Part shown: positions 1-64,000 of the stretch, one piece after another
How the letters are laid out: every line of letters begins with the position of its first letter
How positions within the stretch are numbered: the first letter of the stretch is position 1
IMG/VR virus record: IMGVR_UViG_3300049215_000529
Location: 124,001-188,000 of that record
Reading direction: 5' to 3' (one strand)
Length of the DNA stretch: 64,000 nucleotides
The notes under the pieces: model-generated
The model's database searches: none
The model's input: the letters and a program-made list of their open reading frames with translations, nothing else
Told to the model about the DNA's origin: nothing
Program-made: the position numbers and the translations under genes

Positions 1-1
1 T

Positions 2-268
2 GTCAGCATGAAGAAACTCAATACGCTCTACTAACTTTTGGACCATCTCATCAGATAGGTTGTGGGCATTGTCGGTTATGAACTTTTCAATGTCCTTAGC
101 GCTATCTGATGTGAGTTTGACTCTGGCAATCTTATCAGAATCAGAAATGTCACTCTTGCGTTTGCGAAAAGATTTCCATCTATCCGAAAGAGAGTCTGAG
201 ATGAAAACATCCCACATTAAGATGGCAGCGCCGACTCCGAAAACTATTTCAATAATATGTTCCAACAT
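2..268 (-). CDS. Hypothetical membrane-anchored protein, partial (runs off window start)
   Basis: Own translation: MLEHIIEIVFGVGAAILMWDVF...IEFLHAD, open to the edge; ATG at 266-268 lies just after the upstream TAA. Confidence 0.6.
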   Translation of the reverse strand, partial: MLEHIIEIVFGVGAAILMWDVFISDSLSDRWKSFRKRKSDISDSDKIARVKLTSDSAKDIEKFITDNAHNLSDEMVQKLVERIEFLHAD

Positions 269-269
269 G

Positions 270-1424
270 TTACCCTACTAATCGATTAATCATTTTTTGT
301 ACGTTATACCAAGAGTACTTCGATAGAGATTTCTCTACCAGTTCAATGCACAGCTTATCTAGCTTCTCTTTGTCAGGAGTCTTAGGTAGAACATTAGTGC
401 TGTTGTATAATGAGTTGAGTTCTTTATCTTCTCTCTCAGCAAATTCAATTAACTGATCATAACTCCAAGCACCATTACGAATGGATAGTAGTTCCTCGCG
501 GTCGGGACGTTTGACGACTACTTTTCCAGTGGTCAGAACCTCACGACACATACGAATCAATCGAACCAAATGATAGGCATGCTTGGTGTCATAGCCATAT
601 TTCTCTTCTAAGGCAGAGCGGGTTGGGTTACGAGTCTTCTTCCAGTTTTGATACTGATCCCACTCACGCTTAGCGTTGGTATACATACGCTCGCGCTGCA
701 TGAGTTCAATGAAATTGTCATCGAGACCAATCTTACGAGCCGCACTCATCCAGTGCTGATCGGCAGTAATCTTCAGCTCTGCTAACATTTCGGTGACTGT
801 AGTTCGGATACCAATCTTCTGAGATTCTTCGAGTCCTTCCATAAAATCGAACTGGAATCGGTCTAACTCCTTCTGGATCTCCGCGCTAGCAGCTGCAAGC
901 TGACCCGCATCAATTAGAGTGGTTTCCGGTAATCCAAAGCCAGTTCGTGTCGGCTCATCGACCGGAGGAGTCATAATCCATCGTTTGTGGGTCTTAATTC
1001 TCTTTAGCTGTGAAACAGAGTAGCCAAGGAAGGTATGCTTGATTTTCTTTGATAGGAAGTCATCTTTATGTTCCAGAATAACTTCACCAATGGAATCAAC
1101 GACGAAGTGGTCGCTAGGATCTGTATGTAGAACCTCTACAATATTTGGATTGCTATCTGCTGCCAAGTTAAAAAATTTTCGTATATCGTAAATTACTGCA
1201 TCCGGATCTGGTGCTTTTAACTCTGCTTGTTCAAATCTTTTGGTATAACCAAAAAAATATTCTTTGGTAGGAATACAAACACCTTTAAAATCCTCATCAG
1301 AGGTAGCGACATTAGTTCCATATGCATGGCTACCATGCCTCACTAAGAGGCAGGTGCCTTTAGTAATCCACGATAAATGTGGAGAATTTTTCACAATAGT
1401 ATCTAAAACGGGATGATTTTGCAT
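270..1424 (-). CDS. Pol-beta superfamily nucleotidyltransferase (RlaP/YcgL-like)
   Basis: HGSHAYG...SDEDFKG motif, NPNxxE, C-terminal YDTKHAYHLVRL. Confidence 0.85.
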   Translation of the reverse strand: MQNHPVLDTIVKNSPHLSWITKGTCLLVRHGSHAYGTNVATSDEDFKGVCIPTKEYFFGYTKRFEQAELKAPDPDAVIYDIRKFFNLAADSNPNIVEVLHTDPSDHFVVDSIGEVILEHKDDFLSKKIKHTFLGYSVSQLKRIKTHKRWIMTPPVDEPTRTGFGLPETTLIDAGQLAAASAEIQKELDRFQFDFMEGLEESQKIGIRTTVTEMLAELKITADQHWMSAARKIGLDDNFIELMQRERMYTNAKREWDQYQNWKKTRNPTRSALEEKYGYDTKHAYHLVRLIRMCREVLTTGKVVVKRPDREELLSIRNGAWSYDQLIEFAEREDKELNSLYNSTNVLPKTPDKEKLDKLCIELVEKSLSKYSWYNVQKMINRLVG

Positions 1425-1444
1425 TATTCTATCAATTCTAACCC

Positions 1445-2128
1445 ATGCTATATATCGCTAGGGTTGCAATCATGAAACAGTGTAATACGTGCAAAGAAAA
1501 CAAAAAGCTAGGTGATTTTCACAAAAAGAGTTGTGTGCCTGATGGTCATAGCAATAAATGTAAAACGTGCCAAAAGAAATATCAGCAAAGTCATTACTTG
1601 CGAAACAAAGACAGAATTTACCAAAACAATCTTTCTAAAAGAAAATACCTTGCTCAAGAAGTGGATAAACTAAAAGATTATCCTTGCAAAGATTGTGGCA
1701 AAAAGTATGAACCATTCTGTATGGACTTTGACCACTTATCAGATAAGATCATGGCTGTATCAAAAATGGTTCACGAAACTTTTTCTTTGGAGAAGATTAA
1801 AGAAGAAATTACCAAATGTGAATTGGTTTGCGTCCTCTGTCATAAAAATAGAACCTACCAAAGATTACAAGAAATAGAAAAGAAGAAACTATATCCTTGT
1901 TATGATAGGAATCGAGAAATTATCAAACTTGCCAAAAATCAACCATGTGCCGTTTGCAATATTCAGTACCAGTCATGGCAAATGGAATTTGATCACATTG
2001 CTGATAAAGAAAAATCAGTCAGCTTGATGTTAGGCAATTCGCAACAAAAAATAAAAAATGAAATTAGTAAATGCCAAGTTCTTTGTGCCCTTTGTCATAG
2101 ACAAAAAACTAAAAAAGAACTATGGTAA
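1445..2128 (+). CDS. HNH homing endonuclease with tandem HNH/Zn modules (likely start 1472)
   Basis: Two CxxC...FDH...CxxCHxxxT repeats; lone plus-strand gene. Confidence 0.75.
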   Translation: MLYIARVAIMKQCNTCKENKKLGDFHKKSCVPDGHSNKCKTCQKKYQQSHYLRNKDRIYQNNLSKRKYLAQEVDKLKDYPCKDCGKKYEPFCMDFDHLSDKIMAVSKMVHETFSLEKIKEEITKCELVCVLCHKNRTYQRLQEIEKKKLYPCYDRNREIIKLAKNQPCAVCNIQYQSWQMEFDHIADKEKSVSLMLGNSQQKIKNEISKCQVLCALCHRQKTKKELW

Positions 2129-2135
2129 ATTACTC

Positions 2136-2442
2136 TTAAAATGAAACGCTGTTTCCGCGCCCACACGACCCAGTCGCTTTTGGATTAATAAACTTGAAGA
2201 CGCCACCTATCATACTATCAATCCAATCAATAGTAGAGTCATCTAAATACTGATAAGATATCACATCAAATAATAATCTTAACAGTCCCATAATAATCAG
2301 TAACTTCAATTACCTCATCAGAATCAGTGACTTGATCATCAAAATCCATGTCATAACTAAACCCAGCACACCCGCCGCCTCTAACCTTAGCTCGAACACA
2401 ACAGTGTCCAATGCCTTCAGCATTAGAGATTTCAATAATTTT
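2136..2442 (-). pseudogene. iscA: Decayed second iscA copy (5'-truncated, +1 frameshift, CGCG changed to CGRG)
   Basis: Own translation: KIIEISNAEGIGHCCVRAKVRGGGCAGFSYDMDF...(extra T near 2270)...DVISYQYLDDSTIDW...FKFINPKATGSCGRGNSVSF*. Confidence 0.85.
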
Positions 2443-2446
2443 AAGG

Positions 2447-2726
2447 GGTTTGGGTTACAGTCAGCAGCCAGGCTAAAGAATTTACGGATATCATAGATTA
2501 CCGCGTCAGGGTCAGGAGCTTTTAGCTCTGCCTGTTCGAAGCGTTTTGAGCCGAAGAAGTATTCCTTAGTAGGAATGGCAACACCCTTGAAGTCCTCGTC
2601 ACTGCTAGCTGTGTTGGTACCATAGGCATTAGAGCCGTGGCGAACCAACAATACTGTGCGGTCTGCCATCCAGCCTAGATGTGGACTCTTTTTTACGATA
2701 ATATCAATTACAGGATGCTTACTCAT
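2447..2726 (-). pseudogene. 5' fragment of a second RlaP-like nucleotidyltransferase, fused out of frame to the iscA remnant
   Basis: First ~93 aa closely match 270..1424 up to AADCNPN, then similarity stops. Confidence 0.8.
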
Positions 2727-2734
2727 CTTACACC

Positions 2735-3061
2735 TTAAAAACTTACAGAACTCCCACAGCCGCAGCTACTTTTGACGTTGGGGTTCAAAAACTTGAATCC
2801 TGTACCAAACTGACTCTCTACAAAATCTAGAGTGGTTTCATCCATATACTGCATAGACATAGGGTCTACTAGGATGGTAACGCCGTCCATCTCTATAACT
2901 TCATCTAATTCTTTTGCGCCAATATCATCAAAGTGCATATCTTGCGTAAATCCTGCGCAACCACCACCAACTACCTTGAGTCTGACAGTAAGGTGTCCAA
3001 CACCTTCGGCTTCAGAGATTTCTTTGATTTTGCTAATAGCTTTATCAGTAATGTGGATCAT
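2735..3061 (-). CDS. iscA: A-type Fe-S carrier (IscA/ErpA/HesB family)
   Basis: GGGCAG and CGCGSS motifs, 108 aa. Confidence 0.92.
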   Translation of the reverse strand: MIHITDKAISKIKEISEAEGVGHLTVRLKVVGGGCAGFTQDMHFDDIGAKELDEVIEMDGVTILVDPMSMQYMDETTLDFVESQFGTGFKFLNPNVKSSCGCGSSVSF

Positions 3062-3073
3062 TTTACCTCAGGC

Positions 3074-3101
3074 AAAGTAATTCTTAAAAATTGTATGTCA
3101 A
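3074..3101 (-). promoter_or_regulatory. sigma70-like promoter TTGACA-N16-TACTTT upstream of iscA
   Basis: Motif in intergenic DNA; 30/32 identical to 60536..60567. Confidence 0.55.
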
Positions 3102-3110
3102 GGCTCGCCA

Positions 3111-4154
3111 TCAAACGAAGGCGGCTAATTTTTTCAATTCGGGGAAAGAAACTAAAATATATTTGATATCCGTCATATTATTCTTAGAGGATAAGTAAGC
3201 TAAAATCTTTTTAGGAACTACCTGCGGAATCATCTTCATAAGTCTAATCAATCTATCTGCATTGGCTTTCTTATGACCAGTAGTACGCATGTATAGTTTA
3301 TTAGCATACATGATCGCCAACTCATCAGCAAACGAAGGATCCAATGTAATTACATTTTTGAAATTACGAAGATGATTTTCTTCTAAAAGGCAATGATCAC
3401 AAGTTCTTAATAGATCGCGAAGTCTATCTTTGAATACTGAATCATAGTCATTCTTCAATAGCACCATCATCTTAGGATCATTAAGAATAGCAAAAAAGGC
3501 GCGACGGTTCTTATCGTTTTGTTTGCGAACCGTCACAATTTCTTTTACAAGGCAAACAATGGGCTGTCTATCAAAATGTAGCCCACGCTCTTCTAGTGCC
3601 AGCAATAACTCGAAGCTACGAGCTGACTTGGTAATTTTTTGAGCCACTGCCCCGGCATATTCATCAAGGTCTTTGAAGATAAATGGAGTGAAGTCACGAA
3701 CAATAGAGACAAGCTTGTCTACATTAATATGAGACGGCATCTCCATTAAAGAATTTTTAATGGTAGCAAGGCTCTCGTGTCGAGCATGCTTGACTTTACA
3801 ATACTCCACAAACTGAAGGTATTCAATGTCATACTTGACATTAACCTCTGGTTTGTCGCGGAAAGCATTAAAAGCTCTCGTTTCTAGATACTCATCTAGA
3901 CGTTTGGTTAGCGCCCTATCATTCAAAGATAGTAGGAAAGATAGTCTATTGAACCAAAACTCTTCGCCGTTTTCCCAGAAAATTTCGGAACACTTCAAGA
4001 AACGGTCCCAAGCATATGCAAAATTCTCGGGCTTTTCTCTTAACATAGCCCTATAATTATTTAGATCTAAATCCATTCTATCAGAAAAGAATAGAAGATC
4101 TGTCAATTGTCTAAACCTTGGATTAATTTGATTAAAAGACTTGACCATATACAA
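3111..4154 (-). CDS. Hypothetical protein (347 aa)
   Basis: Long ORF on operon strand, no motif recognised. Confidence 0.7.
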   Translation of the reverse strand: MYMVKSFNQINPRFRQLTDLLFFSDRMDLDLNNYRAMLREKPENFAYAWDRFLKCSEIFWENGEEFWFNRLSFLLSLNDRALTKRLDEYLETRAFNAFRDKPEVNVKYDIEYLQFVEYCKVKHARHESLATIKNSLMEMPSHINVDKLVSIVRDFTPFIFKDLDEYAGAVAQKITKSARSFELLLALEERGLHFDRQPIVCLVKEIVTVRKQNDKNRRAFFAILNDPKMMVLLKNDYDSVFKDRLRDLLRTCDHCLLEENHLRNFKNVITLDPSFADELAIMYANKLYMRTTGHKKANADRLIRLMKMIPQVVPKKILAYLSSKNNMTDIKYILVSFPELKKLAAFV

Positions 4155-4178
4155 TCTATATCAAGATAGTATATGTCT

Positions 4179-4577
4179 TTACAGGGTCATTAGTTTAAAC
4201 ATTTTCCAAGTAGGAGAAATGGCAATCCTTTTCATCAATAACTTGGCTCTTTTACTTGGTTCTTTGGTTAGAAACCCAGTACCACGACCCTTACTATAAT
4301 CGATAGGAAATTTGAATTGGTCAGCGGTCAAGTCTAAAATGAACCCAGACTTGTGTTTTAAAAACCAATGAGAGCATCCCATATGCTTGACATAATGAGC
4401 TTTCCATCCCTCTTCTTTGCCACCAAGCAAATAATAGGCAGCTTCACTTGCAACATAGCAGTGACCAAATGAATGCGGCAAATGCTCTGACCTGCCACGT
4501 ATAGCCCTATACTTTTTATCTAAAAGATCTTCTGATAGATTATCAACGATGAGATCTCTAAATTCTTCCCAGTTCAT
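4179..4577 (-). CDS. Hypothetical protein
   Basis: Tightly packed ORF; GHCYVASEA and DLTADQF segments. Confidence 0.65.
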   Translation of the reverse strand: MNWEEFRDLIVDNLSEDLLDKKYRAIRGRSEHLPHSFGHCYVASEAAYYLLGGKEEGWKAHYVKHMGCSHWFLKHKSGFILDLTADQFKFPIDYSKGRGTGFLTKEPSKRAKLLMKRIAISPTWKMFKLMTL

Positions 4578-4578
4578 G

Positions 4579-5061
4579 TTAATTCAATGCCATACATACT
4601 AAAGGGAACAAAAATGCCAAGTGAATGATTTGATCGATTGCAATCATAAGAATCTTACCAAGTGGCGTCGAAATGAATTCTACAAATCCTTTTTTAGGAT
4701 CGGGCGGCAAAATGGTAACATAACCATCTAGTCCGGTCTGTTTCGTTGGCATCACCATCTCAGGTGGTCTGCGAATGTATCTTGCCCAAAGATACACTGG
4801 AATATAAGTATCTTCGACAAAGTGAGACCAGAACAGAATGTTTAATCCAACAACCCACTCCCAAGCCTGAAAATGAAGCAACACCATCATAGGAACGAAG
4901 CCAATCGTATAGATGAGGCAGTGGCGTGCTCGAACCCAAGGGTTGTTATGTTTCGCCATAGCTTCAGCGTGCGTTTGCAAAACCCAGTCCACAAAGAAGT
5001 GAACAAAAGTAAATACTGCAAACAAGCCACCAGCTAGGGCAACTTTTGTTACGATATCCAT
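4579..5061 (-). CDS. DUF3307-like membrane protein
   Basis: HFxxDWxLQ, RxxHxxIY, SHFxxD and DQxxH motifs within hydrophobic helices. Confidence 0.7.
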   Translation of the reverse strand: MDIVTKVALAGGLFAVFTFVHFFVDWVLQTHAEAMAKHNNPWVRARHCLIYTIGFVPMMVLLHFQAWEWVVGLNILFWSHFVEDTYIPVYLWARYIRRPPEMVMPTKQTGLDGYVTILPPDPKKGFVEFISTPLGKILMIAIDQIIHLAFLFPLVCMALN

Positions 5062-5157
5062 TTTACTTTCCTAAATTGTTAATCGTCTTTACGTAAATTA
5101 TAATAAAGAGCTACTGCAAGAATAACTCCAAGAATTATGTAGCTCATTGTATCCACA

Positions 5158-5610
5158 TCACCCTGCTTTGATTTGTGAAATATTTGAATTTAAAGAATTT
5201 AGATACTGATCTAGTTTGCCCGATTGATCTGGAGCAATGCTCTTTAGGACCGGAATAACCTGTCCCACATCTTCCAATACAGAACTTAAGAATCTTTTTA
5301 TATTAACAATTTTAGTGTTATCTAAGTCGTATCCTTGAATTGATGGATTCCAGGCTCTTTGCATCATAGTACGGATTGCATTATAACCTGTAAGTATATT
5401 AGTGGCTGGCACTTCAGCAACAGGGTATGTCTTCAATCTATCCTTGAATCTCTGAATCATGGTAACTAACTCAGTTAATAATCTGAATGAATTGGTAACC
5501 TTAGACACGTCATCTAAACCTGTACCAAAGCCTTCTTGCATTTGTGCTTCAGATGCAAGATACTTTTTCTCTAGTTTTTCCGCCACTTTGAATAAATTAC
5601 GAGCACTCAT
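5158..5610 (-). CDS. Hypothetical protein
   Basis: 150-aa ORF. Confidence 0.65.
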   Translation of the reverse strand: MSARNLFKVAEKLEKKYLASEAQMQEGFGTGLDDVSKVTNSFRLLTELVTMIQRFKDRLKTYPVAEVPATNILTGYNAIRTMMQRAWNPSIQGYDLDNTKIVNIKRFLSSVLEDVGQVIPVLKSIAPDQSGKLDQYLNSLNSNISQIKAG

Positions 5611-5671
5611 ACACAGAATGCCGCGTTAGTAGTCGGTTACAGGCTACAACATAAGTCGGAAAATTAGGGCG

Positions 5672-6049
5672 TCAAGGGAGGTCAAATTTTAGAATTATGT
5701 GATCCGGGGCATTTTGGCGCCCATAATCATCGTCTAGTCTGACCACATCATCCAAATGTGGAGTAGAAACCTCTACTACATCAACATCAGTTGCAGCAAC
5801 CATACGATGAATAGTATTTGGTGGGCAATGAAAAGAATCGCCCGCCTTCATATGAAGAACAGTTCTTTGATCATCTGGACCAATTTCTAGATCCATTTCA
5901 CCACTTTGTACTAAGAAAGTTTCTTCCTTGATATTATGATATTGGCGAGATAATTTATGACCTTGATTGATGTGCAGAACTTTCCCCACATAATCTTTAG
6001 TTTCTGCCCAAATAAGCTCATATCCCCATGGTTTATCTACGCGTCTCAT
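5672..6049 (-). CDS. Cupin-domain protein (phosphomannose isomerase type II C-terminal-like)
   Basis: KPWGYE, LSRQYH..KEET, HRM, EVSTP motifs. Confidence 0.8.
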   Translation of the reverse strand: MRRVDKPWGYELIWAETKDYVGKVLHINQGHKLSRQYHNIKEETFLVQSGEMDLEIGPDDQRTVLHMKAGDSFHCPPNTIHRMVAATDVDVVEVSTPHLDDVVRLDDDYGRQNAPDHIILKFDLP

Positions 6050-6051
6050 GA

Positions 6052-7815
6052 TTAACTCGAACGAAGATCAAAAGCTCTGCCGAATGGAGGCTTGAAAGAA
6101 CTGCCGCTGGTAATCAACCAGATAACGTCTTTGCCAGGATGCTTCATCTCGGCAAGGTCAGTATCTAGCAAGAATCCGTCAGTAATGACAATTAGGAAGT
6201 CACAAGTACCAATGTTTTTCTCGTAGTCATCAAAGAAGGCTGCATACTTGGTTCCACCACGCCCAAAGATTTTAACCTTAGATAGTTCCTCAAAGTTGGC
6301 TTTCTTGACCTTGGTTGCCTTGTCCCAATAGATATCGGCATCTGCTGGCACGATAGTGCCCTCAGAACGCTCGTCTAGGGAGGCAAGCTGGGACAGACCA
6401 AAAGCCATGTCATCCTTGCTCATAGAGCCGCTGGTGTCCAGCAAACAGCCAAAGTGAGCGTAGTAGTTCTTTCTCTTAGGCACTAACAAGCCCGTGAACA
6501 TTGGGCGGCTTCTGAAACGGGTCCAGTCGTTACGACCGTTACCAGCTCTAGCCTTAAGCAATCTGGTGCGGATAATATCCTGCCAGGTCACCTTTGGCGC
6601 CGTTAATTTACCAAGCTCGTCTTCCAAGGCAGCTGGTACATAACCAGCCATCTTCTTGGCAGATTCCATAGCATCAGAGATTCTTTTGGCAAGCTTCTCT
6701 TCGGACTCTTCAGTGTCCATATGATCGTCTAGTGTGCTTCCAAATCCGAAAACATCGAAGCCGCCACCACACTCATCGCATCCGTGGTCACAATCACCAC
6801 TACCTTGTCCTTGACCATTTGGATCGTTCTGTCCCTGTCCGCCTTGTCCTTGACCCTGACCTTGGGCATCACCATCACTCGGCTGACCTTGACCGTCTCC
6901 ATGTTGGTGTGATGGGCAATTACATGGCTGACCGTCTCCATGATCATGCGATTGGTCTTTGTCACCATCTTGACCCGGCTGTTGGTCTTGACCCTCTTGC
7001 TTATCTTGGTCTTCGGACTTATCGCCCTTGCCCTTATTCTTGTCTTTACCCTTTTTCTTGTTTGGCATTTGATAAATACCAACACGCCCACACTTTGGAC
7101 ACTTTGGGAGAAGGCTATACAAGTAATCGTAAATAGCTTCGGGTCGCTTCATATCATCAGATAGATCTGGATCGGCATAAAAGAATTTAACACTCTTCTC
7201 GCGACGCTCCAATTCCTTTAACTCTTTAGGAGTTAACTCTCTATCTTCGTTAGGTGCAGGAAGTGCAACGTCTGAGGACCCACTTTGACCCATTGGCTCT
7301 AGTTCTTCGAACCCTTTGATTTTGGAGAAAGGATCTTTGAACATGTCAGCATATTGTTGCAAGGTCATGTACTTGCCAAGATGCTTGGTGAACATTTCCT
7401 TTGGATCCATTTTTCTGGCTTTGAAATCGTCCATCACGGTTCCATTGACGATGAAGTCAACAGCGATGTTCCACAGCTTAGGAATTCTAGATCCTCTTCT
7501 TTGTGGATGCATATAGATGGCGTGCCACGCTTCGTGACCACAAACAATACGCAAACCAATTCTAGATTGTTTAATAACGAATTTTGGATTCCAGTAGTAT
7601 CGCTTGCCATCAGTTGCGGCAGTAGGCATGTTCATAGTACATACATGCTCTACTGGATACATCAGGCTGAAGATGAGCGGGTCACCACCCATACCAGTAC
7701 CTACATGCTCGTTATTGTATCTAGTACCAAGCTCAAGGAAAACTTGTGATAGTTTGTCTTCTGCCTGTTGTACTAACTTTGGATCAACTTTGCCTATGAT
7801 TCTGGAAAATTTCAT
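6052..7815 (-). CDS. Metallopeptidase-like plus VWA domain protein (DUF2201-like), MoxR partner
   Basis: TAATDG, HEAWH, WNIAxD; C-terminal MIDAS DTSGS, GGT, TDG; Q/G/D-rich linker. Confidence 0.85.
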   Translation of the reverse strand: MKFSRIIGKVDPKLVQQAEDKLSQVFLELGTRYNNEHVGTGMGGDPLIFSLMYPVEHVCTMNMPTAATDGKRYYWNPKFVIKQSRIGLRIVCGHEAWHAIYMHPQRRGSRIPKLWNIAVDFIVNGTVMDDFKARKMDPKEMFTKHLGKYMTLQQYADMFKDPFSKIKGFEELEPMGQSGSSDVALPAPNEDRELTPKELKELERREKSVKFFYADPDLSDDMKRPEAIYDYLYSLLPKCPKCGRVGIYQMPNKKKGKDKNKGKGDKSEDQDKQEGQDQQPGQDGDKDQSHDHGDGQPCNCPSHQHGDGQGQPSDGDAQGQGQGQGGQGQNDPNGQGQGSGDCDHGCDECGGGFDVFGFGSTLDDHMDTEESEEKLAKRISDAMESAKKMAGYVPAALEDELGKLTAPKVTWQDIIRTRLLKARAGNGRNDWTRFRSRPMFTGLLVPKRKNYYAHFGCLLDTSGSMSKDDMAFGLSQLASLDERSEGTIVPADADIYWDKATKVKKANFEELSKVKIFGRGGTKYAAFFDDYEKNIGTCDFLIVITDGFLLDTDLAEMKHPGKDVIWLITSGSSFKPPFGRAFDLRSS

Positions 7816-7857
7816 TATATCTCCAATACCTATATATCTAAAGAGGAATAGGTATTT

Positions 7858-9000
7858 TCATTCATCTACTGACTTATTGATCCTATTAAGAACCTGCTCC
7901 CATTCTGGGTGCTCATCAAGATTGAACTTGACCAAGCGATCGATTTGAATTTGGCTTCTAACAGCCACCAATACGTTTTCATACGAAGCCTTTTGCAAGA
8001 AACGACCTACGTGTCTAACTGCTGGCGGCGGCTCGTTCTCGTTGGCACCATCTAGGTGAGTTGCCAAACGGGCGCAAGTAATCATACAAGCAACTAATTG
8101 CTTGCCTGGTTCCATCACATTGTACTTGGATGAAACATCCTTGCCATGATAAATGGCTTCGATCATAGGAAGAAGTTCTTGGTAGTATTCATAGTAGTTA
8201 GAGTACTTGAGACCAGCATCTTTACCAACGCAACCACAAACCTTCTTGTTCAACATGGTGGTGGTCCAACCAAGCTTCTCACCAGCATACAAAAGCTGGG
8301 AAGCTCTCTGCCAACCACGAGGAGAAGGATCGGCATAACGATCTTCTGGATCTACTGCACCGAACAAATCCTTAGGATGGTCGTTGATGTAAGCAGTAAC
8401 AGATGGGTGAATATGATTTGACTTACCAGCCCAATCCAACCAAGAGGTTGCATCGGCTTCAACCAAATATTTTTCTGCTCTATCTAATAGGGGTAAGCTG
8501 GGACGAGAGCCACCTTCAGAGATCAAGTTACCAGTCAAGATACTTGCTCTCAGCTTAGGAAGCTTACGACCGTTGATGGACTTGAATTGAGTGAACTCTA
8601 GCAAAGGTGCCCATAGGCTTGGGTCAGCCTTGTCCACTTCGTCTAACAGAGCAACTACATCTACATCACCATCGAACATTGGCTTGTAGAAATGAGGGAG
8701 CAAGAAATCGACGAATCTTTTGCGATTATCTTCTTCAGAAATAACCTTGCCCATGATATCTGGATAACCACCTAAGTCTACTCTTTCCAAAACGGACAAG
8801 TTAATATAGACTTCGTGCAGTCCTGCTTTCTTAATCTCTTGTTTAGAGATTTCAGTTTTACCAGTTCCTCTTCGACCGAAGATTGCGATGTTACTACCTA
8901 CATCAATGGCAGCTTTAATATGAGATGCCAAGTCTTTAGTATTTAATTTTTCCAGATTAAAATCTGAAGTAGTCATTTGTTGCGGGGCTGGTGTCGGCAT
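7858..9000 (-). CDS. MoxR-type AAA+ ATPase
   Basis: Walker A GRRGTGKT, Walker B LLDEVD, LLDR, SPRGW. Confidence 0.85.
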   Translation of the reverse strand: MPTPAPQQMTTSDFNLEKLNTKDLASHIKAAIDVGSNIAIFGRRGTGKTEISKQEIKKAGLHEVYINLSVLERVDLGGYPDIMGKVISEEDNRKRFVDFLLPHFYKPMFDGDVDVVALLDEVDKADPSLWAPLLEFTQFKSINGRKLPKLRASILTGNLISEGGSRPSLPLLDRAEKYLVEADATSWLDWAGKSNHIHPSVTAYINDHPKDLFGAVDPEDRYADPSPRGWQRASQLLYAGEKLGWTTTMLNKKVCGCVGKDAGLKYSNYYEYYQELLPMIEAIYHGKDVSSKYNVMEPGKQLVACMITCARLATHLDGANENEPPPAVRHVGRFLQKASYENVLVAVRSQIQIDRLVKFNLDEHPEWEQVLNRINKSVDE

Positions 9001-9111
9001 TATGTTTTCTCCAATTAGTGGAATGTACTTACCAATTTGCTCACGTTAGCCGCATGTGTCAACCGCTCTAAAAAAACTAAAATACGGTAGGAGCTGGAAA
9101 TTTTCAGAAAC

Positions 9112-9432
9112 TTAATTCAGCTTCTCATCCTCATCAGACTCAAAGCTCAACTCACCTTTTCTATAACCATCCAAAAGTGTTTGCGCCGCTTTCCATGGAT
9201 CGCGCCCGAAAGAAAGTCGCCCATGAGTAAACTGAATTCTTACAATTATGTCTTCGGGACAATTTGAATTTTCTAGCTCTTCCGCTAGCCATAGCCCAGC
9301 AAAACAAACTTCTTTTATAATGGCTGAGGCAAGTAATGGCTTGGGCAAGCGATCATCGTTATCTAAAACATCTTGCCAACGAGCAATGTCTTCTTCTGTA
9401 ACAAATTCTGGTCTTGACATATTATTCCTCAA
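9112..9432 (-). CDS. Hypothetical protein
   Basis: ORF overlapping the tyrS stop. Confidence 0.6.
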   Translation of the reverse strand: MRNNMSRPEFVTEEDIARWQDVLDNDDRLPKPLLASAIIKEVCFAGLWLAEELENSNCPEDIIVRIQFTHGRLSFGRDPWKAAQTLLDGYRKGELSFESDEDEKLN

Positions 9433-10624
9433 TCATAAATCTCTTAAAACTCTTTTTACCCTTTTTCACTATAATCTCTTTGCCAAATTGTGATTTAGAA
9501 ATAATAAGTGTTGGATTATCTAAAACTTGAGTATTAATAGTAATACCTTTATTGTTAATTAGATTTCTTGCATCAGTACGAGACTTAGCAAATTCACATT
9601 TAACAATCAAGTCTAAAACATTAGTATTGTCATCGATAGGCGCGGCTTCCATGATAGACGGATCTTTCTTTTCAAAGAGAGACTCTACCACCTCAAGCGT
9701 GATATCGGTTGCATCTTTACCATGTACGATGGTAGTTAATTCGCAAGCCAATCTTTTCTTTGCCGCATTGATTTCCTCTACAGTAGTAAAGGGTATCGTA
9801 GCAATTTCCTGCAGCGACAAGAAGGTCAGCTGCTTAAAGCACTTCATAACCTCTGCGTCTGGAATGTTACGCCAGAACTGAAAAAAGTCGAAGATGCTCG
9901 TCTGCCCTTCTTCCGATAGCCACACTGCTCCCTTTTCGGTTTTCCCCATCTTGGTTCCATCCGAAGTAGTTAGCAAGGGGATTGTCAGTCCGAAAGATTC
10001 CTTGCCTTCTTTTTTATGAATCAAGTCAATACCAGCCAAAATGTTGGACCACTGATCATCGCCACCGATTTGAAGGATACAATCTCTCCAAACGAATAGA
10101 CGGAAGAAGTCAACCGCCTGCATGAGCATGTAATTGAATTCTAAAAATGAAAGTCCAGTCTCCAATCTGCTTTTGAAGCAATCGGCTCGCAGCATGTTGT
10201 TTACTGAGAATAACGGACCAAACTCTCGAATGAAGCTCAGGAAAGTAAAGTGCTGGAAGAATCTTTTGTTGTTGATGATCTGCCAGTCATCTACGCCCAC
10301 AATCTTTTTAATCTGCGGAGTAATGCTTTTGATGTTCGCTTCTACCACATGTTCTTCTAACATGGGGCGCATGCTACTCTTTCCACTCGGATCACCAATC
10401 TGTGCGGTAGCCCCACCAATTAACATGATTGGTATGTGACCAGCATTCGCCAAGCGTTTAGCAGTAATCATCTGTAATAAGTGCCCTACATGCAAACTGT
10501 TTGCAGTGGGATCAAATCCAATGTAAAAAGTAACTTTCTTTTCATTGAGAAGTTCACGGATCTTTTCCGTGTTGGTTGCCTGTTTCACCAGCCCACGCGC
10601 CTCTAAATCTTCAAATAGTTTCAT
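9422..10624 (-). CDS. tyrS: Tyrosyl-tRNA synthetase (bacterial type)
   Basis: YIGFDPT, HVGH, GDPSG, QIGGDDQW, KMGKT, C-terminal S4-like domain. Confidence 0.97.
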   Translation of the reverse strand: MKLFEDLEARGLVKQATNTEKIRELLNEKKVTFYIGFDPTANSLHVGHLLQMITAKRLANAGHIPIMLIGGATAQIGDPSGKSSMRPMLEEHVVEANIKSITPQIKKIVGVDDWQIINNKRFFQHFTFLSFIREFGPLFSVNNMLRADCFKSRLETGLSFLEFNYMLMQAVDFFRLFVWRDCILQIGGDDQWSNILAGIDLIHKKEGKESFGLTIPLLTTSDGTKMGKTEKGAVWLSEEGQTSIFDFFQFWRNIPDAEVMKCFKQLTFLSLQEIATIPFTTVEEINAAKKRLACELTTIVHGKDATDITLEVVESLFEKKDPSIMEAAPIDDNTNVLDLIVKCEFAKSRTDARNLINNKGITINTQVLDNPTLIISKSQFGKEIIVKKGKKSFKRFMIEE

Positions 10625-10630
10625 GTCTTT

Positions 10631-11077
10631 TTATAGATTAAAGTAATTTACGTACGTACCTTCACGATGTGTTTCGGAAATGTTCTTAGCAATGACTTCA
10701 CAAATAGATTTTAAATCTTCTAAAGTTTTGTATGGTCCTCGATACGAAGTTTTGGTAGGTAGTCCTGGACTTTCCCAGTGTTCCATGCTGGTAGTGTATC
10801 CACCAATACCTTCTTGATCAGTCGGGCAAATCATTCCAAAATCATGCTCAAATAAATCTGATTTATCTCGCATGGCATGACCAAAAAATCCGATACAATC
10901 TTTAATAGGTAAGGGAGCCTCTATAACGCCAAACCATGCTCCACTTTTTAAACGAGAACACCATGCAGGGTATCCGACAGCAGTAGTCCATTCAGCATAG
11001 TCTGGTTCATTATCCCATGGACCAGATTTCCAATTAGAACGATCTATCTTTTTAGCTTTTTGATATTCTCGATCCAT
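10631..11077 (-). CDS. Hypothetical protein
   Basis: ORF between tRNA array and tyrS. Confidence 0.6.
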   Translation of the reverse strand: MDREYQKAKKIDRSNWKSGPWDNEPDYAEWTTAVGYPAWCSRLKSGAWFGVIEAPLPIKDCIGFFGHAMRDKSDLFEHDFGMICPTDQEGIGGYTTSMEHWESPGLPTKTSYRGPYKTLEDLKSICEVIAKNISETHREGTYVNYFNL

Positions 11078-11092
11078 TTATAATCCACAAAT

Positions 11093-11113
11093 AAAAATAG
11101 CTCCTTTCGGAGC
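11093..11113 (-). terminator. Intrinsic terminator after tRNA array
   Basis: GCTCC-GAAA-GGAGC followed by TATTTTT on the minus strand. Confidence 0.7.
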
Positions 11114-11116
11114 TTC

Positions 11117-11191
11117 TGGTATCCCCAACAGGAATCGAACCTGTACTGATCGTTTCGAAGACGATCGTGATATCCTTTTCACTATAGGGAC
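11117..11191 (-). tRNA. tRNA-Arg(TCG)
   Basis: ATCGT-CT TCG AA-ACGAT arm, GTTCGA T loop, encoded CCA. Confidence 0.85.
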
Positions 11192-11228
11192 ATACATCTC
11201 TTATGTCAAGGGATCAATCTCAAAATAA

Positions 11229-11307
11229 GAGCGGTCTTTGACTCGAACGTTTCTCGATGATGAAATTCCGAATATCTGGTTCCTGCATGTAAATGCTTCA
11301 TTCGCTC
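11229..11307 (-). ncRNA. Candidate structured RNA motif, copy A
   Basis: GAGCG/CGCTC closing stem; CGAATG, TTACATG, TCATCA blocks shared with 61624..61743. Confidence 0.4.
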
Positions 11308-11373
11308 ATCTTGCGAATGGGATCCATGCCCCGTCTTTCCTTAAAAGAAACGGCATGACAGCGACGACTGCCC

Positions 11374-11452
<79 letters not shown>

Positions 11453-11456
11453 ATAA

Positions 11457-11894
11457 TTACAAACGTATGCCTTTATAGTAGTTGAATTGCTTTGCTGTTT
11501 TCTTTTTGTGACAGTTGGCACACCTTACGTCACATTTTTGAATTTCTTGTTTTATTGTCTCCAAGCTGAGCGTTCGCATCTCGCTCACATTATAAGTCTT
11601 GTCGCTACGATGGTCAAATTCTAAAACTATCGGATCTGTTTCTCCACAATCAATACATGGATTTTCTTTCAAGTAATCAATCATGAACTGCAAATTACTT
11701 ACTCTAATTTTATAATTGCGTTTCTTTGCTTTCGCAAGGTAATAATCTGTACGTAACTCGTAATGTTCTTTGTGAAGAACAGCTATACATTTCTTGCAAC
11801 GATGCTGAAGTCCGTCTTTCGAGCCAGCTCTTTTATTGAAATGATCTTCTAATGGGGTAGGATAATCTGTTTTACACTTCGTACAAATCTTCAT
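11457..11894 (-). CDS. HNH homing endonuclease
   Basis: CIDCG...LEFDH...CANCH. Confidence 0.8.
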   Translation of the reverse strand: MKICTKCKTDYPTPLEDHFNKRAGSKDGLQHRCKKCIAVLHKEHYELRTDYYLAKAKKRNYKIRVSNLQFMIDYLKENPCIDCGETDPIVLEFDHRSDKTYNVSEMRTLSLETIKQEIQKCDVRCANCHKKKTAKQFNYYKGIRL

Positions 11895-11935
11895 ACAAAG
11901 GATACGAAACTATTGATACATTTCGTATCAAATTC

Positions 11936-12021
11936 TGGCACGCCCGCTCGGAGTTGAACCGAGATAAAGAGTTTCGTAGACTCTTACGTAGACTCTTACG
12001 TAGATCCGCTACGACGGGCGT
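11936..12021 (-). pseudogene. Pseudo-tRNA-Arg(ACG) with a 12-bp tandem duplication in the D/anticodon region
   Basis: Intact acceptor stem, T arm, CCA and AAGAGT-CT ACG AA-ACTCTT arm; CGTAGACTCTTA x2 plus a partial third copy. Confidence 0.7.
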
Positions 12022-12024
12022 ATT

Positions 12025-12099
12025 TGGTATCTCTGATTGGACTCGAACCAACATAAAACTGCTTAGAAGGCAGCTGCCTTTCCATTAGACTACAGAGAC
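12025..12099 (-). tRNA. tRNA-Arg(TCT)
   Basis: GCTGC-CT TCT AA-GCAGT arm, CCA. Confidence 0.88.
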
Positions 12100-12116
12100 A
12101 TAAAACAAAACTTACT

Positions 12117-12193
12117 TGGCATGCCCAGAAGGATTTGAACCCTCAACCTATCGGGTAGAAGCCGATCGCTCTGTCCAGTTGAGCTATGAGCAC
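12117..12193 (-). tRNA. tRNA-Arg(TCT), second copy
   Basis: ATCGG-CT TCT AC-CCGAT arm, CCA. Confidence 0.9.
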
Positions 12194-12213
12194 ATAAAGA
12201 AACCAAAGTTTCT

Positions 12214-12288
12214 TGGTGATCCCTACGGGAATCGAACCCGTGTTAACAGATTGAGAATCTGCCGTCCTAGCCGCTAGACGAAGGGACC
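12214..12288 (-). tRNA. tRNA-Glu(CTC)
   Basis: GCAGA-TT CTC AA-TCTGT arm, CCA. Confidence 0.9.
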
Positions 12289-12319
12289 ATCGTATCTATT
12301 ATATCAGCTTATTAGCCGA

Positions 12320-12517
12320 TTAATGCCATCTAATTTCTTGTGGCTTTGGTTTGCAAACCGCAGGAGAATCAACTCCGTAAAATCCACAATACTCACCACG
12401 AGAACACTCACCATCATTTCCACAGAATTTTGCACCCTTAGGAACCGAACTCATGTCTACTTTATAAGCACATCCGATAACAAAAGCAACTGCTAACAAA
12501 ATTAATACTTTTTTCAT
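12320..12517 (-). CDS. Small Cys-rich predicted lipoprotein
   Basis: Signal peptide with VIGC lipobox; CxxDxECxxGxxC. Confidence 0.6.
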   Translation of the reverse strand: MKKVLILLAVAFVIGCAYKVDMSSVPKGAKFCGNDGECSRGEYCGFYGVDSPAVCKPKPQEIRWH

Positions 12518-12592
12518 TGGTGATCTGTACGAGAATCGAACTCGTGTGACAGCCTTGAAAGGGCTGGGTCCTAACCGCTAGACGAACAGACC
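12518..12592 (-). tRNA. tRNA-Glu(TTC)
   Basis: CAGCC-CT TTC AA-GGCTG arm, CCA. Confidence 0.92.
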
Positions 12593-12594
12593 GT

Positions 12595-12669
12595 TGGTAC
12601 TCCGTAGGGGTATCGATCCCCTTTTTCCTGGGTGAAAACCAAGTATCCTAGCCACTAGATGAACGGAGC
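12595..12669 (-). tRNA. tRNA-Glu(TTC), second copy, ATCGA T loop
   Basis: CTTGG-TT TTC AC-CCAGG arm, CCA. Confidence 0.85.
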
Positions 12670-12678
12670 ATAACTTAC

Positions 12679-12755
12679 TGGGGTGAGCGACGGGATTCGA
12701 ACCCGCTTATCGAGTGGTCACAACACCCGACCATTACCAAATGGAAACGCACACC
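12679..12755 (-). tRNA. tRNA-His(GTG)
   Basis: GGGTG-TT GTG AC-CACTC arm, encoded G-1 and C73, CCA. Confidence 0.85.
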
Positions 12756-12766
12756 ATAAACTTACT

Positions 12767-12843
12767 TGGGGTGTCGTACGGGTTTCGATCCCGTCGAAGA
12801 TTGGTTCACAGCCAACCGGGGTCACCAGCTCCCTCACGACACC
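12767..12843 (-). tRNA. tRNA-His(GTG), second copy, ATCGA T loop
   Basis: GTTGG-CT GTG AA-CCAAT arm, encoded G-1 and C73, CCA. Confidence 0.85.
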
Positions 12844-12910
12844 ATAATCTGGTAATATTCTTGCTTAATTATTAGTATATTTCTATATATCCTAGTTCAA
12901 GGGGTTTTTA

Positions 12911-13318
12911 ATGTCCTACACAATCGAGCAATTATTAACTTTAGCCACTCAATTTGATGAGCTATCTTCGGAGTCTTTGCAGAAAACTGCTGCAAAGAAA
13001 GAGAAAAAGAAGCTAGATCCTAAGGCTGAAGTTCGTAATAGAGGCAACGTTTGTGTTCCAGCTGAACAAGCCAAGGACAAGAAAGACCATTTCCCAATTA
13101 ATAATGCCGATCAAGCACGTAATGCTTTGTCTCGTGTTCATCAATACAGCTCTGTTCCAGAGTGGTACAAAGGTTCTTTGAAGGGTCTTCAAGCTTTAGT
13201 AGCAAGAAAAGTAAAAGCTAAGTATCCAAAGATTGATGTCGGCGGTAAAGATAAGAAATCCAAGAAAGCTGCTTTGGATGAAATCAATTCACTTCTTTCC
13301 AAGTACGCTGCTGAGTAA
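12911..13318 (+). CDS. Basic hypothetical protein with HFPI...ARNAL motif (DUF6582-like)
   Basis: KKDHFPINNADQARNALSR; lone plus-strand gene. Confidence 0.6.
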   Translation: MSYTIEQLLTLATQFDELSSESLQKTAAKKEKKKLDPKAEVRNRGNVCVPAEQAKDKKDHFPINNADQARNALSRVHQYSSVPEWYKGSLKGLQALVARKVKAKYPKIDVGGKDKKSKKAALDEINSLLSKYAAE

Positions 13319-13477
13319 TTCTTTATATTCTTCACCACATCTCTTCTCGTGAGTTTCATAATTCACGACATCAATATTTGTGTGACAAGTAGGGCACTCA
13401 TAGCAGCAAGGCATGATGTGAGCAACATCAAAGTCGCCGTCATGACAATGACAATCACATTCTTCACCGAATAACAT
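13289..13477 (-). CDS. Small Cys/His-rich hypothetical protein
   Basis: CDCHCH and CCYECPTCH; abuts the upstream HNH stop. Confidence 0.5.
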   Translation of the reverse strand: MLFGEECDCHCHDGDFDVAHIMPCCYECPTCHTNIDVVNYETHEKRCGEEYKELLSSVLGKK

Positions 13478-13967
13478 TTATTTAGCCTTCATATTTTTAG
13501 AACAAAAATTATCTGTTTGTGAATGACAGTTAGGGCAAAGGAATCTAAGATTTTCTCTGCGATTATCAAGCCCATTACCATTTTTATGATCAACTTGAAG
13601 AACTAATTTCTTACCGTTCCATTCTGATTTCAAACCACATTCACACTGTTCTGGAACGCCAGACTCTACTAGTGCTCGTTTTATTTTCCAACCATGATCT
13701 CTGCGACCGCCCAGTCTATCAAAAACAAGAATAGTTTCAGCCGATAATTTTGGAAATCCACCTTTATGAGGTTTGCCTTGGTTAGTAGCTAAACCTGTAA
13801 AATGTGAGGTATCTATGTTATAAAGTTTAAATCTGGATTTCAAATGAGAACTGCTGCCACCACTTATCTTTAAACCAAGCTCTCTCATTACCTGCTAGTA
13901 AGAGAAACACTTTTTTAACAATTGGCTCTAATAGTTCTTTGGAATATTTTTGATTGTTCTTACTCAT
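13478..13967 (-). pseudogene. HNH endonuclease with a frameshifted 5' end (intact ORF 13478..13888)
   Basis: LQVDHKNG...NLRFLCPNCHSQT; upstream ATG at 13967 (MSKNNQKYSKELLEPIVKK) is 1 nt out of frame across an A6 run. Confidence 0.65.
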
Positions 13968-13975
13968 TTAGAATC

Positions 13976-14061
13976 TGGTACTACTGGAGGGACTTGAACC
14001 CCCATGCCCTTACGAGCGCAACGTTCTTAGCGTTGTGTGTCTGCCGTTCCACCACAGTAGC
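13976..14061 (-). tRNA. tRNA-Leu(AAG)
   Basis: CAACG-CT AAG AA-CGTTG arm, long variable arm, CCA. Confidence 0.88.
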
Positions 14062-14066
14062 ATAAG

Positions 14067-14152
14067 TGGTGCTATCAGAGGGACTTGAACCCCCACGGGA
14101 TTACTCCCAACAGGTTCTAAGCCTGCCGCGTCTGCCGTTCCGCCATGATAGC
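14067..14152 (-). tRNA. tRNA-Leu(TAG)
   Basis: GCAGG-CT TAG AA-CCTGT arm, long variable arm, CCA. Confidence 0.92.
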
Positions 14153-14156
14153 ATTT

Positions 14157-14233
14157 TGGTGCTCAAGATGGGAGTCGAACCCATAAAACCTACTTTCTGA
14201 GAGTAGTACGTATGCCAATTCCGTCACCTGAGC
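14157..14233 (-). tRNA. tRNA-Leu(CAG) with short variable loop
   Basis: CTACT-CT CAG AA-AGTAG arm, 5-nt variable region, CCA. Confidence 0.82.
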
Positions 14234-14288
14234 GTGATGCCTTTATATATCGTCTTATTCCCAGATTTCTCGGAGAATGTCACCCACT

Positions 14289-14317
14289 AAGATAAGTCGG
14301 CAGCACATGATTGTCAA
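14289..14317 (-). promoter_or_regulatory. sigma70-like promoter TTGACA-N17-TATCTT before tRNA-Leu genes
   Basis: Motif in intergenic DNA. Confidence 0.5.
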
Positions 14318-14338
14318 GACTGACAATTTTAAAATTAA

Positions 14339-14425
14339 TGGTGGTCATGGTGGGAATCGAACCCACACGGGATTGCTCCCAACAGTTTTTGAGACTGCCG
14401 CGTCTGCCTATTCCGCCACACGACC
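14339..14425 (-). tRNA. tRNA-Leu(CAA)
   Basis: GCAGT-CT CAA AA-ACTGT arm, long variable arm, CCA. Confidence 0.92.
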
Positions 14426-14447
14426 AGTAAGACTATACCAAAATATT

Positions 14448-14475
14448 AATATAACCACTATAGTTAGAGTGTCAA
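14448..14475 (-). promoter_or_regulatory. sigma70-like promoter TTGACA-N16-TATATT
   Basis: Motif directly upstream of tRNA-Leu(CAA). Confidence 0.6.
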
Positions 14476-14481
14476 GCGTGA

Positions 14482-16053
14482 TTATTTTAAGAAATGGTAA
14501 GCTGCCGTTGTTAAAAATTCTTCGAATCGTTCAGCTGTAGATAATGAAACAAACAGATCACGCGCTTTATATCCATTATCAAAATCCTTAGTTTCTTTTT
14601 GAAGAGTTATCATTTCCTCATCAACCATTTCTAGAAACCAATCTTTAGTTAGTGTTTGTTTATCTTCATCGGCAGTTACTATTGCCACCTTATGTCGCAA
14701 CCACTGCCAAACCTGGGAGCGGGATATTTCTGCCGTTGCAGCGTCCTCCATTAAGTTATAAATTGGGACACAGCCTTGTCCGGACAACCATGCTGCCAAA
14801 TAACGGATGCCGACGCGAATGTTATAACGTAAACCAGCTTCAGTACAAGTCCCTTCTGGTACAGCCAGTAAATCTTGTTCAGTCACTGTTGAATAGTGAA
14901 TGTTGCCAATTTGATTAGAGTGAGGCATGTATTCGTCAAAAATTTGACGAGCTACTGGAACCAATCCAGGATGGGCTACCCACGTTCCATCATGACCAGC
15001 TTTGACCTCGCGTAGCTTGTCAGCCTTTACTTTAGCCATAGCAGCTTCATTGGCTTTTGGATCGTCCTTAATTGGAATCTGTGCAGCCATACCGCCCATA
15101 GCATGGACATTTCTCTTATGGCAAGTCTGAATTAGGAGCTGGACATACGCATTAAGAAATCCTTTGTCCATTGTCAATTGAGCGCGATCGGGTAGAATAA
15201 ATTCCGGTTTATTCGCAAACTTTTTAATAAAGCTGAAAAGATAATCCCAACGCCCGCAATTCAAGCCAGCTGAATGATCTTTTAATTCCCATAGAAATTC
15301 ATTCATTTCAAATGCGGCATAGATGTTTTCAATTAAACAAGTTGCTTTAATTGTGCCTTTTGGAATTTTGAATTTCTTTTGAGAATAAACAAAAATATCA
15401 TTCCATAGACGAGCTTCCAAATAACTTTCCATTTTAGGAAGGTAAAAATAAGGAGCAGTTCCTCTTTCCATCAATTCTTTAACATTGTGGAAAAAGTATA
15501 AACCAAAATCCAATAGAGCTGCTGGAATGGGCATATTGTCTAACATAAAGTTCTTTTCGACTAAATGCCAACCACGCGGTCTGACCATCAAGACAGCAGT
15601 TTTTTCATTGAGTTTGTAGTCTTTACCTGCGTCTGATGTGAAGGTTATGGTGCGACGGACGGCATCCATCAAGTTAACCTGACCTTGCATCATGTTTTCC
15701 CATGTAGGAGAGTTAGAGTCTTCTAGGTCAGCCATGAACACATTAGCGCCCGAATTAAGGGCATTGATGATCATTTTGCGTTCGGTTGGTCCCGTAATCT
15801 CTACTCGCCTATCTAATAAGTCAGCAGGCAATGAAGCTACAGTCCAATCCGAACCACGGATGTGTGCGGTATTTGGTAAGAAGTATGGGAGCAAATCATG
15901 TCTATCCAACAGGGCTTGTCTTGCCTGGCGAGAAAATAATATCTCATTGACTCTTGGCGCAAACCTATTTACCAAATCAACCACAAAAAAGATTGCTTCA
16001 TCTGTTAATATGGTGTCTTTATATTTATCTAAATTAACTATCTCTATTCTCAT
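14482..16053 (-). CDS. aceB: Malate synthase A
   Basis: DRRVEITGP, MADLEDS, VRPRGWH, GLNCGRWDY, GCVPIYNLMEDAATAEISR. Confidence 0.97.
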   Translation of the reverse strand: MRIEIVNLDKYKDTILTDEAIFFVVDLVNRFAPRVNEILFSRQARQALLDRHDLLPYFLPNTAHIRGSDWTVASLPADLLDRRVEITGPTERKMIINALNSGANVFMADLEDSNSPTWENMMQGQVNLMDAVRRTITFTSDAGKDYKLNEKTAVLMVRPRGWHLVEKNFMLDNMPIPAALLDFGLYFFHNVKELMERGTAPYFYLPKMESYLEARLWNDIFVYSQKKFKIPKGTIKATCLIENIYAAFEMNEFLWELKDHSAGLNCGRWDYLFSFIKKFANKPEFILPDRAQLTMDKGFLNAYVQLLIQTCHKRNVHAMGGMAAQIPIKDDPKANEAAMAKVKADKLREVKAGHDGTWVAHPGLVPVARQIFDEYMPHSNQIGNIHYSTVTEQDLLAVPEGTCTEAGLRYNIRVGIRYLAAWLSGQGCVPIYNLMEDAATAEISRSQVWQWLRHKVAIVTADEDKQTLTKDWFLEMVDEEMITLQKETKDFDNGYKARDLFVSLSTAERFEEFLTTAAYHFLK

Positions 16054-16508
16054 TTTAGAACTGCTTTAGAAAATTTTTGATTCCATTCATCAATGGAACA
16101 GCCTTCAATTCGAAGCTCTGCTTCATACCAATTTTGGTCTTTCGCAGTCTTCTTCATATGACAACTGGCACACCTTATTACGCACTTTTCAATTTCTTTT
16201 TTAAGTAGTAGAAGAGAATGTCCACCATTCGCCAAAATTCCTACATTCATAAACTTAATATCACTCACGTGATCGAATTGTAGACAAATTGGATTACTTT
16301 CACCGCAGTCTACACACGGATGAGATTTTTTATATTCCCATAAAAACTGTCTCTTCCTGCGACGAGACTTTTCTTTTTGCTTCAATCCATTTTTCTTGTC
16401 GCATTTTTTACAAAGATATTTAGTATAAATACCTTTACCGCCCTTATTTCTATTATCCTTAAAACAATAAAAAATCAGAAACAGATTTTTCCTCTTTGCA
16501 GACGCCAC
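16050..16508 (-). CDS. HNH homing endonuclease between aceA and aceB
   Basis: CVDCG...LQFDH...CASCH; ATGA overlap with aceB. Confidence 0.8.
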   Translation of the reverse strand: MASAKRKNLFLIFYCFKDNRNKGGKGIYTKYLCKKCDKKNGLKQKEKSRRRKRQFLWEYKKSHPCVDCGESNPICLQFDHVSDIKFMNVGILANGGHSLLLLKKEIEKCVIRCASCHMKKTAKDQNWYEAELRIEGCSIDEWNQKFSKAVLK

Positions 16509-16565
16509 ATATTTTTGTATTTTTCATGCCATCATACAGAAGTATTGATAGGCACGTTGATGATA

Positions 16566-17798
16566 TTAAAACTGATCTTTTTCAGTACTGTCAGGAAGTG
16601 CTAAAGTAGAAGAGCTGCCTGAAGAAATTACAGTGGAAATTTGGTCAAAATAATTTGCACCAACCTCGCGTTGGTGTTTTACTGCTGTATATCCCGCTGC
16701 GACATTTTCGAATTCAGCTTCTTGCAAAGATGAGTAGGCACTCATGCCACTTGTCTTATATGCCTGCGCTAAAGTAAACATTGAATGATTTAGAGCATGA
16801 AATCCTGCCAAAGTGACGAATTGGAATTTATATCCTAATGCTCCTAGTTCATCTTGGAAAGAAGCAATTTGAGATTCTGATAAATTCTTTTTCCAATTGA
16901 AAGAAGGAGAGCAATTATAAGCCAAGGGCATGTTTGGGAAATTTTTATGAATTTCATCTGCAAACTCTTTAGCTTGACCAATATCGGGCGTAGAAGTTTC
17001 CATCCACAACATATCCGCATAAGGCGCATAAGCCAAGCCTCGGGCAATACAATACTCTACACCATTCTTAATTTTGAAAAAACCTTCGTCGGTACGCTCA
17101 GAAGATACAATGAAGGGACGATCTCTTTCGTCAGCATCTGTAGTAATTAATTTGGCTGAATCGGCATCTGTACGGGCAATGATAATAGTTCTGGTACCGC
17201 AGATATCGGCAGCTAGGCGAGCAGCGACTAATGATTTTATAAATTGATTCATGGGGACTAATACCTTGCCGCCCATATGACCGCACTTCTTTTCAGAAGA
17301 TAATTGATCCTCGAAATGTACGCCAGCAGCTCCCGCCTCAATCATACCCTTCATTAATTCAAAAGAATTAAGAGGTCCACCAAAGCCTGCCTCGGCATCA
17401 GCTACGATAGGAGCAAGCCAATATCTTTGAGGACATCCCTCCGCGCTCTCTATCTGATCAGCCCTAAGAAGTGCTGAGTTAATCTTTTTGACAACACTTG
17501 GAACGCTATTAGCAGGATACAAAGATTGGTCAGGATACATTTGACCAGCTAGATTAGCATCTGCCGCTACTTGCCAGCCCGAAAGATAAATCGCATGGAG
17601 CCCAGCTTTTACTTGTTGAACTGCCTGGTTACCAGTTAAAGCTCCCAAAGCTTTTACATATGGATCTACATTAAACAGAGTCCACAATCTTTCACAACCT
17701 AATTTTGCTATTGTATACTCGATTTGAAAGGAACCCCTTAATTTATCCACATCTTGCTTAGAGTAAACACGGAATTCATTAGGCTTATAGACACTCAT
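16566..17798 (-). CDS. aceA: Isocitrate lyase
   Basis: [15 protein letters not shown], catalytic [27 protein letters not shown]. Confidence 0.97.
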
Positions 17799-18269
17799 TT
17801 ATTCTCCATTAGGGTCGATAAAGATGATTTGCTTACCAATAGATTTCGCATAATTGATACAATTAGCAGTACCACCTGCTGTTCCGTCCCAAATTGCGAT
17901 TAAGATATCGCAATGGTCCACCATCCATTGATTGCGAATCTGCATTTTTGCCGCAGAATATCCGCCAGGAGAAACAACAACTTTTTCAATTGCGAATCTC
18001 AATAACATTCTGTAAATGTATTGTGAATGAAATGGCCAAGCATTATCTTGGTTTTCAAAAGGCACGGCTGCGGTAAAGGGAATATTTAATTTAATAGCAA
18101 TGAAAGCTGCCCATTGATCTATACCTAAAGCCATTCCAGAGATGACTCTATCAGGTTTTAGTTCACGGAGCTTGGCATCAATTTTCTTACAAACACGAAT
18201 ATAAGTTGGATTGGGAATCTTATATCCGCCGAGTTTGTCAGGTCGATGTCCAGTAAATGCTATTATCAT
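17799..18269 (-). CDS. SLOG-superfamily protein (YspA/DUF1273-like)
   Basis: FTGHRP, SGMALGIDQ, RNQWMVD, GGTANC. Confidence 0.8.
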   Translation of the reverse strand: MIIAFTGHRPDKLGGYKIPNPTYIRVCKKIDAKLRELKPDRVISGMALGIDQWAAFIAIKLNIPFTAAVPFENQDNAWPFHSQYIYRMLLRFAIEKVVVSPGGYSAAKMQIRNQWMVDHCDILIAIWDGTAGGTANCINYAKSIGKQIIFIDPNGE

Positions 18270-18643
18270 TTAGGAGTTCGTTTTCTTGGTGAATAATCTT
18301 TGTATATGTATCGTTTGCAGTAAGACTTATATGATTGGTATGTGCCACCAATTGCCACAACAACTTCTCTCCATTTTTTACCATGATATGGAATATTATT
18401 AGAAGTACAGCTAATAATATGTGCAACCTCATGTAGCAGTGTAAATTTTTCTCTTAATTGCGTTTTACGGCGCAAACATATCCAACCAGGATAATCATTA
18501 TGATTGCAATGTGCATGTGCCGCATGATGCTTATTAATTTCACATTTTTCTACACATTCACCAATACAAATTCCCCTAACTTCTTTGAAGTGTCGAATAC
18601 ATTTAGGAAATTGTGAGCGTCTTCTAATTTTCACTCCAATCAT
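18266..18643 (-). CDS. SprT-like metalloprotease-domain protein
   Basis: HEVAH and HGKKW. Confidence 0.55.
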   Translation of the reverse strand: MIGVKIRRRSQFPKCIRHFKEVRGICIGECVEKCEINKHHAAHAHCNHNDYPGWICLRRKTQLREKFTLLHEVAHIISCTSNNIPYHGKKWREVVVAIGGTYQSYKSYCKRYIYKDYSPRKRTPK

Positions 18644-18996
18644 TTTTTCGCTCTAAATCCTGGACATTCATCTACGCCACAGTATTTGCAGCCCACTGGA
18701 GCCATTTCATCATAACTATCAAAGTGGCGATAATATGGATGATCGCATTCACATGGAAGCTCATCACCATAGAAGGGATCATATTTGGAAGATAACTCTT
18801 CATCTAGGTTATCTTCCTCATCGTCTGCACCTTCTTCAGGAGGAGGCATACCTAGTTGCTCTTGCTCAATCATTTGCATAAACTGCTCACTCAATTCTGT
18901 AAATTCGCCATTACGTTGTAGATAGAACATGCCGACAAATTGTCCGCCCAGCGTGCCCAATTCTTCTACTTTGACTCTTACTTTGCCATGAATCAA
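18640..18996 (-). CDS. Acidic hypothetical protein with C-terminal Cys/His cluster
   Basis: CECDH...H...CKYC...C. Confidence 0.55.
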   Translation of the reverse strand: MIHGKVRVKVEELGTLGGQFVGMFYLQRNGEFTELSEQFMQMIEQEQLGMPPPEEGADDEEDNLDEELSSKYDPFYGDELPCECDHPYYRHFDSYDEMAPVGCKYCGVDECPGFRAKK

Positions 18997-19004
18997 TGTA
19001 TTAA

Positions 19005-19062
19005 TGTATTAATGTTCGATGCAAATTCGGCAATTTTGGTACCGTCATCGAACATTAATACA
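19005..19062. repeat. Perfect 17-bp inverted repeat, 24-nt loop
   Basis: TGTATTAATGTTCGATG (19005-21) and CATCGAACATTAATACA (19046-62). Confidence 0.9.
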
Positions 19063-19099
19063 ATTGGAAGATTAAGTAAGACTTCTTTCGGCTTGACTT

Positions 19100-19228
19100 T
19101 CATTCTACATGCTCTCTAGTAGTCAATACTTCTTTGATATTTTTATAAGCTTCCTGCCACGAAGGGTGGGACTTAGTAATCAGCTTATTCTTATAAGCCA
19201 ACAATCTTGCAGTAGTAAGTCTTTCCAT
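19100..19228 (-). CDS. Small hypothetical protein (42 aa)
   Basis: MERLTTARLL...EHVE just downstream of the phosphoesterase. Confidence 0.4.
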   Translation of the reverse strand: MERLTTARLLAYKNKLITKSHPSWQEAYKNIKEVLTTREHVE

Positions 19229-19250
19229 TTGAAATTTTGTTAAAAACACA

Positions 19251-19895
19251 TTACACCTCAATTGTAATCGGAGGGTTAGTTGGAGCATATGCTTCGGTAC
19301 AGCATGATGCATTAACAAATTGCACATTAGCAAGTTGCATTTTGCCATATCCATAGTGAATATGTCCACAGATATGAGCCTTTAGATTAGGCAACTCTGT
19401 AATACGCTTTGCTAACTCTTCACAGCCCACGTGCTCTACGTCAGCAACACCACGTGGAGCTGCATCCAATACATTCATAACTGGACCATGTGTAATCAGG
19501 ACATTGGTATCCTCGGGAATCTTTGCCCAATGATGAGCAATATCCTTGCCCCTCATGGCATTGAAAGCCCAGTTATGAAACCAAGGCTGCCAAGGGCTTC
19601 CCCAAAAGTTAATGCCACCAATCTTGACACCACTGTCTTGAAGATAGGTGATTTCATTTTCTTCGCACAATCTGAGCGCAATATTTCGGCTATTGTTTTG
19701 GAAACACCAATCATGATTACCAGAGATGATAATCTTACTTTGGAAGTTTTGGGCACTCATCCAGCGCAAAAATTTGGATAGCTTGCCAATATCACCACGA
19801 TAGGTAATGTCACCAGCATGAACAAGCACATCGCCTGGCGGCAAAAGAATTTTCTCTTCTTGCTCATGTGTGTCGGAAATACATACTATTTTCAT
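19251..19895 (-). CDS. Calcineurin-like metallophosphoesterase
   Basis: SDTH, HAGD, GNHD, THG, GHIH. Confidence 0.9.
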   Translation of the reverse strand: MKIVCISDTHEQEEKILLPPGDVLVHAGDITYRGDIGKLSKFLRWMSAQNFQSKIIISGNHDWCFQNNSRNIALRLCEENEITYLQDSGVKIGGINFWGSPWQPWFHNWAFNAMRGKDIAHHWAKIPEDTNVLITHGPVMNVLDAAPRGVADVEHVGCEELAKRITELPNLKAHICGHIHYGYGKMQLANVQFVNASCCTEAYAPTNPPITIEV

Positions 19896-19900
19896 TTTCG

Positions 19901-20125
19901 TTACCTTTTCATATCATTCTTAACATACGCAACAATACCACCAAACAATGCCATCAAACGGTGTCCAGGTTTGACACAATTGTCAGTATTGCAGGTTGAA
20001 CACTGTGCTTGCTTAAAATTGACGCCACGCGGAGTATTGCATGGGCAGCCGTCATCCACATACAAATTTTCTAACAATATAGGCTTTCCACAGCCATTGC
20101 ATTTTTCTGGAATGTTAGGATTCAT
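19901..20125 (-). CDS. Small Cys-rich hypothetical protein
   Basis: CNGC, CPC, CSTC; ATGA overlap. Confidence 0.5.
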   Translation of the reverse strand: MNPNIPEKCNGCGKPILLENLYVDDGCPCNTPRGVNFKQAQCSTCNTDNCVKPGHRLMALFGGIVAYVKNDMKR

Positions 20126-20325
20126 TCTTGTTCTGTTCTTACACTAATTCCATCAATAACGGGCGGTATAATTTTTCTTGTTTTATTATCTAGCCGTTTA
20201 ACTAGCACTACCACAGCATAACCATCATCATCAGAAATGACTGTGCTGGAACTATACCAAGAGTGTACTGAAAGTTGCATTTTAAGTTGCAAACGAACTT
20301 GATTGGCTTCTTTAAAGGTAGACAT
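20122..20325 (-). CDS. Hypothetical protein
   Basis: Coupled ORF. Confidence 0.55.
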   Translation of the reverse strand: MSTFKEANQVRLQLKMQLSVHSWYSSSTVISDDDGYAVVVLVKRLDNKTRKIIPPVIDGISVRTEQE

Positions 20326-20332
20326 ATGAACC

Positions 20333-20941
20333 TCAACTAAATACTAACAATGTTTTGATTTTATTAACTACTTTACGTGGCTTTGAATAATCAAAAGAAA
20401 TTATTGGAAGAGTAAATGGTTTATTATCATCTATAATGCCACCATCATCATCTTGATAGCACTGAGAAATAATCATCTCTTTATCGAGATACATTGTGGT
20501 AATGTGAAATTTATCTTTTTGATTTAAAAGATAAACGCTATCTCGCTCGATTCCAACATTAGTAATTTTATGGTTTAAGAAATCAAATTCTAAATCGCCG
20601 CTATTCGAATAAGACGAATTGCATTTGCGGCAATCGCTATTGATTATGAAATAAAAATAAGCTGAAGATGCGCGAGTAACACTGCGCTCCGACAGCTCAG
20701 GTTCCGATATATCAAATGTAAAACTGTTATCCAAACAATTAATTTGATATTTGTTGAAAAACTTTCTATTACCCAAATTAAGTTGGCAATGTAAGTGCAG
20801 GATATGATTATCCTTTTTGAAGGATTGTAGCTCTGTAGCTTCATCGGGACCAACTGAAATATAGATGGATCTCGTAATATCTTGACAGACGGGACAGAAT
20901 AGACAATGTGACCACAATTGTTGTAAAGTCAATATTTTCAT
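20333..20941 (-). CDS. Hypothetical protein with CxxC pairs
   Basis: CPVC, CRKC. Confidence 0.6.
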   Translation of the reverse strand: MKILTLQQLWSHCLFCPVCQDITRSIYISVGPDEATELQSFKKDNHILHLHCQLNLGNRKFFNKYQINCLDNSFTFDISEPELSERSVTRASSAYFYFIINSDCRKCNSSYSNSGDLEFDFLNHKITNVGIERDSVYLLNQKDKFHITTMYLDKEMIISQCYQDDDGGIIDDNKPFTLPIISFDYSKPRKVVNKIKTLLVFS

Positions 20942-20950
20942 ATTACTACT

Positions 20951-21550
20951 ATGTCCAGTAAAATCCTGCTCGCCCGAATCAAGAAATTAGCTGATACTTC
21001 TACTTTAGACAGAAACGAACAGTTTCGTCTTCAAAGAGAAAAGCTAGAGCAATTCTATCATGACTTGCACATGAAGTTTAGAGTTATGCTTAACGAGATG
21101 GAGGGAGATCTAAGGACATTAAAAGAGAAAGATTTCCCCAAAAACCTTTTGAAATCTTTCTTTCAAGTTTGGTACGATTTGATCGATATCTCCAAACAGT
21201 TGGATGTAAAAGATCCATATGTCGCCGCCGACAAGTTAGTGCAATATGTCAAGCAGCGCCCGCATCGTTCAATCATAGACAATCTAGATTTTCTAATCCA
21301 ACATCATATGCAGAAGAATGAAATAGATACTCAGACCGGATCAATGTTGCAGCAAGTTCAAGTTAAAAGCCTAAAGTTGCTTAAAGAGCTAGCTAGCAGA
21401 CTAGAACAGTACATGACGGAAAATCCGCTAATCACTGGACCAAGCGGGATACCAGAAGAACCAAAAGATCTAAAAACAGTTTCTCCTGTTTTCGTTCCAT
21501 CGAATATTCCGCCGCAAGAAGACACTTACATTCCTCCGGTCAAAAAATAA
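20951..21550 (+). CDS. Hypothetical helical protein
   Basis: Lone plus-strand 199-aa ORF, divergent from 20941. Confidence 0.65.
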   Translation: MSSKILLARIKKLADTSTLDRNEQFRLQREKLEQFYHDLHMKFRVMLNEMEGDLRTLKEKDFPKNLLKSFFQVWYDLIDISKQLDVKDPYVAADKLVQYVKQRPHRSIIDNLDFLIQHHMQKNEIDTQTGSMLQQVQVKSLKLLKELASRLEQYMTENPLITGPSGIPEEPKDLKTVSPVFVPSNIPPQEDTYIPPVKK

Positions 21551-21781
21551 TTACTCTTCGCCTTCAAAAGATTCAGCAAAAGTAACTTCTATTTTGATTT
21601 TCGAACCCATCCTAACGCCTTGAGCAGCCAATTTTTTGACTGTAAGGGTTCCCTCAATTGCAGCTGATTTAGCTGCAATGTTTTTGGTTTCTACGCTGCC
21701 ATCATTGGTTTTGAATTCAATAGTAACGTCGCCACCATTAACTTTAAAGGAGTCAATCTCTCCTTTGAATGTGGCTCTCAT
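21551..21781 (-). CDS. Hypothetical protein
   Basis: ATGA overlap with upstream ORF. Confidence 0.55.
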   Translation of the reverse strand: MRATFKGEIDSFKVNGGDVTIEFKTNDGSVETKNIAAKSAAIEGTLTVKKLAAQGVRMGSKIKIEVTFAESFEGEE

Positions 21782-22254
21782 TTTCGTGGAAAGAGAGACG
21801 GTTGAGAGTTAAACATTTGATCCCAAAGGTCCTTAGCTGGCATAACAGCCGGTGGAGTAACCGTTGGAGCAGTCATGCTAACTGGAGGGTTAACACTTAC
21901 AGTTCCATCAGAAGCAACACTTGCAGGAACTGGAACTGTAATTCTAGCCGAAACTTGAGTTCGTTTTTGGTCATCATATGCCGTATCCAAATCCCAAGAG
22001 GCAGACAATGGATGATACAATAACGCTTCAACCTGCGAACCATCAGCCAAGGTCACAGTAATGGGACTTCGCGCCCAACCATGTGGCTCAATGTGGCTAG
22101 TAAATTTGGAACGAACCATGTCTCTAACTTCACGGTGACGCGCATTTGGCATCGCCAGTTTCACTTTATTGCTGACATCCAGCGCAGTGAACAAAACCTC
22201 ATCCTGTACCAAACCTTCGAGCACATCATCAACAATATCTTCCAACGTTTGCAT
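21778..22254 (-). CDS. Hypothetical protein
   Basis: 158 aa, preceded by promoter and GGAG. Confidence 0.65.
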   Translation of the reverse strand: MQTLEDIVDDVLEGLVQDEVLFTALDVSNKVKLAMPNARHREVRDMVRSKFTSHIEPHGWARSPITVTLADGSQVEALLYHPLSASWDLDTAYDDQKRTQVSARITVPVPASVASDGTVSVNPPVSMTAPTVTPPAVMPAKDLWDQMFNSQPSLFPRK

Positions 22255-22277
22255 TTTTCAGATCTCCTGTATTTTGT

Positions 22278-22305
22278 ATAGTAAATTCTTTGAAATTAAA
22301 AGCAA
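22278..22305 (-). promoter_or_regulatory. sigma70-like promoter TTGCTT-N16-TACTAT
   Basis: Motif in intergenic DNA. Confidence 0.45.
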
Positions 22306-22327
22306 GGGGTAGTAATTATAAAAATAA

Positions 22328-22504
22328 TCACAAGTGTTTATTTAGCCAATCAACTGAGAATCCGATTATGGCTATAACCGCAAATATTGGCCAAATTATG
22401 GCTGCCCAAAACATAAACCAAAAATCGTAATAGACACGCAAGAATTTTGTTAAAGCATGTCCCACAAATAATCCAATCAAAAGGTAAAGCAAGAAATAAA
22501 TCAT
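22328..22504 (-). CDS. Small membrane protein (58 aa, not in ORF track)
   Basis: Own translation MIYFLLYLLIGLFVGH...WAAIIWPIFAVIAIIG...; start overlaps NADAR stop. Confidence 0.55.
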   Translation of the reverse strand: MIYFLLYLLIGLFVGHALTKFLRVYYDFWFMFWAAIIWPIFAVIAIIGFSVDWLNKHL

Positions 22505-22947
22505 TACTCTCCCTGTAATTCTTTACGGACCCTCATCAAAGTCTTGCCAAGCATATTTTTGCCTGTACCATCTTTGCCACATCCCCAGTACCAGTCCACG
22601 GGCGAATCTTCAATAAGCTCTTCATTGCCAGTAGCCATTAGTTCGGCGCGCAAGTCTGCATGTTGTAGAAATTTAGCTAGAACACACTGATACATAACAT
22701 CATCTTTGACATGGTTCCAATCACCACGAAGTTTTATTTTCTGTCCAAGATCACGAGCTTCGCGAGGAGTCTTAGCTGCCCAAATCATTTCTTCGTCTTC
22801 TAGGATAACAGTTTTGGCAGCTTGATAAGCCGTTTCAACATTGTCACACCAGCGCCCGCCACCCGGACCAACTATAAACATTCTGGCTTTCTTGAAGTTA
22901 TTCAGAAATCCATATGGTTCATTGGTCTTATAAAATTTAATAGCCAT
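22504..22947 (-). CDS. NADAR-family hydrolase (YbiA-like)
   Basis: ETAYQAAK, KFLQH, LxEDSP.DxYWG, GKNMLGKTLMRVR. Confidence 0.92.
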   Translation of the reverse strand: MAIKFYKTNEPYGFLNNFKKARMFIVGPGGGRWCDNVETAYQAAKTVILEDEEMIWAAKTPREARDLGQKIKLRGDWNHVKDDVMYQCVLAKFLQHADLRAELMATGNEELIEDSPVDWYWGCGKDGTGKNMLGKTLMRVRKELQGE

Positions 22948-23296
22948 CGTATTCCCTGTTAATCAGTTTTGTAAAAGCTTCGTTTTCTTCAAACCCGCGT
23001 GCCAACATATCCTGCCTAATTTCTTCGACAGATCTATCGCCATCATTGTCCCAAACACTTTCCATACACTCAGAAAGATCGTTAGACTGATCCCACATAT
23101 TATTTTCTTTGTGAAAATACAATTTTGGTGTTATGAAAACCATAACAAAATTTTCCGGAGTATCACCTGGAGATTCAACAAACGAACTCTCGCCTTTAAC
23201 TAAGAAATAAAAATCTGATGGAGTTGATGTTTCGCATAATTTTTGATATGCGTCTCTGTCGCCATATGGAGGATCTTCCCAAGATACATTACTCAT
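22937..23296 (-). CDS. Hypothetical protein
   Basis: Overlapped ORF between macro and NADAR genes. Confidence 0.6.
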   Translation of the reverse strand: MSNVSWEDPPYGDRDAYQKLCETSTPSDFYFLVKGESSFVESPGDTPENFVMVFITPKLYFHKENNMWDQSNDLSECMESVWDNDGDRSVEEIRQDMLARGFEENEAFTKLINREYDGY

Positions 23297-23787
23297 TCAT
23301 CACCTTCTCTGCGATAAATTACAACACGAACATTCTTATCTTCAAGATAATTTGCGAAGTTAGTTAGCGTGCCTAAATAGTGTTCCCAAATACCACCACC
23401 AAGATTGCATCCAATTTTCCATGGGAATGCGATGCTTTCCAAATCAGGAATCTCTGCAATTCGCAACAAACACCTATGGAAACATTTGTCTCGAACTAAT
23501 ATGCCATCCAAAGTCGATTTGGGATACTTGGGCTTGCCAGGATAGTATTGAGCAAACATGTTGATGACATATCGCTGCTCTTGACCATCACCCAATATTT
23601 TTATTGTTCCAAGAGCATCTGGTTCAGTCCTTGCGACATAAGTGTTAGCATGAGGAAACTTATCAAAAATAGCTTTGGCTGTTCCAGCAGAATTCTGTGT
23701 CAAACAATTGCATTGATGTGCAATATATTTTTCTTTAGAATTTAGCAAGTCACCTGTAACAATTTCAATCATGTGTCTATCTGTCAT
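23293..23787 (-). CDS. Macrodomain ADP-ribosyl hydrolase (TARG1/DarG-like)
   Basis: GDLL, IAHQCNC, GTAKAI, PWKIGCNLGGG. Confidence 0.88.
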   Translation of the reverse strand: MTDRHMIEIVTGDLLNSKEKYIAHQCNCLTQNSAGTAKAIFDKFPHANTYVARTEPDALGTIKILGDGQEQRYVINMFAQYYPGKPKYPKSTLDGILVRDKCFHRCLLRIAEIPDLESIAFPWKIGCNLGGGIWEHYLGTLTNFANYLEDKNVRVVIYRREGDE

Positions 23788-24722
23788 TTAGGAGTATGTA
23801 TAACTGGTAATCCTCGACCTATTGAGGGTCTTGCAAACTGAGGATTATCTCTCATCCAAGATTGAGTCATCCATAATTGTCCGCACCCACTCCCGACATC
23901 ATCTTGTCCAGCAGGATCAAACATGCGCGTAGAGAAACCACGTTCCAATAATAGACTCTGGAAATTAGCAGCTAATTCACGTTGACGTGCATTTGCAGCA
24001 GCAACCGTTTCCTCTCGTTCGCAGATAACTGAAATGGTAGCTTGCCAAATGCTTGGATCAAAAAGTTTCATGAGTCTATCAGCATCTTCAGCCGAAGAGT
24101 TTTTCTCATGAGCGCAGTAGTTGAAGAAGGGTTGGCGACCAACTTCCATTGCCCACAGAGTTCCTTGGCGAGCAATCTCTCCCAAAGTTAATTTCTTTTG
24201 GAACGGAATGAGTTGATTGCGAGCTTCATCCGTGCTTTCATGAACGGAAAACTGCAAACCAACCTTATCCACTTCCTTGGAAATGTCAATGACTGGTTGG
24301 TAATCGACACGCGGAGCTGAAGTTGAAATCAGCAGTGCGGCTTGTGGATACAATGAATGCAGCTTGCGAATTGCCGGATTCAGCTCCTTAAGATTGAGCA
24401 TGGGCTCGCCCATGCTCATGAACATGATTTGCATACGCTGGACCTTGGTAGGGTCAATGCCTTTATCGGCAAACAGGTGTTCCGTTTGCGAAACAATCTC
24501 ATCCGCTGTTAAAGAGCGGACGAAACTGTCACCAGCACCACAGAATCGGCATCCAATTGGACAACCGCTTTGAGTGGAACAGCAAACCACTGTTCTGGCT
24601 TCAAAAGTTGGATATTTGTAGAGGACAGATTCCGCCACAGCATTATCCTTTTCGAAGACATATTTGAAAACATTTTCATCTATGCTAGGAATACACCTGG
24701 TTTTATTCCATAATTGTTGCAT
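23784..24722 (-). CDS. Radical-SAM RNA methyltransferase, RlmN/Cfr-like
   Basis: CCSTQSGCPIGCRFC, MSMGEP, GSGCGQL. Confidence 0.8.
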   Translation of the reverse strand: MQQLWNKTRCIPSIDENVFKYVFEKDNAVAESVLYKYPTFEARTVVCCSTQSGCPIGCRFCGAGDSFVRSLTADEIVSQTEHLFADKGIDPTKVQRMQIMFMSMGEPMLNLKELNPAIRKLHSLYPQAALLISTSAPRVDYQPVIDISKEVDKVGLQFSVHESTDEARNQLIPFQKKLTLGEIARQGTLWAMEVGRQPFFNYCAHEKNSSAEDADRLMKLFDPSIWQATISVICEREETVAAANARQRELAANFQSLLLERGFSTRMFDPAGQDDVGSGCGQLWMTQSWMRDNPQFARPSIGRGLPVIHTPK

Positions 24723-24870
24723 TTATTTCATCTCAATGATTGAAACGGTTTTATTTCTTTGTTGGGCTGCCCATAATCGGGTTGTTCTAAAAAATACACA
24801 AACTCTTGATTGTTAAACATATTTCCTCAAAATCTACTAATTTGGTGATATAGATATACCATCACCATAC

Positions 24871-25752
24871 ATGATCACGGAGCATTATATGTCGCGACCA
24901 AAACGAATTATCACCGAGCAAGAAAAACAAAAAATTGTGGCAGACTACAAAGCTGGCGTATCACTCAAAAAATTGCAAAAAGAAACGAAGTTGCAGCAGA
25001 AGCAACTGAAATTCATTCTTGACCAATTTGATGTTCCAATTCTAACAGCATATGAAACGCAGAGACGAAAAGCGATGTTAGAAGAACGAAACTATTTTGA
25101 CGAGTTAGACGCGCTTCAATGCTATGTGTTAGGGTTGATATTCGGTGATGGATGCGTTCATTACAATCCTAAAAGATACAAATATGCTACAACGATTGTT
25201 AGCAATGATATGGATATCTTAGAAAGTGCCAGACATTTATTAGGGACCAACTTTCCTATTACTAAGAGAAAGAAAGCCAAAGCTTATAACCTTGTCATCA
25301 ACTCCAAACATTTATGCCAAGAACTAATCAATAAGTTTCATCTACAAAGTCCCAAGAGTAGTAAATTGATTTTTCCTAACTTACCACAAGATATGTATCA
25401 GTTCTTCGTTTCGGGACTGTTGAGCACCGATGGGTGTGTCAGAATTGACGACCGCAGAAAAAATCAATCATGTGGTATCGAGTTTTCCTATTCTTCTAAT
25501 TGTTTAGATTTCGTTCAAAAATTGCGTCATTATCTATCTAATACGCTTGATATCGCCGAAGATGGACATATCAAAACGATAAAGCGAAGTAAGAAACGAA
25601 AGAACCCCAACTACTCCTTGCGATACTCGGGAACCAATGCAACTAAGATATTAACTTGGATTTACGAAAATACCTCACCAATAACAAGATGTCAAAGAAA
25701 ATACGATATCTACCGTAATCATTTGGCTTGCGTTTCAAATTCTATAATATAG
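24871..25752 (+). CDS. LAGLIDADG homing endonuclease (two motifs)
   Basis: YVLGLIFGDG and FVSGLLSTDG; convergent overlap with PARP 3' end. Confidence 0.85.
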   Translation: MITEHYMSRPKRIITEQEKQKIVADYKAGVSLKKLQKETKLQQKQLKFILDQFDVPILTAYETQRRKAMLEERNYFDELDALQCYVLGLIFGDGCVHYNPKRYKYATTIVSNDMDILESARHLLGTNFPITKRKKAKAYNLVINSKHLCQELINKFHLQSPKSSKLIFPNLPQDMYQFFVSGLLSTDGCVRIDDRRKNQSCGIEFSYSSNCLDFVQKLRHYLSNTLDIAEDGHIKTIKRSKKRKNPNYSLRYSGTNATKILTWIYENTSPITRCQRKYDIYRNHLACVSNSII

Positions 25753-27203
25753 CGGATACAATGTTGTTGTTCTGGTCCACTTGGCGTATATGTAATCAAT
25801 TCTTCATTATATAGTGACCCGCCTGTTTTAGCCCAAACACTATGTGCTGGGTTAATATTCTTCTTGGTATAGAAGTGAGACTGTTGCGTGATCTTTTGAT
25901 TTCCAAAAGCCACATCTGCTAAAAAGAGATATGCTGTTTTATTTGTTCCTTGAGCCCAGTAGCTACCTCTAACATCACAATAATTCATACTCTTGGTAGA
26001 ATTGGTTGCCCAGTAGATTCCATCCCCAAATGCAGACCCAGCATGGATAACGCCAGAAGGACGAATCAAAAGACCTTTGGTTGTGATACCAATCATGTTT
26101 GCACGACGAGTACCGTGCCATGCAGGAAGAACGTTTGCCTTCTTATAAAGGGCATCCATTTCTTTGGTAATGTCAATACGTTCTTTTACCCACTTAGCAT
26201 ATACTTCAGAAGGAGTGTATTTGCCACATTCCTTAGCAATCTTCTCGGAAGCTTCCATCCAATGCTTGTCTTCATCGTGACGAGCAACACGGAAAACTTT
26301 ATGAGTCTTTAGTTTGCCCAAGCCACCATGATTGCTTGCACGGGTACCATGTAGCATGTTATCAATCCACTTGAACACCGGATCGGAAGGATCAACGTAC
26401 TCCAAATCAGCTTTCAAAGTCGCATACTGCGAATCTACTGCGCTCTTCTTGGAGATAACTGCTTGAACGTTCTTTGCGTCAGCAAAGACGTCGAGAATGT
26501 CGAAAGCTTTATTGAGCTTATCGTCGTCGTCCAAACGTAATACGTCAGCATCAATCTTACGAGGGAGGACGTGAGGAATGTTAGAGTAGTATTGGCTGGT
26601 AAGCTTATTCAACTCCTTGACGTCAGGCTTCTTGACGTGGATTTGCTTACGAGCTTCATCCAGAATTTGTTTGGCGAAATCAATTTGGGTTAACGACAAT
26701 TGACCCAATGGACACTTGTTGGTATCAAGGTTCAATTCAACGAACTCTTGTGTAACGCCGAACCAAGTACGAACTAAGTCCTGCACTTGCGCATGAAGTT
26801 TACTAGCCGATTCGTCTTTCTCAGTGACAGTTGCGCCCAATCGTTTGAGAGCTTCCACAGAAACGGTAGAGTCTACTTTAGATTTACCCATATCAGAGCC
26901 AACGTCAGCCTTAACCAACTTGACTTCAACATAGCCCTTTTTGGTTTTGGACTTGATAATCTTCTCGGCTTCTTTTTCGGCATCAGCCTTATCTTCGCAG
27001 ACACGATACTCTTTGGCGCCAGAAACACCAACACGCCCATACTGCGTATAGATATAGTACTTACCATCATTGGATTCAATCAACTCCAAGTTGTAATACT
27101 TGTTATTGTTATTGATGATGTCAGTAAAATTTAGAGTATAACGCTTAAAAACGTCTTTGATGGAAACTTGAAGTTCATCTTCTCTGATAACAGGCTTAGC
27201 CAT
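25719..27203 (-). CDS. PARP with WGR, regulatory and catalytic domains (start MAKPV)
   Basis: YYNLELI...QYGRVG (WGR-type); CPLGQLS...TSQYYSNIPH (regulatory); WHGTR, FGDGIYWA, YNEELITY (H-Y-E triad). Confidence 0.9.
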   Translation of the reverse strand: MAKPVIREDELQVSIKDVFKRYTLNFTDIINNNNKYYNLELIESNDGKYYIYTQYGRVGVSGAKEYRVCEDKADAEKEAEKIIKSKTKKGYVEVKLVKADVGSDMGKSKVDSTVSVEALKRLGATVTEKDESASKLHAQVQDLVRTWFGVTQEFVELNLDTNKCPLGQLSLTQIDFAKQILDEARKQIHVKKPDVKELNKLTSQYYSNIPHVLPRKIDADVLRLDDDDKLNKAFDILDVFADAKNVQAVISKKSAVDSQYATLKADLEYVDPSDPVFKWIDNMLHGTRASNHGGLGKLKTHKVFRVARHDEDKHWMEASEKIAKECGKYTPSEVYAKWVKERIDITKEMDALYKKANVLPAWHGTRRANMIGITTKGLLIRPSGVIHAGSAFGDGIYWATNSTKSMNYCDVRGSYWAQGTNKTAYLFLADVAFGNQKITQQSHFYTKKNINPAHSVWAKTGGSLYNEELITYTPSGPEQQHCIRYIIEFETQAK

Positions 27204-27567
27204 TTTTAACCTTGGTTCGTTTACGTGGTTGAGGTGCCTCAAGTGGAGGCTCGGGCTCTGACGCCAGTGGCGCCGTGAGCCTCGTCAAAATCAAGTCCAT
27301 TATAAGGCTGATCATGCCGCCAGCAAGACCCCAGCAAATTAATAAATTGAGGCTCCATATTTTTTCGTGCAATAAATAGACGAACCAACCACAATGGAAA
27401 CCAAGGCAGAAATAACAATCCAGTAATTTATAAAAGAATGTACCCACATGAGGGTTTTTAAAGAGTTCATTACGGGCTCTTGCCATCAAACCCCAGGGAC
27501 CGTCTGATTCTTTAATAAAGAAAGCTAGACCAAAAATGGCACCAACAACAATTATGAAATCCAACAT
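27196..27567 (-). CDS. DUF1360-like membrane protein
   Basis: LLDCYFCLGFH flanked by TM segments. Confidence 0.55.
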   Translation of the reverse strand: MLDFIIVVGAIFGLAFFIKESDGPWGLMARARNELFKNPHVGTFFYKLLDCYFCLGFHCGWFVYLLHEKIWSLNLLICWGLAGGMISLIMDLILTRLTAPLASEPEPPLEAPQPRKRTKVKNG

Positions 27568-27570
27568 TTA

Positions 27571-28224
27571 TTACACTCGATTCATGCAGTCAGTATAATC
27601 CAATACAGTGTCACCATATTGAACCTTTTGATACACATTAAAAGACTTCGCCGTGTATCCTCTGCCCTCTTGATCGCGAATAAAACTCCTCAATCGTGGA
27701 GAGGCTTTCATATCATACTTCTTCAATGCAACCAAAGATTTAGAAACACAAAGATACGGGTATGGATTGGGCTCGTAAACAATATCAAGAACCCTTGATT
27801 CCATTGCTTTAGTAAAGCCTTTGTCCAAAATTGCTTTATCATCTAGGCAATAAGCAACAGCATCTACATTCAAGAAGACTGTCTGTGGAATGGTCTCTAA
27901 TTTTTTAGAGAATTTGGGATCATTTCCAAATGCCCAAGTAGAATCCAGATTCCAAATATCAAATTCAACCTTGTCAAGAGTTAACTTGTAGCCGCCAAAA
28001 CGATTCTTTTTGGCTTTGTATTTAATCAAAGCATCTAAAGCCTGAGATGGACAGTCAACTACTACATCAATGTCACGAGGTTGATTACCAAAAGACCAAT
28101 CTCTAACCGCACCACCGAAGACTGCTGCCTTCCCCCAACTCTTAACCTCTTCTAACAGCTGAGAAATTTTAGGATTCTCACAAAGCTTTACCAAATTTGA
28201 CTGAGTTGATTCTGCTAAATTCAT
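27571..28224 (-). CDS. Minimal CCA/poly(A)-polymerase-like nucleotidyltransferase
   Basis: FGGAVRD...PRDIDVVV, NRFGGYK. Confidence 0.7.
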   Translation of the reverse strand: MNLAESTQSNLVKLCENPKISQLLEEVKSWGKAAVFGGAVRDWSFGNQPRDIDVVVDCPSQALDALIKYKAKKNRFGGYKLTLDKVEFDIWNLDSTWAFGNDPKFSKKLETIPQTVFLNVDAVAYCLDDKAILDKGFTKAMESRVLDIVYEPNPYPYLCVSKSLVALKKYDMKASPRLRSFIRDQEGRGYTAKSFNVYQKVQYGDTVLDYTDCMNRV

Positions 28225-28562
28225 CTATGATGCCCTCCATGAAAGTTTCCTCGATATCCTCCACCACTACGACCATACCAACCACGATGATAGTATTCGT
28301 GATATCTTGGAAAGCCTCCACGATAATAACTACCATGCCACCAATAACCGTGTGGTCCAATCCAAGCACTGAAATGCGTGTCCCAATAAACAACTCCATC
28401 AGGAGTTTCATAATATTGTACATTACATAATTCGCGGCAACCATAATCATCGCAAATAGTAGTACAACCATATTGATATGCGATGTTTGGATTGGATGGA
28501 TCGATAACGTATTCCGCACATCCAGACAAAATCATAATCAAGCTAAACAAAAAATACTTCAT
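28221..28562 (-). CDS. Predicted lipoprotein with Gly/His/Tyr-rich tail
   Basis: LSGC lipobox. Confidence 0.6.
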   Translation of the reverse strand: MKYFLFSLIMILSGCAEYVIDPSNPNIAYQYGCTTICDDYGCRELCNVQYYETPDGVVYWDTHFSAWIGPHGYWWHGSYYRGGFPRYHEYYHRGWYGRSGGGYRGNFHGGHHR

Positions 28563-28563
28563 C

Positions 28564-29382
28564 TTAGCTCCCCATAGTAGAAAGAATGATTAGTTCATTC
28601 TTATGTTTCCAATTTTCTTTCTTACCATTGATGCAATAGCGGGCGGCTAGGTCAATAACTTGCTTTGACTTATACATCTGCCGCGTCTCATAACAGTCAT
28701 CGTAAGAAAGAACCCAATTGGTTCTGTTTTCTAGAATCTTTGCCAGATTTTCATGCTCCTGGGGCTTCATAGTCTCATGATAAAGGATGTTTCCTTTGAC
28801 GAAATATGGCGGGTCTAAGTAGACTGGCATGCTCATCTGAGTCAGCACAGGATAAGTCGCCACATCTTGATTGTCAACCGTAGTGCGCCCTGCTAATAAT
28901 TTGTGGCAGTGCAGTATTTTTGCCTTTAGTTTCTTGTAGTTATAGCGACAGTCAACTGTATATTTCGATTTTTGATCTTTACCACCGATGGGTCCGCTAT
29001 AAAAGATACCTGAAAAGGTGGTTCGATTGAAGAAGATAGCCTTGTAGGCACACTTAATTTCGTCCCGTGTATCCTCTTCACGTAATTTATAAAATAGTTC
29101 TAGCGTCGGGACAGCCTCCATGAGCTTCAGCAGCTGGTCCAATTTATTGGTATCTGTGTCAGCCACGACCTTCCAGAAGCAATACATCCAATAATCTTTG
29201 TCATTGGCATACAATTGAACCTTAGGATACTTACGAGCAACCTCTAGAAGTACCGAACCCCCACCCACAAACACATCTGCAAAAGAACTCTGACCTTCCA
29301 TCATCTTATCCATATGTTCCATCAGTATCGGCAGTAGCTTATTTTTGGAACCAGGATATCGGAAGGGAGTTATAGTTGCCAT
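28564..29382 (-). CDS. DNA adenine methyltransferase (Dam/D12 class)
   Basis: FRYPGSK, FVGGGS, NRTTFSG, LDPPY. Confidence 0.9.
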   Translation of the reverse strand: MATITPFRYPGSKNKLLPILMEHMDKMMEGQSSFADVFVGGGSVLLEVARKYPKVQLYANDKDYWMYCFWKVVADTDTNKLDQLLKLMEAVPTLELFYKLREEDTRDEIKCAYKAIFFNRTTFSGIFYSGPIGGKDQKSKYTVDCRYNYKKLKAKILHCHKLLAGRTTVDNQDVATYPVLTQMSMPVYLDPPYFVKGNILYHETMKPQEHENLAKILENRTNWVLSYDDCYETRQMYKSKQVIDLAARYCINGKKENWKHKNELIILSTMGS

Positions 29383-29990
29383 AATTCGTTAGGATGCTTT
29401 AATAGGTCGTCGCAATATACGGCGACTTTGTTTCCGCGCAAGGACTGCTTCTTCATTTCTTTGAAAAGCTTCTTATCGTGCAACCATTGCACTTTAACAA
29501 TAGCTCTGATTGTACCAAATCTTTTTGGTACATTCAAAGAAACAAACGCTACATAGTGATTTGGATCAACTTCTTTAAAGACTCCAGTATCACAATCATA
29601 TTTTCCGCCATTACCAAATTGAAAAACCCAAGACTCACCGAAGCTGAGGGCAGATTCAATGTCTTGGGACTTGACAGCAACACGAATAGACGAGCCAGTA
29701 TCACTCAAATCAGGTGACCATGACTTATCTCTCTTATCATAAATGTTATGATCGGGTTTAGATAAGTTGGGAAGCGTAGCTACTAGCTTTTCGTAGACAC
29801 CCTCTTCACCAATCTTGCCGTTTCGAATATCTTTGACAATCTTTTCTACATCAAACTGATTGCGTCTAGCATATTTGTCAGCGCTCGTATTGACCGAAGC
29901 CTTGGCAAAGGTAACACACCTATCATAAACACCAGCATTAATTAAAAATTTTGGATCACTTATCGTCATGGAAACATCCTCTGACGACAT
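29370..29990 (-). CDS. Putative PD-(D/E)XK nuclease-fold protein
   Basis: GKIGE...SPDL...VAVKSQ spacing; overlaps the MTase start. Confidence 0.4.
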   Translation of the reverse strand: MSSEDVSMTISDPKFLINAGVYDRCVTFAKASVNTSADKYARRNQFDVEKIVKDIRNGKIGEEGVYEKLVATLPNLSKPDHNIYDKRDKSWSPDLSDTGSSIRVAVKSQDIESALSFGESWVFQFGNGGKYDCDTGVFKEVDPNHYVAFVSLNVPKRFGTIRAIVKVQWLHDKKLFKEMKKQSLRGNKVAVYCDDLLKHPNELWQL

Positions 29991-30002
29991 ATACCGGCAG
30001 TC

Positions 30003-30263
30003 TTAGCCGTATTTTCTACAAGAATAACAAATCATAGAGCCATCTTTTTGATTAGGCTCAGCATATGGGTAAAGCTCTTTGCATTTTTTACAAACACAAC
30101 CTTCAGAATTCTTCTTTGGTTCCAAGTCTTTAATAAAATCAAAATCAAATGACTCTCCAAATGCCCAAGAATCATTGTCATCTTGACATTTTTGAACGTT
30201 CTGATGCATTGAACCAGAGTCAAGATCTATTAAATCCATTCCCATCATACATAAATAACACAT
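30003..30263 (-). CDS. Small Zn-finger hypothetical protein
   Basis: CKKC...CYSC. Confidence 0.55.
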   Translation of the reverse strand: MCYLCMMGMDLIDLDSGSMHQNVQKCQDDNDSWAFGESFDFDFIKDLEPKKNSEGCVCKKCKELYPYAEPNQKDGSMICYSCRKYG

Positions 30264-30305
30264 TAAGTTGTCCTTTGTCTAGGTTTATGTATTGTAAGTA
30301 GCAGG

Positions 30306-31112
30306 TTAAATAAAGATATGTTCTTCATTCCTTACTGAATCATAGTACTTGGCGTTATTAACCTTGCATTCAATGTTACGAGAGACGTGAATCCAGCAAT
30401 CTGTATGAGTGTGTCCTGCCAAAACTGTAACATTTCTCTTCTTACGCTCACTCATAACCTTCTCAATAGCCTTTCCCAGCCTCAAATTGACATTATAAGG
30501 CAAGAAATATGGTTCCAGCAACGTTCCTTCATCACGAGTTGCTTCCTTCCAAGGAGGAAAGTGAGTGAGAATGTAGATGGTTTTGTAGTCTTGCTCTAGA
30601 GCTTTCTCTAACTTGTCCGCTAAAATTTCACAGCTTTGGTCTGCAAGGCTGCGAAAACGGTCGATGCAAGCATTAAAATCGGGCAGTTTCCTAAAATCTT
30701 CAGTCAAAAACCAATCAAAAGAGACTCTAAGATAGTTTGGGTTGCCCATTTGGGCATCATACCATCCCTCAGTCCCAATGATTGCGACCTCTGGTGTCAA
30801 TGAAATAACGTCAGAGCCGGTTAACCAAACTAGATTAGGATACTTTTTGCACAGCGCTCGGATCTTTTTATGCTGTTTAGAGATACTAGTGAAGTGATAA
30901 TCGTGATTGCCAAGTACAAAATAGATTGGACACTTGATAAACCGGGCTAATAACTTCAAATGCCAACATGTTAGGATGCCATTCGAGATATCTCCGGTAA
31001 GAAAAATTCCTTTGGGCTTTTCTTTCTTAATGTGTCTAATAAATTTAATCAGCGTCCAAGGCGCTACCTTATCAAGATGAGTGTCTGTGTACCAAAGATA
31101 TTTGTCCTTCAT
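30306..31112 (-). CDS. Metallophosphoesterase (CpdA-like)
   Basis: TDTH, TGDI, GNHD, THF, GHTH. Confidence 0.85.
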   Translation of the reverse strand: MKDKYLWYTDTHLDKVAPWTLIKFIRHIKKEKPKGIFLTGDISNGILTCWHLKLLARFIKCPIYFVLGNHDYHFTSISKQHKKIRALCKKYPNLVWLTGSDVISLTPEVAIIGTEGWYDAQMGNPNYLRVSFDWFLTEDFRKLPDFNACIDRFRSLADQSCEILADKLEKALEQDYKTIYILTHFPPWKEATRDEGTLLEPYFLPYNVNLRLGKAIEKVMSERKKRNVTVLAGHTHTDCWIHVSRNIECKVNNAKYYDSVRNEEHIFI

Positions 31113-31165
31113 GCTTACACTCTATGCTGAAAACGGCAGATCACTACAAGAAAGTTACTTATTTG

Positions 31166-33040
31166 TTACTTGACCAAATCCAAAAACTCTTCTTCCGAAA
31201 TCAAGTTAGTGCCCAGCTTACGTGCAGCTTGCGCCTTTGAACTTGTGCTGCTAGGGTCAGCAATTACCAAGTAGGTAAGTCCTTTGCCCACAGAACTCTT
31301 AACATCAGCACCAGCCTCAGCCGCCATCTTCTCCAAGAGTGGGCGCTTGTTCTTCATAGCGCCAGTGAAACAGACTGACTTGCCAGTCATATTACCAATT
31401 ATTTTGGCTTTGACCTCTACTCCATTGTTAAGTAAGTCCAAAATCAATTTCTGATTGTGTCGCAAACCATCTGCCAAGAACTTTGCCTTGGTCGGACCAA
31501 CACCCGGCACTTGTTCAAAGGCTTCGGCATTGAGTTGCCCAAACTTCTCTAGTGTATCACAGCCCGCGTTCATGATTGCCTTGATTGTGCTTTGACCAAT
31601 CATCGGAATACTAAGGGCTCCAAGCAAAACTTCCAGACCAATCTCTTTGTTAGCCCATAGAATGTCCAAACACTTCTGCGCGGTCTTGTCCCCCAAGCGA
31701 TCTAGCTCAGAGATATCTGTTAGCTTCAAGGTGTATAGGTCAGCAACTGTAGTAACCTTCTTGGCATCCACTAGTTTCTCAACCAAAGAATCGCCCCACT
31801 CAAGTAGATTAAGCTCTTTGACCCAGTTCTTGATACGACCAATGACCTGTGCACGGCAACGTTTAGTGTTGCCACACATCAAATTCTCACCATCCATCTT
31901 GGTCAGACCGCCACATTCAGGGCAGAAGTGAGGCGCCTTGGCAACTTTGCCAGTACCCTTGACCAACTCTTCAATGCGAGGGATAACATCATTGGCTCGG
32001 GCAACCAAAACAGTTGCGCCGATATCCAACTTCAACTCTTCAATGTATGACATATTGTAGATGCTAGCTCGGGTGACTGTCGCGCCCACTAGTTGCACAG
32101 GATCAACCACAGCAACCGGAGTAATACGTCCGCTGTTACCTACTTGCCAAATGATATCACGAATGACTGACTCGCGAGCTTCGTTATCAAACTTGAAAGC
32201 AATAGCTCCCTTGGGTCGCATATCCTTGTCACCAAGTGCAAGTTGCTTCTCCATGTTGTCAACACGAATTACCAAGCCGTCGATATCGTAATCCAACTTG
32301 TCACGCTTGTCATCTTGATACTCTCGCCAATGCTTATTGACCATATCAGCATTCTTCATTACCCACCAGTTGGGGGTATCGAGGTCTTGATTGACGAGCC
32401 ATACGAATTGCAACTGCTCATTACCAAAGTCTACATCGCCTAGCACCTGATAGAACATGATGTTGAGCTTATCAACACCTACGCCATCCAAGCGCTTGCT
32501 GGTACCAGAGGCTGCATTACGAGGATTAGCCTTGTCAGCAAAGTATTGCTTGTGGTTGCTCCTGGTCATGATAATTTCGCCACGCAAGGAACCAGTAAAC
32601 TTGTCTTTCAGATGAGACCGAACACCACCCATCTTAACAACGTTGACTGTAATGTCTTCACCAGTCTCGCCATCACCACGAGTAATGGCTTGTACGAGGC
32701 TACCCTTTTCGTAAATCAGCTCGATGGATAGACCGTCAAGCTTCTCAGTAACGAAAAGTTTGCCATCAGGGTAAGTATCTTCAACCCATTTGGACAGCTC
32801 GGCAGGTGTATTGACTTTATCCAATGAGCCCATGGGGATTTGATGCTTGGCTTTCTTCCATTCAGAAGGGACGATAGGAGCACCAATTGCAGTGACAGCC
32901 TTGCTGGTAGGGTCTAAAGTTCGCAATTCATCTACCCAGGCATCGTATACCTTATCCGAAACAGAGGGTTGATGGTTGTAATAATCAGTGCGGGCTTGGA
33001 AAATCTTGTTTTCTAGCTCTTTGATACGATCCTTCGTCAT
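31166..33040 (-). CDS. ligA: NAD-dependent DNA ligase
   Basis: EKLDG, TRGDG, NPRNAASG, DGLVI, AFKF, Zn finger, HhH, BRCT. Confidence 0.97.
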   Translation of the reverse strand: MTKDRIKELENKIFQARTDYYNHQPSVSDKVYDAWVDELRTLDPTSKAVTAIGAPIVPSEWKKAKHQIPMGSLDKVNTPAELSKWVEDTYPDGKLFVTEKLDGLSIELIYEKGSLVQAITRGDGETGEDITVNVVKMGGVRSHLKDKFTGSLRGEIIMTRSNHKQYFADKANPRNAASGTSKRLDGVGVDKLNIMFYQVLGDVDFGNEQLQFVWLVNQDLDTPNWWVMKNADMVNKHWREYQDDKRDKLDYDIDGLVIRVDNMEKQLALGDKDMRPKGAIAFKFDNEARESVIRDIIWQVGNSGRITPVAVVDPVQLVGATVTRASIYNMSYIEELKLDIGATVLVARANDVIPRIEELVKGTGKVAKAPHFCPECGGLTKMDGENLMCGNTKRCRAQVIGRIKNWVKELNLLEWGDSLVEKLVDAKKVTTVADLYTLKLTDISELDRLGDKTAQKCLDILWANKEIGLEVLLGALSIPMIGQSTIKAIMNAGCDTLEKFGQLNAEAFEQVPGVGPTKAKFLADGLRHNQKLILDLLNNGVEVKAKIIGNMTGKSVCFTGAMKNKRPLLEKMAAEAGADVKSSVGKGLTYLVIADPSSTSSKAQAARKLGTNLISEEEFLDLVK

Positions 33041-33120
33041 TTTCTATCACCTTTTAGAGGCGGGTAAGTGCAATCCAGGTAAAAATCAGGGCTTCGGATA
33101 CACCTTCCCTCGCCCATCAA

Positions 33121-33149
33121 ATATAGGCATTCGCAGCGTCCATGTCAAG
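33121..33149 (-). promoter_or_regulatory. sigma70-like promoter TTGACA-N17-TATATT upstream of ligA
   Basis: Motif in intergenic DNA. Confidence 0.6.
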
Positions 33150-33168
33150 TTGGCACGGATCTTGCCGG

Positions 33169-33708
33169 TTACTTTTCCTTGGGCTGCTTCATGTACACGA
33201 ATGGGGCTGCAACACCTGCACTAAAATGAGCGGCAGCCTCCAAAGCAACCTTCATTCTGTACTTGGGGTCCTTGCCTACAGTAGTATACAATGAACCAAG
33301 AGCTAAATTAGAGCCACATCCAACTGCGGCATATTGATTGATTGGTTTGCCAACTTGGAAATCACTATCTACAGTATAGAGTGTACCCTTATACCCCACT
33401 AAAAAGGAACCGCCAGAGGATTCTGTGCCATACCCATTTTCAACGAAACACTTAATGGCAGTATCGATGAAGTCAGTGACCATGTATTTCATATCATCCA
33501 TGTGCACCGTCTGTTTCGGCGGGCTAAGTTTGTATCTCAACAGTTGTCCCATACGAAATGAGGTTGTAAAGCCCATAATGAAAGGACCGTTGATAAATAC
33601 CTTTTCGTCCGCTCTAAGAGTAATAGATAGCTCGCTTGCATTAACTCCAGCACTATCACCACCAATATACACGTTGCCTTTGTCTACTAACCCAACAATA
33701 CAAGTCAT
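33169..33708 (-). CDS. HslV/proteasome-like Ntn-hydrolase
   Basis: N-terminal MTCIVG, GDS, EKVF, AVGCG. Confidence 0.75.
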   Translation of the reverse strand: MTCIVGLVDKGNVYIGGDSAGVNASELSITLRADEKVFINGPFIMGFTTSFRMGQLLRYKLSPPKQTVHMDDMKYMVTDFIDTAIKCFVENGYGTESSGGSFLVGYKGTLYTVDSDFQVGKPINQYAAVGCGSNLALGSLYTTVGKDPKYRMKVALEAAAHFSAGVAAPFVYMKQPKEK

Positions 33709-33718
33709 GTAATTTCCT

Positions 33719-34363
33719 TTATCCTACGGTCGGCTCCTGTAGCTCGATAATGGTACTATATCGAGTAATCAGGTGCCTTATTTCATCTCTTACTACAGTG
33801 ATATTTGACAAATACATCGGAGGACAAATTTGCATCATCTGATCAAACAATGGAAAATACTTTTCCTTGGTTTCTTTAACTTGCTTTTTCTGGAATTCGG
33901 GAGTCGTTCCAGGAATCATTAAAGAACGTAGGTTGTCTAGGCGGTCGCAAGCCTTGAGGGCAAGTGCCTTCCAATTTTTACAGTTGTTTAGACGGTCAAG
34001 ATATCCCTCTTTAGGGACCTTGCTCAGGACCTTGACTAAGGATACTACTTCGGTTCCAAAGCAATGCTCTAATAGTTCTGGCGACAGGTCCTGACAATCC
34101 TCGATAGAGTCGTGAAGTAAAGCTGCAATAATCATGTCTTTATCCATGATTTTCATTTCATCCATTAGGACAATGGCAACTCGGCGAACGTGCTCGAAAT
34201 ATCGAGTAGGTTTTCCGTCCGTAAGTTCTTTTCTAGTCTGGGCACGATGCCCGAATTTGGCTAGAGTATATGCGAGTTTGACGTCAAGCTGATCCGAAGG
34301 GCTAAAGTAAGGTCTAATTCTGGATTGAAACGTTTCTTTATTTTCGGTTGCCATATAATTCAA
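33719..34363 (-). CDS. RelA/SpoT-type HD domain, small alarmone hydrolase-like
   Basis: H..QTRK...YFEH...[10 protein letters not shown]...KACDRLDN. Confidence 0.82.
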
Positions 34364-34922
34364 TTATCTCCTCAGCATATTTTAGTAAATCTTCTATTCT
34401 TTTACCGCAGGGCTGTTTTGTGCTCCAAAGTTCAAGATTTTCTAGCCTGTTATCATCCCTGTTGCCATTTTTATGATGAACATTCTCACTTTTTAAAAGA
34501 GATCTGCCCAAATATTTTTCCATAACGTATCTGTGTTCAAGAATATATTTACCATCTCTATATACTTTTCGGTAACCACCAGATTTTATTGAGCCATCTC
34601 TACCAGATTTATCAAACCTTTTGGTTCCTCTTAAAGGAATATTGTGCTCTTTTAATACAATGTACAGCTGTTCAGAACAGATTTTGAACTTGTTTTTGAT
34701 TTGATTTATAGTATTTTTCTTATCAAGATACAAATTAATCAATTTAGTTTTTTCACCTGGTTTCCACTGCCTTTGATTGTGAGCAATTCTAGTTGGCTTA
34801 TCAGTAGTTCCGTGACGTTTCCAGCGCCTATAATGCAAATCACATAAATCTCGCGCTACAACTTTTTTATTACAATCTGGTATATTACAAAACCTCATAC
34901 AAGTATGGGGCAATATTACCAT
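34338..34922 (-). CDS. HNH homing endonuclease
   Basis: CxxHY Zn finger; EHRYVM...[16 protein letters not shown]. Confidence 0.85.
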
Positions 34923-34985
34923 AATTACGGACTATAATCCAGTCTCCATCTCTAGCCTATTTTTAATATAACCACTGCGCGCCCT

Positions 34986-35321
34986 TTAATCAAGCTCGGT
35001 GGAGGCATCGCAATCTTTTTCGTCCTGCCATATTTTTAAAGCATCAGCACGTGATATCTTAAAGTGTCTAAGAAGAGCCTCTAATAAAATATAGTCATTT
35101 GCCTCTTCTTTACGACAAATACAACAGCTATATCTTGTGTTATCGTAATCATCATCGTTCTCATCATTATTTTCGTCCTCACCCTCTTCTTCGTCTAAGG
35201 GTTGTGGGTCAGCACATTTGTTTGAACAAAATTGATTGGAACATTCTTCGCAGAAATAGTAGTTTCCACAATCAGGAAAGTTACGACTACAATTTGCACA
35301 TGTATAAAAATCAACACCCAT
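34986..35321 (-). CDS. Cys-rich hypothetical protein
   Basis: CANC, CEEC, CCIC. Confidence 0.6.
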   Translation of the reverse strand: MGVDFYTCANCSRNFPDCGNYYFCEECSNQFCSNKCADPQPLDEEEGEDENNDENDDDYDNTRYSCCICRKEEANDYILLEALLRHFKISRADALKIWQDEKDCDASTELD

Positions 35322-36424
35322 TATCTCATCTCCACTTCTAGTTCTGAAACGAGCCTTTTTCTAATGGCTCTTTGTATTTTTTCTACTTCTGAGTTTTTTA
35401 GAGTTGTATCAATAGAACGATAAGTCACTCTGTAGCAATGCGAGGTTTTATCCTTCTTTTTAAACTGATCGATTAGTTCAATGGACTCAATGTAGTTGAG
35501 CTTATCTTCTTCACGGGCAATGCTACAGAAGTCATTGTATGTGAATTTAGGGCTAAGATAGAATGACACATCCTTATAGCACATCTCATACTTAGAATAG
35601 GGCTTGAATTTGGTAATCTTGCCAGCCTTGAATTGATCTAAGAAACGCGGGTCAGTGCTCCAGAATAGTCGAATATCAGGGATATCGAACATAACCATTG
35701 CCAATCGCTCTAACCCAAGACCAAATGCCCAGGCTTGAGTACCTGGTAAACCAAGGTCTTTCATGATATCGGGGTGAACGGTACCCGCGCCAAGGATTTC
35801 TAGGTCTTTAGTTGACCCATCTTCCATCTTGAACTTGACCTCTACTTCCAAAGAATCAACTGTAAAAGGGAAGTAGATGTTTTTGTGCTCTGAATCCTCT
35901 AAAAATCGGAAGACACACTTATCACCGAATAGGTGTTTTACCAGTCCTGTTAATCTTTTACGCAAATCCTTCTTAACATCAGTGCCAGGATCTACGATGT
36001 AGAAGGCATCCATCTGATGGAAAGCTGGATAATGGGTCGCATCAATGGCGTCTTTTCGATATACATCACCACAGGTAATATATCGAAGTCTACTTTGACC
36101 ACTGTTAGTATGACCAAGTGGATACAAATAGCAAGTCATGTGTGTTCTTAATACAGTCTTTTCATCTAAATAGAATGTATCAGATGGGCTTCTAGATGGG
36201 TGATCTTCGGGAACACGTAATCTATCGAAATTATATTCGATAGGTACATATGGATTGTCAATATCGATTTTGGCTAAATCCGAAAAGTACTCAAATACCT
36301 TCTCTTTAACAATGGCAATCGGATGATTTGGCTCATTGTACAGATTCTTACCAATTTTTTCGATAATACTGCTAGGGATGTTATTCATAACGTACTTTTG
36401 ACTTTCCAGATTTCCTTTAGCCAT
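35321..36424 (-). CDS. pheS: Monomeric organellar-type phenylalanyl-tRNA synthetase (catalytic plus FDX anticodon-binding domain)
   Basis: NHPI, HPSR..DT.Y, LRTHMT, YRKDAIDATHYPAFHQ, AFGLGLERLAM, DIRLFWS; C-terminal SHCYRVTYRS. Confidence 0.93.
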   Translation of the reverse strand: MAKGNLESQKYVMNNIPSSIIEKIGKNLYNEPNHPIAIVKEKVFEYFSDLAKIDIDNPYVPIEYNFDRLRVPEDHPSRSPSDTFYLDEKTVLRTHMTCYLYPLGHTNSGQSRLRYITCGDVYRKDAIDATHYPAFHQMDAFYIVDPGTDVKKDLRKRLTGLVKHLFGDKCVFRFLEDSEHKNIYFPFTVDSLEVEVKFKMEDGSTKDLEILGAGTVHPDIMKDLGLPGTQAWAFGLGLERLAMVMFDIPDIRLFWSTDPRFLDQFKAGKITKFKPYSKYEMCYKDVSFYLSPKFTYNDFCSIAREEDKLNYIESIELIDQFKKKDKTSHCYRVTYRSIDTTLKNSEVEKIQRAIRKRLVSELEVEMR

Positions 36425-36954
36425 TTGACTGTGCCGTCCGGTGTGGGATGAACTCCATCACCCAGTGGTATGTTCAAGCTCTCTGTATCAATGTAAGCAC
36501 AAGTTGGAGTGACTTTATTTTTTAATAAAGTGTTGATGACATGTTTTTCGCCATGTACGGCGGTTGGTCCCACCCAAATACACTTGAGGTGACGGGCGGT
36601 AACTTCGTTTAATATTCGCTGTACACTTGGTAACCATGGAAAATTGAAATTAACCGTTCCCAAAAAGATGATTACCACATCAGTTCTAGGAGATTGATTC
36701 AGTGCTTCTGTGAAATGACCATCATTCCAATAGGTAATTGGCGTACCACCCTTGTAATGAACTGTAATTGTCTCATTAGGCTGCCTGACGTCATTAAGTT
36801 TCCAGCTGGCATAGCCAGCAGTAGAATCTCCCACTATTGTAATGTTTTGATGTGGAGGAGCAACATCGGTTCCGGCATCTTCTTCTGATAAATTAGATGA
36901 AGAGGCTACTGATTGGCACCCCAAAATCAATGGTAAAAGATAGTACAGTCTCAT
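36385..36954 (-). CDS. SGNH-hydrolase lipoprotein
   Basis: LGC lipobox, GDS, G.VN, DGVHPT. Confidence 0.75.
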   Translation of the reverse strand: MRLYYLLPLILGCQSVASSSNLSEEDAGTDVAPPHQNITIVGDSTAGYASWKLNDVRQPNETITVHYKGGTPITYWNDGHFTEALNQSPRTDVVIIFLGTVNFNFPWLPSVQRILNEVTARHLKCIWVGPTAVHGEKHVINTLLKNKVTPTCAYIDTESLNIPLGDGVHPTPDGTVKWLKEIWKVKSTL

Positions 36955-37505
36955 TCTTCACCCTCATCTATTTCAACAGGCGGGAGTGGATTACTTGAAT
37001 GCCATTTCAAGGCACAAGTAATCTTTTGCCTAGATTGCCAACTTTCACGGCAACGACCATCTGTATAACCAGAAAGCTTATCCAAAGGATTAATTCTTGG
37101 ATTTAGACTTGTACACCAATTGAAGCTTCTTTCAACAAAGTTCAAAGCAAACCCTGCTGCATCTGATAAATTATTGCAAGTTTGAGCCTTGCTGGTATGT
37201 GTTTGCCATGGACCAAAGGCGATACCATTATCACCATTTCGTTTACAGGTAACAGCATTTTTCTCGTATCCAGTTTCAGTAGAGGCAATGGAGGCTAACA
37301 GTAAGGCAGTTTTTACCTTTCCATCATCTCCGCTAAACACAGGAGTACGAGATTCGTCTAGGGCGACCGTCGCCATAGCAAGCGCAATTTCACAATACCT
37401 TAGCAAAGTAGAATCTTCTTTTTCATAATACGAGTGTTCTTTGAGTGGCACCCATGAAACCATGGCTGTCAGCAAGTAACTCGCTAACATAATAACTTTA
37501 ATCAT
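36951..37505 (-). CDS. Exported lysozyme/transglycosylase-like protein
   Basis: Hydrophobic N-terminus; SIASTETGY followed by GPWQ. Confidence 0.45.
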   Translation of the reverse strand: MIKVIMLASYLLTAMVSWVPLKEHSYYEKEDSTLLRYCEIALAMATVALDESRTPVFSGDDGKVKTALLLASIASTETGYEKNAVTCKRNGDNGIAFGPWQTHTSKAQTCNNLSDAAGFALNFVERSFNWCTSLNPRINPLDKLSGYTDGRCRESWQSRQKITCALKWHSSNPLPPVEIDEGEE

Positions 37506-37514
37506 GACATGTCC

Positions 37515-38615
37515 TTATTTTCCTGTTCCCAGGAATTTTTTAATGGATGGCAAGATTTCATTTCGGTTGTTAATTTCACTTAAAATCACCTTATCCTTTT
37601 GAGAAGTCCCAAGAAAGGAGGATTCTAATACTTTGAGGAAATTACCAGTTCCCGAATTAACCTGACCATAACAAAATAAATTGGAGTTAGGGATGATTTT
37701 CGACTCTAATAAAGAGACCGCAACTGCATCATCTGAATCTCCCCAATTGTCTCCGTCACTAAAGTGGAATGGATATACATTATATTCAGCAAATGGATAT
37801 TCATTTTCCATCATAGTGGCACAGAATTTATACGCAGAAGAAATACTAGTACCACCTGATTCAGAGATAGTGAAAAACTGCTCACGATCTACTTCTGATG
37901 CTACTGTATCATGGATAATGAATCGGGATTCAATATCCTTGTACTGATATTTCAGCCATAGATCAATCCAAAATACTTCAGATTTAACTATGTGCTTTTG
38001 TTCGGCTCCCATTGAACCAGATACATCCATCATATAGATAACGACAGTATTGATATTTGGTTCTTCAATAGGAATAGCGGCACGATATCTCCTATCAGCC
38101 TTGATAGGAAACATCCCAGGTTTTCCTGGTTCATAAGTGCCAGAAGCGATATTTCGCTTCAGCATCTCTTTGTAGGTTCTTTTGAAGTGTTTGAGTCCTT
38201 CAGAACCTACCGTTCTAATTCCAGTATATTTGTTTTTACTGGAGGCAATTTTACCTTTGCCCTTCTCATCAACATTTGGAAGAGATAGTTCTTCGCTCAA
38301 AAGTTGAGCTAGTTCATCGGCAGTAAATTCGGCTTGATAGCCATGCTGACCCTCATCATTACCAGCCTTACCTTTTCCTTGACCAGGCTTGCCTTGACCG
38401 TCAATTGGATCACCGTCTTCACCTTCTCCTTGACCTGTACCACCACCATGACTGTGGGTAAAATGGGGCAGGTCAATACTATCAATTGGAATTGAAACGC
38501 GCTTATTTCCCTGCTGTCCGATTAACTGATCGGAGCTTACATATTTGCCAAGGTTGTGCTTTACCTTATTTCGAACGATGTTTTTAAAACGACCAACATC
38601 CTGATCTATTTTCAT
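37515..38615 (-). CDS. yeaH: YeaH/YhbH (DUF444) VWA protein
   Basis: D..RF..IV, MMDVSGSM, HDT.A.EV, GGT..SS, HFSDGDNW. Confidence 0.88.
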   Translation of the reverse strand: MKIDQDVGRFKNIVRNKVKHNLGKYVSSDQLIGQQGNKRVSIPIDSIDLPHFTHSHGGGTGQGEGEDGDPIDGQGKPGQGKGKAGNDEGQHGYQAEFTADELAQLLSEELSLPNVDEKGKGKIASSKNKYTGIRTVGSEGLKHFKRTYKEMLKRNIASGTYEPGKPGMFPIKADRRYRAAIPIEEPNINTVVIYMMDVSGSMGAEQKHIVKSEVFWIDLWLKYQYKDIESRFIIHDTVASEVDREQFFTISESGGTSISSAYKFCATMMENEYPFAEYNVYPFHFSDGDNWGDSDDAVAVSLLESKIIPNSNLFCYGQVNSGTGNFLKVLESSFLGTSQKDKVILSEINNRNEILPSIKKFLGTGK

Positions 38616-39496
38616 TTTGGTGGAATCCTTGTAGCAAGTACAGTCGTTTCCAGATCTCCCACAGCTTTCACCATGTCATTAAATCTTTTGCTTACGTAGA
38701 CATGCTTTTCAATATAGCTTCTATCCTGTGAAAAGATAGGGATTTCGTTATCTACTACCCACTCAGTACGCTCTGCATTGAATACTTCACCAGTTTTGGG
38801 GTTAGTGCCCTGTTTCATCACTTTGGTCTTGACAATACAGCGACCACGTTTTTGAGAGGTTGGACAGTCATTCCAGTTGATACCCTTTTGGAAACATAGT
38901 TCTTGTAGCTCAGAATTACCTTTACCCTCTAATTGTTTGTGAGAGTATAGAGTACAAGCTAGCATTTGAACTGAGTTTCGGGTGGCATCCTGTTGGCGCC
39001 ATAGAAAATAGTTCACCACTTCTTCTTTCGGAACAATGAAGGCGCGGCTATCGAAATAAGCTGGTCTGTTGAAATCACACTCACTCATAGGATCGGCACC
39101 AGCATCAACTTCAGCGGAAGTTTTGGGCGCCCAAATTTGCCAAGAGTTCATTGTAAACGTAACCGATGCCATTGATGCAGAAATACTAACCATCTTCTGT
39201 AGGTTATTATCAAACCATGATTGGGTGTCAACGTCTGTATAATTGTTTAGCAGCAATGAAATCTCATCAGATTGCACATAGGCAATTTGACAGCCTTGAA
39301 CATGCTCGCAAAGATACTTTGCGGTTTCGTTCATACAATCGATCAAACCTTGATCTAGAGGTCGCTTACAGCCCTTGGTGTAAGTATGAAATGCTTTGCC
39401 GTCAATACGAAGAATAACGGGCATTCTAATGGGCAAATGTGTCCTATAAGCATCCTCATAGGATTTCATTCTGTCGCCTAGATTATCATTGCTCAT
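38612..39496 (-). CDS. Thg1-like 3'-5' tRNA guanylyltransferase
   Basis: RMKSYE, RIDGKAFH, YVQSDEISL, FDSR, YFLWRQQDA.RN. Confidence 0.93.
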   Translation of the reverse strand: MSNDNLGDRMKSYEDAYRTHLPIRMPVILRIDGKAFHTYTKGCKRPLDQGLIDCMNETAKYLCEHVQGCQIAYVQSDEISLLLNNYTDVDTQSWFDNNLQKMVSISASMASVTFTMNSWQIWAPKTSAEVDAGADPMSECDFNRPAYFDSRAFIVPKEEVVNYFLWRQQDATRNSVQMLACTLYSHKQLEGKGNSELQELCFQKGINWNDCPTSQKRGRCIVKTKVMKQGTNPKTGEVFNAERTEWVVDNEIPIFSQDRSYIEKHVYVSKRFNDMVKAVGDLETTVLATRIPPK

Positions 39497-39500
39497 AATT

Positions 39501-39809
39501 TCACCACATCTTATCTATACGGGTTTTCATCTTGATACACAAATTGAACTTCTTGTTAAGTAGTACGCGTTCTTTTCTAATTCTTTTTAGATACTTCACT
39601 CGTTGGCGAGCCTCTGTACCAGCGAAACCATATGTACTATGCGGAGGGTTTTCTTTAGCAAAAACTTGCTCATCCCTAATGGAATTATCTAATGTTTTTA
39701 AATCTTCTTGAAAAGAAAGAAGCAAATAATTTAGTATTTTTTCGTCCCCCAAACTATTAAGCATCTTGACAATTAACAAGTCTGTTTCTGCAGTTTTCTT
39801 ATTTTTCAT
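39501..39809 (-). CDS. Hypothetical protein
   Basis: ATGA-coupled ORF. Confidence 0.55.
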   Translation of the reverse strand: MKNKKTAETDLLIVKMLNSLGDEKILNYLLLSFQEDLKTLDNSIRDEQVFAKENPPHSTYGFAGTEARQRVKYLKRIRKERVLLNKKFNLCIKMKTRIDKMW

Positions 39810-40381
39810 AGTGATTGCCTAGTTGAGTGTTCTTTGTGATGATCCCAATTTTGCTGATATGTTTCTGCAATTTTGGCATTAGTTAATTCGATACTATTCT
39901 CTGCGTTGCTATGCTCGGCAGCATTGGTAAAGTTGAAAGATCCAGTGAAAACAGTCTTCTTGTCAATAATCATAATCTTGTTGTGAGCAATAGCGTGCTT
40001 GTCATCAATGTAGGTAGTTATACCATGACCCACCAACATTGGCAAAACGCTTCCTTTGCCGGTCCTGTCGCTCTTATCAAGAATCACTTCGACATGCACA
40101 CCTCGTTGATGGGCAGCCATCAAAGCTTGAGCAATTGGTACCGAAGTAAATGAATACGCTTGAACATAAACAGATTGTTGCGCTTTACCAAGTTCCTCCA
40201 CTACATGAGTGGTGCAGCCACCATTGGGTGAGAAGTGAGCGTTCCACTGGATATCAGACGATTCTTGTACAGTGGTTGGGGCTGTGATAACGGGATCACG
40301 TTTGATTGGTTTTTCATTGATATTGGGCATGTCATTACAGCCCACTAAAACAAATAGAATGACAAATAAAAGTTTATGCAT
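39806..40381 (-). CDS. PLD-family nuclease (Nuc-like) lipoprotein (start MHKLL)
   Basis: LVGC lipobox, FSP.GG, HNKIMIID, TGSFNFT, NAEN. Confidence 0.88.
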   Translation of the reverse strand: MHKLLFVILFVLVGCNDMPNINEKPIKRDPVITAPTTVQESSDIQWNAHFSPNGGCTTHVVEELGKAQQSVYVQAYSFTSVPIAQALMAAHQRGVHVEVILDKSDRTGKGSVLPMLVGHGITTYIDDKHAIAHNKIMIIDKKTVFTGSFNFTNAAEHSNAENSIELTNAKIAETYQQNWDHHKEHSTRQSL

Positions 40382-41021
40382 TGTAGTATTTATTGTAAAG
40401 TTCGATAAATGGTTTGTTTTCATTTTTAAGTTTGATATTGAATCCAGCAGGCACTCCAGTAGATAAATAAGCCTGACATTCATCCACGTAGACATGGGAA
40501 GTATATCCGATGCGTTTCAAGACTTTAAACATAGAGTTTCGAAAATTAGGCTTAAGTTCACTGACAAGAGTAGCCATTTCCTTTTTATATTTCGGAATCA
40601 AATAAAACATACCATGAGCCACTTCATGCTTCATGGTAAATAGATTCTTTGTTTTATTGCCAGTAGAACCAATAAGGTAAAAATCGCCTCCAGCTTTTTG
40701 GCTGCAAGCGGCATGTACATCTAACATGACTTGATCATACTTGTTTTTATCTGGAATTCCCAAGCTATGAACCATGGTAATGACATTGCTTGGGACATTG
40801 AACCCCGCCCAATCTAGTGGATAAGTAAAAGAGCCATTGCCAAAAGTTTCAGAATACCACTCCATAAAATCTACCAAACTAAAAGCGTGATTGCGAAATT
40901 TAGGATTGGGCGACTCATAATACTCTTGATATCGCAAGAAATGCATGGCGCATTGATATGGGTCTTTGAAATTCAGATGAAAAATCTTTGGCTTAACTTC
41001 TTTAACAGTAAAATGTCTCAT
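40374..41021 (-). CDS. Hypothetical protein with HExxH
   Basis: KHEVAHG. Confidence 0.6.
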   Translation of the reverse strand: MRHFTVKEVKPKIFHLNFKDPYQCAMHFLRYQEYYESPNPKFRNHAFSLVDFMEWYSETFGNGSFTYPLDWAGFNVPSNVITMVHSLGIPDKNKYDQVMLDVHAACSQKAGGDFYLIGSTGNKTKNLFTMKHEVAHGMFYLIPKYKKEMATLVSELKPNFRNSMFKVLKRIGYTSHVYVDECQAYLSTGVPAGFNIKLKNENKPFIELYNKYYNA

Positions 41022-41470
41022 TTTAATACCTGTAGTTTTTTAATAACTTTGGGAACTTGGCTTTTCTTCATTGGCCAAAGTCCAATAACTGTTTCACTCA
41101 TAGGAGCAATTTCAGTCAAACCAGCATCCACCACAAGAACAAACTTGTTTGGAAATTCAGCTTTGATCTTGTCCCATTCTTTATCATCAGCTTTTAAAAC
41201 AACTTTACGAAAAGATTCATCAAGCCACGCTTTAAAAGACGTAACTAACGAAGGGTCATGCTCTGGCTCCCAACCACACAAATTGTTTGCTTCATTTTCC
41301 GAACGAAAAGTGTCGTACTTTAACTGAAGCATTTGGGAAGCATGCGCACACTGTGCTGCCGTTTTACCTATACCCATGCCTAATGACTCTCGTACGATTA
41401 GGTACATTACAATAGGGTCTTCTTGATTAGCTCGCTTTGCAGCTGCCTCTGATGAATCCAGTGGTTCCAT
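41018..41470 (-). CDS. Peptidyl-tRNA hydrolase, Pth2 type
   Basis: GKTAAQCAHA, KVVLK, DAGLTEI, TVIGLWP. Confidence 0.92.
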   Translation of the reverse strand: MEPLDSSEAAAKRANQEDPIVMYLIVRESLGMGIGKTAAQCAHASQMLQLKYDTFRSENEANNLCGWEPEHDPSLVTSFKAWLDESFRKVVLKADDKEWDKIKAEFPNKFVLVVDAGLTEIAPMSETVIGLWPMKKSQVPKVIKKLQVLK

Positions 41471-41476
41471 ACAAAT

Positions 41477-41504
41477 ATCTTAATCACTAAAATAAGGAAG
41501 TCAA
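41477..41504 (-). promoter_or_regulatory. sigma70-like promoter TTGACT-N16-TAAGAT
   Basis: Motif upstream of the Pth2 gene. Confidence 0.5.
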
Positions 41505-41523
41505 GCCCCGCCAATCTGAAAAA

Positions 41524-42720
41524 TTAGGCGCCGTAATCAGTTTTCCAAGGAGGGAATCCGAGAACTACGAACAAATCCAGTTTGTTAGGAGTCGCATTGA
41601 CTTGGGTTCGTGTAACTGAGCCGTAACTGACAGCAATCACATCGTCCAATTTGTATTTCAAAAGAGAATTGTTGGCAAAAACAATAGTACTTCCATTGCC
41701 ACCAAATAAGAATAATCGATCGTAAATAATCGCAAGTTGCGATTGAGAAACTTCTCCAGGAATAGATGTCTTTGTATCTATCCATGAAAATGGATTAGAC
41801 AATTGACATCTTAAGATTCTTGTTGGAGAAACATAACCATCAGTTGGAGTAAATAAAAATCCTTGATTACCTACTGTGGCAAACTGACCATAAAAACATG
41901 GAAATGGTAAAAAGCTAGTAAAAGACCAAGTAGTTGGTGTATTAATCGGTGCTGAATAAATATTCTTGGTAGTAGTATTATTGGTCGTTAATCCGCCAAA
42001 TAATATCGCATATCCATCTACAATAGCTAGCTGTGAACCATATAAAGGATCTGGTAAAGTCTGTCCGGTATCACTCCACGATAGTGGGCTGCTAGTTGGG
42101 GCGCTTAGAATGGCTTTGCTTGGACCATATCCATCATAGCCGCCAAATAAATACATGTAACCATCAATAATGCCCAATTGGGAATGATGAAGATTTTTTG
42201 GCAGAATATAACCATCATTGGTCCAGTTTAATGGATTAGAGGTTGGAGCCGACAGAACTGCATTGGTTGGTGTTCCAAAGGTAGCATCTGTAGTTCCACC
42301 AAACAAATAGACAGAGTTGTTTACAATAGCTAATTGCGAGCCAGCAAGCGGTATTGGCAATTTAGCGCCAGTATCAGCCCAAACACCCGGATTATTAACG
42401 GGGGCACGAAGAATCTTGGAACTGTTCTGTCCACCAAATAAATAGACATAACCATCAATAACAGCGGTTTGTGAATCACAGGTGTAGCATGGAAGCACTC
42501 TTCTGGTAGTAGACCAGTCTTCTGCATTAGGTAAATTGAAATTAGCTACAACACTAGGATCAAGAATTTCATAAGCAGTAACATCCACTAACGGACTAGG
42601 ACCTGATTTATCGCCAGTATATAGCGCACCAGTGAAATCCGGCGTATCATTCACTACCCAAGTTCTATATTGTATTGGAGACGAATCAACGTCTCTGCCA
42701 AGCATTTTGAAGCATACCAT
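41524..42720 (-). CDS. Kelch-repeat beta-propeller protein
   Basis: Repeated YLFGG...I..AP...P..W. Confidence 0.8.
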   Translation of the reverse strand: MVCFKMLGRDVDSSPIQYRTWVVNDTPDFTGALYTGDKSGPSPLVDVTAYEILDPSVVANFNLPNAEDWSTTRRVLPCYTCDSQTAVIDGYVYLFGGQNSSKILRAPVNNPGVWADTGAKLPIPLAGSQLAIVNNSVYLFGGTTDATFGTPTNAVLSAPTSNPLNWTNDGYILPKNLHHSQLGIIDGYMYLFGGYDGYGPSKAILSAPTSSPLSWSDTGQTLPDPLYGSQLAIVDGYAILFGGLTTNNTTTKNIYSAPINTPTTWSFTSFLPFPCFYGQFATVGNQGFLFTPTDGYVSPTRILRCQLSNPFSWIDTKTSIPGEVSQSQLAIIYDRLFLFGGNGSTIVFANNSLLKYKLDDVIAVSYGSVTRTQVNATPNKLDLFVVLGFPPWKTDYGA

Positions 42721-42748
42721 ATCAACATAATGCTACATTATGACGATA

Positions 42749-44239
42749 TTAGATCTTGGCTAGTTTCTTCACCAAATATAGCTCAGATTTACTACGAGTT
42801 ACGGCAACATACCAAAGGTTATCTTCTTCTCCGCCCATTCCGCTTTTTCGATAGGTGCTGGTCAAAATAAAGACACGATCGCGTTCCAAACCTTTGGCTT
42901 TATGAGTCGTAGAAAACATAACTTTAGCAGCATCATCAACATCATTAAACAGTTTCTCGATAGTCTCTTTGAGATCTTTAATCGTCAAAGTTCCTTCGCA
43001 TAGGTTCAATAAACATTCCGCTTTATCGATACATACTGTCGTATCTCTCTTCTCCGACAATAATCTTCTAATTTCTTGCTCTTTCCATTCAACAACATAA
43101 GCAATGAAATCATTAATGGTTTTTGCCTTAGATTTTTTGATGAAGTACAATAGGTTAGCACCAACATCTCGACCCTGAATATTAGCTGGGACACCCGCTT
43201 TGAGCAAAGCCATGCAGTGTTTTACCAATGGGGCATTAGTTCTTGATAGAACGAAATCTCCTGCCTTAACTGATTTTTGCAAATCTTCCACAGGCATTTC
43301 AACAACAAATCCATCTGGAGCATTGTCGTGAGCCTGAATATCGGGAACTATCTCTTGTGCCAGTTTCACCACCTTTTTAGGGCAGCGGTATGTGACTGAA
43401 AGCGGCAACGTCTTAGCTTTCAACTTATTAATGAAATTAGGAATAGCTTCACTGTCGGCTCCGCGAAACTGATAAATGCTTTGAGCAGGGTCACCTACCG
43501 CAATGATTCTACCACCTGGCTTGATTGCCGACATTACCATAGCAATTTGGGCAGCATTCAAATCCTGAGCCTCATCAACGAATACTACATCCCATTTGCC
43601 AACATTGAGACGATACACGAATGGAAACCAAATCATATCATCAAAGTCCACAACTTGCTTTTGAGACTTGCACAATCCTAGTGTTTTGATGACGTACTCA
43701 ATAAATTTGGGTCGTTCTAAATCTAGAGGATCGATATCAAATCGGTCCATCAACTCATCGATTTTGGTTGGAGTGTCAAATAAAAAGCCTTTGCATAAAG
43801 AAACGCATTTGCAAATACTTTGATTAAGCTCCCACAAATCATAGTCGTCACCAATCAAAGTGGCGACCAATGCTCTGCATTTATCGTTCTCTAGGATGAC
43901 ATTGCCAAAATTCTGTTTGATGGCGCGAAAGCCCAAACTGTGAAGGGTTAGAGTGTCTACGTAGGATGGTGCTCGTTGCTTTAGCTCTTCAGCGATGCTT
44001 TTGTTGAAAGCAACCATGAGAGTCTTTTTACCTCTCGGAATGTACTTGAATCCCTCTACGATAGTGGATGTTTTACCAGAACCTGCGCGGGCAATTACCA
44101 CAGTATGATCTGATGCTTTGGCAATATCTTTGAAGATATTCTTCTGAAAGTCAGACCACTCTCTCTTGGGATTGAACTTGACGAGGTGTGAATTATCTGG
44201 TCTTTTGGGTGGAAACTTACTGACCTTTTTTGAGGACAT
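42749..44239 (-). CDS. UvrD/Rep-like SF1 helicase
   Basis: ARAGSGKT, VDEAQD, GDPAQSIY.FRG, TYRC, HKAKGLE, YVAVTR. Confidence 0.92.
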   Translation of the reverse strand: MSSKKVSKFPPKRPDNSHLVKFNPKREWSDFQKNIFKDIAKASDHTVVIARAGSGKTSTIVEGFKYIPRGKKTLMVAFNKSIAEELKQRAPSYVDTLTLHSLGFRAIKQNFGNVILENDKCRALVATLIGDDYDLWELNQSICKCVSLCKGFLFDTPTKIDELMDRFDIDPLDLERPKFIEYVIKTLGLCKSQKQVVDFDDMIWFPFVYRLNVGKWDVVFVDEAQDLNAAQIAMVMSAIKPGGRIIAVGDPAQSIYQFRGADSEAIPNFINKLKAKTLPLSVTYRCPKKVVKLAQEIVPDIQAHDNAPDGFVVEMPVEDLQKSVKAGDFVLSRTNAPLVKHCMALLKAGVPANIQGRDVGANLLYFIKKSKAKTINDFIAYVVEWKEQEIRRLLSEKRDTTVCIDKAECLLNLCEGTLTIKDLKETIEKLFNDVDDAAKVMFSTTHKAKGLERDRVFILTSTYRKSGMGGEEDNLWYVAVTRSKSELYLVKKLAKI

Positions 44240-45053
44240 GAGGAAATCTTCTTTCTAAATCAGAAACCACTTGGACGCCAATTTTCCTGTTTTCTTCCTG
44301 GCGAGCGTGATCATCTTCTCCGCTACTATATCGTGATTTGACCTGAGGAACGCCACTTTTATCTCGCAACAATAAGGCAGCTTCATAAGCTAAAGCTAAC
44401 CAATCTGGCTTCACATCATCCGGTACCTTGCAAATATCGGAATAATCTTTGGAGACAGGATAAAAGCTATAAACACCAGATGTCCAATATTTGGATTGTG
44501 GATCGCTATAATCGTCGTATTCGTTTAGAATCTCTTCATATCCATATTTTTTGAGAAGTTTCTTGACCTCTGCGGCTGCCTCAAATACTTCTTTATTTTC
44601 TTCGCGACGAGCTAAAGAATCAAGATAACTATCTGGGCTTGTATTCATAAGGCTACCATCTAACCAATCATATCCATTACCAATAGTAAAGAACCAATGA
44701 TCAAGATAGGAAACTCTAGTCGGATAAATGTCTGACCAGTATTTGGCGCAGTACTCAAAAGACTCCTCAACTGTGGGCGGACCTTTCTTTTTAAACTCAT
44801 CAATCCAATCAAGACAAGTCTTCATTGCTACGTCACGTGTTTTACCAGGACGTAAACAAATGCCAACGTACGGTCTTGATAATGGAGCATCATGAGTTTT
44901 TCCGTCAATTTTTAAGTCGTAATCTACCAGAATTTTAGCCTGATGAATAGATCCAAATTTCCAAGTATTAACGACAAATCTGTCAATTGTAGTGTACCAT
45001 GTCTCATGATTTTGTTCCCAATCATGACCGAAACAATGTAATTTCTTGGACAT
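44217..45053 (-). CDS. Hypothetical protein
   Basis: 278-aa overlapped ORF. Confidence 0.65.
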   Translation of the reverse strand: MSKKLHCFGHDWEQNHETWYTTIDRFVVNTWKFGSIHQAKILVDYDLKIDGKTHDAPLSRPYVGICLRPGKTRDVAMKTCLDWIDEFKKKGPPTVEESFEYCAKYWSDIYPTRVSYLDHWFFTIGNGYDWLDGSLMNTSPDSYLDSLARREENKEVFEAAAEVKKLLKKYGYEEILNEYDDYSDPQSKYWTSGVYSFYPVSKDYSDICKVPDDVKPDWLALAYEAALLLRDKSGVPQVKSRYSSGEDDHARQEENRKIGVQVVSDLERRFPHVLKKGQ

Positions 45054-45054
45054 G

Positions 45055-45969
45055 TTACCCTCTTGGAAAGAATGAAGAATCAGATCTGTTGAATAATTGA
45101 CTGTCTAAAGCAATAAGCTTATCGAAGTCTTCTACCGCATAGAAAGCAGGATCAATGGCTTTCATGCCATATTTTGCGCCAAATAAGGCGCCGACAATAG
45201 CGGCAGTCGTGTCAGTATCTCCACCAGCCTTGATAGCAGTTACCACTGCATCATAGTAGTTATCAAACTTCAAGAAGCAATATAGTGCTGCTGGAACTGT
45301 TTCTTGAACGTTAGCCTTGGTACCAAGTACCTTGAGAGCTTGCCGTGGGCTAATGTGGTCAGAGCTAATCAAAGCATCTAAACTATAGACAGTATTCTTT
45401 ACCTTACTATCTGGCAAGTGAGCCCAAATCTTTTCTAACAAATTGTCAGAATCATCATTGACAGCGTAATAAGCTGCCACTGCAATAGCAATCGAACCAG
45501 CCTCAGCATCTGGTGATACGTGGGTGATAGCACTATCAACTTTACAGATATCGACTAATGATTTGAGGTCATTGCGGAAATAGACTCCAAATGGTGCGGA
45601 GCGCATAGCGGTACCATTGCCAAGAGAGCCAACAATACCAGATTCACTCCAATGTTTGCCAGAAGTCAAATTCTGAATTGCCATCAAGGTAGTTTTGCCC
45701 CAACCTCTAGCTCGACCAGAAGTCATCCAATCTACGTACCTAGCAGACAAATCGTCTGGATTGAAACCACGATTCTCAATTAGAGATTCGGCAACCATCA
45801 AACTCATTTGAGTATCATCTGAGTATTGTCCTGGTTGTAGCTTATGGTGTTCACTACCCAAGAAACTTTTGCCATCCCATTCCAATAAGGCTGGGTTGTT
45901 TATTAGCTTAGTTTCAAACGGAACGCCAAGTGCATCTGCAACAGCTGTTCCTAATAGTACGTTACTCAT
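45055..45969 (-). CDS. ADP-ribosylglycohydrolase (DraG/ARH family)
   Basis: DALG, YSDDTQM, GNGTAMR, TH, GGDTDT. Confidence 0.93.
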   Translation of the reverse strand: MSNVLLGTAVADALGVPFETKLINNPALLEWDGKSFLGSEHHKLQPGQYSDDTQMSLMVAESLIENRGFNPDDLSARYVDWMTSGRARGWGKTTLMAIQNLTSGKHWSESGIVGSLGNGTAMRSAPFGVYFRNDLKSLVDICKVDSAITHVSPDAEAGSIAIAVAAYYAVNDDSDNLLEKIWAHLPDSKVKNTVYSLDALISSDHISPRQALKVLGTKANVQETVPAALYCFLKFDNYYDAVVTAIKAGGDTDTTAAIVGALFGAKYGMKAIDPAFYAVEDFDKLIALDSQLFNRSDSSFFPRG

Positions 45970-46531
45970 GTATTATTCCTTCTAATAGCATTGCCAACAC
46001 ATATGCATGTCCCACTTTTAGATTTGGATTGTTAACTAGTTCCCAGTAATCAAACGTACCAGGTTCCAAATTATGCGCATCAAAATCTAAAAGAAATACT
46101 TTTTCGTTAGCTTTAGCTAGATCTTTTAATTTTTCAAAAGCAAACGTTCGCTGTACTGCACGAGCATATAGCGGGATGTATATTTTCTTTCTTGCTTCTA
46201 CATAAGAAAATTTTTCACCGTCCCAATAAGAATACAAAGGTTTTGCTTCTTTGCCCATTGGATAACGATCGGCTCTGATTTTGTTCCAACCGCTCTATGC
46301 CCAATCGAAATATCTTTTGCCCACAGTTCCATTATCTTCTAGATAATATTCATAGACCTTGCTATATTGCCAAGCATTTTCCATATTTTGGGAAACATAA
46401 CCATTATACAACTCACATGGTCCACAAAAGAATGGGCTTAAGGACTGGCTCCAATCTTTTGATCGAGAAGTTGCATTGACCACCAAATCACCAGGTTGGG
46501 ACTTGTAGTGGTAGTTGATGACTTTAATCAT
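45962..46531 (-). pseudogene. Divergent NADAR-like protein interrupted by one in-frame TAG (46295-46297)
   Basis: The two track ORFs share a frame: ...RYFDWA*SGWNKIRADRYPMG...; ENAWQYSKV resembles NADAR ETAYQAAK. Confidence 0.6.
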
Positions 46532-46683
46532 AAATATCCTTCCAAAATCATACACAAAGCAAATGCTTGTCCTACTGGGCGGTCAGGATCATTAACCACC
46601 TGATCCCAGGATTTCTCTAGGTAACGATGATTATATCCTTCAAAATCGATCAAGTAACACAAGTATGTTTGTATGTCCAATTG
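46528..46683 (-). pseudogene. 3' remnant of a paralogue of the downstream NADAR-like gene
   Basis: YLIDFEGYN...WDQVVNDPDRPVGQAFALCMILEG aligns with FLLDFDAHN...WELVNNPNLKVGHAYVLAMLLEG; ATGA overlap. Confidence 0.7.
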
Positions 46684-46698
46684 CTAATATCTTGTTTT

Positions 46699-48099
46699 TT
46701 AAGCACCTTCATGACGAACTCTCTTTCTAATTTCTTCGAAATTATCGTCCACCAAAATCTCACCATTCTCATATACCGTCTTCATAACAGTGCGTTTATG
46801 AGAAACCTCATCTTCAAACAAAGGAACGGTTTCATAACCGCCGCGTTCATTGAAGCACAAATCCAAACGTCCTGCTTTGCTTGCCTTGCCCTTGTCAGTC
46901 ACTGGATCTTTGAATACATCCACCGATTTGTCTCCGATGAAAATATGGCTGCACTTCATAGCAAATTTTTCAGTATCACGGTTGAGTTGTTGTAGCAAAG
47001 CGCCACCCATACCAAAAGCAATGTTCGTGGCACTGTAACCATTGTCCATCAAAGTGTCTAGGATCAGCTGGATAGACCTTTCATTGATGCCGTCGCCCTG
47101 AATGATACGGACATTTTTCAAGACCTTATAGCCCCTCTTGTTAATGGTCGTTCCAAACTTTTCTTCCAATAGTTTAACGGTCTTTAGCACTACCGTAGGA
47201 GGATGACCAGAGTCGGGGCGAATGATGACCACTGCACCAGAATCAATCACTTCCTGCTTCAACTGATCACCCCACAAGTGAGAACAAGCATTCCACAAGT
47301 CGTAAGAGTCCGATACACAGGCAACCAAGGCGCCCGGCTTAGCGAATTGCTTTAGCATATTACGATATGCTTCAACTTCATTTTCTTTGCCCCAAGAAGT
47401 AATGGAGCTATGTTCTGCTGCCGGAATGCTGAATCCAGCCATTGGAATATTGTAGTACTCATTGGCACATAACACTCCCACAACCGTATCACTTCCCATA
47501 AAATTGACCAAGTGGGCTGCGCCACCAATCATAGCAGACTCTTGGCTACTAACTCCACGCGAGCCAAAGTCATGAAGCTTAAAGCTGATTTCTGCTTGCG
47601 GATCATCCGAAGATGCTTGCAATGCACGCAAAATAATACCACGAATTGTACGACTGCGGCTAGCTACCGTGATAGGATACCAAACCCTAAGCAACATGGT
47701 TTCAATCCAAGAAACAATCCAAAACACTTTCGGATCAGTAGATTCAATACTGACAAGAATATTATGGGTTGGAACCACAGTTCCTTCTGGTACGGCGCGA
47801 ATACGAATGGGGAGCTTGCCTTTCAAATCTTTGGCAATGTACATCCAGCCGTCATAGTTGAATGGCTCGCCATGTGCCGCAAAGAGTACCTTGGCTTTCT
47901 CAACCTCTTCTACTGTAACTCGATGAGTCAAATATTCCTTCAAGTAGTATTGCAATCCAAAGAAAACAGTTTCACTGTATTCTCCGCCTCGGCTTTCGAT
48001 GTAGGAGAACATACTTGTGGTACCAGGAGGATACTGCAAGTAGTGGGAAACTTTGTAGCTGTCTGTATCAAACAAGTAACTAAAACGATTGGTTTTCAT
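46699..48099 (-). CDS. nadV: Nicotinamide phosphoribosyltransferase
   Basis: DTDSYKVSH, LHDFGSRG, IPAAEHS, VSDSYD, RPDSG, QGDG, GMGG. Confidence 0.95.
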   Translation of the reverse strand: MKTNRFSYLFDTDSYKVSHYLQYPPGTTSMFSYIESRGGEYSETVFFGLQYYLKEYLTHRVTVEEVEKAKVLFAAHGEPFNYDGWMYIAKDLKGKLPIRIRAVPEGTVVPTHNILVSIESTDPKVFWIVSWIETMLLRVWYPITVASRSRTIRGIILRALQASSDDPQAEISFKLHDFGSRGVSSQESAMIGGAAHLVNFMGSDTVVGVLCANEYYNIPMAGFSIPAAEHSSITSWGKENEVEAYRNMLKQFAKPGALVACVSDSYDLWNACSHLWGDQLKQEVIDSGAVVIIRPDSGHPPTVVLKTVKLLEEKFGTTINKRGYKVLKNVRIIQGDGINERSIQLILDTLMDNGYSATNIAFGMGGALLQQLNRDTEKFAMKCSHIFIGDKSVDVFKDPVTDKGKASKAGRLDLCFNERGGYETVPLFEDEVSHKRTVMKTVYENGEILVDDNFEEIRKRVRHEGA

Positions 48100-48119
48100 T
48101 ATACTCTCCGTATGTTTGC

Positions 48120-48144
48120 CATTCGTTCTCTCAGTGAGAACTTG
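48120..48144 (-). promoter_or_regulatory. Conserved dyad/hairpin upstream of nadV
   Basis: CAAGTTCTC-ACTGA-GAGAACGAATG; 23/25 identical to 49188..49212. Confidence 0.65.
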
Positions 48145-48146
48145 GC

Positions 48147-49160
48147 TCAGAACTTGGAAACAAAATACTTTATTATATGGTAGTGGTCCTCGAAAAATTC
48201 ATTCTCCATCGAATGAAATTCGCCCAAAGGTAACCAAAACGCTCTCTCTGCATCGTCAGCTCCTTTTACTTGAGGGAGTGGACCTATCCCCAAATCAATT
48301 AGGTATGCATTAGTAATAGTACGACCGCGAGCAGAACGCAAGGGGTCATCAAATACTTTAAAGTCGGCTATCGATTTTTTTAAATCTGGAGTATTAATTT
48401 TGATACCGGTTTCCTCTTTTAATTCTCTGAGGGCGGCGTCTTGCAATTTCTCTTTTTGATTGACGAAACCACCAGGCAGAGCCAGCAAACCCTTACCAGG
48501 ATTAGACCTTCTAGTCACAATCAATACGTGACCAGACTTCACAACTATTGTATCAACAGTTACAAATATGGGTGGAAATGGGGCTCCTCGCCATTGTTCT
48601 TTGTAATTGTCTATAAAATACTTTTCTTGCTTTATGTTCACGAATTCTTTGGTTTGCTTAAAATTTTCTAAATATTCAGCAACACCATTTGGTACCATTG
48701 TTTTGTAAGATGCGTTATGTGAAAAATATAAATCTCTAACTTGGGTGGCATGAAAATTATATTCTGTCCCGCATTGAATATATTTATATTGGGGAAAAAG
48801 TTTCAAATAATATGATGATTCATCACTTTCGTATCCTATTAGGGATACTTTTTCGGAATAATCCGTGGCTTCACTCACTTTTTGTTGAAGTGTTGATATC
48901 CACAAATTATCATTGTAAGTATAATCCTTCATTGAAATAAATATCACTCTATCTTTTTCTTCCGAAGAGAGACACCGCCTAATCATTTCTTGACGCTCAT
49001 CGCCAGACCACGGATTTCTTATGGTGCGGGGCGAACCACAACTTCCCACCACCACAATCACCTTTTCTGCTATGGTAAGAGCTTTGTCCAAAATAAATTT
49101 GTGAGCTTTCTGAAGGGGAGAAAAACGCCCAATGAATACACAAAAATCAAATTTTTCCAT
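48147..49160 (-). CDS. natV: Bifunctional NMN adenylyltransferase/Nudix ADP-ribose pyrophosphatase (NatV/NadM-Nudix; start MEKFD)
   Basis: GRFSPLQKAH, RNPW, HAT.VR; Nudix PGG.....E....AALRELKEETG, RGRTI, DDA. Confidence 0.92.
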   Translation of the reverse strand: MEKFDFCVFIGRFSPLQKAHKFILDKALTIAEKVIVVVGSCGSPRTIRNPWSGDERQEMIRRCLSSEEKDRVIFISMKDYTYNDNLWISTLQQKVSEATDYSEKVSLIGYESDESSYYLKLFPQYKYIQCGTEYNFHATQVRDLYFSHNASYKTMVPNGVAEYLENFKQTKEFVNIKQEKYFIDNYKEQWRGAPFPPIFVTVDTIVVKSGHVLIVTRRSNPGKGLLALPGGFVNQKEKLQDAALRELKEETGIKINTPDLKKSIADFKVFDDPLRSARGRTITNAYLIDLGIGPLPQVKGADDAERAFWLPLGEFHSMENEFFEDHYHIIKYFVSKF

Positions 49161-49187
49161 ATTAACCTCGCTCTTCTTTAGAGCATG

Positions 49188-49212
49188 CATTCGTCCTCTC
49201 AATGAGAACTTG
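49188..49212 (-). promoter_or_regulatory. Conserved dyad/hairpin upstream of natV
   Basis: CAAGTTCTC-ATTGA-GAGGACGAATG. Confidence 0.65.
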
Positions 49213-49215
49213 CAT

Positions 49216-49980
49216 TCAAACATATATCACGATATTAGTAGCACAATTGGTTTGAAATTTAATAAGTTGGTCTATCCATTTTACCCACGCCGAATATGAC
49301 ATATCTAATTTGGCACGATTACAGACCCAGCAACAAGTTACACAATTCTGTATGGTATAATCGCTATTGCTATCCAACCTATCTATGCCATTATAATTAA
49401 ATATGATTGTGTTATCGGTTCTTTTAATAACTACAGTTTTATTGGGAGATACGCCACAATAATGGCAATCTTTAGATATTAGAGATGAGAATTCATCATA
49501 CGATAATTTCCACTCAATATTTCTGCGCTTAGCATTTCTTTTATATGAATTCAAAATTCTTTTGGTTGCTCTATCATCTTCTGATAATAAACCAATTGTT
49601 GAGTTTTTATTTTGAGCACGCTTGCATCCGCAACTTTTTGATGCACCAGCGATTAAGTTTTTCGAAGGAATATAACAAATTGTTCCACAAATACATTTGC
49701 ATTCCCATATAATTGAGCCATTATTCGATCTTTCATCAGTGATTTTCAATACTGACAAAAATCCAAATCTCATTCCCAAAAGACATGAATAATCTGCAAA
49801 ACATACTCTTTTTCCACAAGAGCGGGAGCGACCTGTTACCAAGTCGGCTGTTCTAATTGATTTTTCAAAACCACAAATACATCTAACTAAGGTGCGAGAT
49901 TTTGGCTTATTTATTTCGATTACTGTCCAAGAACCAAATTGATCATTACAAAAAACATGATATTTAGATTTTAAAGGCAT
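49216..49980 (-). CDS. HNH homing endonuclease with repeated Cys-rich N-terminal modules
   Basis: C.CG...SCG x2; CHYCG...GIDRLDSN..Y...NCVTCC.VCN. Confidence 0.85.
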   Translation of the reverse strand: MPLKSKYHVFCNDQFGSWTVIEINKPKSRTLVRCICGFEKSIRTADLVTGRSRSCGKRVCFADYSCLLGMRFGFLSVLKITDERSNNGSIIWECKCICGTICYIPSKNLIAGASKSCGCKRAQNKNSTIGLLSEDDRATKRILNSYKRNAKRRNIEWKLSYDEFSSLISKDCHYCGVSPNKTVVIKRTDNTIIFNYNGIDRLDSNSDYTIQNCVTCCWVCNRAKLDMSYSAWVKWIDQLIKFQTNCATNIVIYV

Positions 49981-50001
49981 AACTATTCCGATAGAAGTTA
50001 C

Positions 50002-50043
50002 CTCCTCACCGGAGCATAAGTTTTTGTATTTCCTCTCTGGAAA
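50002..50043 (-). promoter_or_regulatory. Tandem pentaloop hairpins (TTTCC-AGAGA-GGAAA; CTCC-GGTGA-GGAG)
   Basis: Intergenic; same arrangement at 50449..50495. Confidence 0.55.
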
Positions 50044-50052
50044 CTTTATAGA

Positions 50053-50082
50053 TTTTGATGAAAGAACTAACCTTCATCAAAA
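50053..50082. repeat. 10-bp inverted repeat
   Basis: TTTTGATGAA...TTCATCAAAA. Confidence 0.8.
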
Positions 50083-50090
50083 TTGACTAA

Positions 50091-50417
50091 TTAATTGGGT
50101 TTTGACTCTGGTGGAGTTTGTGGATTGGAGACATCATCTACATGATTTCCGTCCTCATCCATATGAGCCCCACAATCCTTGCAGGTATGTGGTCTCTTAT
50201 CCCATTCGTCCCAAAACTCATTCTCTGTCCACCCAACAGAAACCAAAAATAATTTCCAGAAAGATATAAACCTGACATCAAACTCATCAGGTGACTCATT
50301 GGGATGGAAAGTATCATGTAGTACATCAAAAAACGCGTCTATGCGCTCAAAATCCATTCTTTCGATGATAGTTAACCCGGTTGATTGTTCGTCCAATACA
50401 ATATTTGCTTTTTTCAT
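50091..50417 (-). CDS. Hypothetical protein
   Basis: GGAG SD; first gene after the 50521 promoter. Confidence 0.65.
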   Translation of the reverse strand: MKKANIVLDEQSTGLTIIERMDFERIDAFFDVLHDTFHPNESPDEFDVRFISFWKLFLVSVGWTENEFWDEWDKRPHTCKDCGAHMDEDGNHVDDVSNPQTPPESKPN

Positions 50418-50448
50418 AGTATACTCCTATAATTTCGGTCTGTTAAAC

Positions 50449-50495
50449 CTCCTCACCGGAGAACTATGTGAAAAATTAAAATCCCTCACTGGGAT
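50449..50495 (-). promoter_or_regulatory. Tandem pentaloop hairpins (ATCCC-AGTGA-GGGAT; CTCC-GGTGA-GGAG)
   Basis: In predicted 5' UTR; ACCTCCTCACCGGAG is identical to 50000..50014. Confidence 0.55.
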
Positions 50496-50520
50496 ATAAA
50501 TAATGATTCACTCAAATTGA

Positions 50521-50548
50521 AATATAACCATGCACTGCGTGATGTCAA
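50521..50548 (-). promoter_or_regulatory. sigma70-like promoter TTGACA-N16-TATATT heading the NAD-salvage run
   Basis: Motif directly after a terminator-like hairpin. Confidence 0.6.
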
Positions 50549-50566
50549 ACCAACCGTTATTTTTAA

Positions 50567-50604
50567 ATAAAACGAGCAGCCTTGGACCATTCCAGACTGC
50601 CCGC
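50567..50604 (-). terminator. Probable intrinsic terminator
   Basis: GCGGGCAGTC...GGCTGCTCGT followed by TTTATTT. Confidence 0.55.
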
Positions 50605-50631
50605 TTCACTTTGAACGTCATGTCGCGTTGC

Positions 50632-51594
50632 TCAAATCCTACTGTACATTGGTTCAGCCTGCTCTCGTGGGAAAGCTCGACTAAAAGAACCAATTCTTGG
50701 AGTATTACCCAAGCTCATAATGTGTTGTTTCTTGTCGCCAGGAAAACCGGAAGCATGAGGGGCTGGAACATTGCGTTCCTTCAACTTGGCAACCAAATCG
50801 TCCCACCACATGTAACGGACTCTAACAGTTTCAGATAGAGTTGGCTTAATCAAACCTGTTACATAAGTAATCTTTTGATCAACATGTTCTCCTGCACCAA
50901 CTGCAGCTAAACTCTCTAGTTCTTTAGGAGGAGAAGCATCGCATGTATAAATTCCACTAGCATCACCAATATTTATACTATTGGAAACAACTGAATCAAA
51001 AGATTGACTGTTTCTTAATACATTGGAAGAATTGAAAGTTGCATTGCCTGAACCAAGTCCACCAGTATTGCCGCCGATGGTATTGTACCAAATGACAGGA
51101 TAATAAAATGGATTACTATAATGCTTAGGATAGTGATGATGGTGATGCTCTTCAGTAACAATAACAGGAGGGCTCAATCTAACTGGTTCCACATGACCTT
51201 CTGTAAAAACGGCTGCAGCGATAATTCCTCTGCTAGATAGATCGCCATGAGTATGAACGGCTACACTATTGTTCGCACTAGTAAATATTAATTGCGCACC
51301 GCCATTACTGGTTTCTGGCCAAGCTTTTATATTTAAGGTGCCATATCCATTTACAACCCACATATCATCGGAGACTTTTGTATCAGCCTTATCTCCAGTA
51401 AGAATGTCAGTTCCATCAATAGATAATTTTACTTGAACTTTCTGCCAAGAATGATTTTTGAATACAATTTCAAATGGTTCATCTCCCCAAGCTCCAACAG
51501 TATTGATGCCATCTACGTAATATTGACGGAGGCTCTTCTTATCGAACTTTGGGTGGTGTGAAATGATTTCTAGTGTGTAATTTGGGTTAGACAT
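50632..51594 (-). CDS. Hypothetical protein (320 aa)
   Basis: Long ORF; VDG.D.L.G segment and His run. Confidence 0.7.
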   Translation of the reverse strand: MSNPNYTLEIISHHPKFDKKSLRQYYVDGINTVGAWGDEPFEIVFKNHSWQKVQVKLSIDGTDILTGDKADTKVSDDMWVVNGYGTLNIKAWPETSNGGAQLIFTSANNSVAVHTHGDLSSRGIIAAAVFTEGHVEPVRLSPPVIVTEEHHHHHYPKHYSNPFYYPVIWYNTIGGNTGGLGSGNATFNSSNVLRNSQSFDSVVSNSINIGDASGIYTCDASPPKELESLAAVGAGEHVDQKITYVTGLIKPTLSETVRVRYMWWDDLVAKLKERNVPAPHASGFPGDKKQHIMSLGNTPRIGSFSRAFPREQAEPMYSRI

Positions 51595-51677
51595 AATATC
51601 TCCTGTGTTAGTTAACCTTCAACACCGTATATATCATATCTTTCATAGAAATTATCACTTTTTATCATTAATTTCAG

Positions 51678-52970
51678 TTAGCAACCCATTTCGAACAATA
51701 AAATGTAACGTGAAGCGATATTTTCCCAAGTATTTTCATTTAGGTAATCAATTTGTTTCTTAACTTGAGCTTCACGAGCGGCAGGGTTAGTAAACAGTTG
51801 TTCTAGTGCTTTAGCAATATCTTCAGAGGTATCAGCCTTAATCGTGGGCAAATCTGAGAAGTGATTGACTGAAGATGTAACTACAGGCAATGCCTTTGAC
51901 ATTGCAATTCTTGCTGCGCCGGATGCGCCATATACTTCATGGGCAGGATGAGATACATAAGGAAATAAAGTTGCCTGATTCGTTCTCATATAGCTATCTA
52001 AAGTTTCATCTGACTGAAAACCACGAATCAGCGCCACATTTTCTTGGATATCAAGCTGTTCTATTAGGTCAGTTAGCTCATGGTAATAAACATCATGCTC
52101 TGTCTTGCTTTGTGCTGACTCGGAAAATAATCCAGTGAAGAAGACATCTGGAAACTTTTTCTTAAGTTCTGCAGTCGCCCGAATTGAATTTTCCCATCCT
52201 TTATATCTAAATCCAAATCCAAACTGCATAAAAGTTCGCTCTGACTTATACATGTTCCAAAGTCGTTCTTTGCTAGTACAAGGGAAACAACCATGAGGTA
52301 TTACATATACTTTGCCAGGAACTTTCTTTTCATTCTTTAAAACTTCATAACCGCCCTGTAAGTGCACCACGATCTCTGGTATAGCAGCTTCACAAATCGT
52401 TTTGTCTTTGTGATGAAAGACTGAGTGCATAGTAACGATGACCCTATAATCTGATAGCTGACTCATCAAAGATAGCCAATGGCGAGCATCAGGAAATAAT
52501 CCAAACTCATGCTGAATCCACACGATATCCGGATCATATTCCTTAATAGCTTTAGCCAAATCAGATGTTGGTTGTCCGCGCTTCCAGCAAACTTTAACTT
52601 TGTCATCTGGAATTATTTGCCCACCAATCTCATTTAGATTTCCAATAACCGAATTATCTTCGATGAATAATTTAAAATCTCCCACATGCTTTACGACTTC
52701 TGGCCATAAATTTTGGGAGTAAGTGGCAATTCCACATTGCATTTTCCAATTTCCAACCAAAGCCACTTTCAAATCTTTAGCTGACTTTTTGATATGCTTG
52801 TATTTAATTTTGCCGTTGCAAACGACGCAAGAAGTAATGAGTTCTGTAGGTGAGACATGTGAAAGCTCGGGCGGGATTTCAATTATCTCCAAGCCCTCAT
52901 TGCTAAAACTTTTGTCTGACACCACACATATGCGGTTGTGCCTAACTCCAACAAATCTCGCCATATCCAC
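51678..52970 (-). CDS. GT-B glycosyltransferase (GT4-like)
   Basis: CGIATYS, QHEFG, IPHG, YKG.E, LFPY, SGAA. Confidence 0.85.
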   Translation of the reverse strand: MDMARFVGVRHNRICVVSDKSFSNEGLEIIEIPPELSHVSPTELITSCVVCNGKIKYKHIKKSAKDLKVALVGNWKMQCGIATYSQNLWPEVVKHVGDFKLFIEDNSVIGNLNEIGGQIIPDDKVKVCWKRGQPTSDLAKAIKEYDPDIVWIQHEFGLFPDARHWLSLMSQLSDYRVIVTMHSVFHHKDKTICEAAIPEIVVHLQGGYEVLKNEKKVPGKVYVIPHGCFPCTSKERLWNMYKSERTFMQFGFGFRYKGWENSIRATAELKKKFPDVFFTGLFSESAQSKTEHDVYYHELTDLIEQLDIQENVALIRGFQSDETLDSYMRTNQATLFPYVSHPAHEVYGASGAARIAMSKALPVVTSSVNHFSDLPTIKADTSEDIAKALEQLFTNPAAREAQVKKQIDYLNENTWENIASRYILLFEMGC

Positions 52971-52976
52971 CAGCCA

Positions 52977-53942
52977 TTAGGTAAGACTTAACACATCTTT
53001 ACTTAATGCCTCAAATATAGTGGATTCTGTTGGAAAACTATTTTGAAATTTCATTTTCATTGATTGCTCGAAAGAGTCAATCAATTTTCTCTTGGAACTA
53101 TTATAGTAGTTTATGAAAACTCCATCGTTTGGCTGTACAAACCTGAGCTTATCATGATGGTGAATAGCTAGGTATGGAGTTCTGGTCATTTCAGATAGTA
53201 TGATACCGTGAAATCTTTGTGTAATAACTGTTTCATATTTGGAAACAAGAGCGGTGACTGACCTGATACCTACTGGTAAACCATTTAAGATAAAGGTCTT
53301 GTCGCCCTTATCCATTGAACTAAGAAGCTCAGCTATTGCCCAATCATCATTATCTTTGTTACCTTGACACATAGACAAAAAGTTAATGCGATAACCTTCA
53401 GTAACAAGATAATCTAAAAACTGACTAAATTCCGACTTGAAGTAGGTCCAAGCCGCATGTTTCCAGTGCGGTTCAGAATTTTTCGGTACCACAGCAATAT
53501 TAGGCATTATCAAAACTGATTTATTAAATTTTGACAATTTAACCACTTTGGATTGAAGGGAATAAACTAAATCAGGAATCCATCTAGTATTAGGATTTAT
53601 TTCCTTTAACCTATCAACTTGATCAGGAGAACGTGTAGCTATTAGTTTTGCCGCCCTCATTAGGTCAAGATGAGTTGGATGAATGTCAATCTCGACACCA
53701 ACACCAATGTAAAATATTTTTTTAGATTTCAATAGCTGCAATACTTCGGCAGGAATATTTGGCGGGCTGTAAAGAAAAGAGCCGCCTCCAAAGAAGACGG
53801 CATCAATATTTTCTAATTTTTTAGTAGTAATGGCGTCACAAAAAACAAACTGACAGTTGGGAAATAGTTGTTGAAATGCTTCAACAAACAAATCATCACC
53901 AATGTTTGATTGGTTATACCAACCATATACTAAAACTTTCAT
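52977..53942 (-). CDS. Polysaccharide pyruvyltransferase-family protein
   Basis: NIGDDL, GGGSF, GVG, RS, PDLVY, RFHG. Confidence 0.85.
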   Translation of the reverse strand: MKVLVYGWYNQSNIGDDLFVEAFQQLFPNCQFVFCDAITTKKLENIDAVFFGGGSFLYSPPNIPAEVLQLLKSKKIFYIGVGVEIDIHPTHLDLMRAAKLIATRSPDQVDRLKEINPNTRWIPDLVYSLQSKVVKLSKFNKSVLIMPNIAVVPKNSEPHWKHAAWTYFKSEFSQFLDYLVTEGYRINFLSMCQGNKDNDDWAIAELLSSMDKGDKTFILNGLPVGIRSVTALVSKYETVITQRFHGIILSEMTRTPYLAIHHHDKLRFVQPNDGVFINYYNSSKRKLIDSFEQSMKMKFQNSFPTESTIFEALSKDVLSLT

Positions 53943-53947
53943 TTAAC

Positions 53948-54226
53948 TTAATAGATTACAAACCAGTCAATCTCTCTCACACCAAATACTTCCCATTCTA
54001 TATATAAGAAGAATTGGCGATCATGATGGTGATGAATAACTTTTCTGTGTTCATGTTGGTCTTCATCCACATGAATAATTTCCCAATCTAAATGATCGTG
54101 GTGATGTGGATTGCAAGGATGAGGTTCTTTTTCATGTCTGAAACGAACACTTACCTCTCTTGGTCTGCCAGATAGGAGAATTCTTGTTGAATTTTCTCCA
54201 GTTACAGTTAAAGCGCCTGAATGCAT
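53948..54226 (-). CDS. Small beta-rich protein, paralogue of 54239..54472
   Basis: M.SG.L.VTG, PCNP.H.D.L, W.V.GVREI.W shared. Confidence 0.7.
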   Translation of the reverse strand: MHSGALTVTGENSTRILLSGRPREVSVRFRHEKEPHPCNPHHHDHLDWEIIHVDEDQHEHRKVIHHHHDRQFFLYIEWEVFGVREIDWFVIY

Positions 54227-54238
54227 GTGCTTATCCTT

Positions 54239-54472
54239 TTAGTAGGCAACATGCCATTTAACTTCACGAACACCAGTTACATTCCAAGTAACAACTAAGA
54301 CTACACCAGTTGCAGTGGTTTGTACCTCATATTCCAAAGTGTCTACATGCTGAGGGTTGCAGGGTACCAGCTCAAGGTCATTTATGAATTTAACTTTGAC
54401 TTCTCCTGGGAAGTTGCGCAATTGAATTATTGCTTCACCTGCGCCTGTCACAATTAGTTCACCTGATTGCAT
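54239..54472 (-). CDS. Small beta-rich protein, paralogue of 53948..54226
   Basis: Shared motifs as above. Confidence 0.7.
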   Translation of the reverse strand: MQSGELIVTGAGEAIIQLRNFPGEVKVKFINDLELVPCNPQHVDTLEYEVQTTATGVVLVVTWNVTGVREVKWHVAY

Positions 54473-54498
54473 AGTATCTCCTATGCCCTAATGTCTAA

Positions 54499-55116
54499 TT
54501 ATTCCAGCATTGCATACAGTTTTTCATTGCCATTGCAATATGTTTTTAATTTTTGTAACCATGCTTGCGATTTTATCTTAAACATTACGGGCATACGAGC
54601 TTTACTGTCGGACGCACCCTTACAAACTACACCCTCAAAAGTCATGCCGGGCAAGGTGGATTGCTTGACCTCATCAAACAATTCTGTATTAACTTTCCCC
54701 TCATATAGTACCTTTGGGGTGTCTAGGTGTCCAAAGTATTTAATAAATTCTTTGGGCTCCAGGATGCCCTGTTTATAGGGGTTCACGTCGATCAGCGTTA
54801 CAGTCAAGTTCTCTTGGAAGTTATGGTTGCCTGCAAACGAACTTGGTCCCCACAACTCAAAGAAGCAAATGACGTCACGCCACCTTTGCTCTTTGAATAC
54901 CATTTCCAGATCAGCCGCATATTTGTCCCTCAACAAATTAATCGCGCACCCAAATGGTTTATTGGTTTCATCGATTAATTGGTTCTTGGTTCCGAACTTA
55001 TAGAAGCCCCTTTTGGCGTTCCACTCGGCACGGATGTTTGACCCATCTAGCTTGTCAAAAGCATAAATGTAAACTCCGTGTCTAACTTCTTTTGTAATTG
55101 ATGGATATGATTTCAT
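54499..55116 (-). CDS. ATP-dependent RNA ligase-like nucleotidyltransferase (Rnl2-like)
   Basis: Motif I KLDGSN, FFELWG, EGVVCK, FKIK. Confidence 0.75.
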   Translation of the reverse strand: MKSYPSITKEVRHGVYIYAFDKLDGSNIRAEWNAKRGFYKFGTKNQLIDETNKPFGCAINLLRDKYAADLEMVFKEQRWRDVICFFELWGPSSFAGNHNFQENLTVTLIDVNPYKQGILEPKEFIKYFGHLDTPKVLYEGKVNTELFDEVKQSTLPGMTFEGVVCKGASDSKARMPVMFKIKSQAWLQKLKTYCNGNEKLYAMLE

Positions 55117-55424
55117 ATAAATGTTTTTAATGTATTAGAAATAAATGGAACTAATCGGGCATTGATTGCCAGTTCTCGGTAAGCTTTGTGTTCTTCGCAG
55201 CAGCATTCTTCACTAAACAGACGCTCTTCACTATAGAGTACAGTGTATTTGGCGTCATTGGGGCAATCTTTACTGGTATTACATTTTTTTATTTAAAAAG
55301 GCTTGGTGAGCCCCACCATTAGCTACCCATTGATTAAATTCATAGGCGCGGGCGTCACGCTCCCAACTATCTTCTTTTAAAATGCCGCCACCCATATTTA
55401 CCTGAAAAATGTCTGGTTTTATTT

Positions 55425-55883
55425 TACATTGATAGAATATCGAAACAGATTATACAGAGCCTAAACGCTGGCGACACTATTGTTTTGGAAGACCTTACTG
55501 GTATTCGCAATAGGCGCCTACATAAACCACAACGCACTCTCATCAATAGCTGGTCATACTTCCAGCTTGGTCAATTCTTGACCTATAAGGCAATGATGAA
55601 AGGTATCAGTATCGAATACATCGATGCTCGTTATACCAGCCAAAGATGTAGTGAGTGCGGTTGTATATGTCGAAGCAATCGCAAGCAGCACTCTTTCGAG
55701 TGCAAGCAATGTGGATTTAGGCTCAATTCAGACTTGAATGCAAGTAGAAATATTTGCAACAAGCATCTTGAAAGCTATAAGCTTTCGGATCGGGCTGATG
55801 TCAATCAGCCTAACGGCAGCAATGCCAATGTAGGAGCAGCAATGCTACTTACAAGCCACCAGCCTCGTGCTGGTGGTAATTGA
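55425..55883 (+). pseudogene. tnpB: IS200/IS605 TnpB C-terminal remnant
   Basis: LEDL, W.Y.QL...L.YKA, YTSQRCSECG, FECKQCG, DLNAS.NI; N-terminal region absent. Confidence 0.85.
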
Positions 55884-55884
55884 C
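55852..55884 (+). mobile_element. IS200/IS605-type right end
   Basis: CAAGCCACCAGC-N5-GCTGGTGG-TAATTGAC hairpin at the tnpB end. Confidence 0.65.
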
Positions 55885-55892
55885 AGGAAATA

Positions 55893-55929
55893 CAAAAGCC
55901 GCCTCATCATTACAATGGGCGGCTAAAAA
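55893..55929. terminator. Bidirectional terminator after groES
   Basis: AAAAGCCGCC...GGCGGCTAAAAA. Confidence 0.7.
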
Positions 55930-55948
55930 TTGTTTGAGTTTAATTTTT

Positions 55949-56236
55949 TCAGTCTCTGAGAACGCAGGTAACGTTGTCTTCTCTTAAGACGAAGACAGTT
56001 TCTCCGCCATGAGAAACTTCAGTAGCCATATTCTTGTTAAACTTTACTTCATCGCCAACAACAACATCTAATGGTATAATCGCGCCCTGTTGTGTAACAC
56101 GACCAGAGCCAACTCTAACTACCTTACCAGTAACTAGCTTCTCTTCGATAGTATCTGGTCTAATAATAAGTCCCTCTTGCTTCTTAGCAGTGACAACAGT
56201 AACAACAATTTGATCTCTAATTGGATGAACGCTCAT
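55949..56236 (-). CDS. groES: Co-chaperonin GroES (start MSVHP)
   Basis: P..D..VV, GLII.PD, G.VV.VG.G, VGD.V, LRED. Confidence 0.88.
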   Translation of the reverse strand: MSVHPIRDQIVVTVVTAKKQEGLIIRPDTIEEKLVTGKVVRVGSGRVTQQGAIIPLDVVVGDEVKFNKNMATEVSHGGETVFVLREDNVTCVLRD

Positions 56237-56260
56237 GTGTAATCTCCTACACAAAATATA

Positions 56261-56779
56261 TCAGCCACAATCAGATTCTATTATTCTAATCAATTGCTCG
56301 AAACAAAATTTGATGCGACGACGCTCACACATTTCAGTAAAATTAATATCAAACTGATAAATACTCATATAATCGGCAAATGTCATGGGTCTAATTTTTA
56401 GAACTTGGCACGCCTGCTGAATGATGGTATTGGGGACCGCAATGTCGGTTTTAAGACATTCCTCTTTGGCTATATTCAATACTTTGATTCTAAGATTGTT
56501 GTAATATAATTTTTTATATTTTTCAATCTTATCTTCCGAGAAATTAAATTGCTTACAATAATCAAAGAAAGGTTTATTTCCCCTCTTATTATTACAATAA
56601 GAGCATGATACGGTTAGATTTGTACTATTGAATGTACCCTTCTTACTGTCTGGAACAATATGTTCCATGGTAACAGTTTCGTCTGTTAATACTTTATCAC
56701 AGTAGCAACAAATCATCCCATCACGATCAATAACATGTTCTTTAATTCTTTTTTGTCGTTTTCTTTCTTGTGCGCCCAT
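56261..56779 (-). CDS. HNH-domain protein
   Basis: RDG..CCYC, TMEHIVP.S.KG, NL.VSC..CN..RG. Confidence 0.8.
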   Translation of the reverse strand: MGAQERKRQKRIKEHVIDRDGMICCYCDKVLTDETVTMEHIVPDSKKGTFNSTNLTVSCSYCNNKRGNKPFFDYCKQFNFSEDKIEKYKKLYYNNLRIKVLNIAKEECLKTDIAVPNTIIQQACQVLKIRPMTFADYMSIYQFDINFTEMCERRRIKFCFEQLIRIIESDCG

Positions 56780-56780
56780 A

Positions 56781-57458
56781 TTAACTCTTTACTAGTAAGT
56801 GAGAACAGTCATTAATACTAATCAGTCTCCAACCTTCTTTTCCAAAAGAAAGCTTTGATACTGAAGTATTGTCTATAGTTACCTTCCAAGTAAAATTTCT
56901 TTCAAAACCCATTACATAATGTAATAGGCACTTTATAGTCATGCCATGACTGAAGCAAGCAATGTTGAGTGGAGGGTGTTCGTTCTCTTTTTTCCAGGCA
57001 GAAAGCTCTGCCATTTCTTTATTGTATAAAATTGTTTCTTCCAACCATCTAGAAGCTCGACGCTCTACCTGAGTCATTGATTCACCACTGGGTGGCAAGA
57101 ATCCATGATGAAGGTAGCCCATTCTTAACTTCATTTGGTCATTAAGTGTTTCTTTTCTGCTGGCATTAGTCCAATCGCCCGCGTCATATTCTCGCAGCGG
57201 CTCAGCCAAAATAATTTCTTGGGACGACTCTCCGCGAACAATCTGTGCAGTATTGAGTGCGCGAGTGTAATCAGAAGAATATATTTTATCGAAATAATTT
57301 CCATCCAGCACAAACTTATTATGTAATGCTCTTGCTTGCCGCCTACCTACATCGGTTAACTGGACATCTGCCCGTTGCCCCATAATATCTGGCTTGATGT
57401 TAATCTCAGATTGTCCGTGTCGAATAAGGCTAAGCGTAAATTGAATGTCAGCGAGCAT
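56781..57458 (-). CDS. Histidine phosphatase (PGM superfamily)
   Basis: RHGQS.xN, SSD..RA, LRE, GES, SHG, NTS. Confidence 0.9.
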   Translation of the reverse strand: MLADIQFTLSLIRHGQSEINIKPDIMGQRADVQLTDVGRRQARALHNKFVLDGNYFDKIYSSDYTRALNTAQIVRGESSQEIILAEPLREYDAGDWTNASRKETLNDQMKLRMGYLHHGFLPPSGESMTQVERRASRWLEETILYNKEMAELSAWKKENEHPPLNIACFSHGMTIKCLLHYVMGFERNFTWKVTIDNTSVSKLSFGKEGWRLISINDCSHLLVKS

Positions 57459-57861
57459 CCTCGGTGGTCCTTCCGATAGTTAAGTGGAATCCAAAGCGTG
57501 GCTCTCTAGATAGTCCATATTTCTCTCTGAGTTCAGAAAGATACGGACATTTAGCTTTGAGCCAATAGTATTCCTTGTTGTCTATAACACCACCATCATA
57601 TTCGAATTCAACAAGTTTATTAGCATCTAAACCCCACAGTTTTATGTTGGGGATGAACTCGCCTCGTATTACGGAGACGTGAGTGCCCCATACAGGACGG
57701 GTTAATTTACCAATTCGCTCACCGTTTAGGTAAGGGTAATCCTTGGTAAACAGGTGCCTGTAGTATTTGGAAATCTCATCATCGCACATCAATACTAGCC
57801 ACTTTTCAGAGGAAGACAAGTGGGTGCGCGGAGAATACACCAATTTACCAACAGACTTCAT
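57448..57861 (-). CDS. 2H phosphoesterase-like protein
   Basis: Two HxS/T motifs: HVSV and HLTI. Confidence 0.7.
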   Translation of the reverse strand: MKSVGKLVYSPRTHLSSSEKWLVLMCDDEISKYYRHLFTKDYPYLNGERIGKLTRPVWGTHVSVIRGEFIPNIKLWGLDANKLVEFEYDGGVIDNKEYYWLKAKCPYLSELREKYGLSREPRFGFHLTIGRTTEDAR

Positions 57862-58262
57862 AAAAATACTTTCAATCGATTAATCTTGTGAACAACTTTT
57901 AGAATGTGACAAATTTTATCAACAATCTCATTAGGAGAGTTAGAGTCAAATGTGGCTTCGTAATGATCAATAACAAATATTTTTTTGATTTCTTCTATCT
58001 CTTGAAACCTGTTATCAATAAGTGGTACAATAGTTTTCTCTGCGATGATTTCGCCCTCTTTGTCACGCGTCAATTCAGTTAGACTAAGTGTGACAGTGCG
58101 CCCGGTTTGGCTTCCTTCCGGTCTAACTACTTCTGCTATGACCTTGTAGTGCGGTAAGACTAGATAGTAATTGACCTGAGGAAGCGTACTTATATAGAAC
58201 GCTGCCTGCTTTCTAAACTTAGAAAGGTCTAATTTTTCACCAAAATCTAATCGTAATTTCAT
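57858..58262 (-). CDS. Hypothetical protein (start MKLRL)
   Basis: ATG shares its A with the tRNA CCA. Confidence 0.6.
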   Translation of the reverse strand: MKLRLDFGEKLDLSKFRKQAAFYISTLPQVNYYLVLPHYKVIAEVVRPEGSQTGRTVTLSLTELTRDKEGEIIAEKTIVPLIDNRFQEIEEIKKIFVIDHYEATFDSNSPNEIVDKICHILKVVHKINRLKVFL

Positions 58263-58335
58263 GGTTCCGGGGTTGGGGATCGAACCCAAATCAGATCATT
58301 CGGAATAACCTATCCTGCCATTAGACGAACCCGGA
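58262..58335 (-). tRNA. tRNA with CCG (Arg) anticodon on a Gln-type body
   Basis: GGTTA-TT CCG AA-TGATC arm; U1:A72; D arm almost identical to neighbouring tRNA-Gln; CCA. Confidence 0.75.
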
Positions 58336-58409
58336 TGGCTGGGATACTAGGATTCGAACCTAGATAAAAGGATTCAGAGACCTTTGTCCTGCCGTTAGAC
58401 GATATCCCA
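58336..58409 (-). tRNA. tRNA-Gln(CTG)
   Basis: AAAGG T-CT CTG AA-T CCTTT arm, U1:A72, G73, CCA. Confidence 0.88.
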
Positions 58410-58436
58410 ATCAACATAATGTAAACTTATTACCAG

Positions 58437-58637
58437 TCACTTCTTTAATACAACCGGTTGTCTAGAAGAGCAGTAACGCTTGCAATTTTCCAAAAACTCT
58501 TCTTCTGGAGACAATTTTTTAATCATGTCTCCCGGCTTAGTTTCCACTGTTCCATCACGAACTTTACTTGGCATTTGTCTGCTGAGCCACCAATAAGAGG
58601 CGTCAACTAGCTTGAGAAAAACATCGACAGCTTTCAT
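58437..58637 (-). CDS. Hypothetical protein
   Basis: ATGA-coupled ORF. Confidence 0.5.
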   Translation of the reverse strand: MKAVDVFLKLVDASYWWLSRQMPSKVRDGTVETKPGDMIKKLSPEEEFLENCKRYCSSRQPVVLKK

Positions 58638-59035
58638 TCAGCATAATCCAAGAAGGGATGCCACCCAAGTGTATCCAACCAAAAATTGCAGAACGTATGG
58701 TAATCCTGAGTAACTACGTCTTCAGCGAAAGCTTTCTTTAGTTTGGTAAGCTCATCAAAATAAGTATCCTTATCTTGCCTTAAAACGTCCACTTGCTTTG
58801 CAAGCATATCAGATGCAACACGCGGCTCCCAATTAATAGCGAGAGCTGTGTTGGTTTTAACCTTACGAAGCTCTATCTCTACTTCATCAAGACGATCAAA
58901 TAACAAATCAAATGCATCAACCATCTTTGCAAAGAACTCAATCGGATCTTTATTTCCAATCATGTGCTTCATATCTTTTAATACATCTTCACGTTTCATG
59001 TTATGCTTTCTCGCTCTCGTTTTGATTTTTCCCAA
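58634..59035 (-). CDS. Hypothetical helical protein
   Basis: Overlapped ORF. Confidence 0.6.
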   Translation of the reverse strand: MGKIKTRARKHNMKREDVLKDMKHMIGNKDPIEFFAKMVDAFDLLFDRLDEVEIELRKVKTNTALAINWEPRVASDMLAKQVDVLRQDKDTYFDELTKLKKAFAEDVVTQDYHTFCNFWLDTLGWHPFLDYAE

Positions 59036-59352
59036 AATTCTTTGTATTCCTTGATATCCCGCTCTAATTCGGAAGGCAGATTATTCATGCGCAACCAAAA
59101 CTCTTTAATGAGTGAACCAGACATATCATCTGCATGAGTAAACCCTAAGGAAGTCATTTGGGCGGCTAAGGGTCCACCACTCCAAAGTCCCCAGTTGTTA
59201 CGCATCCACCTACCCAAACCATGATGATATCTATACAGATCTTCTCTAGTACCCTTGGTCAACTCAATTTGTTCCTCAGGAGATAATATCTTGGTTAGAG
59301 CCACCATCGCCTCTTCAAAAGTGGTGGGGACTTCAGCATTTTTTGAATTCAT
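58996..59352 (-). CDS. DUF6794-like hypothetical protein
   Basis: HHGLGRWMRNNWGLW...HADDMS. Confidence 0.6.
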   Translation of the reverse strand: MNSKNAEVPTTFEEAMVALTKILSPEEQIELTKGTREDLYRYHHGLGRWMRNNWGLWSGGPLAAQMTSLGFTHADDMSGSLIKEFWLRMNNLPSELERDIKEYKEFWEKSKRERESIT

Positions 59353-59648
59353 TGGCTAACCAAGTCGCCTAACTCTTGAACTGGATCTTTTGGTTGCACG
59401 GTCATGGCAACAAACTTGTTAGCAAGTTCCTTTAATGCCGAAGGAAGATCGCTTCCCTGAGCCTTGCAAACTACCAACTTATCCTTGGCGAATGCACCAG
59501 TATAACGAACCACAGAGCAATAATAGCCCTTCTTGAGAGCAGAGACTGTAACTCCTGGAGACGTCTTGTCGTCGCGAAACCTAAAGCTAACCGCCTTAGT
59601 TAGTTTGTCCATCAATTGATCGGTTGTAACATTCATATTCTTCTTCAT
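59349..59648 (-). CDS. Hypothetical protein
   Basis: ATGA-coupled ORF. Confidence 0.6.
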   Translation of the reverse strand: MKKNMNVTTDQLMDKLTKAVSFRFRDDKTSPGVTVSALKKGYYCSVVRYTGAFAKDKLVVCKAQGSDLPSALKELANKFVAMTVQPKDPVQELGDLVSQ

Positions 59649-59663
59649 AGTATACCTTTATTG

Positions 59664-60521
59664 TTATGCACCAACTTGGCAACGGATAAATCCAACTACT
59701 TGAATGTCTCCGCCCAGTTTGGCGCTCATATTTTTCACGACCTGTTGAACTGAAGTCTTAGGCTGAACCACTGACTCCTGCTCTAACAAACAGACTTCAG
59801 TATGCCACTTCTTGAACTTTCCTTCTAAAATCTTTGCCCAAGCAGCCTGAGGTTTGTTCATTTCCTTCAGTTGCGCTTCAAAGATTCCCCTTTGTCTTTC
59901 AACTACCTCGGCTGGTAAAGAGTCAACAGAAACTGCAACTGAACTCATGGCTGCCACTTGCATTGCTAATTCCTCTCCAAGAGTTTTGAAATCTTCAGTA
60001 TTAGCCGCCTCTACCGAGGGAGCTACCATGGAAAGCAAGACACCAATCTTATTATTGGAGTGTATGTAGTGACACACTCTGCCAGCCTCTGGCATCACTT
60101 GCTCAACCCACCAACGACGAATGACAATGTTCTCTTTAGTTTTAGAGATTAAGTCCTTTCGTGCATTTTCCAAGACGTCGCAATCATGATAGAATGGATT
60201 AGACTGAGCTACATCGGATCCAAGTTGGAAAGATACTAGATCCACAAACTTATTAAAGTCAGGACTATTAGCAACAAAATCAGTCTGGCAATTGACCTCG
60301 ACCATACTCTTGGTTCGATTATCTCCAACATGACCAATGCGAACAATACCTTCCGTAGCAACATTATTGCTGGTGCGGGAGACTACATTAAGACCTTTGA
60401 TCTTTACGATATCCACTGCCTTTTGCAAGTCCCATGCGGCTTCTTCGAGGGCATCTTTGCAGTCCTTCATGCCAGCTTGAGTAAGTGCTCGTAACTCTTT
60501 GATCAGATCAGTGTTGTTCAT
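59664..60521 (-). CDS. tsf: Elongation factor Ts (start MNNTD)
   Basis: IKELR.LT.AGM.DCK.AL, ATEG, EVNCQTDFVA, Y.H...IGV, AMQVAA. Confidence 0.95.
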   Translation of the reverse strand: MNNTDLIKELRALTQAGMKDCKDALEEAAWDLQKAVDIVKIKGLNVVSRTSNNVATEGIVRIGHVGDNRTKSMVEVNCQTDFVANSPDFNKFVDLVSFQLGSDVAQSNPFYHDCDVLENARKDLISKTKENIVIRRWWVEQVMPEAGRVCHYIHSNNKIGVLLSMVAPSVEAANTEDFKTLGEELAMQVAAMSSVAVSVDSLPAEVVERQRGIFEAQLKEMNKPQAAWAKILEGKFKKWHTEVCLLEQESVVQPKTSVQQVVKNMSAKLGGDIQVVGFIRCQVGA

Positions 60522-60537
60522 AGTAATACCTTTGCGC

Positions 60538-60565
60538 AAAGTAAATCTTAAAAATTGTAAGTCAA
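60538..60565 (-). promoter_or_regulatory. sigma70-like promoter TTGACT-N16-TACTTT upstream of tsf
   Basis: 30/32 identical to 3072..3103. Confidence 0.55.
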
Positions 60566-60698
60566 GGGCGGCAAATTTTTAATATAATCCAAATATCTTG
60601 AGCCGCCTCGACTCATATAACGATTCCTGCCTCTTTTTAATTTATAAACTTAATGTGAATAATAGATCATACTGATAATAGAATTAGAGAGGAACAAT

Positions 60699-61439
60699 AT
60701 GCTTATTGCTGTTATTAATCAATCTACAATGGTAAATAATATTGATGTAAATACCATGTGCCAAGCCATTCAAATTCAGCTTAGTCTGCATGTACTACCT
60801 GCTTATAATATGAAGGCAGCTACTGTTACTTTCTATGCCGATAAAACTAAAGTCCCAGGCTATGCTTGGGTAATTAGCGTGCTTGATAACTCTACACAAG
60901 CTGGCGCTCTTGGTTATCACTCCGAAGACAATGATAAGGTTGATGGATACATCTTTGCTCAACCAGTTTTAAGTAATGCTGGGGTGGTATTGTATGATAC
61001 AAACAATCCACAAAATGTCAGCGTTGCTTCTGTATTGAGTCATGAAATTTGTGAAATGGTTGGTGATCGCTTTGCCAATGCATGGGTCGATGGTCCAGCC
61101 ATCGCTCAAGGTAGCGAATATGCTCAAGAATTATGCGATCCAGTAGAAGGCGATTCTTATGCCATTACTGTTAATGGTGCAAAGGTTTCAGTATCTAACT
61201 TCATCTTTCCTTCTTGGTTCAATCCAGAAGCAACGACAGTTAACTTGCCATTTGATTATCTAGGAAAACTCAAAGCACCATTTACCATGACTCCTGGCGG
61301 CTACATGATCGTTCGTCAGTCTGGTACGGTCTCTCAAGTATTTGGTGAAGAGATGCCAGAATGGAAGAGAGAAGTTAAGCGTGCCAAAGCAGCTAAGCGT
61401 CCTTCTAAGACTAGAAAAAAGTTTCTAGGAATATTCTAA
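60699..61439 (+). CDS. Hypothetical zincin-like protein
   Basis: LGYH, SHEICEM, ELCDPVE; GAGG SD. Confidence 0.6.
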   Translation: MLIAVINQSTMVNNIDVNTMCQAIQIQLSLHVLPAYNMKAATVTFYADKTKVPGYAWVISVLDNSTQAGALGYHSEDNDKVDGYIFAQPVLSNAGVVLYDTNNPQNVSVASVLSHEICEMVGDRFANAWVDGPAIAQGSEYAQELCDPVEGDSYAITVNGAKVSVSNFIFPSWFNPEATTVNLPFDYLGKLKAPFTMTPGGYMIVRQSGTVSQVFGEEMPEWKREVKRAKAAKRPSKTRKKFLGIF

Positions 61440-61443
61440 ATAA

Positions 61444-61521
61444 TGGAGCGGGTGATGGGACTCGAACCCATGATGATGTCTGCTTGGAAGGCAGATGCCG
61501 TCGCCACTGAGCCACACCCGC
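61444..61521 (-). tRNA. tRNA-Gly(TCC)
   Basis: TCTGC-CT TCC AA-GCAGA arm, U73, CCA. Confidence 0.9.
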
Positions 61522-61544
61522 ATTTTAACAGCTTTGCACTTACT

Positions 61545-61618
61545 TGGAGCGGTTAACGAGAATCGAACTCGTGTCCCTAGAATGGCAATCTAGGATTCTA
61601 CCATTGGACCATAACCGC
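61545..61618 (-). tRNA. tRNA-Gly(GCC)
   Basis: CTAGA-TT GCC AT-TCTAG arm, CCA. Confidence 0.9.
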
Positions 61619-61623
61619 TTAAT

Positions 61624-61743
61624 AGACGACTAAAATTGATGAGATCTTTTTCCAATCTCTTACGAGAAAGGTTGATGGGTTTGAACCATCTATTCTAAAG
61701 TTTCCCTTAGAAATTTACCATGTAATCACATCAGCATTCGTCT
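61624..61743 (-). ncRNA. Candidate structured RNA motif, copy B, with degenerate tRNA-like insert
   Basis: AGACGA/TCGTCT closing stem; CGAATG, TTACATG, TCATCA blocks; inner GATGG-TTCAAAC-CCATC T-arm-like hairpin. Confidence 0.45.
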
Positions 61744-61744
61744 G

Positions 61745-61819
61745 TGGAGCGGATGACGGGGCTCGAACCCGTGACATTCTGCTTGGCAAGCAGACATTCT
61801 ACCACTGAATTACATCCGC
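61745..61819 (-). tRNA. tRNA-Gly(GCC), second copy
   Basis: TCTGC-TT GCC AA-GCAGA arm, CCA. Confidence 0.92.
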
Positions 61820-61825
61820 ATGGTA

Positions 61826-61899
61826 TGGAGCGGGCAACCGGAATCGAACCGGTATAGCTAGCTTGGAAGGCTAGAGCACAACCATTATGCCATGCCCGC
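61826..61899 (-). tRNA. tRNA-Gly(TCC), second copy
   Basis: CTAGC-CT TCC AA-GCTAG arm, CCA. Confidence 0.88.
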
Positions 61900-61908
61900 G
61901 TATTCATT

Positions 61909-61936
61909 ATTATATCACGTTATGCCCTATTGTCAA
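61909..61936 (-). promoter_or_regulatory. Consensus sigma70 promoter TTGACA-N16-(TG)-TATAAT for the Gly tRNA array
   Basis: Exact -35 and -10 hexamers with extended -10. Confidence 0.75.
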
Positions 61937-62022
61937 TCCCGACTATTGTTAAAAATTCTATCACTTATCTGTCATAGAATTAAGTTAAATTAAGTTTTGG
62001 CTCTACTTAAAAAGAGGATAAT

Positions 62023-62973
62023 ATGACTGCTCACTCACCATTTGCTTGTGCTTTCGCTGGTATGGCACGTTTGCCAGGAGCAACCAATAAGGTTGTGCTT
62101 CTTGATTCAGGATCGTACCCAGCATTTTCTAACTATGTAAATGCAACTTGGACCTGGAACGGTACCGACTGGACTGCCGTTACTACTGCTGCTAACGGTA
62201 TTGACTCTGCTGGTCCATTACCTAGCCGCCAAAATTTTGCGATGACTTATGATGGAACTAACATCATGATGTATGGTGGTCAGGCAGGTTCTGAAACTGG
62301 CGGTTCCTTAAATGATACTTGGACTTGGAACGGAACCGTTTGGGCTAAGGCAACAGGTACCGCACCATTCGCACGTACTTATGCTGAAGCTTGTCAGTTT
62401 AATACTGGTGCTACTTCTGCTATTATGTTCGGCGGATTCGGTGGTGGTGGCGGTGGTACGTTCCTAAATGAAACATGGTCTTGGAACGGTGCATCTAAGC
62501 AATGGTCCCAAATAACCACAGCTGCATCTCCTCCTGCTAGAATCGGACACTGTATGGACGGTGGACCTTCTTACACCATTATGTTTGGTGGTCAAGGAAC
62601 CAACTCTCTTCTAAACGATACCTGGAAATATGATGGTACCAACTGGACCCAACTAAACCCAGCAACAGTTCCTTCTGTAAGAACTGGCGCTCAAATGTGT
62701 TATGACCAAACTCGTAACGTATGGGTTATGTTCGGCGGACAAAACACCGCAGGTCGTTTGGCAGAAACCTGGATCTTTGACGGAACCAACTGGACACTAT
62801 GTGGTCCTCAAAACTCCCCAGCTGGAGTTACTTGGGGTCAAATGTGCTGGGACGGTCATACAAACAGAGTTATGATGTTTGGTGGCTTTAACTCAGGTGA
62901 CAGTTCAATTTCTACTGGCGCAGTTACATCTCAAACCTGGGCTTGGTCTGGAACTACCTGGTCTCAACTATAA
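62023..62973 (+). CDS. Kelch/galactose-oxidase-type beta-propeller protein
   Basis: Repeated MFGG...ETW.W.G..W. Confidence 0.8.
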   Translation: MTAHSPFACAFAGMARLPGATNKVVLLDSGSYPAFSNYVNATWTWNGTDWTAVTTAANGIDSAGPLPSRQNFAMTYDGTNIMMYGGQAGSETGGSLNDTWTWNGTVWAKATGTAPFARTYAEACQFNTGATSAIMFGGFGGGGGGTFLNETWSWNGASKQWSQITTAASPPARIGHCMDGGPSYTIMFGGQGTNSLLNDTWKYDGTNWTQLNPATVPSVRTGAQMCYDQTRNVWVMFGGQNTAGRLAETWIFDGTNWTLCGPQNSPAGVTWGQMCWDGHTNRVMMFGGFNSGDSSISTGAVTSQTWAWSGTTWSQL

Positions 62974-63233
62974 CCTTTGAGCTTGCCCCAGGCAAGCCAA
63001 ATGTTTGCAATGTCTTCGTGAACTCCCCGCGATTCCTCTGGAACGTGGGGATGTTCTTTTGTGGGAACTAAATCAAACAAGAGATGATGAATAGTCCAAC
63101 TAGGATCAATCTTATCTGCCTCTAACAAAAAGCCTACAATTACATCAGGCTCTGCTTTCCCCCCAATGTAACATTGCTTGATAATATGGGTGTTTTGTTT
63201 CAGTGAAGGAAAGAAACTTAGTCTCTTCCTCAA
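62964..63233 (-). CDS. Hypothetical protein
   Basis: 89-aa ORF; start uncertain. Confidence 0.45.
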   Translation of the reverse strand: MRKRLSFFPSLKQNTHIIKQCYIGGKAEPDVIVGFLLEADKIDPSWTIHHLLFDLVPTKEHPHVPEESRGVHEDIANIWLAWGKLKGYS

Positions 63234-63272
63234 ATGAAGAGAGTAGAAATTTGAATATTTCTTTCTTGTTAA

Positions 63273-63548
63273 TCATGGACAAATAGCCTCATCGTGCCCA
63301 CTACAGGCACCAGTAGATGTGCAGTGATCAGTTACCCAATGTACTGTGCATTGTTTGCCGTCCACCATGATATGGCGGACAGGCGCTTTAGCTTGACCAC
63401 AAACTACAATTACAAGTACCAGTGCTGCTAATCCTAAAAGGATAAGTGGAACTAACCAGCGATCATCCGTTGGTCGATGACAGTCACATTTACCTCCGCA
63501 CGGACAAGGCGGTCCTGGTCGTGAGCGCTTTCTCATTTGACCAAACAT
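63273..63548 (-). CDS. Small Cys-rich membrane protein
   Basis: CPCGGKCDCH, one TM helix, C-terminal cysteines. Confidence 0.55.
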   Translation of the reverse strand: MFGQMRKRSRPGPPCPCGGKCDCHRPTDDRWLVPLILLGLAALVLVIVVCGQAKAPVRHIMVDGKQCTVHWVTDHCTSTGACSGHDEAICP

Positions 63549-63557
63549 GGGATTACC

Positions 63558-63758
63558 TTAGCAGGTAACGCCCCAACCTTGACCATAGCAAAAACATGTA
63601 TTGCCAACTGGTGTCCAGTTCTCTAGAACACAACGGACATTTCCGCCAGCATCACAACACTTACGACTCAATAAAACCTGAGCTTCAGCTGGTTGAGAAG
63701 GAGCCAACACACCAACTAAAATCATACCAACAACTAAAATTGAGATAAATTTCTTCAT
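63558..63758 (-). CDS. Small secreted Cys-rich protein (start MKKFI)
   Basis: Signal peptide ending AEA; six Cys (CC, C, CFC, C). Confidence 0.6.
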   Translation of the reverse strand: MKKFISILVVGMILVGVLAPSQPAEAQVLLSRKCCDAGGNVRCVLENWTPVGNTCFCYGQGWGVTC

Positions 63759-63819
63759 AATACTTTCCTTTATTTTTAAATAGTAGGCGATTAAGTTTAT
63801 GAATGATATATAACCTACC

Positions 63820-63999
63820 ATGGAACAAGTGACTAAAAAATGTGAATGGTGCCAAAAAGATTTTAGTGTTGACTCATATACTCATAAAAGAGGTAATGGC
63901 AAATTTTGCTCACTAGTTTGTGTTGGATTTCATACTGCTAATAAAAATAAACCCAAGCCTAATACTTTTTGTGCTTTTTGTAAAAAGGCACTTTATAGA
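63820..63999 (+). CDS. Probable HNH endonuclease N-terminus, partial
   Basis: Own translation MEQVTKKCEWCQKDF...GKFCSLVC...CAFCKK, open to the edge. Confidence 0.55.
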   Translation, partial: MEQVTKKCEWCQKDFSVDSYTHKRGNGKFCSLVCVGFHTANKNKPKPNTFCAFCKKALYR

Positions 64000-64000
64000 A

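What the first reader, a model, noticed from the sequence alone, without database searches (positions are those of the whole stretch)
45055..50548. NAD+ reconstitution operon extended with ADP-ribose erasers
A predicted promoter at 50521-48 leads through an orphan, HNH, NatV, NadV, a NADAR-like remnant, a NADAR-like gene and ARH. NadV plus NatV is the established KVP40 salvage route, described as NARP2 against NAD-depleting defences. ARH/NADAR could release ADP-ribose, the Nudix domain convert it to ribose-5-P and AMP, and NadV/NatV rebuild NAD+. This links de-ADP-ribosylation to recycling in one unit, matching the PARP locus. No PRPP synthase is in this window.
Basis: partly seen in the sequence, partly recalled or inferred. 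Interest (0 to 1): 0.72.

Follow-up and report, generated by a model that had tools for sequence, protein, structure and literature searches.

The report
Phage NAD-salvage genes beside ADP-ribose removers
A huge uncultivated phage from moss carries the known NAD+-rebuilding gene pair next to two ADP-ribose-removing enzymes, one of which contains a stop codon that the phage's own mutated serine tRNA can probably read through; the gene set is largely of known kinds and the proposed recycling loop is unproven.

Summary
The gene content is real. On the minus strand of 45055-50548 lie an orphan, an HNH endonuclease, NatV (NMN adenylyltransferase plus Nudix), NadV (Nampt) and an intact ADP-ribosylglycohydrolase (ARH). 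NatV and NadV form a NARP2 pair.

The "NADAR-like remnant plus NADAR-like gene" is one 189-codon gene of Pfam DUF6939, split by a single in-frame TAG at 46295-46297. Its fold is NADAR, closest to a DarT1-associated antitoxin NADAR, and the catalytic Glu-x6-Lys motif is kept.

The same genome holds a tRNA-Ser whose anticodon is CUA, where two relatives have CGA in the same slot. This resembles E. coli supD. TAG is nearly purged as a terminator (5 of 241 ORFs).

The order NatV-NadV-DUF6939-ARH-UvrD helicase is conserved in about 12 related huge phages. Pairs of these genes, and PARP, recur side by side in unrelated huge phages.

The window also has a WGR-PARP, a canonical NADAR and an NAD-dependent ligase. 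No PRPP synthase is in the 204-kb record.

I read this as an NAD+/ADP-ribose conflict module, not a closed recycling operon. Co-transcription and recycling are untested, and NADAR/NadV neighbourhoods in phages are already published. It is a new variant of a known kind.

The parts
50521..50548 (-). Sigma-70-like promoter match (TTGACA, 16 nt, TATATT) in the 214-bp gap upstream of the orphan gene
   Evidence: 11 of 12 positions, the best in 40000-54000. The total of promoter-like sites is not above shuffles.
50471..50495 (-). Terminator-like hairpin plus T-run between the promoter-like site and the first ATG. It may be the terminator of the upstream 320-aa gene or an attenuator.
50091..50417 (-). 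Orphan ORF of 108 aa, flanked by an exact 15-bp direct repeat (50447-50461 and 50000-50014)
   Evidence: no family; the repeat occurs only twice in 204 kb. The ORF is absent from relatives other than the identical record.
49216..49980 (-). HNH homing-type endonuclease. Its relatives sit at other positions of the module in related phages.
   Evidence: PHROG 374, 1035, 3118. L010, L011 and L065 carry it at different sites.
48147..49223 (-). NatV (NadM-type): NMN adenylyltransferase fused to an ADP-ribose pyrophosphatase (Nudix). The true start is probably an internal ATG near 49160.
   Evidence: NF003791 410.8 bits against 409; NF003786 403.4 against 397. Family alignments start at residues 18-25.
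46699..48099 (-). NadV (Nampt), nicotinamide phosphoribosyltransferase
   Evidence: NF006629 639.9 bits against 405. One G>A population variant at 46828.
45962..46531 (-). Single DUF6939 gene (189 codons) with a NADAR fold and catalytic-type residues E51, K58, D149, D151 and H175. It is interrupted by one amber codon.
   Evidence: Model of a 70%-identical homologue, pLDDT 96.3. Fold matches: 8bat Z 9.4, YbiA Z 7.3, 8bau Z 7.2, next best 4.6.
46295..46297 (-). In-frame TAG (codon 79), at a hypervariable position after the invariant Trp-Ala and followed by A
   Evidence: 57 of 60 comparable loci are open. Homologues have Q, K, E, I, T, R, S, A, M or V at this position.
45055..45969 (-). ADP-ribosylglycohydrolase (ARH) with an intact di-metal site. 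Its ATG overlaps the end of the DUF6939 gene by 8 nt.
   Evidence: The same coupling, a 4-nt overlap, is seen in the distant 536-kb phage L037.
44217..45053 (-). Clade-specific 278-aa protein of unknown function, packed tightly between ARH and the helicase
   Evidence: 48 homologues, none with a Pfam domain. Model pLDDT 91.9. No clear fold match.
42749..44239 (-). UvrD/Rep-type superfamily 1 helicase, syntenic with the module in relatives
25719..27242 (-). PARP with WGR, PARP regulatory and catalytic domains and an intact H-Y-E triad. This is the candidate ADP-ribose writer of the phage.
22504..22947 (-). Canonical NADAR (PF08719) with an intact ORF, 3 kb from the PARP gene
   Evidence: (122 bits).
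31166..33040 (-). NAD-dependent DNA ligase, a phage-encoded NAD+ consumer

Best explanation
This is an NAD+/ADP-ribose conflict module in the accessory arm of an uncultivated moss-associated jumbo phage of about 430 kb.

NAD+ supply. NatV and NadV form NARP2. NadV makes NMN from nicotinamide and host PRPP. NatV adenylates NMN to NAD+, and its Nudix half destroys free ADP-ribose.

Erasers. Directly downstream sit two ADP-ribose glycohydrolases of unrelated folds. The DUF6939 protein is a divergent NADAR, closest in fold to DarT1-associated antitoxin NADARs. Its most likely role is to strip ADP-ribose from bases of phage DNA, as T4 AdfN does. The ARH most likely removes ADP-ribose from proteins or poly(ADP-ribose). 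A UvrD-type helicase follows in the same gene string.

The genes share a theme (NAD+ and ADP-ribose) rather than forming a closed pathway. Released ADP-ribose can be degraded by NatV, but its return to NAD+ would need the host PRPP synthase.

The amber codon. The NADAR-like gene carries one TAG. Full-length protein can be made only if the phage's own tRNA-Ser(CUA) inserts serine at this variable position.

Shown: gene identities, fold, motifs, synteny, the TAG and the tRNA. Inferred: substrates, anti-defence role, read-through and co-transcription.
For: NARP2:
- Domain architectures and NCBIfam equivalog scores.
- The NatV-then-NadV order is as in many cultured phages.
- No Adps or Prs in the record.
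- Pathway definition in 10.1101/2024.02.11.579819.

NADAR fold of DUF6939:
- The exhaustive structure search puts the three solved NADARs on top (Z 9.4, 7.3, 7.2) and the next hit at 4.6. Foldseek gives the same three.
- 10 of 34 family members weakly hit PF22397, the DarT1-associated NADAR family, over the motif region.
- E51 and K58 are invariant and 7 residues apart, as are E88/K95 of E. coli C7 NADAR, E43/K50 of the Phytophthora NADAR and E36/K43 of AdfN. D149-x-D151 is invariant, like D171-x-E173 of C7 NADAR.
- All phage NADARs tested so far reverse guanine ADP-ribosylation and defeat DarTG1 (PMC11257639).

ARH: a strong Pfam match, intact metal motifs, and nearest solved relatives MJ1187, ARH3, DraG and Tri1.

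Linkage:
- The gene order is conserved in about 12 relatives.
- DUF6939 and ARH are overlapped here and in the distant L037.
- ARH-NadV are adjacent in G029, ARH-PARP in G042 and LR756511, PARP-DUF6939 in G035, and NatV/NadV-DUF6939 in L042.

Read-through:
- The tRNA(CUA) has Ser identity: a long variable arm, G73, and an anticodon stem identical to that of the neighbouring tRNA-Ser.
- It occupies the slot where relatives G016 and G005 have tRNA-Ser(CGA), with a single G>T difference in the anticodon.
- It has the best Rfam tRNA score of its cluster, 55.6 bits.
- TAG ends only 5 of 241 ORFs.
- The TAG sits at a hypervariable site and every invariant residue on both sides is intact.
- It is fixed in two samples.
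Against: - No expression, proteomic or biochemical data exist for any of these genes.
- DUF6939 is below threshold for both Pfam NADAR models and shows no detectable sequence similarity to T4 AdfN. No member has been characterised.
- Only one in-frame TAG was found in 204 kb, so the pairing with the suppressor could be coincidence and the gene a fresh pseudogene.
- The gene is also truncated or broken in some relatives (L058, L059, L065, L066). A canonical NADAR elsewhere in the genome could make it redundant.
- Most distant DUF6939 loci lack NadV and ARH nearby.
- The host and its defences are unknown.
- The phage has its own PARP, so the erasers may serve viral rather than host ADP-ribosylation.
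Confidence: 0.5

Rival explanations
1. One reading: one operon that closes a loop. ARH and NADAR release ADP-ribose from modified targets. The NatV Nudix domain turns it into AMP and ribose-5-phosphate. NadV and NatV rebuild NAD+, so erasure feeds recycling.
For: All the enzymes named are present, intact (apart from the TAG) and tightly spaced. NCBIfam labels close NatV relatives as ADP-ribose pyrophosphatase fusions. The neighbourhood is conserved in the clade.
Against: - Ribose-5-P must be converted to PRPP, and no Prs or Adps is in the 204 kb held.
- NARP2 as defined starts from PRPP and nicotinamide, not from ADP-ribose.
- De-modification yields little ADP-ribose compared with NADase defences (inference).
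- The association is absent in most distant DUF6939 phages, and ARH and NatV are far apart in RaK2-like phages.
- The gene string continues into a helicase, which has no place in a metabolic loop.
Confidence: 0.12
2. A viral writer-eraser circuit. The ARH and the NADAR-fold proteins reverse ADP-ribosylation made by the phage's own WGR-PARP on DNA ends or proteins. NARP2 supplies the NAD+ that PARP and the NAD-dependent ligase consume.
For: - The PARP has an intact H-Y-E triad plus WGR and regulatory domains.
- A canonical NADAR lies 3 kb from it.
- PARP is present in 17 of 49 DUF6939-bearing viral records, against 16 of 50,697 GenBank phage records.
- Among 39 distant records, 4 of 6 with ARH also have PARP, against 4 of 33 without ARH (Fisher p = 0.011).
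- ARH and PARP are adjacent in G042 and LR756511.
- The phage has an NAD-dependent ligase.
- ARH3 reverses PARP products in eukaryotes (established knowledge).
Against: - Among the 15 near-complete records p = 0.09.
- PARP lies 20 kb from this cluster.
- Many phages with ARH or DUF6939 lack PARP.
- The target and role of any phage PARP are unknown.
Confidence: 0.25
3. The DUF6939 gene is a freshly inactivated pseudogene (for example CAG to TAG), and the tRNA(CUA) is unrelated to it. Only NARP2 and ARH are functional here.
For: - Under table 11 the frame is broken.
- Q (CAA or CAG) is the commonest residue at this site in relatives, one transition from TAG.
- The gene is lost or truncated in other phages.
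- A natural early stop is known in RB69 adfN.
- A second, canonical NADAR exists in the genome.
- No other in-frame TAG supports systematic read-through.
Against: - There is no further decay. All invariant residues are intact, identity to intact homologues reaches 70% over the full length, and the TAG is fixed in two samples.
- A cognate, well-formed Ser amber suppressor arose in exactly this lineage.
- TAG terminators are nearly purged.
- The overlap with the ARH start is preserved.
Confidence: 0.3
4. No functional coupling. The genes are neighbours only because accessory genes accumulate in one arm of a huge genome and are inherited together within the clade.
For: - 206 of 241 ORFs lie on one strand, so co-orientation is uninformative.
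- The synteny comes mainly from one clade, with variable small inserts and a wandering HNH gene.
- The surroundings hold unrelated functions: Kelch, PTH2, PLD, Thg1, glycosyltransferases.
Against: Pairwise adjacencies among NadV, NatV, ARH, DUF6939 and PARP recur in unrelated huge phages, although each gene is rare in phages: 0.03-0.13% of records for PARP, ARH and DUF6939. DUF6939 and ARH overlap in two distant lineages. A published survey also finds NADAR next to NadV/NadM.
Confidence: 0.15

Closest known systems
NARP2 (Nampt plus bifunctional Nmnat/Nudix of Vibrio phage KVP40; Lee et al. 2017; Osterman et al., 10.1101/2024.02.11.579819)
   Same: The same two domain architectures, adjacent and in the order NatV then NadV. 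No Adps. NatV-type genes occur in 468 of 50,697 phage records, in line with the roughly 1.1% reported.
   Different: At most 57% (NadV) and 44% (NatV) identical to any cultured-phage protein. Here the pair is embedded upstream of two ADP-ribose glycohydrolases and preceded by an HNH gene. Activity is untested.
Phage orphan NADARs that defeat DarTG1 (T4 AdfN/gp30.3, the Bas32 NADAR and the Bas60 NADAR; PMC11257639) and DarT1-associated antitoxin NADARs (PMC11543638)
   Same: NADAR fold, Glu-x6-Lys motif and an acidic pair near the last strand. A stand-alone phage gene with no adjacent toxin. A natural premature stop also occurs in RB69 adfN.
   Different: A different Pfam family (DUF6939), below threshold for PF08719 and PF22397. 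No detectable similarity to gp30.3. Substrate unknown. The frame carries an amber codon.
NAD+/ADP-ribose gene neighbourhoods of jumbo phages (Iyer, Burroughs, Anantharaman and Aravind 2022, PMC9503650)
   Same: That survey already reports NADAR genes next to NadV/NadM in phages with their own NAD+ synthesis. It also reports ARG domains in about 5% of jumbo phages, PARP-family ARTs in viruses and NadM-type Nudix.
   Different: Here a DUF6939-type NADAR, an ARH, NARP2, a WGR-PARP, a canonical NADAR, a second ARH and an NAD-dependent ligase all occur in one genome. The DUF6939-ARH translational coupling is not described in the passages I read.
supD (serU) of E. coli and psu1+ of T4, which are tRNA-Ser amber suppressors (from my own knowledge); suppressor tRNAs of stop-codon-recoded phages (Borges et al., 10.1101/2021.08.26.457843)
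   Same: A tRNA-Ser whose anticodon reads CUA where relatives have CGA. TAG is depleted as a terminator before or alongside the arrival of a suppressor, as in the published path to recoding.
   Different: A natural rather than laboratory allele. Serine rather than the usual glutamine. Only one sense TAG was found, and it is in an accessory gene, not in the lysis or structural genes. The genome is otherwise standard code.

Membership tests
NARP2 | Nampt homologue with NAMPT_N and NAPRTase domains | tested here: met
   (E 8e-31 and 1.9e-61). NF006629 scores 639.9 bits against a cut-off of 405.
NARP2 | Nmnat homologue (KVP40 NatV type, NMNAT fused to Nudix) in the same genome | tested here: met
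   It is adjacent, 47 nt from NadV. The Nudix box is intact and the protein is above two equivalog cut-offs.
NARP2 | No Adps (Prs-like) partner, which would indicate NARP1 | tested here: inconclusive
   PF13793 and PF14572 are absent from the 204-kb record, but only about 47% of the genome is held.
NARP2 | Rebuilds NAD+ and overcomes NAD+-depleting defences | not testable with these tools
   Needs infection or enzyme assays.
NADAR superfamily | NADAR alpha+beta fold | tested here: met
   Model of the 70%-identical homologue P0006, pLDDT 96.3. Matches: 8bat Z 9.4 over 153 residues, 2b3w Z 7.3, 8bau Z 7.2, next best 4.6. Foldseek gives the same top three.
NADAR superfamily | Catalytic Glu and Lys seven residues apart, plus an acidic or His residue in the last strand | tested here: inconclusive
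   E51 and K58 are invariant, as are D149, D151 and H175. Equivalence to E88, K95 and D171 of C7 NADAR is inferred from spacing and the weak PF22397 alignment over residues 22-61. It was not taken from a residue-level superposition.
NADAR superfamily | Match to a Pfam NADAR model above threshold | tested here: not met
   The best PF22397 hit among 34 members has E 0.0087, below the gathering score, and PF08719 is not hit. The family is PF22075, DUF6939.
NADAR superfamily | Uninterrupted reading frame | tested here: not met
   One TAG at codon 79 under table 11.
AdfN (T4 gp30.3-type anti-DarTG1 NADAR) | Sequence relationship to gp30.3 | tested here: not met
   hhalign of the family profile against T4 gp30.3 gives probability 1.4%.
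AdfN (T4 gp30.3-type anti-DarTG1 NADAR) | Removes ADP-ribose from guanine in DNA and rescues the phage from DarTG1 | not testable with these tools
   Needs biochemical and plaque assays.
ADP-ribosylglycohydrolase (ARH/DraG, PF03747) | Family match and binuclear metal-site motifs | tested here: met
   244.8 bits against a cut-off of 26.2. DALG, SDDT and GGDTDT motifs present. PDB relatives include 1t5j, 2cwc, ARH3, DraG and Tri1.
ADP-ribosylglycohydrolase (ARH/DraG, PF03747) | Assignment to DraG or Tri1 (arginine-specific equivalogs) | tested here: not met
   104 bits against a cut-off of 337, and 99 against 490. Substrate class remains open.
Stop-codon-recoded phages (TAG reassigned) | Suppressor tRNA with anticodon CUA | tested here: met
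   It lies outside the window, at genome 199329-199420, minus strand.
Stop-codon-recoded phages (TAG reassigned) | Many genes with in-frame TAG, and low coding density under the standard code | tested here: not met
   ORFs of at least 100 aa cover 89% of the record under table 11. Only one convincing in-frame TAG was found.
Operon (single transcription unit 50548 to 45055) | Co-transcription from one promoter without internal terminators | not testable with these tools
   Gaps and overlaps between the genes are 110, -8, 47, 167 and -8 nt. Terminator-like hits are weak and not above shuffles. No RNA reads were available.

The most novel reading that the evidence does not exclude
The phage runs a self-sufficient ADP-ribosylation circuit. 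Its parts are a WGR-PARP writer, two NADAR-fold and two ARH erasers, NARP2 as NAD+ supply and a Nudix domain as ADP-ribose sink. One eraser can be translated in full only through a phage-born tRNA-Ser(CUA). This would be the first step of a TAG-to-serine reassignment caught in nature: TAG terminators are almost purged, one anticodon base has changed, and one sense TAG exists. The suppressor would then act as a translational gate on an anti-defence or regulatory enzyme.
Probability: 0.15. Interest if true: 0.7.

Novelty: new variant of a known kind. Interest (0 to 1): 0.5.

Why it matters
NAD+ depletion and ADP-ribosylation are two major arms of bacterial immunity. Phage answers to each, NARP1/2 and AdfN-type NADARs, were found only recently and separately.

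This locus places both answers, plus an ARH, in one conserved gene string of a large clade of about 430-490-kb phages. The same genome also encodes a PARP.

Three things follow:
- It names a candidate function for an uncharacterised family. DUF6939 has more than 1,200 homologues.
- It suggests that ARH and this NADAR type work together.
- It offers a natural test case for how a suppressor tRNA and the first sense-TAG codon arise together.

If the erasers instead serve the viral PARP, this would be a virus-encoded writer-eraser system.

Tried and rejected
- Megablast of the region against GenBank phages found nothing. The virus is known only from metagenomes.
- A family profile of DUF6939 against PDB sequences found nothing useful. 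Fold comparison was needed.
- hhalign against T4 gp30.3 was not significant, so I do not file the gene under AdfN.
- Genome-wide TAG reassignment is rejected. Table 11 already gives 89% coverage, and TAG-as-sense adds no more than the other stops do.
- The other stop-bridged frames are non-coding frames or adjacent genes.
- I read the broken frame only with X at the stop. No residue was put there in any tool.
- Separate translation of the C-terminal half from ATG 46258 is unlikely. That Met is an invariant family residue and no ribosome-binding site precedes it.
- The 278-aa neighbour has a confident model but no match above background in the PDB or AlphaFold clusters. A weak WGR-like hit (probability 0.51) is not reliable.
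- Macro domain: only a sub-threshold hit, outside the window.
- Counts of promoter-like and terminator-like sites are not above shuffles.
- Reads were laid on DNA contigs, so no RNA evidence on co-transcription was obtained.
- Searches (structure tool not ready; too many handles) failed and were repeated correctly.
- No complex prediction was run, because I do not claim that these proteins bind each other.

Full report
**Where the window comes from.** The window is bases 124001-188000 of a 204,190-bp IMG/VR virus record that CheckV rates 47% complete. Homologues of its genes lie on contigs of 430-490 kb, so the virus is a jumbo phage of roughly that size. Megablast finds no GenBank phage. Four moss-metagenome runs, which amount to two data sets each filed twice, hold the region. 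Of 241 non-overlapping ORFs of at least 100 aa, 206 are on the minus strand, so co-orientation carries no information about operons.

**Checking the observation.** The listed genes exist on the minus strand:
- Orphan, 50091-50417, no family.
- HNH endonuclease, 49216-49980, PHROG 374.
- NatV, 48147-49223, with NMNAT and Nudix domains.
- NadV, 46699-48099, with NAMPT_N and NAPRTase domains.
- ARH, 45055-45969, PF03747 at 2e-72.

NatV exceeds two NCBIfam equivalog cut-offs for the bifunctional NMNAT/Nudix enzyme, and NadV exceeds NF006629. The NatV Nudix box is complete. The ARH has the DALG, SDDT and GGDTDT motifs of the binuclear metal site.

The promoter-like site at 50548-50521 is the best match in 14 kb, at 11 of 12 positions. 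Such sites are no more frequent than in shuffles. A hairpin with a T-run (50495-50471) lies between the site and the first ATG.

Gaps and overlaps along the string are 110, -8, 47, 167 and -8 nt. After the ARH they are 1 and -23 nt into a 278-aa gene and a UvrD-type helicase. The string therefore does not end at 45055.

**The 'remnant' is half of one gene.** The two small ORFs at 46295-46555 and 45962-46258 hit the N- and C-terminal parts of Pfam DUF6939 and are in the same frame. A six-frame family search scores them as one match with one TAG inside. Read with X at the stop, the 189-residue product has more than 1,200 full-length homologues of 185-200 aa, up to 70% identical. All invariant residues on both sides of the stop are intact.

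The TAG (46295-46297, codon 79) follows an invariant Trp-Ala. At this position 48 other loci show Q, K, E, I, T, R, S, A, M or V. The TAG is present in contigs of both moss data sets at about 11x with no variant, and in a second, 100% identical IMG/VR record. It is not an assembly error.

**What DUF6939 is.** No paper in the library mentions the family. An AlphaFold model of a 70%-identical homologue with a 34-sequence alignment is confident (pLDDT 96.3). Foldseek ranks E. coli YbiA, Geobacter lovleyi NADAR and Phytophthora NADAR first. An exhaustive alignment against 48,161 PDB chains gives these same three at Z 9.4, 7.3 and 7.2, with the next hit at 4.6. Ten of 34 members weakly match PF22397, the DarT1-associated NADAR antitoxin family, over residues about 22-61.

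The family keeps an invariant Glu and Lys seven residues apart (E51 and K58). That is the spacing of the catalytic pair in C7 NADAR (E88/K95), Phytophthora NADAR (E43/K50) and T4 AdfN (E36/K43). It also keeps an invariant D149-x-D151 and H175 near the C-terminus.

The family fails both Pfam NADAR thresholds and shows no detectable similarity to T4 gp30.3. E51 and K58 lie before the TAG and the acidic pair after it, so only a read-through product has a complete site.

**An amber suppressor in the same genome.** ARAGORN finds 32 tRNAs in the record, including one with anticodon CUA at 199329-199420 on the minus strand, outside the window.
- It is 92 nt long with a long variable arm, a GGAA acceptor start and G73. 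Its anticodon stem is identical to that of the neighbouring tRNA-Ser(ACU), so it is a serine tRNA.
- It lies between tRNA-Ser(GCU) and tRNA-Trp. In the relatives G016 and G005 that slot holds tRNA-Ser(CGA), and the anticodon loops differ by one base, CGA against CUA. E. coli supD is this same change (my own knowledge).
- It has the highest Rfam tRNA score of its cluster.

TAG terminates only 5 of 241 ORFs (2.1%), and 3 of 206 on the main strand. The figures are 5.0% in close relatives and 15.8% in distant DUF6939-bearing phages.

The genome is otherwise standard code. A coding-potential filter leaves the DUF6939 TAG as the only convincing sense TAG in 204 kb. This fits the early steps of the published route to recoding: stop depletion, then a suppressor, then the first recoded codons. 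A coincidental fresh nonsense mutation is not excluded.

**Is the neighbourhood meaningful?** A related contig shows NatV, NadV, three small genes, DUF6939, two small genes, ARH, a 300-aa gene and a UvrD helicase in the same order. Of 63 viral loci encoding DUF6939, about 12 close relatives share this order with variable inserts, tandem DUF6939 duplicates and a wandering HNH gene. In about 45 more distant loci NadV, NatV and ARH are mostly not within 10 kb.

There are independent recurrences:
- ARH lies next to DUF6939 in L022, L024 and L037. In L037 the two genes overlap by 4 nt, as they do by 8 nt here.
- NatV and NadV lie near DUF6939 in L042.
- ARH lies next to NadV in G029, next to PARP in G042 and in LR756511, and PARP lies 1.6 kb from DUF6939 in G035.

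These genes are individually rare in GenBank phages: PARP in 16, ARH in 34 and DUF6939 in 66 of 50,697 records, against 2,017 for NadV. PARP is nevertheless in 17 of 49 DUF6939-bearing viral records. Genome size and shared ancestry confound these counts. In RaK2-like phages ARH and NatV are about 200 kb apart. The link is thematic and recurrent, not obligatory.

**Wider context in the window.** The phage encodes several other NAD+/ADP-ribose genes:
- A PARP with WGR and regulatory domains and an intact H-Y-E triad, 25719-27242.
- A canonical NADAR 3 kb from it, 22504-22947.
- An NAD-dependent DNA ligase, 31166-33040.
- A second ARH, 42% identical, inside the tRNA-Ser cluster outside the window.

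No Prs or Adps is in the record.

**How it most likely works.** NARP2 is defined as Nampt plus Nmnat using PRPP and nicotinamide. It counters Thoeris, DSR, SIR2-HerA and SEFIR by restoring NAD+. This pair fits that definition.

All phage NADARs tested so far remove ADP-ribose from guanine in DNA and defeat DarTG1. The closest fold here is a DarT1-type antitoxin. A NADAR next to a helicase also has a parallel in the E. coli ybiA-dinG operon. I therefore favour DNA base de-ADP-ribosylation for DUF6939 and macromolecular ADP-ribose removal for the ARH, which a published survey also proposes for phage ARG domains.

The recycling loop is chemically possible but needs host Prs and would handle little material, so I rate it low. 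A writer-eraser role with the viral PARP is the main rival.

**Comparison with what is known.** NARP2, phage NADARs, ARG domains in jumbo phages, viral PARPs and NADAR-NadV/NadM neighbourhoods are all published. Three things are new here:
- The NADAR fold of DUF6939.
- Its recurrent coupling to an ARH.
- The amber codon paired with a supD-like phage tRNA.

I call it a new variant of a known kind and score interest at 0.5.

Noticed in passing
Outside the window: genome 199329-199420 (-), which is L067:530-621 (-): A natural supD-like amber suppressor. It is a tRNA-Ser with anticodon CUA in the slot where relatives G016 and G005 carry tRNA-Ser(CGA). Its Rfam tRNA score is the best of its cluster. 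The identical record G049 has it too.
   Followed up: yes
Whole 204-kb record: TAG is almost unused as a terminator: 5 of 241 ORFs, one of them a LAGLIDADG homing endonuclease on the minority strand. Close relatives use it at 5% and distant DUF6939 phages at 15.8%.
   Followed up: yes
window 25719-27242 (-) and 24871-25752 (+): A PARP with WGR, regulatory and catalytic domains and an intact H-Y-E triad. A LAGLIDADG endonuclease gene on the opposite strand overlaps its 3' end by 34 nt.
   Followed up: partly
window 22504-22947 (-): A canonical NADAR (PF08719, 122 bits) 3 kb from the PARP. The phage therefore has two NADAR-fold proteins.
   Followed up: partly
Outside the window: genome 199667-200656 (-), which is L067:868-1857: A second ARH paralogue (329 aa, 42% identical to the one in the window) sits between tRNA-Ser genes, next to the suppressor tRNA. 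Close relatives also have two ARHs.
   Followed up: partly
window 50447-50461 and 50000-50014 (-): An exact 15-bp direct repeat (CTCCGGTGAGGAGGT), unique to these two places in 204 kb. It lies about 30 nt upstream of the orphan and HNH start codons and flanks the orphan gene. It may be an insertion scar or a local regulatory element.
   Followed up: partly
L006, L007, L010, L012, L023; L065, L066; L058, L059: In relatives the DUF6939 gene is tandemly duplicated (five loci). In L065 it is cut after about 48 codons and followed directly by an HNH gene, and L066 likewise matches only the first ~50 codons. In L058 and L059 it is interrupted by a stop. The gene turns over quickly.
   Followed up: partly
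window 31166-33040, 54499-55116, 38612-39496, 41018-41470, 35321-36424, 27571-28224: An NAD-dependent DNA ligase plus a set of RNA and tRNA repair or maintenance genes: RNA ligase, Thg1, PTH2, a PheRS-like protein and a poly(A)-polymerase/CCA-adding head domain. The window also holds 19 tRNA genes, several duplicated.
   Followed up: no
window 44217-45053 (-): A 278-aa protein found only in this phage clade (48 homologues). The model is confident (pLDDT 91.9) but no fold match stands above background. It is wedged between the ARH and the helicase.
   Followed up: yes
window 46828: A G>A variant in the 3' part of NadV splits the contigs of one moss data set, at about half the depth. The population is polymorphic there but not at the TAG.
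   Followed up: no
window 37515-38615, 41524-42720, 39806-40495: DUF444, a Kelch-repeat protein and a PLD-family protein lie downstream in the same gene string. Their functions in a phage are unclear.
   Followed up: no

Follow-up and report, generated by a model that had tools for sequence, protein, structure and literature searches.

The window analysed here, 64,000 nucleotides of IMG/VR virus record IMGVR_UViG_3300049215_000529 (positions 124,001 to 188,000 of a 204,190-bp phage record), encodes on its minus strand two NAD-salvage genes, natV and nadV, preceded by a small gene, orf108, and by an HNH endonuclease gene, orf254. NatV is an NMN adenylyltransferase with a Nudix domain (PF01467 + PF00293) and NadV is a nicotinamide phosphoribosyltransferase (PF18127 + PF04095). 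The orf254 product was assigned as an HNH endonuclease by PHROG 374, while orf108 has no family match. The only Nudix domain found in the record, which is estimated to be 47% complete and leaves aside any NrtR of the host, is that of NatV itself, and no Nudix-HTH gene was found in it. The leaders of these four genes contain the following features, listed in the direction of transcription.

50521-50548, minus strand: sigma-70-type promoter TTGACA-16 nt-TATATT that starts the transcript carrying the orf108 leader (leader A).
50481-50495, minus strand: hairpin A1, ATCCC-AGTGA-GGGAT, the first hairpin of the orf108 leader, followed by UUUUAAUUUUU.
50448-50462, minus strand: hairpin A2, (T)CTCC-GGTGA-GGAG(G), whose 5' arm CUCC can instead pair with the true Shine-Dalgarno (SD) of orf108.
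50415-50427, minus strand: the true SD GGAG (50424-50427) and ATG (50415-50417) of orf108, read from the sequence.
50052-50083, minus strand: a 13-bp A/U-rich hairpin after orf108, at the start of the endonuclease leader (leader B).
50028-50044, minus strand: hairpin B1, GTTTCC-AGAGA-GGAAAT, the first hairpin of the orf254 leader.
50002-50014, minus strand: hairpin B2, CTCC-GGTGA-GGAG; the 15 nt CTCCGGTGAGGAGGT are identical to A2.
49221-49228, minus strand: a GATATATG box, 11 nt upstream of the natV hairpin, a member of a GATATATA-like motif seen before many genes of this phage; promoter function is inferred.
49185-49215, minus strand: natV hairpin 1, with lower stem AUGCA/UGCAU, an a/gaa internal loop and upper stem GTTCTC-ATTGA-GAGGAC (49193-49209).
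49170-49184, minus strand: natV hairpin 2, GCTCT-AAAGA-AGAGC, directly before the SD GAGG (49166-49169) and the ATG (49158-49160).
48118-48146, minus strand: nadV hairpin 1, with lower stem GCCA/UGGC, an a/gaa internal loop and upper stem GTTCTC-ACTGA-GAGAAC (48125-48141), starting right after the natV stop codon (48147-48149).
48097-48113, minus strand: nadV hairpin 2, ATAC-GGAGA-GTAT (48101-48113), with the SD GGAG in its loop, then the ATG (48097-48099).
46699-49160, minus strand: natV (48147-49160) and nadV (46699-48099).

An earlier note, made from the sequence alone, had described six of these hairpins (A1, A2, B1, B2 and the first hairpins of natV and nadV), and this observation is confirmed, as all six lie where the note placed them. 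The natV and nadV copies do sit in a 23/25-identical block (CAAGTTCTCAYTGAGAGRACGAATG). The note placed this block 21-28 nt before each ATG, but while the nadV hairpin ends 25 nt before its ATG, the natV hairpin ends 32 nt before. The note also missed the second hairpins of the natV and nadV leaders, so that each of the four leaders carries a tandem pair, and the covarying lower stems of the natV and nadV hairpins.

To estimate how often such structures arise by chance, the whole record was scanned for C-(RNWGA)-G hairpins with at least 4 pairs (G-U allowed). Of 19 found on the minus strand, seven lie in this 2.4-kb stretch where about 0.22 are expected (Poisson P about 4e-9). The other twelve are stems of 4-6 pairs, nearly all with a G-U pair, scattered across the rest of the record. 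A covariance model scored over the whole window without filters ranked the four longer hairpins first, with A1 as the top hit (20.4 bits) and B1 at 18 bits, although these four were in its training set. Hairpin 2 of natV, which was not in the training set, scored 13 bits. The next hits inspected lie in sequence unrelated to the NAD genes, one of them antisense to an ORF.

The natV and nadV leaders fold into exactly these two hairpins as both minimum-energy and centroid structure (z -2.6 and -3.8, respectively). RNAalifold applied to 13 nadV leaders predicts both hairpins, with compensatory changes at all 6 pairs of hairpin 1. In leader A the minimum-energy fold pairs CUCC of A2 with the downstream GGAG, and AUAGU with ACUAU next to the AUG. 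The A/U-rich hairpin at 50052-50083 belongs to the minimum-energy fold of leader B, but hairpin B2 does not.

Comparison with related loci (L005, L007, L008, L010 and L012) shows that these features recur. The TTGACA-16 nt-TATATT promoter is the best promoter-like site of the region (11 of 12 matches), the same TTGACA-type promoters recur in other intergenic regions of this phage, and L005 and L007 have a promoter at the same place. Hairpin A1 corresponds to GTCCC-AGAGA-GGGGC in L005 and GTCCC-GGAGT-GGGGC in L007, and A2 covaries to CTCC-GGAGA-GGAG in L005 and CTTC-AGAGA-GAAG in L007. The A/U-rich hairpin of leader B lies upstream of natV in L005, which has no endonuclease gene. L007 has TTTCCC-AGAGA-GGGAAA plus TTCC-AGAGA-GGAA before its orf189, and some homologues of orf254 in other loci are also preceded by such hairpins. 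At the position of the box upstream of natV, L007 and L008 have tcGATATATA, and L010 and L012 have cGATATATA. Orthologues of natV hairpin 1 are GTTCCC-AGAGA-GGGAAC (L005), TTCCC-AATGA-GGGAA (L007) and TTCCC-AGTGA-GGGAA (L008), and those of natV hairpin 2 are ACTCT-ACAGA-AGGGT (L005) and ACTC-AGYGA-GGGT (L007, L008). The nadV hairpin 2 sequence, AYAC-GGAGA-GURU, is nearly invariant in the near clade.

The element is not local. Phages whose NatV is only 40-77% identical have, at the same position, a hairpin with the same pentaloop (A-N-W-G-A: AGAGA, AGUGA, AUAGA, AAAGA) and completely covarying stems, and the asymmetric loop is kept across more than 100 instances. In 72 instances every stem position uses all four Watson-Crick pairs, while the A at loop position 1 is at least 90% conserved and G4 and A5 are invariant. 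These instances were collected by a pattern that requires pairing, so the percentage paired is partly by construction, and they are phylogenetically related. The loop rule in the note (closing C-G, RNWGA) is too narrow, as the closing pair can be U-A or G-C and the family consensus is A-N-W/N-G-A. Among all hairpins with at least 5 pairs and a pentaloop in 953 kb around natV genes, the commonest loops on the coding strand are GGAGT (62), ATAGA (46), AGAGA (45), GGAGA (31) and AGTGA (21), and no other loop exceeds 21.

The module consists of a first hairpin with a 5-9-bp stem of any sequence and an A-N-W-G-A pentaloop, an A/C-rich, G-poor linker of about 5-13 nt, and a second hairpin with a weak A/U-rich stem that holds the SD GGAG in its loop and whose base abuts the AUG or includes it. 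In 71 modules compiled for analysis, which were chosen to lie 18-32 nt from the start, hairpin 1 mostly ends 20-30 nt before the start codon, and the start lies 0-3 nt after hairpin 2 in 59 of the 64 modules that have one.

Hairpin 1 precedes 44 of 149 natV genes and 45 of 91 nadV genes, but only 9 of 793 other ORFs in the same loci (odds ratio 51, P 4e-52). About half of the nadV leaders and two thirds of the natV leaders lack the canonical loop, and the cultured phages RB16, ValKK3, phiM19 and Moby show only hairpin 2. Separately, pnuC genes in two phages, a DUF6939/NADAR-like gene and an SPFH gene in the same island of a bacterium were found to carry hairpin 1, as do several small unknown ORFs. 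Synechococcus phage B23 (243 kb) and an IMG/VR phage (122 kb) each have exactly two strong copies, at natV and nadV, and five alphaproteobacterial genomes each have their variant once, at natV. Hairpin-2-like SD hairpins also occur before other genes in phage B23, so only hairpin 1 is specific. Cyanophage B23, Xanthomonas phage LucasX, moss-metagenome jumbo phages and Gammaproteobacteria share the same loop, which argues against a host-specific factor, and variants occur in Gamma- and Alphaproteobacteria. NatV is encoded in all five records checked that carry the nadV hairpin. In public RNA runs only one 151-nt contig was found, which lies inside nadV.

Covariance-model scans against Rfam found no match up to E = 10 in the window region and up to E = 1 in 11 related loci, and literature searches gave no match either; the two-hairpin leader appears to be undescribed. 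The interpretation given in the note is partly supported. Its proposals that this is an RNA-level element, that it is confined to the NAD-salvage leaders (which holds in this genome and in two further whole phage genomes) and that it has no known matching family (none was found in Rfam) are supported. Its protein-binding translational operator is plausible and is our leading reading, while its alternative of NrtR operators is not supported.

We regard the hairpins as copies of one conserved RNA leader module that marks NAD-salvage genes and probably controls how much of these anti-defence enzymes is made. The analysis itself establishes the structure, its conservation, its fixed geometry and its specificity for NAD genes, whereas the binding of any factor or metabolite, the identity of the factor and the direction of control are inferences from sequence alone. 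Our tentative model is that hairpin 1, and the similar loop of hairpin 2, would be read in a sequence-specific way by a trans-acting factor, most likely a dimeric protein. The cassette's own enzymes NatV or NadV are the obvious candidates because they travel with the element across hosts, although neither has known RNA-binding activity. Binding would change how easily the 30S subunit can open the structured start region, so that production of the NAD-rebuilding enzymes is tuned to need. In the orf108 leader the same logic would appear as a three-part switch, in which CUCC can pair either with its neighbour GGAGG, leaving the SD free, or with the real SD. The presence of the hairpins before an HNH homing-endonuclease gene and small unknown ORFs fits an operon-specific expression signal as well as it fits metabolic feedback.

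Protein-bound operators such as the MS2 coat protein/replicase operator, the T4 gp43 operator and the IRE bound by IRP1 (aconitase) are also short hairpins with loop adenines or a CAGUG-type loop, located at or just upstream of the start region, with a free stem sequence and a fixed loop, and in the IRE case the binder is a metabolic enzyme, as proposed here for NatV or NadV. The present element differs in having no bulged A or C in the stem, in coming as a tandem pair and in being spread over phages and bacteria of several phyla. C-AGUGA-G resembles the IRE loop CAGUGN in a subset only, AUAGA and AGAGA being the commonest loops, and the bulged C five pairs below the IRE hexaloop is absent. 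CsrA/RsmA sites are likewise paired hairpins with one over the SD, and hairpin 2 (AUAC-GGAGA-GUAU, NNAAGGAGUUNN) contains GGA in its loop like the CsrA consensus, but the hairpin 1 loops (AGAGA, AGUGA, AUAGA, AAAGA) lack the obligatory GGA. CsrA is not known from cyanobacteria or most Alphaproteobacteria, yet the element is present in their phages and genomes.

The nadV plus natV pathway (NARP2) rebuilds NAD+ after bacterial immune systems destroy it, and nothing has been reported about how it is controlled. A compact, portable RNA signal that marks just these genes gives a handle on that control across cyanophages, jumbo phages of plant pathogens and free-living bacteria, and a sequence tag for finding further NAD-related or anti-defence genes. 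It is a candidate new regulatory RNA class, small enough (about 50 nt) to dissect quickly. If the binder is NatV or NadV, it would be a new case of a metabolic enzyme acting as a translational repressor, and if it is a metabolite, it would be a third and far smaller NAD-related riboswitch. An unlikely but not excluded extension is that phages carry a very small new class of NAD-pathway riboswitch, or an enzyme-as-repressor circuit, together with their NAD-reconstitution genes (nadV and natV, sometimes pnuC), so that the counter-defence pathway would be translated in proportion to NAD+ loss or to the nicotinamide and ADP-ribose released by host NADase immune systems. The invariant, exposed G-A of the loop could even be a site read or modified by the ADP-ribose enzymes found in the same islands (NADAR, Tpt1/KptA).

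A factor-independent start-region cassette is a less likely explanation. In this view hairpin 1 is a 5'-terminal or processing-protected stem-loop that stabilises the mRNA and insulates the start region from upstream sequence, the linker is a ribosome standby site, hairpin 2 displays the SD, and the link to NAD genes arises only because the cassette moves between genomes with its own expression signals. In many natV leaders a -10-like or late-promoter-like box (TATAAT, TATAAATA, GATATATA) lies 5-13 nt before hairpin 1, which would place the hairpin at the 5' end of the mRNA. The linkers are G-poor and unstructured, non-NAD genes inside the operon (HNH endonuclease, orf108) carry the element, and the cassette is clearly mobile, as phages and bacteria share an identical hairpin 2, AACAC-GGAGA-GUGUU. 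However, a purely structural hairpin has no reason to keep A1, G4 and A5 of its loop while the stems turn over completely and the proteins fall to 40% identity. Typical stabilising hairpins use GNRA or UNCG loops, nadV hairpins usually have no promoter in front, and each gene of the cassette keeps its own copy.

A miniature riboswitch, in which the two purine-rich loops directly bind an NAD-related metabolite (NAD+, NMN, nicotinamide riboside, nicotinamide or ADP-ribose) and loop docking hides or frees the SD and AUG, is also unlikely on present evidence. The controlled genes (natV, nadV and pnuC) look like a metabolite regulon, the spread across host phyla (cyanophage, Xanthomonas phage, Gamma- and Alphaproteobacteria) fits a factor-free sensor, and leader A has an anti-SD/anti-anti-SD arrangement typical of an expression platform. 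The guanidine-II (mini-ykkC) riboswitch likewise has two small tandem hairpins with covarying stems, conserved loops and a variable linker, with the ribosome-binding site at the second hairpin, controls translation of one functional set of genes, and has two like loops, as the alphaproteobacterial variants do (GGAGU). Its loops, however, are ACGR tetraloops that kiss through C-G pairs, while those found here are pentaloops (ANWGA, GGAGW) that are not complementary to each other, leaving no obvious kissing pair, and the gene set is NAD salvage. Two 5-nt loops with no conserved internal loop, junction or linker nucleotides offer very little with which to build a pocket for a dinucleotide, and an endonuclease gene also carries the hairpins. 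The NAD+-I (nadA motif) and NAD+-II (pnuC motif) riboswitches are also leader RNAs of NAD-metabolism genes, NAD+-I being a tandem of two similar stem-loops with the ribosome-binding site in the second and NAD+-II preceding pnuC. Those have bulges or internal loops with conserved ACANCCCC, or a pseudoknot and a triple helix (PMC7297122, PMC10085692), whereas here the stems are plain and the genes are natV and nadV, mostly in phages. The Rfam scans gave no match to the NAD+-I, NAD+-II or mini-ykkC models, and the phage pnuC genes found here carry the hairpin module instead.

Transcription-level signals, such as intrinsic terminators, attenuators or boxB-like sites that load an antiterminator, are very unlikely. 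A1 is followed by UUUUAAUUUUU and was flagged as terminator-like, and L005 has a U-rich tail there too, but seven of the eight hairpins here, and nearly all in relatives, have no U tract and are followed by A/C-rich linkers. Lambda boxB is also a 15-nt hairpin with a 5-bp stem and a purine pentaloop ending in A, its GAAGA loop fits RNWGA, and in leader A the hairpin likewise sits soon after a promoter. The boxB loop is GNRNA, however, and boxB needs boxA and a phage N protein and acts on termination, whereas position 1 is A in at least 90% of 72 instances and no conserved upstream box or boxA-like element was seen in natV or nadV leaders. An antiterminator would not explain a fixed 20-30-nt distance to start codons, the occurrence inside operons or the restriction to NAD genes.

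DNA operators for NrtR or another dimeric transcription factor are the weakest candidate and are contradicted by the comparative data: the dyads are perfect inverted repeats in DNA, the bacterial NrtR regulon includes nadV, nadM and pnuC (PMC2330246) and the closest relatives keep GT...AC at the outer ends of the natV and nadV dyads, but NrtR sites are 21-bp palindromes in promoters with conserved half-sites and a GT-N7-AC core (PMC2330246), whereas the dyads here are 17 bp with GT-N13-AC, a spacing that is lost in more distant relatives (GAACCC/GGGTTC, CCTTTGG/CCGAAGG and other stems), and it is the non-palindromic 5-nt centre that is conserved and not the half-sites, the opposite of a dimer operator. 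G-U pairs keep the RNA helix but not the DNA symmetry, and the nadV dyad lies inside the operon with no promoter. A separate and better operator candidate, AGTGGC-N5-GCCACT between -35 and -10, exists in some natV promoters.

The window is bases 124,001-188,000 of a 204,190-bp IMG/VR phage record (39.5% G+C, estimated to be 47% complete), which was found in moss metagenomes and carries most of its genes on the minus strand. A near-identity DNA search of GenBank phages found nothing, and the only close IMG/VR contig is 100% identical and therefore uninformative. Read on the minus strand, the region holds the following genes, and the only Nudix domain found in the record is that of NatV.

50632-51594, minus strand: orf320, no family
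50091-50417, minus strand: orf108, no family
49216-49980, minus strand: orf254, HNH endonuclease, PHROG 374
48147-49160, minus strand: natV, cytidylyltransferase-like + NUDIX
46699-48099, minus strand: nadV, NAMPT_N + NAPRTase
45055-45969, minus strand: ADP-ribosylglycohydrolase, 0.7 kb downstream of nadV

The relative L007, a locus around a NatV homologue, has the same ADP-ribosylglycohydrolase gene with a LAGLIDADG endonuclease gene before it. A strong sigma-70-type promoter, TTGACA-16-TATATT (50548-50521), precedes leader A (the leader of orf108) and follows a terminator-like hairpin. A GATATATA-like box recurs just upstream of many genes of this phage and its relatives (for example window 51620-51630, 7816-7857 and 49221-49228), alongside classical TTGACA-N17-TAnnnT promoters, and may represent a second promoter class (middle or late).

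The earlier note had described six C-(RNWGA)-G pentaloop hairpins in the leaders of the NAD-salvage transcript, and all six are present as described. In the whole record, hairpins of this type with at least 4 pairs number 19 on the minus strand, and seven of them fall in this 2.4-kb stretch, where about 0.22 are expected (P about 4e-9). The seventh is ATAC-GGAGA-GTAT, over the nadV Shine-Dalgarno (SD) sequence. Folding adds an eighth, GCTCT-AAAGA-AGAGC, in the natV leader, so that each of the four leaders carries a tandem pair. The natV and nadV leaders each fold into two adjacent hairpins in both the minimum-energy and the centroid structure (z -2.6 and -3.8), and the first hairpin has a lower stem that differs between the two leaders yet still pairs (AUGCA/UGCAU against GCCA/UGGC).

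In leader A the minimum-energy structure does not form A2, the second hairpin of that leader. Instead, the CUCC arm of A2 pairs with the true SD of orf108, and AUAGU pairs with ACUAU next to the AUG, so that the GGAGG arm of A2 behaves like an anti-anti-SD. L005, a locus of a close relative, can form the equivalent long-range helix, as read by eye.

NatV homologues of 72-74% identity lie on contigs with the same gene order (pyruvyl transferase, glycosyltransferase, small ORFs, natV, nadV). Their leaders carry the same hairpins with changed but still pairing stems: GTCCC-AGAGA-GGGGC, CTCC-GGAGA-GGAG, CTTC-AGAGA-GAAG, GTTCCC-AGAGA-GGGAAC, GTCTCT-ATTGA-AGAGAC, GTTTCT-ACTGA-AGAAAC, TTCCC-AGTGA-GGGAA and ACTC-AGYGA-GGGT. 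The closing pair can be U-A.

To examine more distant relatives, 160 loci around NatV homologues of 31-57% identity were collected from metagenomes and IMG/VR, and many have the element again before natV and before nadV. Among all hairpins with at least 5 pairs and a pentaloop in these 953 kb, the commonest loops on the coding strand are GGAGT (62), ATAGA (46), AGAGA (45), GGAGA (31) and AGTGA (21), and no other loop exceeds 21. Of 146 hairpin-1-type hairpins with an ORF downstream, 113 precede a NatV or NadV homologue. A stricter count, which required a hairpin ending 15-35 nt before a possible start, gave an odds ratio of 51 (P = 4e-52). A large share of natV and nadV leaders lack the canonical loop.

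Genes with hairpin 1 ending 15-35 nt before a possible start, out of all genes of that class
natV: 44 of 149
nadV: 45 of 91
other ORFs: 9 of 793

Other genes found with the module include two PnuC nicotinamide-riboside/NMN transporters, a DUF6939/NADAR-like protein and, in a bacterial island, an SPFH/Band-7 gene. Small ORFs of unknown function (99-123 aa) are also preceded by the full two-hairpin module (L111 2300-2596 and 2657-3004; L131 2424-2747; L162 2633-3001; window 50091-50417) and may be unrecognised members of the NAD or anti-defence gene set. The natV/nadV cassette often travels with a NADAR-domain protein, and in one bacterial island it also travels with a Tpt1/KptA RNA 2'-phosphotransferase, DUF4291 and an SPFH/Band-7 protein (L148 3972-4550; L169 5030-5560; L297 5107-6251 and 9524-12078; L272 1399-2313). 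Phage RB16 also has an SPFH gene next to natV. This looks like an NAD/ADP-ribose island with RNA-directed enzymes.

Hairpin 1 of the module has a 5-9-bp stem of free sequence and the loop A-N-W-G-A. In one large clade it is closed by G-C with the loop AUAGA, and in the clade of this window it is closed by C-G or U-A with AGAGA, AGUGA, ACUGA or AUUGA. Rarer loops at the same place are AAUAGA, AGGGA, AUGGA, AGGUA and ACGGA. The linker is 5-13 nt long, A/C-rich and G-poor. Hairpin 2 has 4-10 bp, mostly A-U pairs, with GGAG in or at the loop, as in AYAC-GGAGA-GURU and NNNAA-GGAGU-UUNNN. The start codon lies 0-3 nt further on in 59 of 64 modules, and in several it lies inside the 3' arm, as in CAUUUUAAG-GAG-UUUAAAAUG. 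In nadV leaders of the AUAGA clade (for example L148 4990-5020, L134, L131 and L126) the 5' flank AAGU and the 3' flank CA of hairpin 1 are conserved across many phages although no promoter lies there, and this may be a processing site or an extension of the motif.

In a gapless alignment of 72 copies of hairpin 1, every stem position uses all four Watson-Crick pairs, while loop A1 is at least 90% conserved and G4 and A5 are invariant. The instances were collected with heuristic gene calls and a pattern that requires pairing, so the percentage paired is partly by construction, and they are related by descent, so the covariation stands without correction for phylogeny; the turnover of stem sequence against a fixed loop is the informative part. 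RNAalifold on 13 nadV leaders independently predicts both hairpins, with compensatory changes at all six pairs of hairpin 1. A MAFFT alignment of whole modules placed the two clades 4 columns out of register and was not used for a model. A loop-to-linker or loop-to-coding pseudoknot was looked for by eye only and no consistent complement was found, and an alternative pairing between the stems of hairpins 1 and 2 appears in one phage clade only (L140, L146, L148) and is not general.

Since a pre-filtered search with the 19-nt covariance model recovered nothing even in the training genome, whole genomes were scanned directly for hairpins. Synechococcus phage B23 (MN695335, 243,633 bp, Kyanoviridae) has exactly two strong modules, before natV and nadV, and a 122-kb IMG/VR phage also has exactly two, at natV and nadV. 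Xanthomonas phage LucasX has both, with the loop AUAGA. Ralstonia phage RSL1 uses UUCC-AGAGA-GGAA as the SD hairpin of both genes, Klebsiella phage RaK2 has hairpins at both genes with different loops, and RB16, ValKK3, phiM19 and Moby show only hairpin 2. A scan for hairpin-2-like SD hairpins in three genomes was noisy, and showed that hairpin 2 alone is not specific.

In bacteria most natV (nadM-Nudix) leaders lack hairpin 1, but several Gammaproteobacteria and one Betaproteobacterium have G-AUAGA/AAAGA-C followed by CAGCAA-GGAGC-UUGCUG. In five such genomes of 3.7-7 Mb, the pattern GATAGAC...AAGGRG has a real stem (5 pairs or more) at only three places, namely natV in two of the genomes and an SPFH gene in the natV island of one of them. 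Direct inspection of that island added a mismatched hairpin 1 before nadV. Alphaproteobacterial natV leaders (L245, L248, L249, L252, L253, L257, L270 and L237, at about 2420-2500) carry a variant with two GGAGU-type loops (GGGGAGUCC, then UCGAG-GGAGU-CUCGA), which occurs exactly once per genome, at natV, in the five genomes tested, with no control hits. Acidobacterial leaders share the exact hairpin 2, AACAC-GGAGA-GUGUU, with the phage clade of this window.

Rfam 15 gave no match, either in the window region up to E = 10 or in 11 related loci up to E = 1, and this includes the NAD+-I, NAD+-II and mini-ykkC models. Literature searches on nadV, natV or pnuC together with stem-loops, riboswitches or RNA motifs found no description of the element. 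We regard it as a structured cis-regulatory leader RNA, a type of element already known, for which no previous description was found. The observation made in the earlier note is confirmed, and is extended here. Its interpretation held in part, as the reading of the hairpins as an RNA element is supported but the alternative of NrtR operators is not.

The analysis establishes a conserved RNA structure of fixed geometry at the start region, with sequence constraint on three loop positions only, restricted almost entirely to NAD-salvage genes across phages of cyanobacteria and proteobacteria and some bacteria. Its function, in contrast, is entirely inferred: the loop would be read by something specific, and that reading would alter access to an SD and AUG which are already held in a weak hairpin. 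A host-specific protein is unlikely given the host range, while the cassette's own proteins travel with the element. NAD-binding enzymes acting as RNA-binding repressors have precedents of kind, such as IRP1/aconitase, which makes NatV or NadV the first candidates for the binder, although no RNA binding is known for either. An attempt to exclude NatV by finding hairpin-bearing nadV genes in genomes without natV gave no discrimination, as all five records checked encode NatV a little further away. orf108 is unlikely to be the binder, as it is acidic, has no family and is restricted to close relatives.

Direct metabolite sensing, on the model of the two-hairpin guanidine-II riboswitch, is the main rival. 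The NAD-centred gene set and the cross-phylum spread support it, but the extreme simplicity of the RNA weakens it. A factor-independent role, as a 5' stabiliser, standby site and SD display travelling with a mobile cassette, would explain why a promoter-like box lies just before many natV hairpins and why the element is also present before an HNH endonuclease gene and orf108, but it does not explain the fixed loop. Public RNA runs (moss and plant metatranscriptomes) hold only one 151-nt contig, inside nadV, from which no 5' ends could be mapped. The hairpins are not terminators in general, as only A1, the first hairpin of leader A, has a U-rich tail. Most loops begin with A and not the G of the boxB fold, and hairpin 1 lacks the GGA that CsrA needs. 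NrtR operators are 21-bp palindromes with a conserved GT-N7-AC core in promoters (PMC2330246), whereas here the half-sites are free, the asymmetric centre is fixed, the position is tied to the start codon and G-U pairs preserve only the RNA helix. Several bacterial and phage natV promoters do carry a separate palindrome, AGTGGC-N5-GCCACT, between the -35 and -10 boxes (L197, L014, L202; L297 6270-6290), which does not match the NrtR core and is a better candidate for a DNA operator.

The HNH homing-endonuclease gene orf254 (49216-49980, minus strand, with leader B at 49981-50090) sits between orf108 and natV. L005 lacks this gene, but its natV leader begins with the same A/U-rich 13-bp hairpin that here opens leader B, and B2, the second hairpin of leader B, shares 15 identical nucleotides with A2 (CTCCGGTGAGGAGGT). 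The endonuclease gene therefore seems to have been inserted between that hairpin and the natV promoter, and its leader appears to be partly copied from leader A, suggesting an insertion that copied local expression signals. Elsewhere in the window the phage carries many sequences that, by eye, are tRNA-like, in its long intergenic regions (for example 11078-12910, 58263-58436 and 61440-61730).
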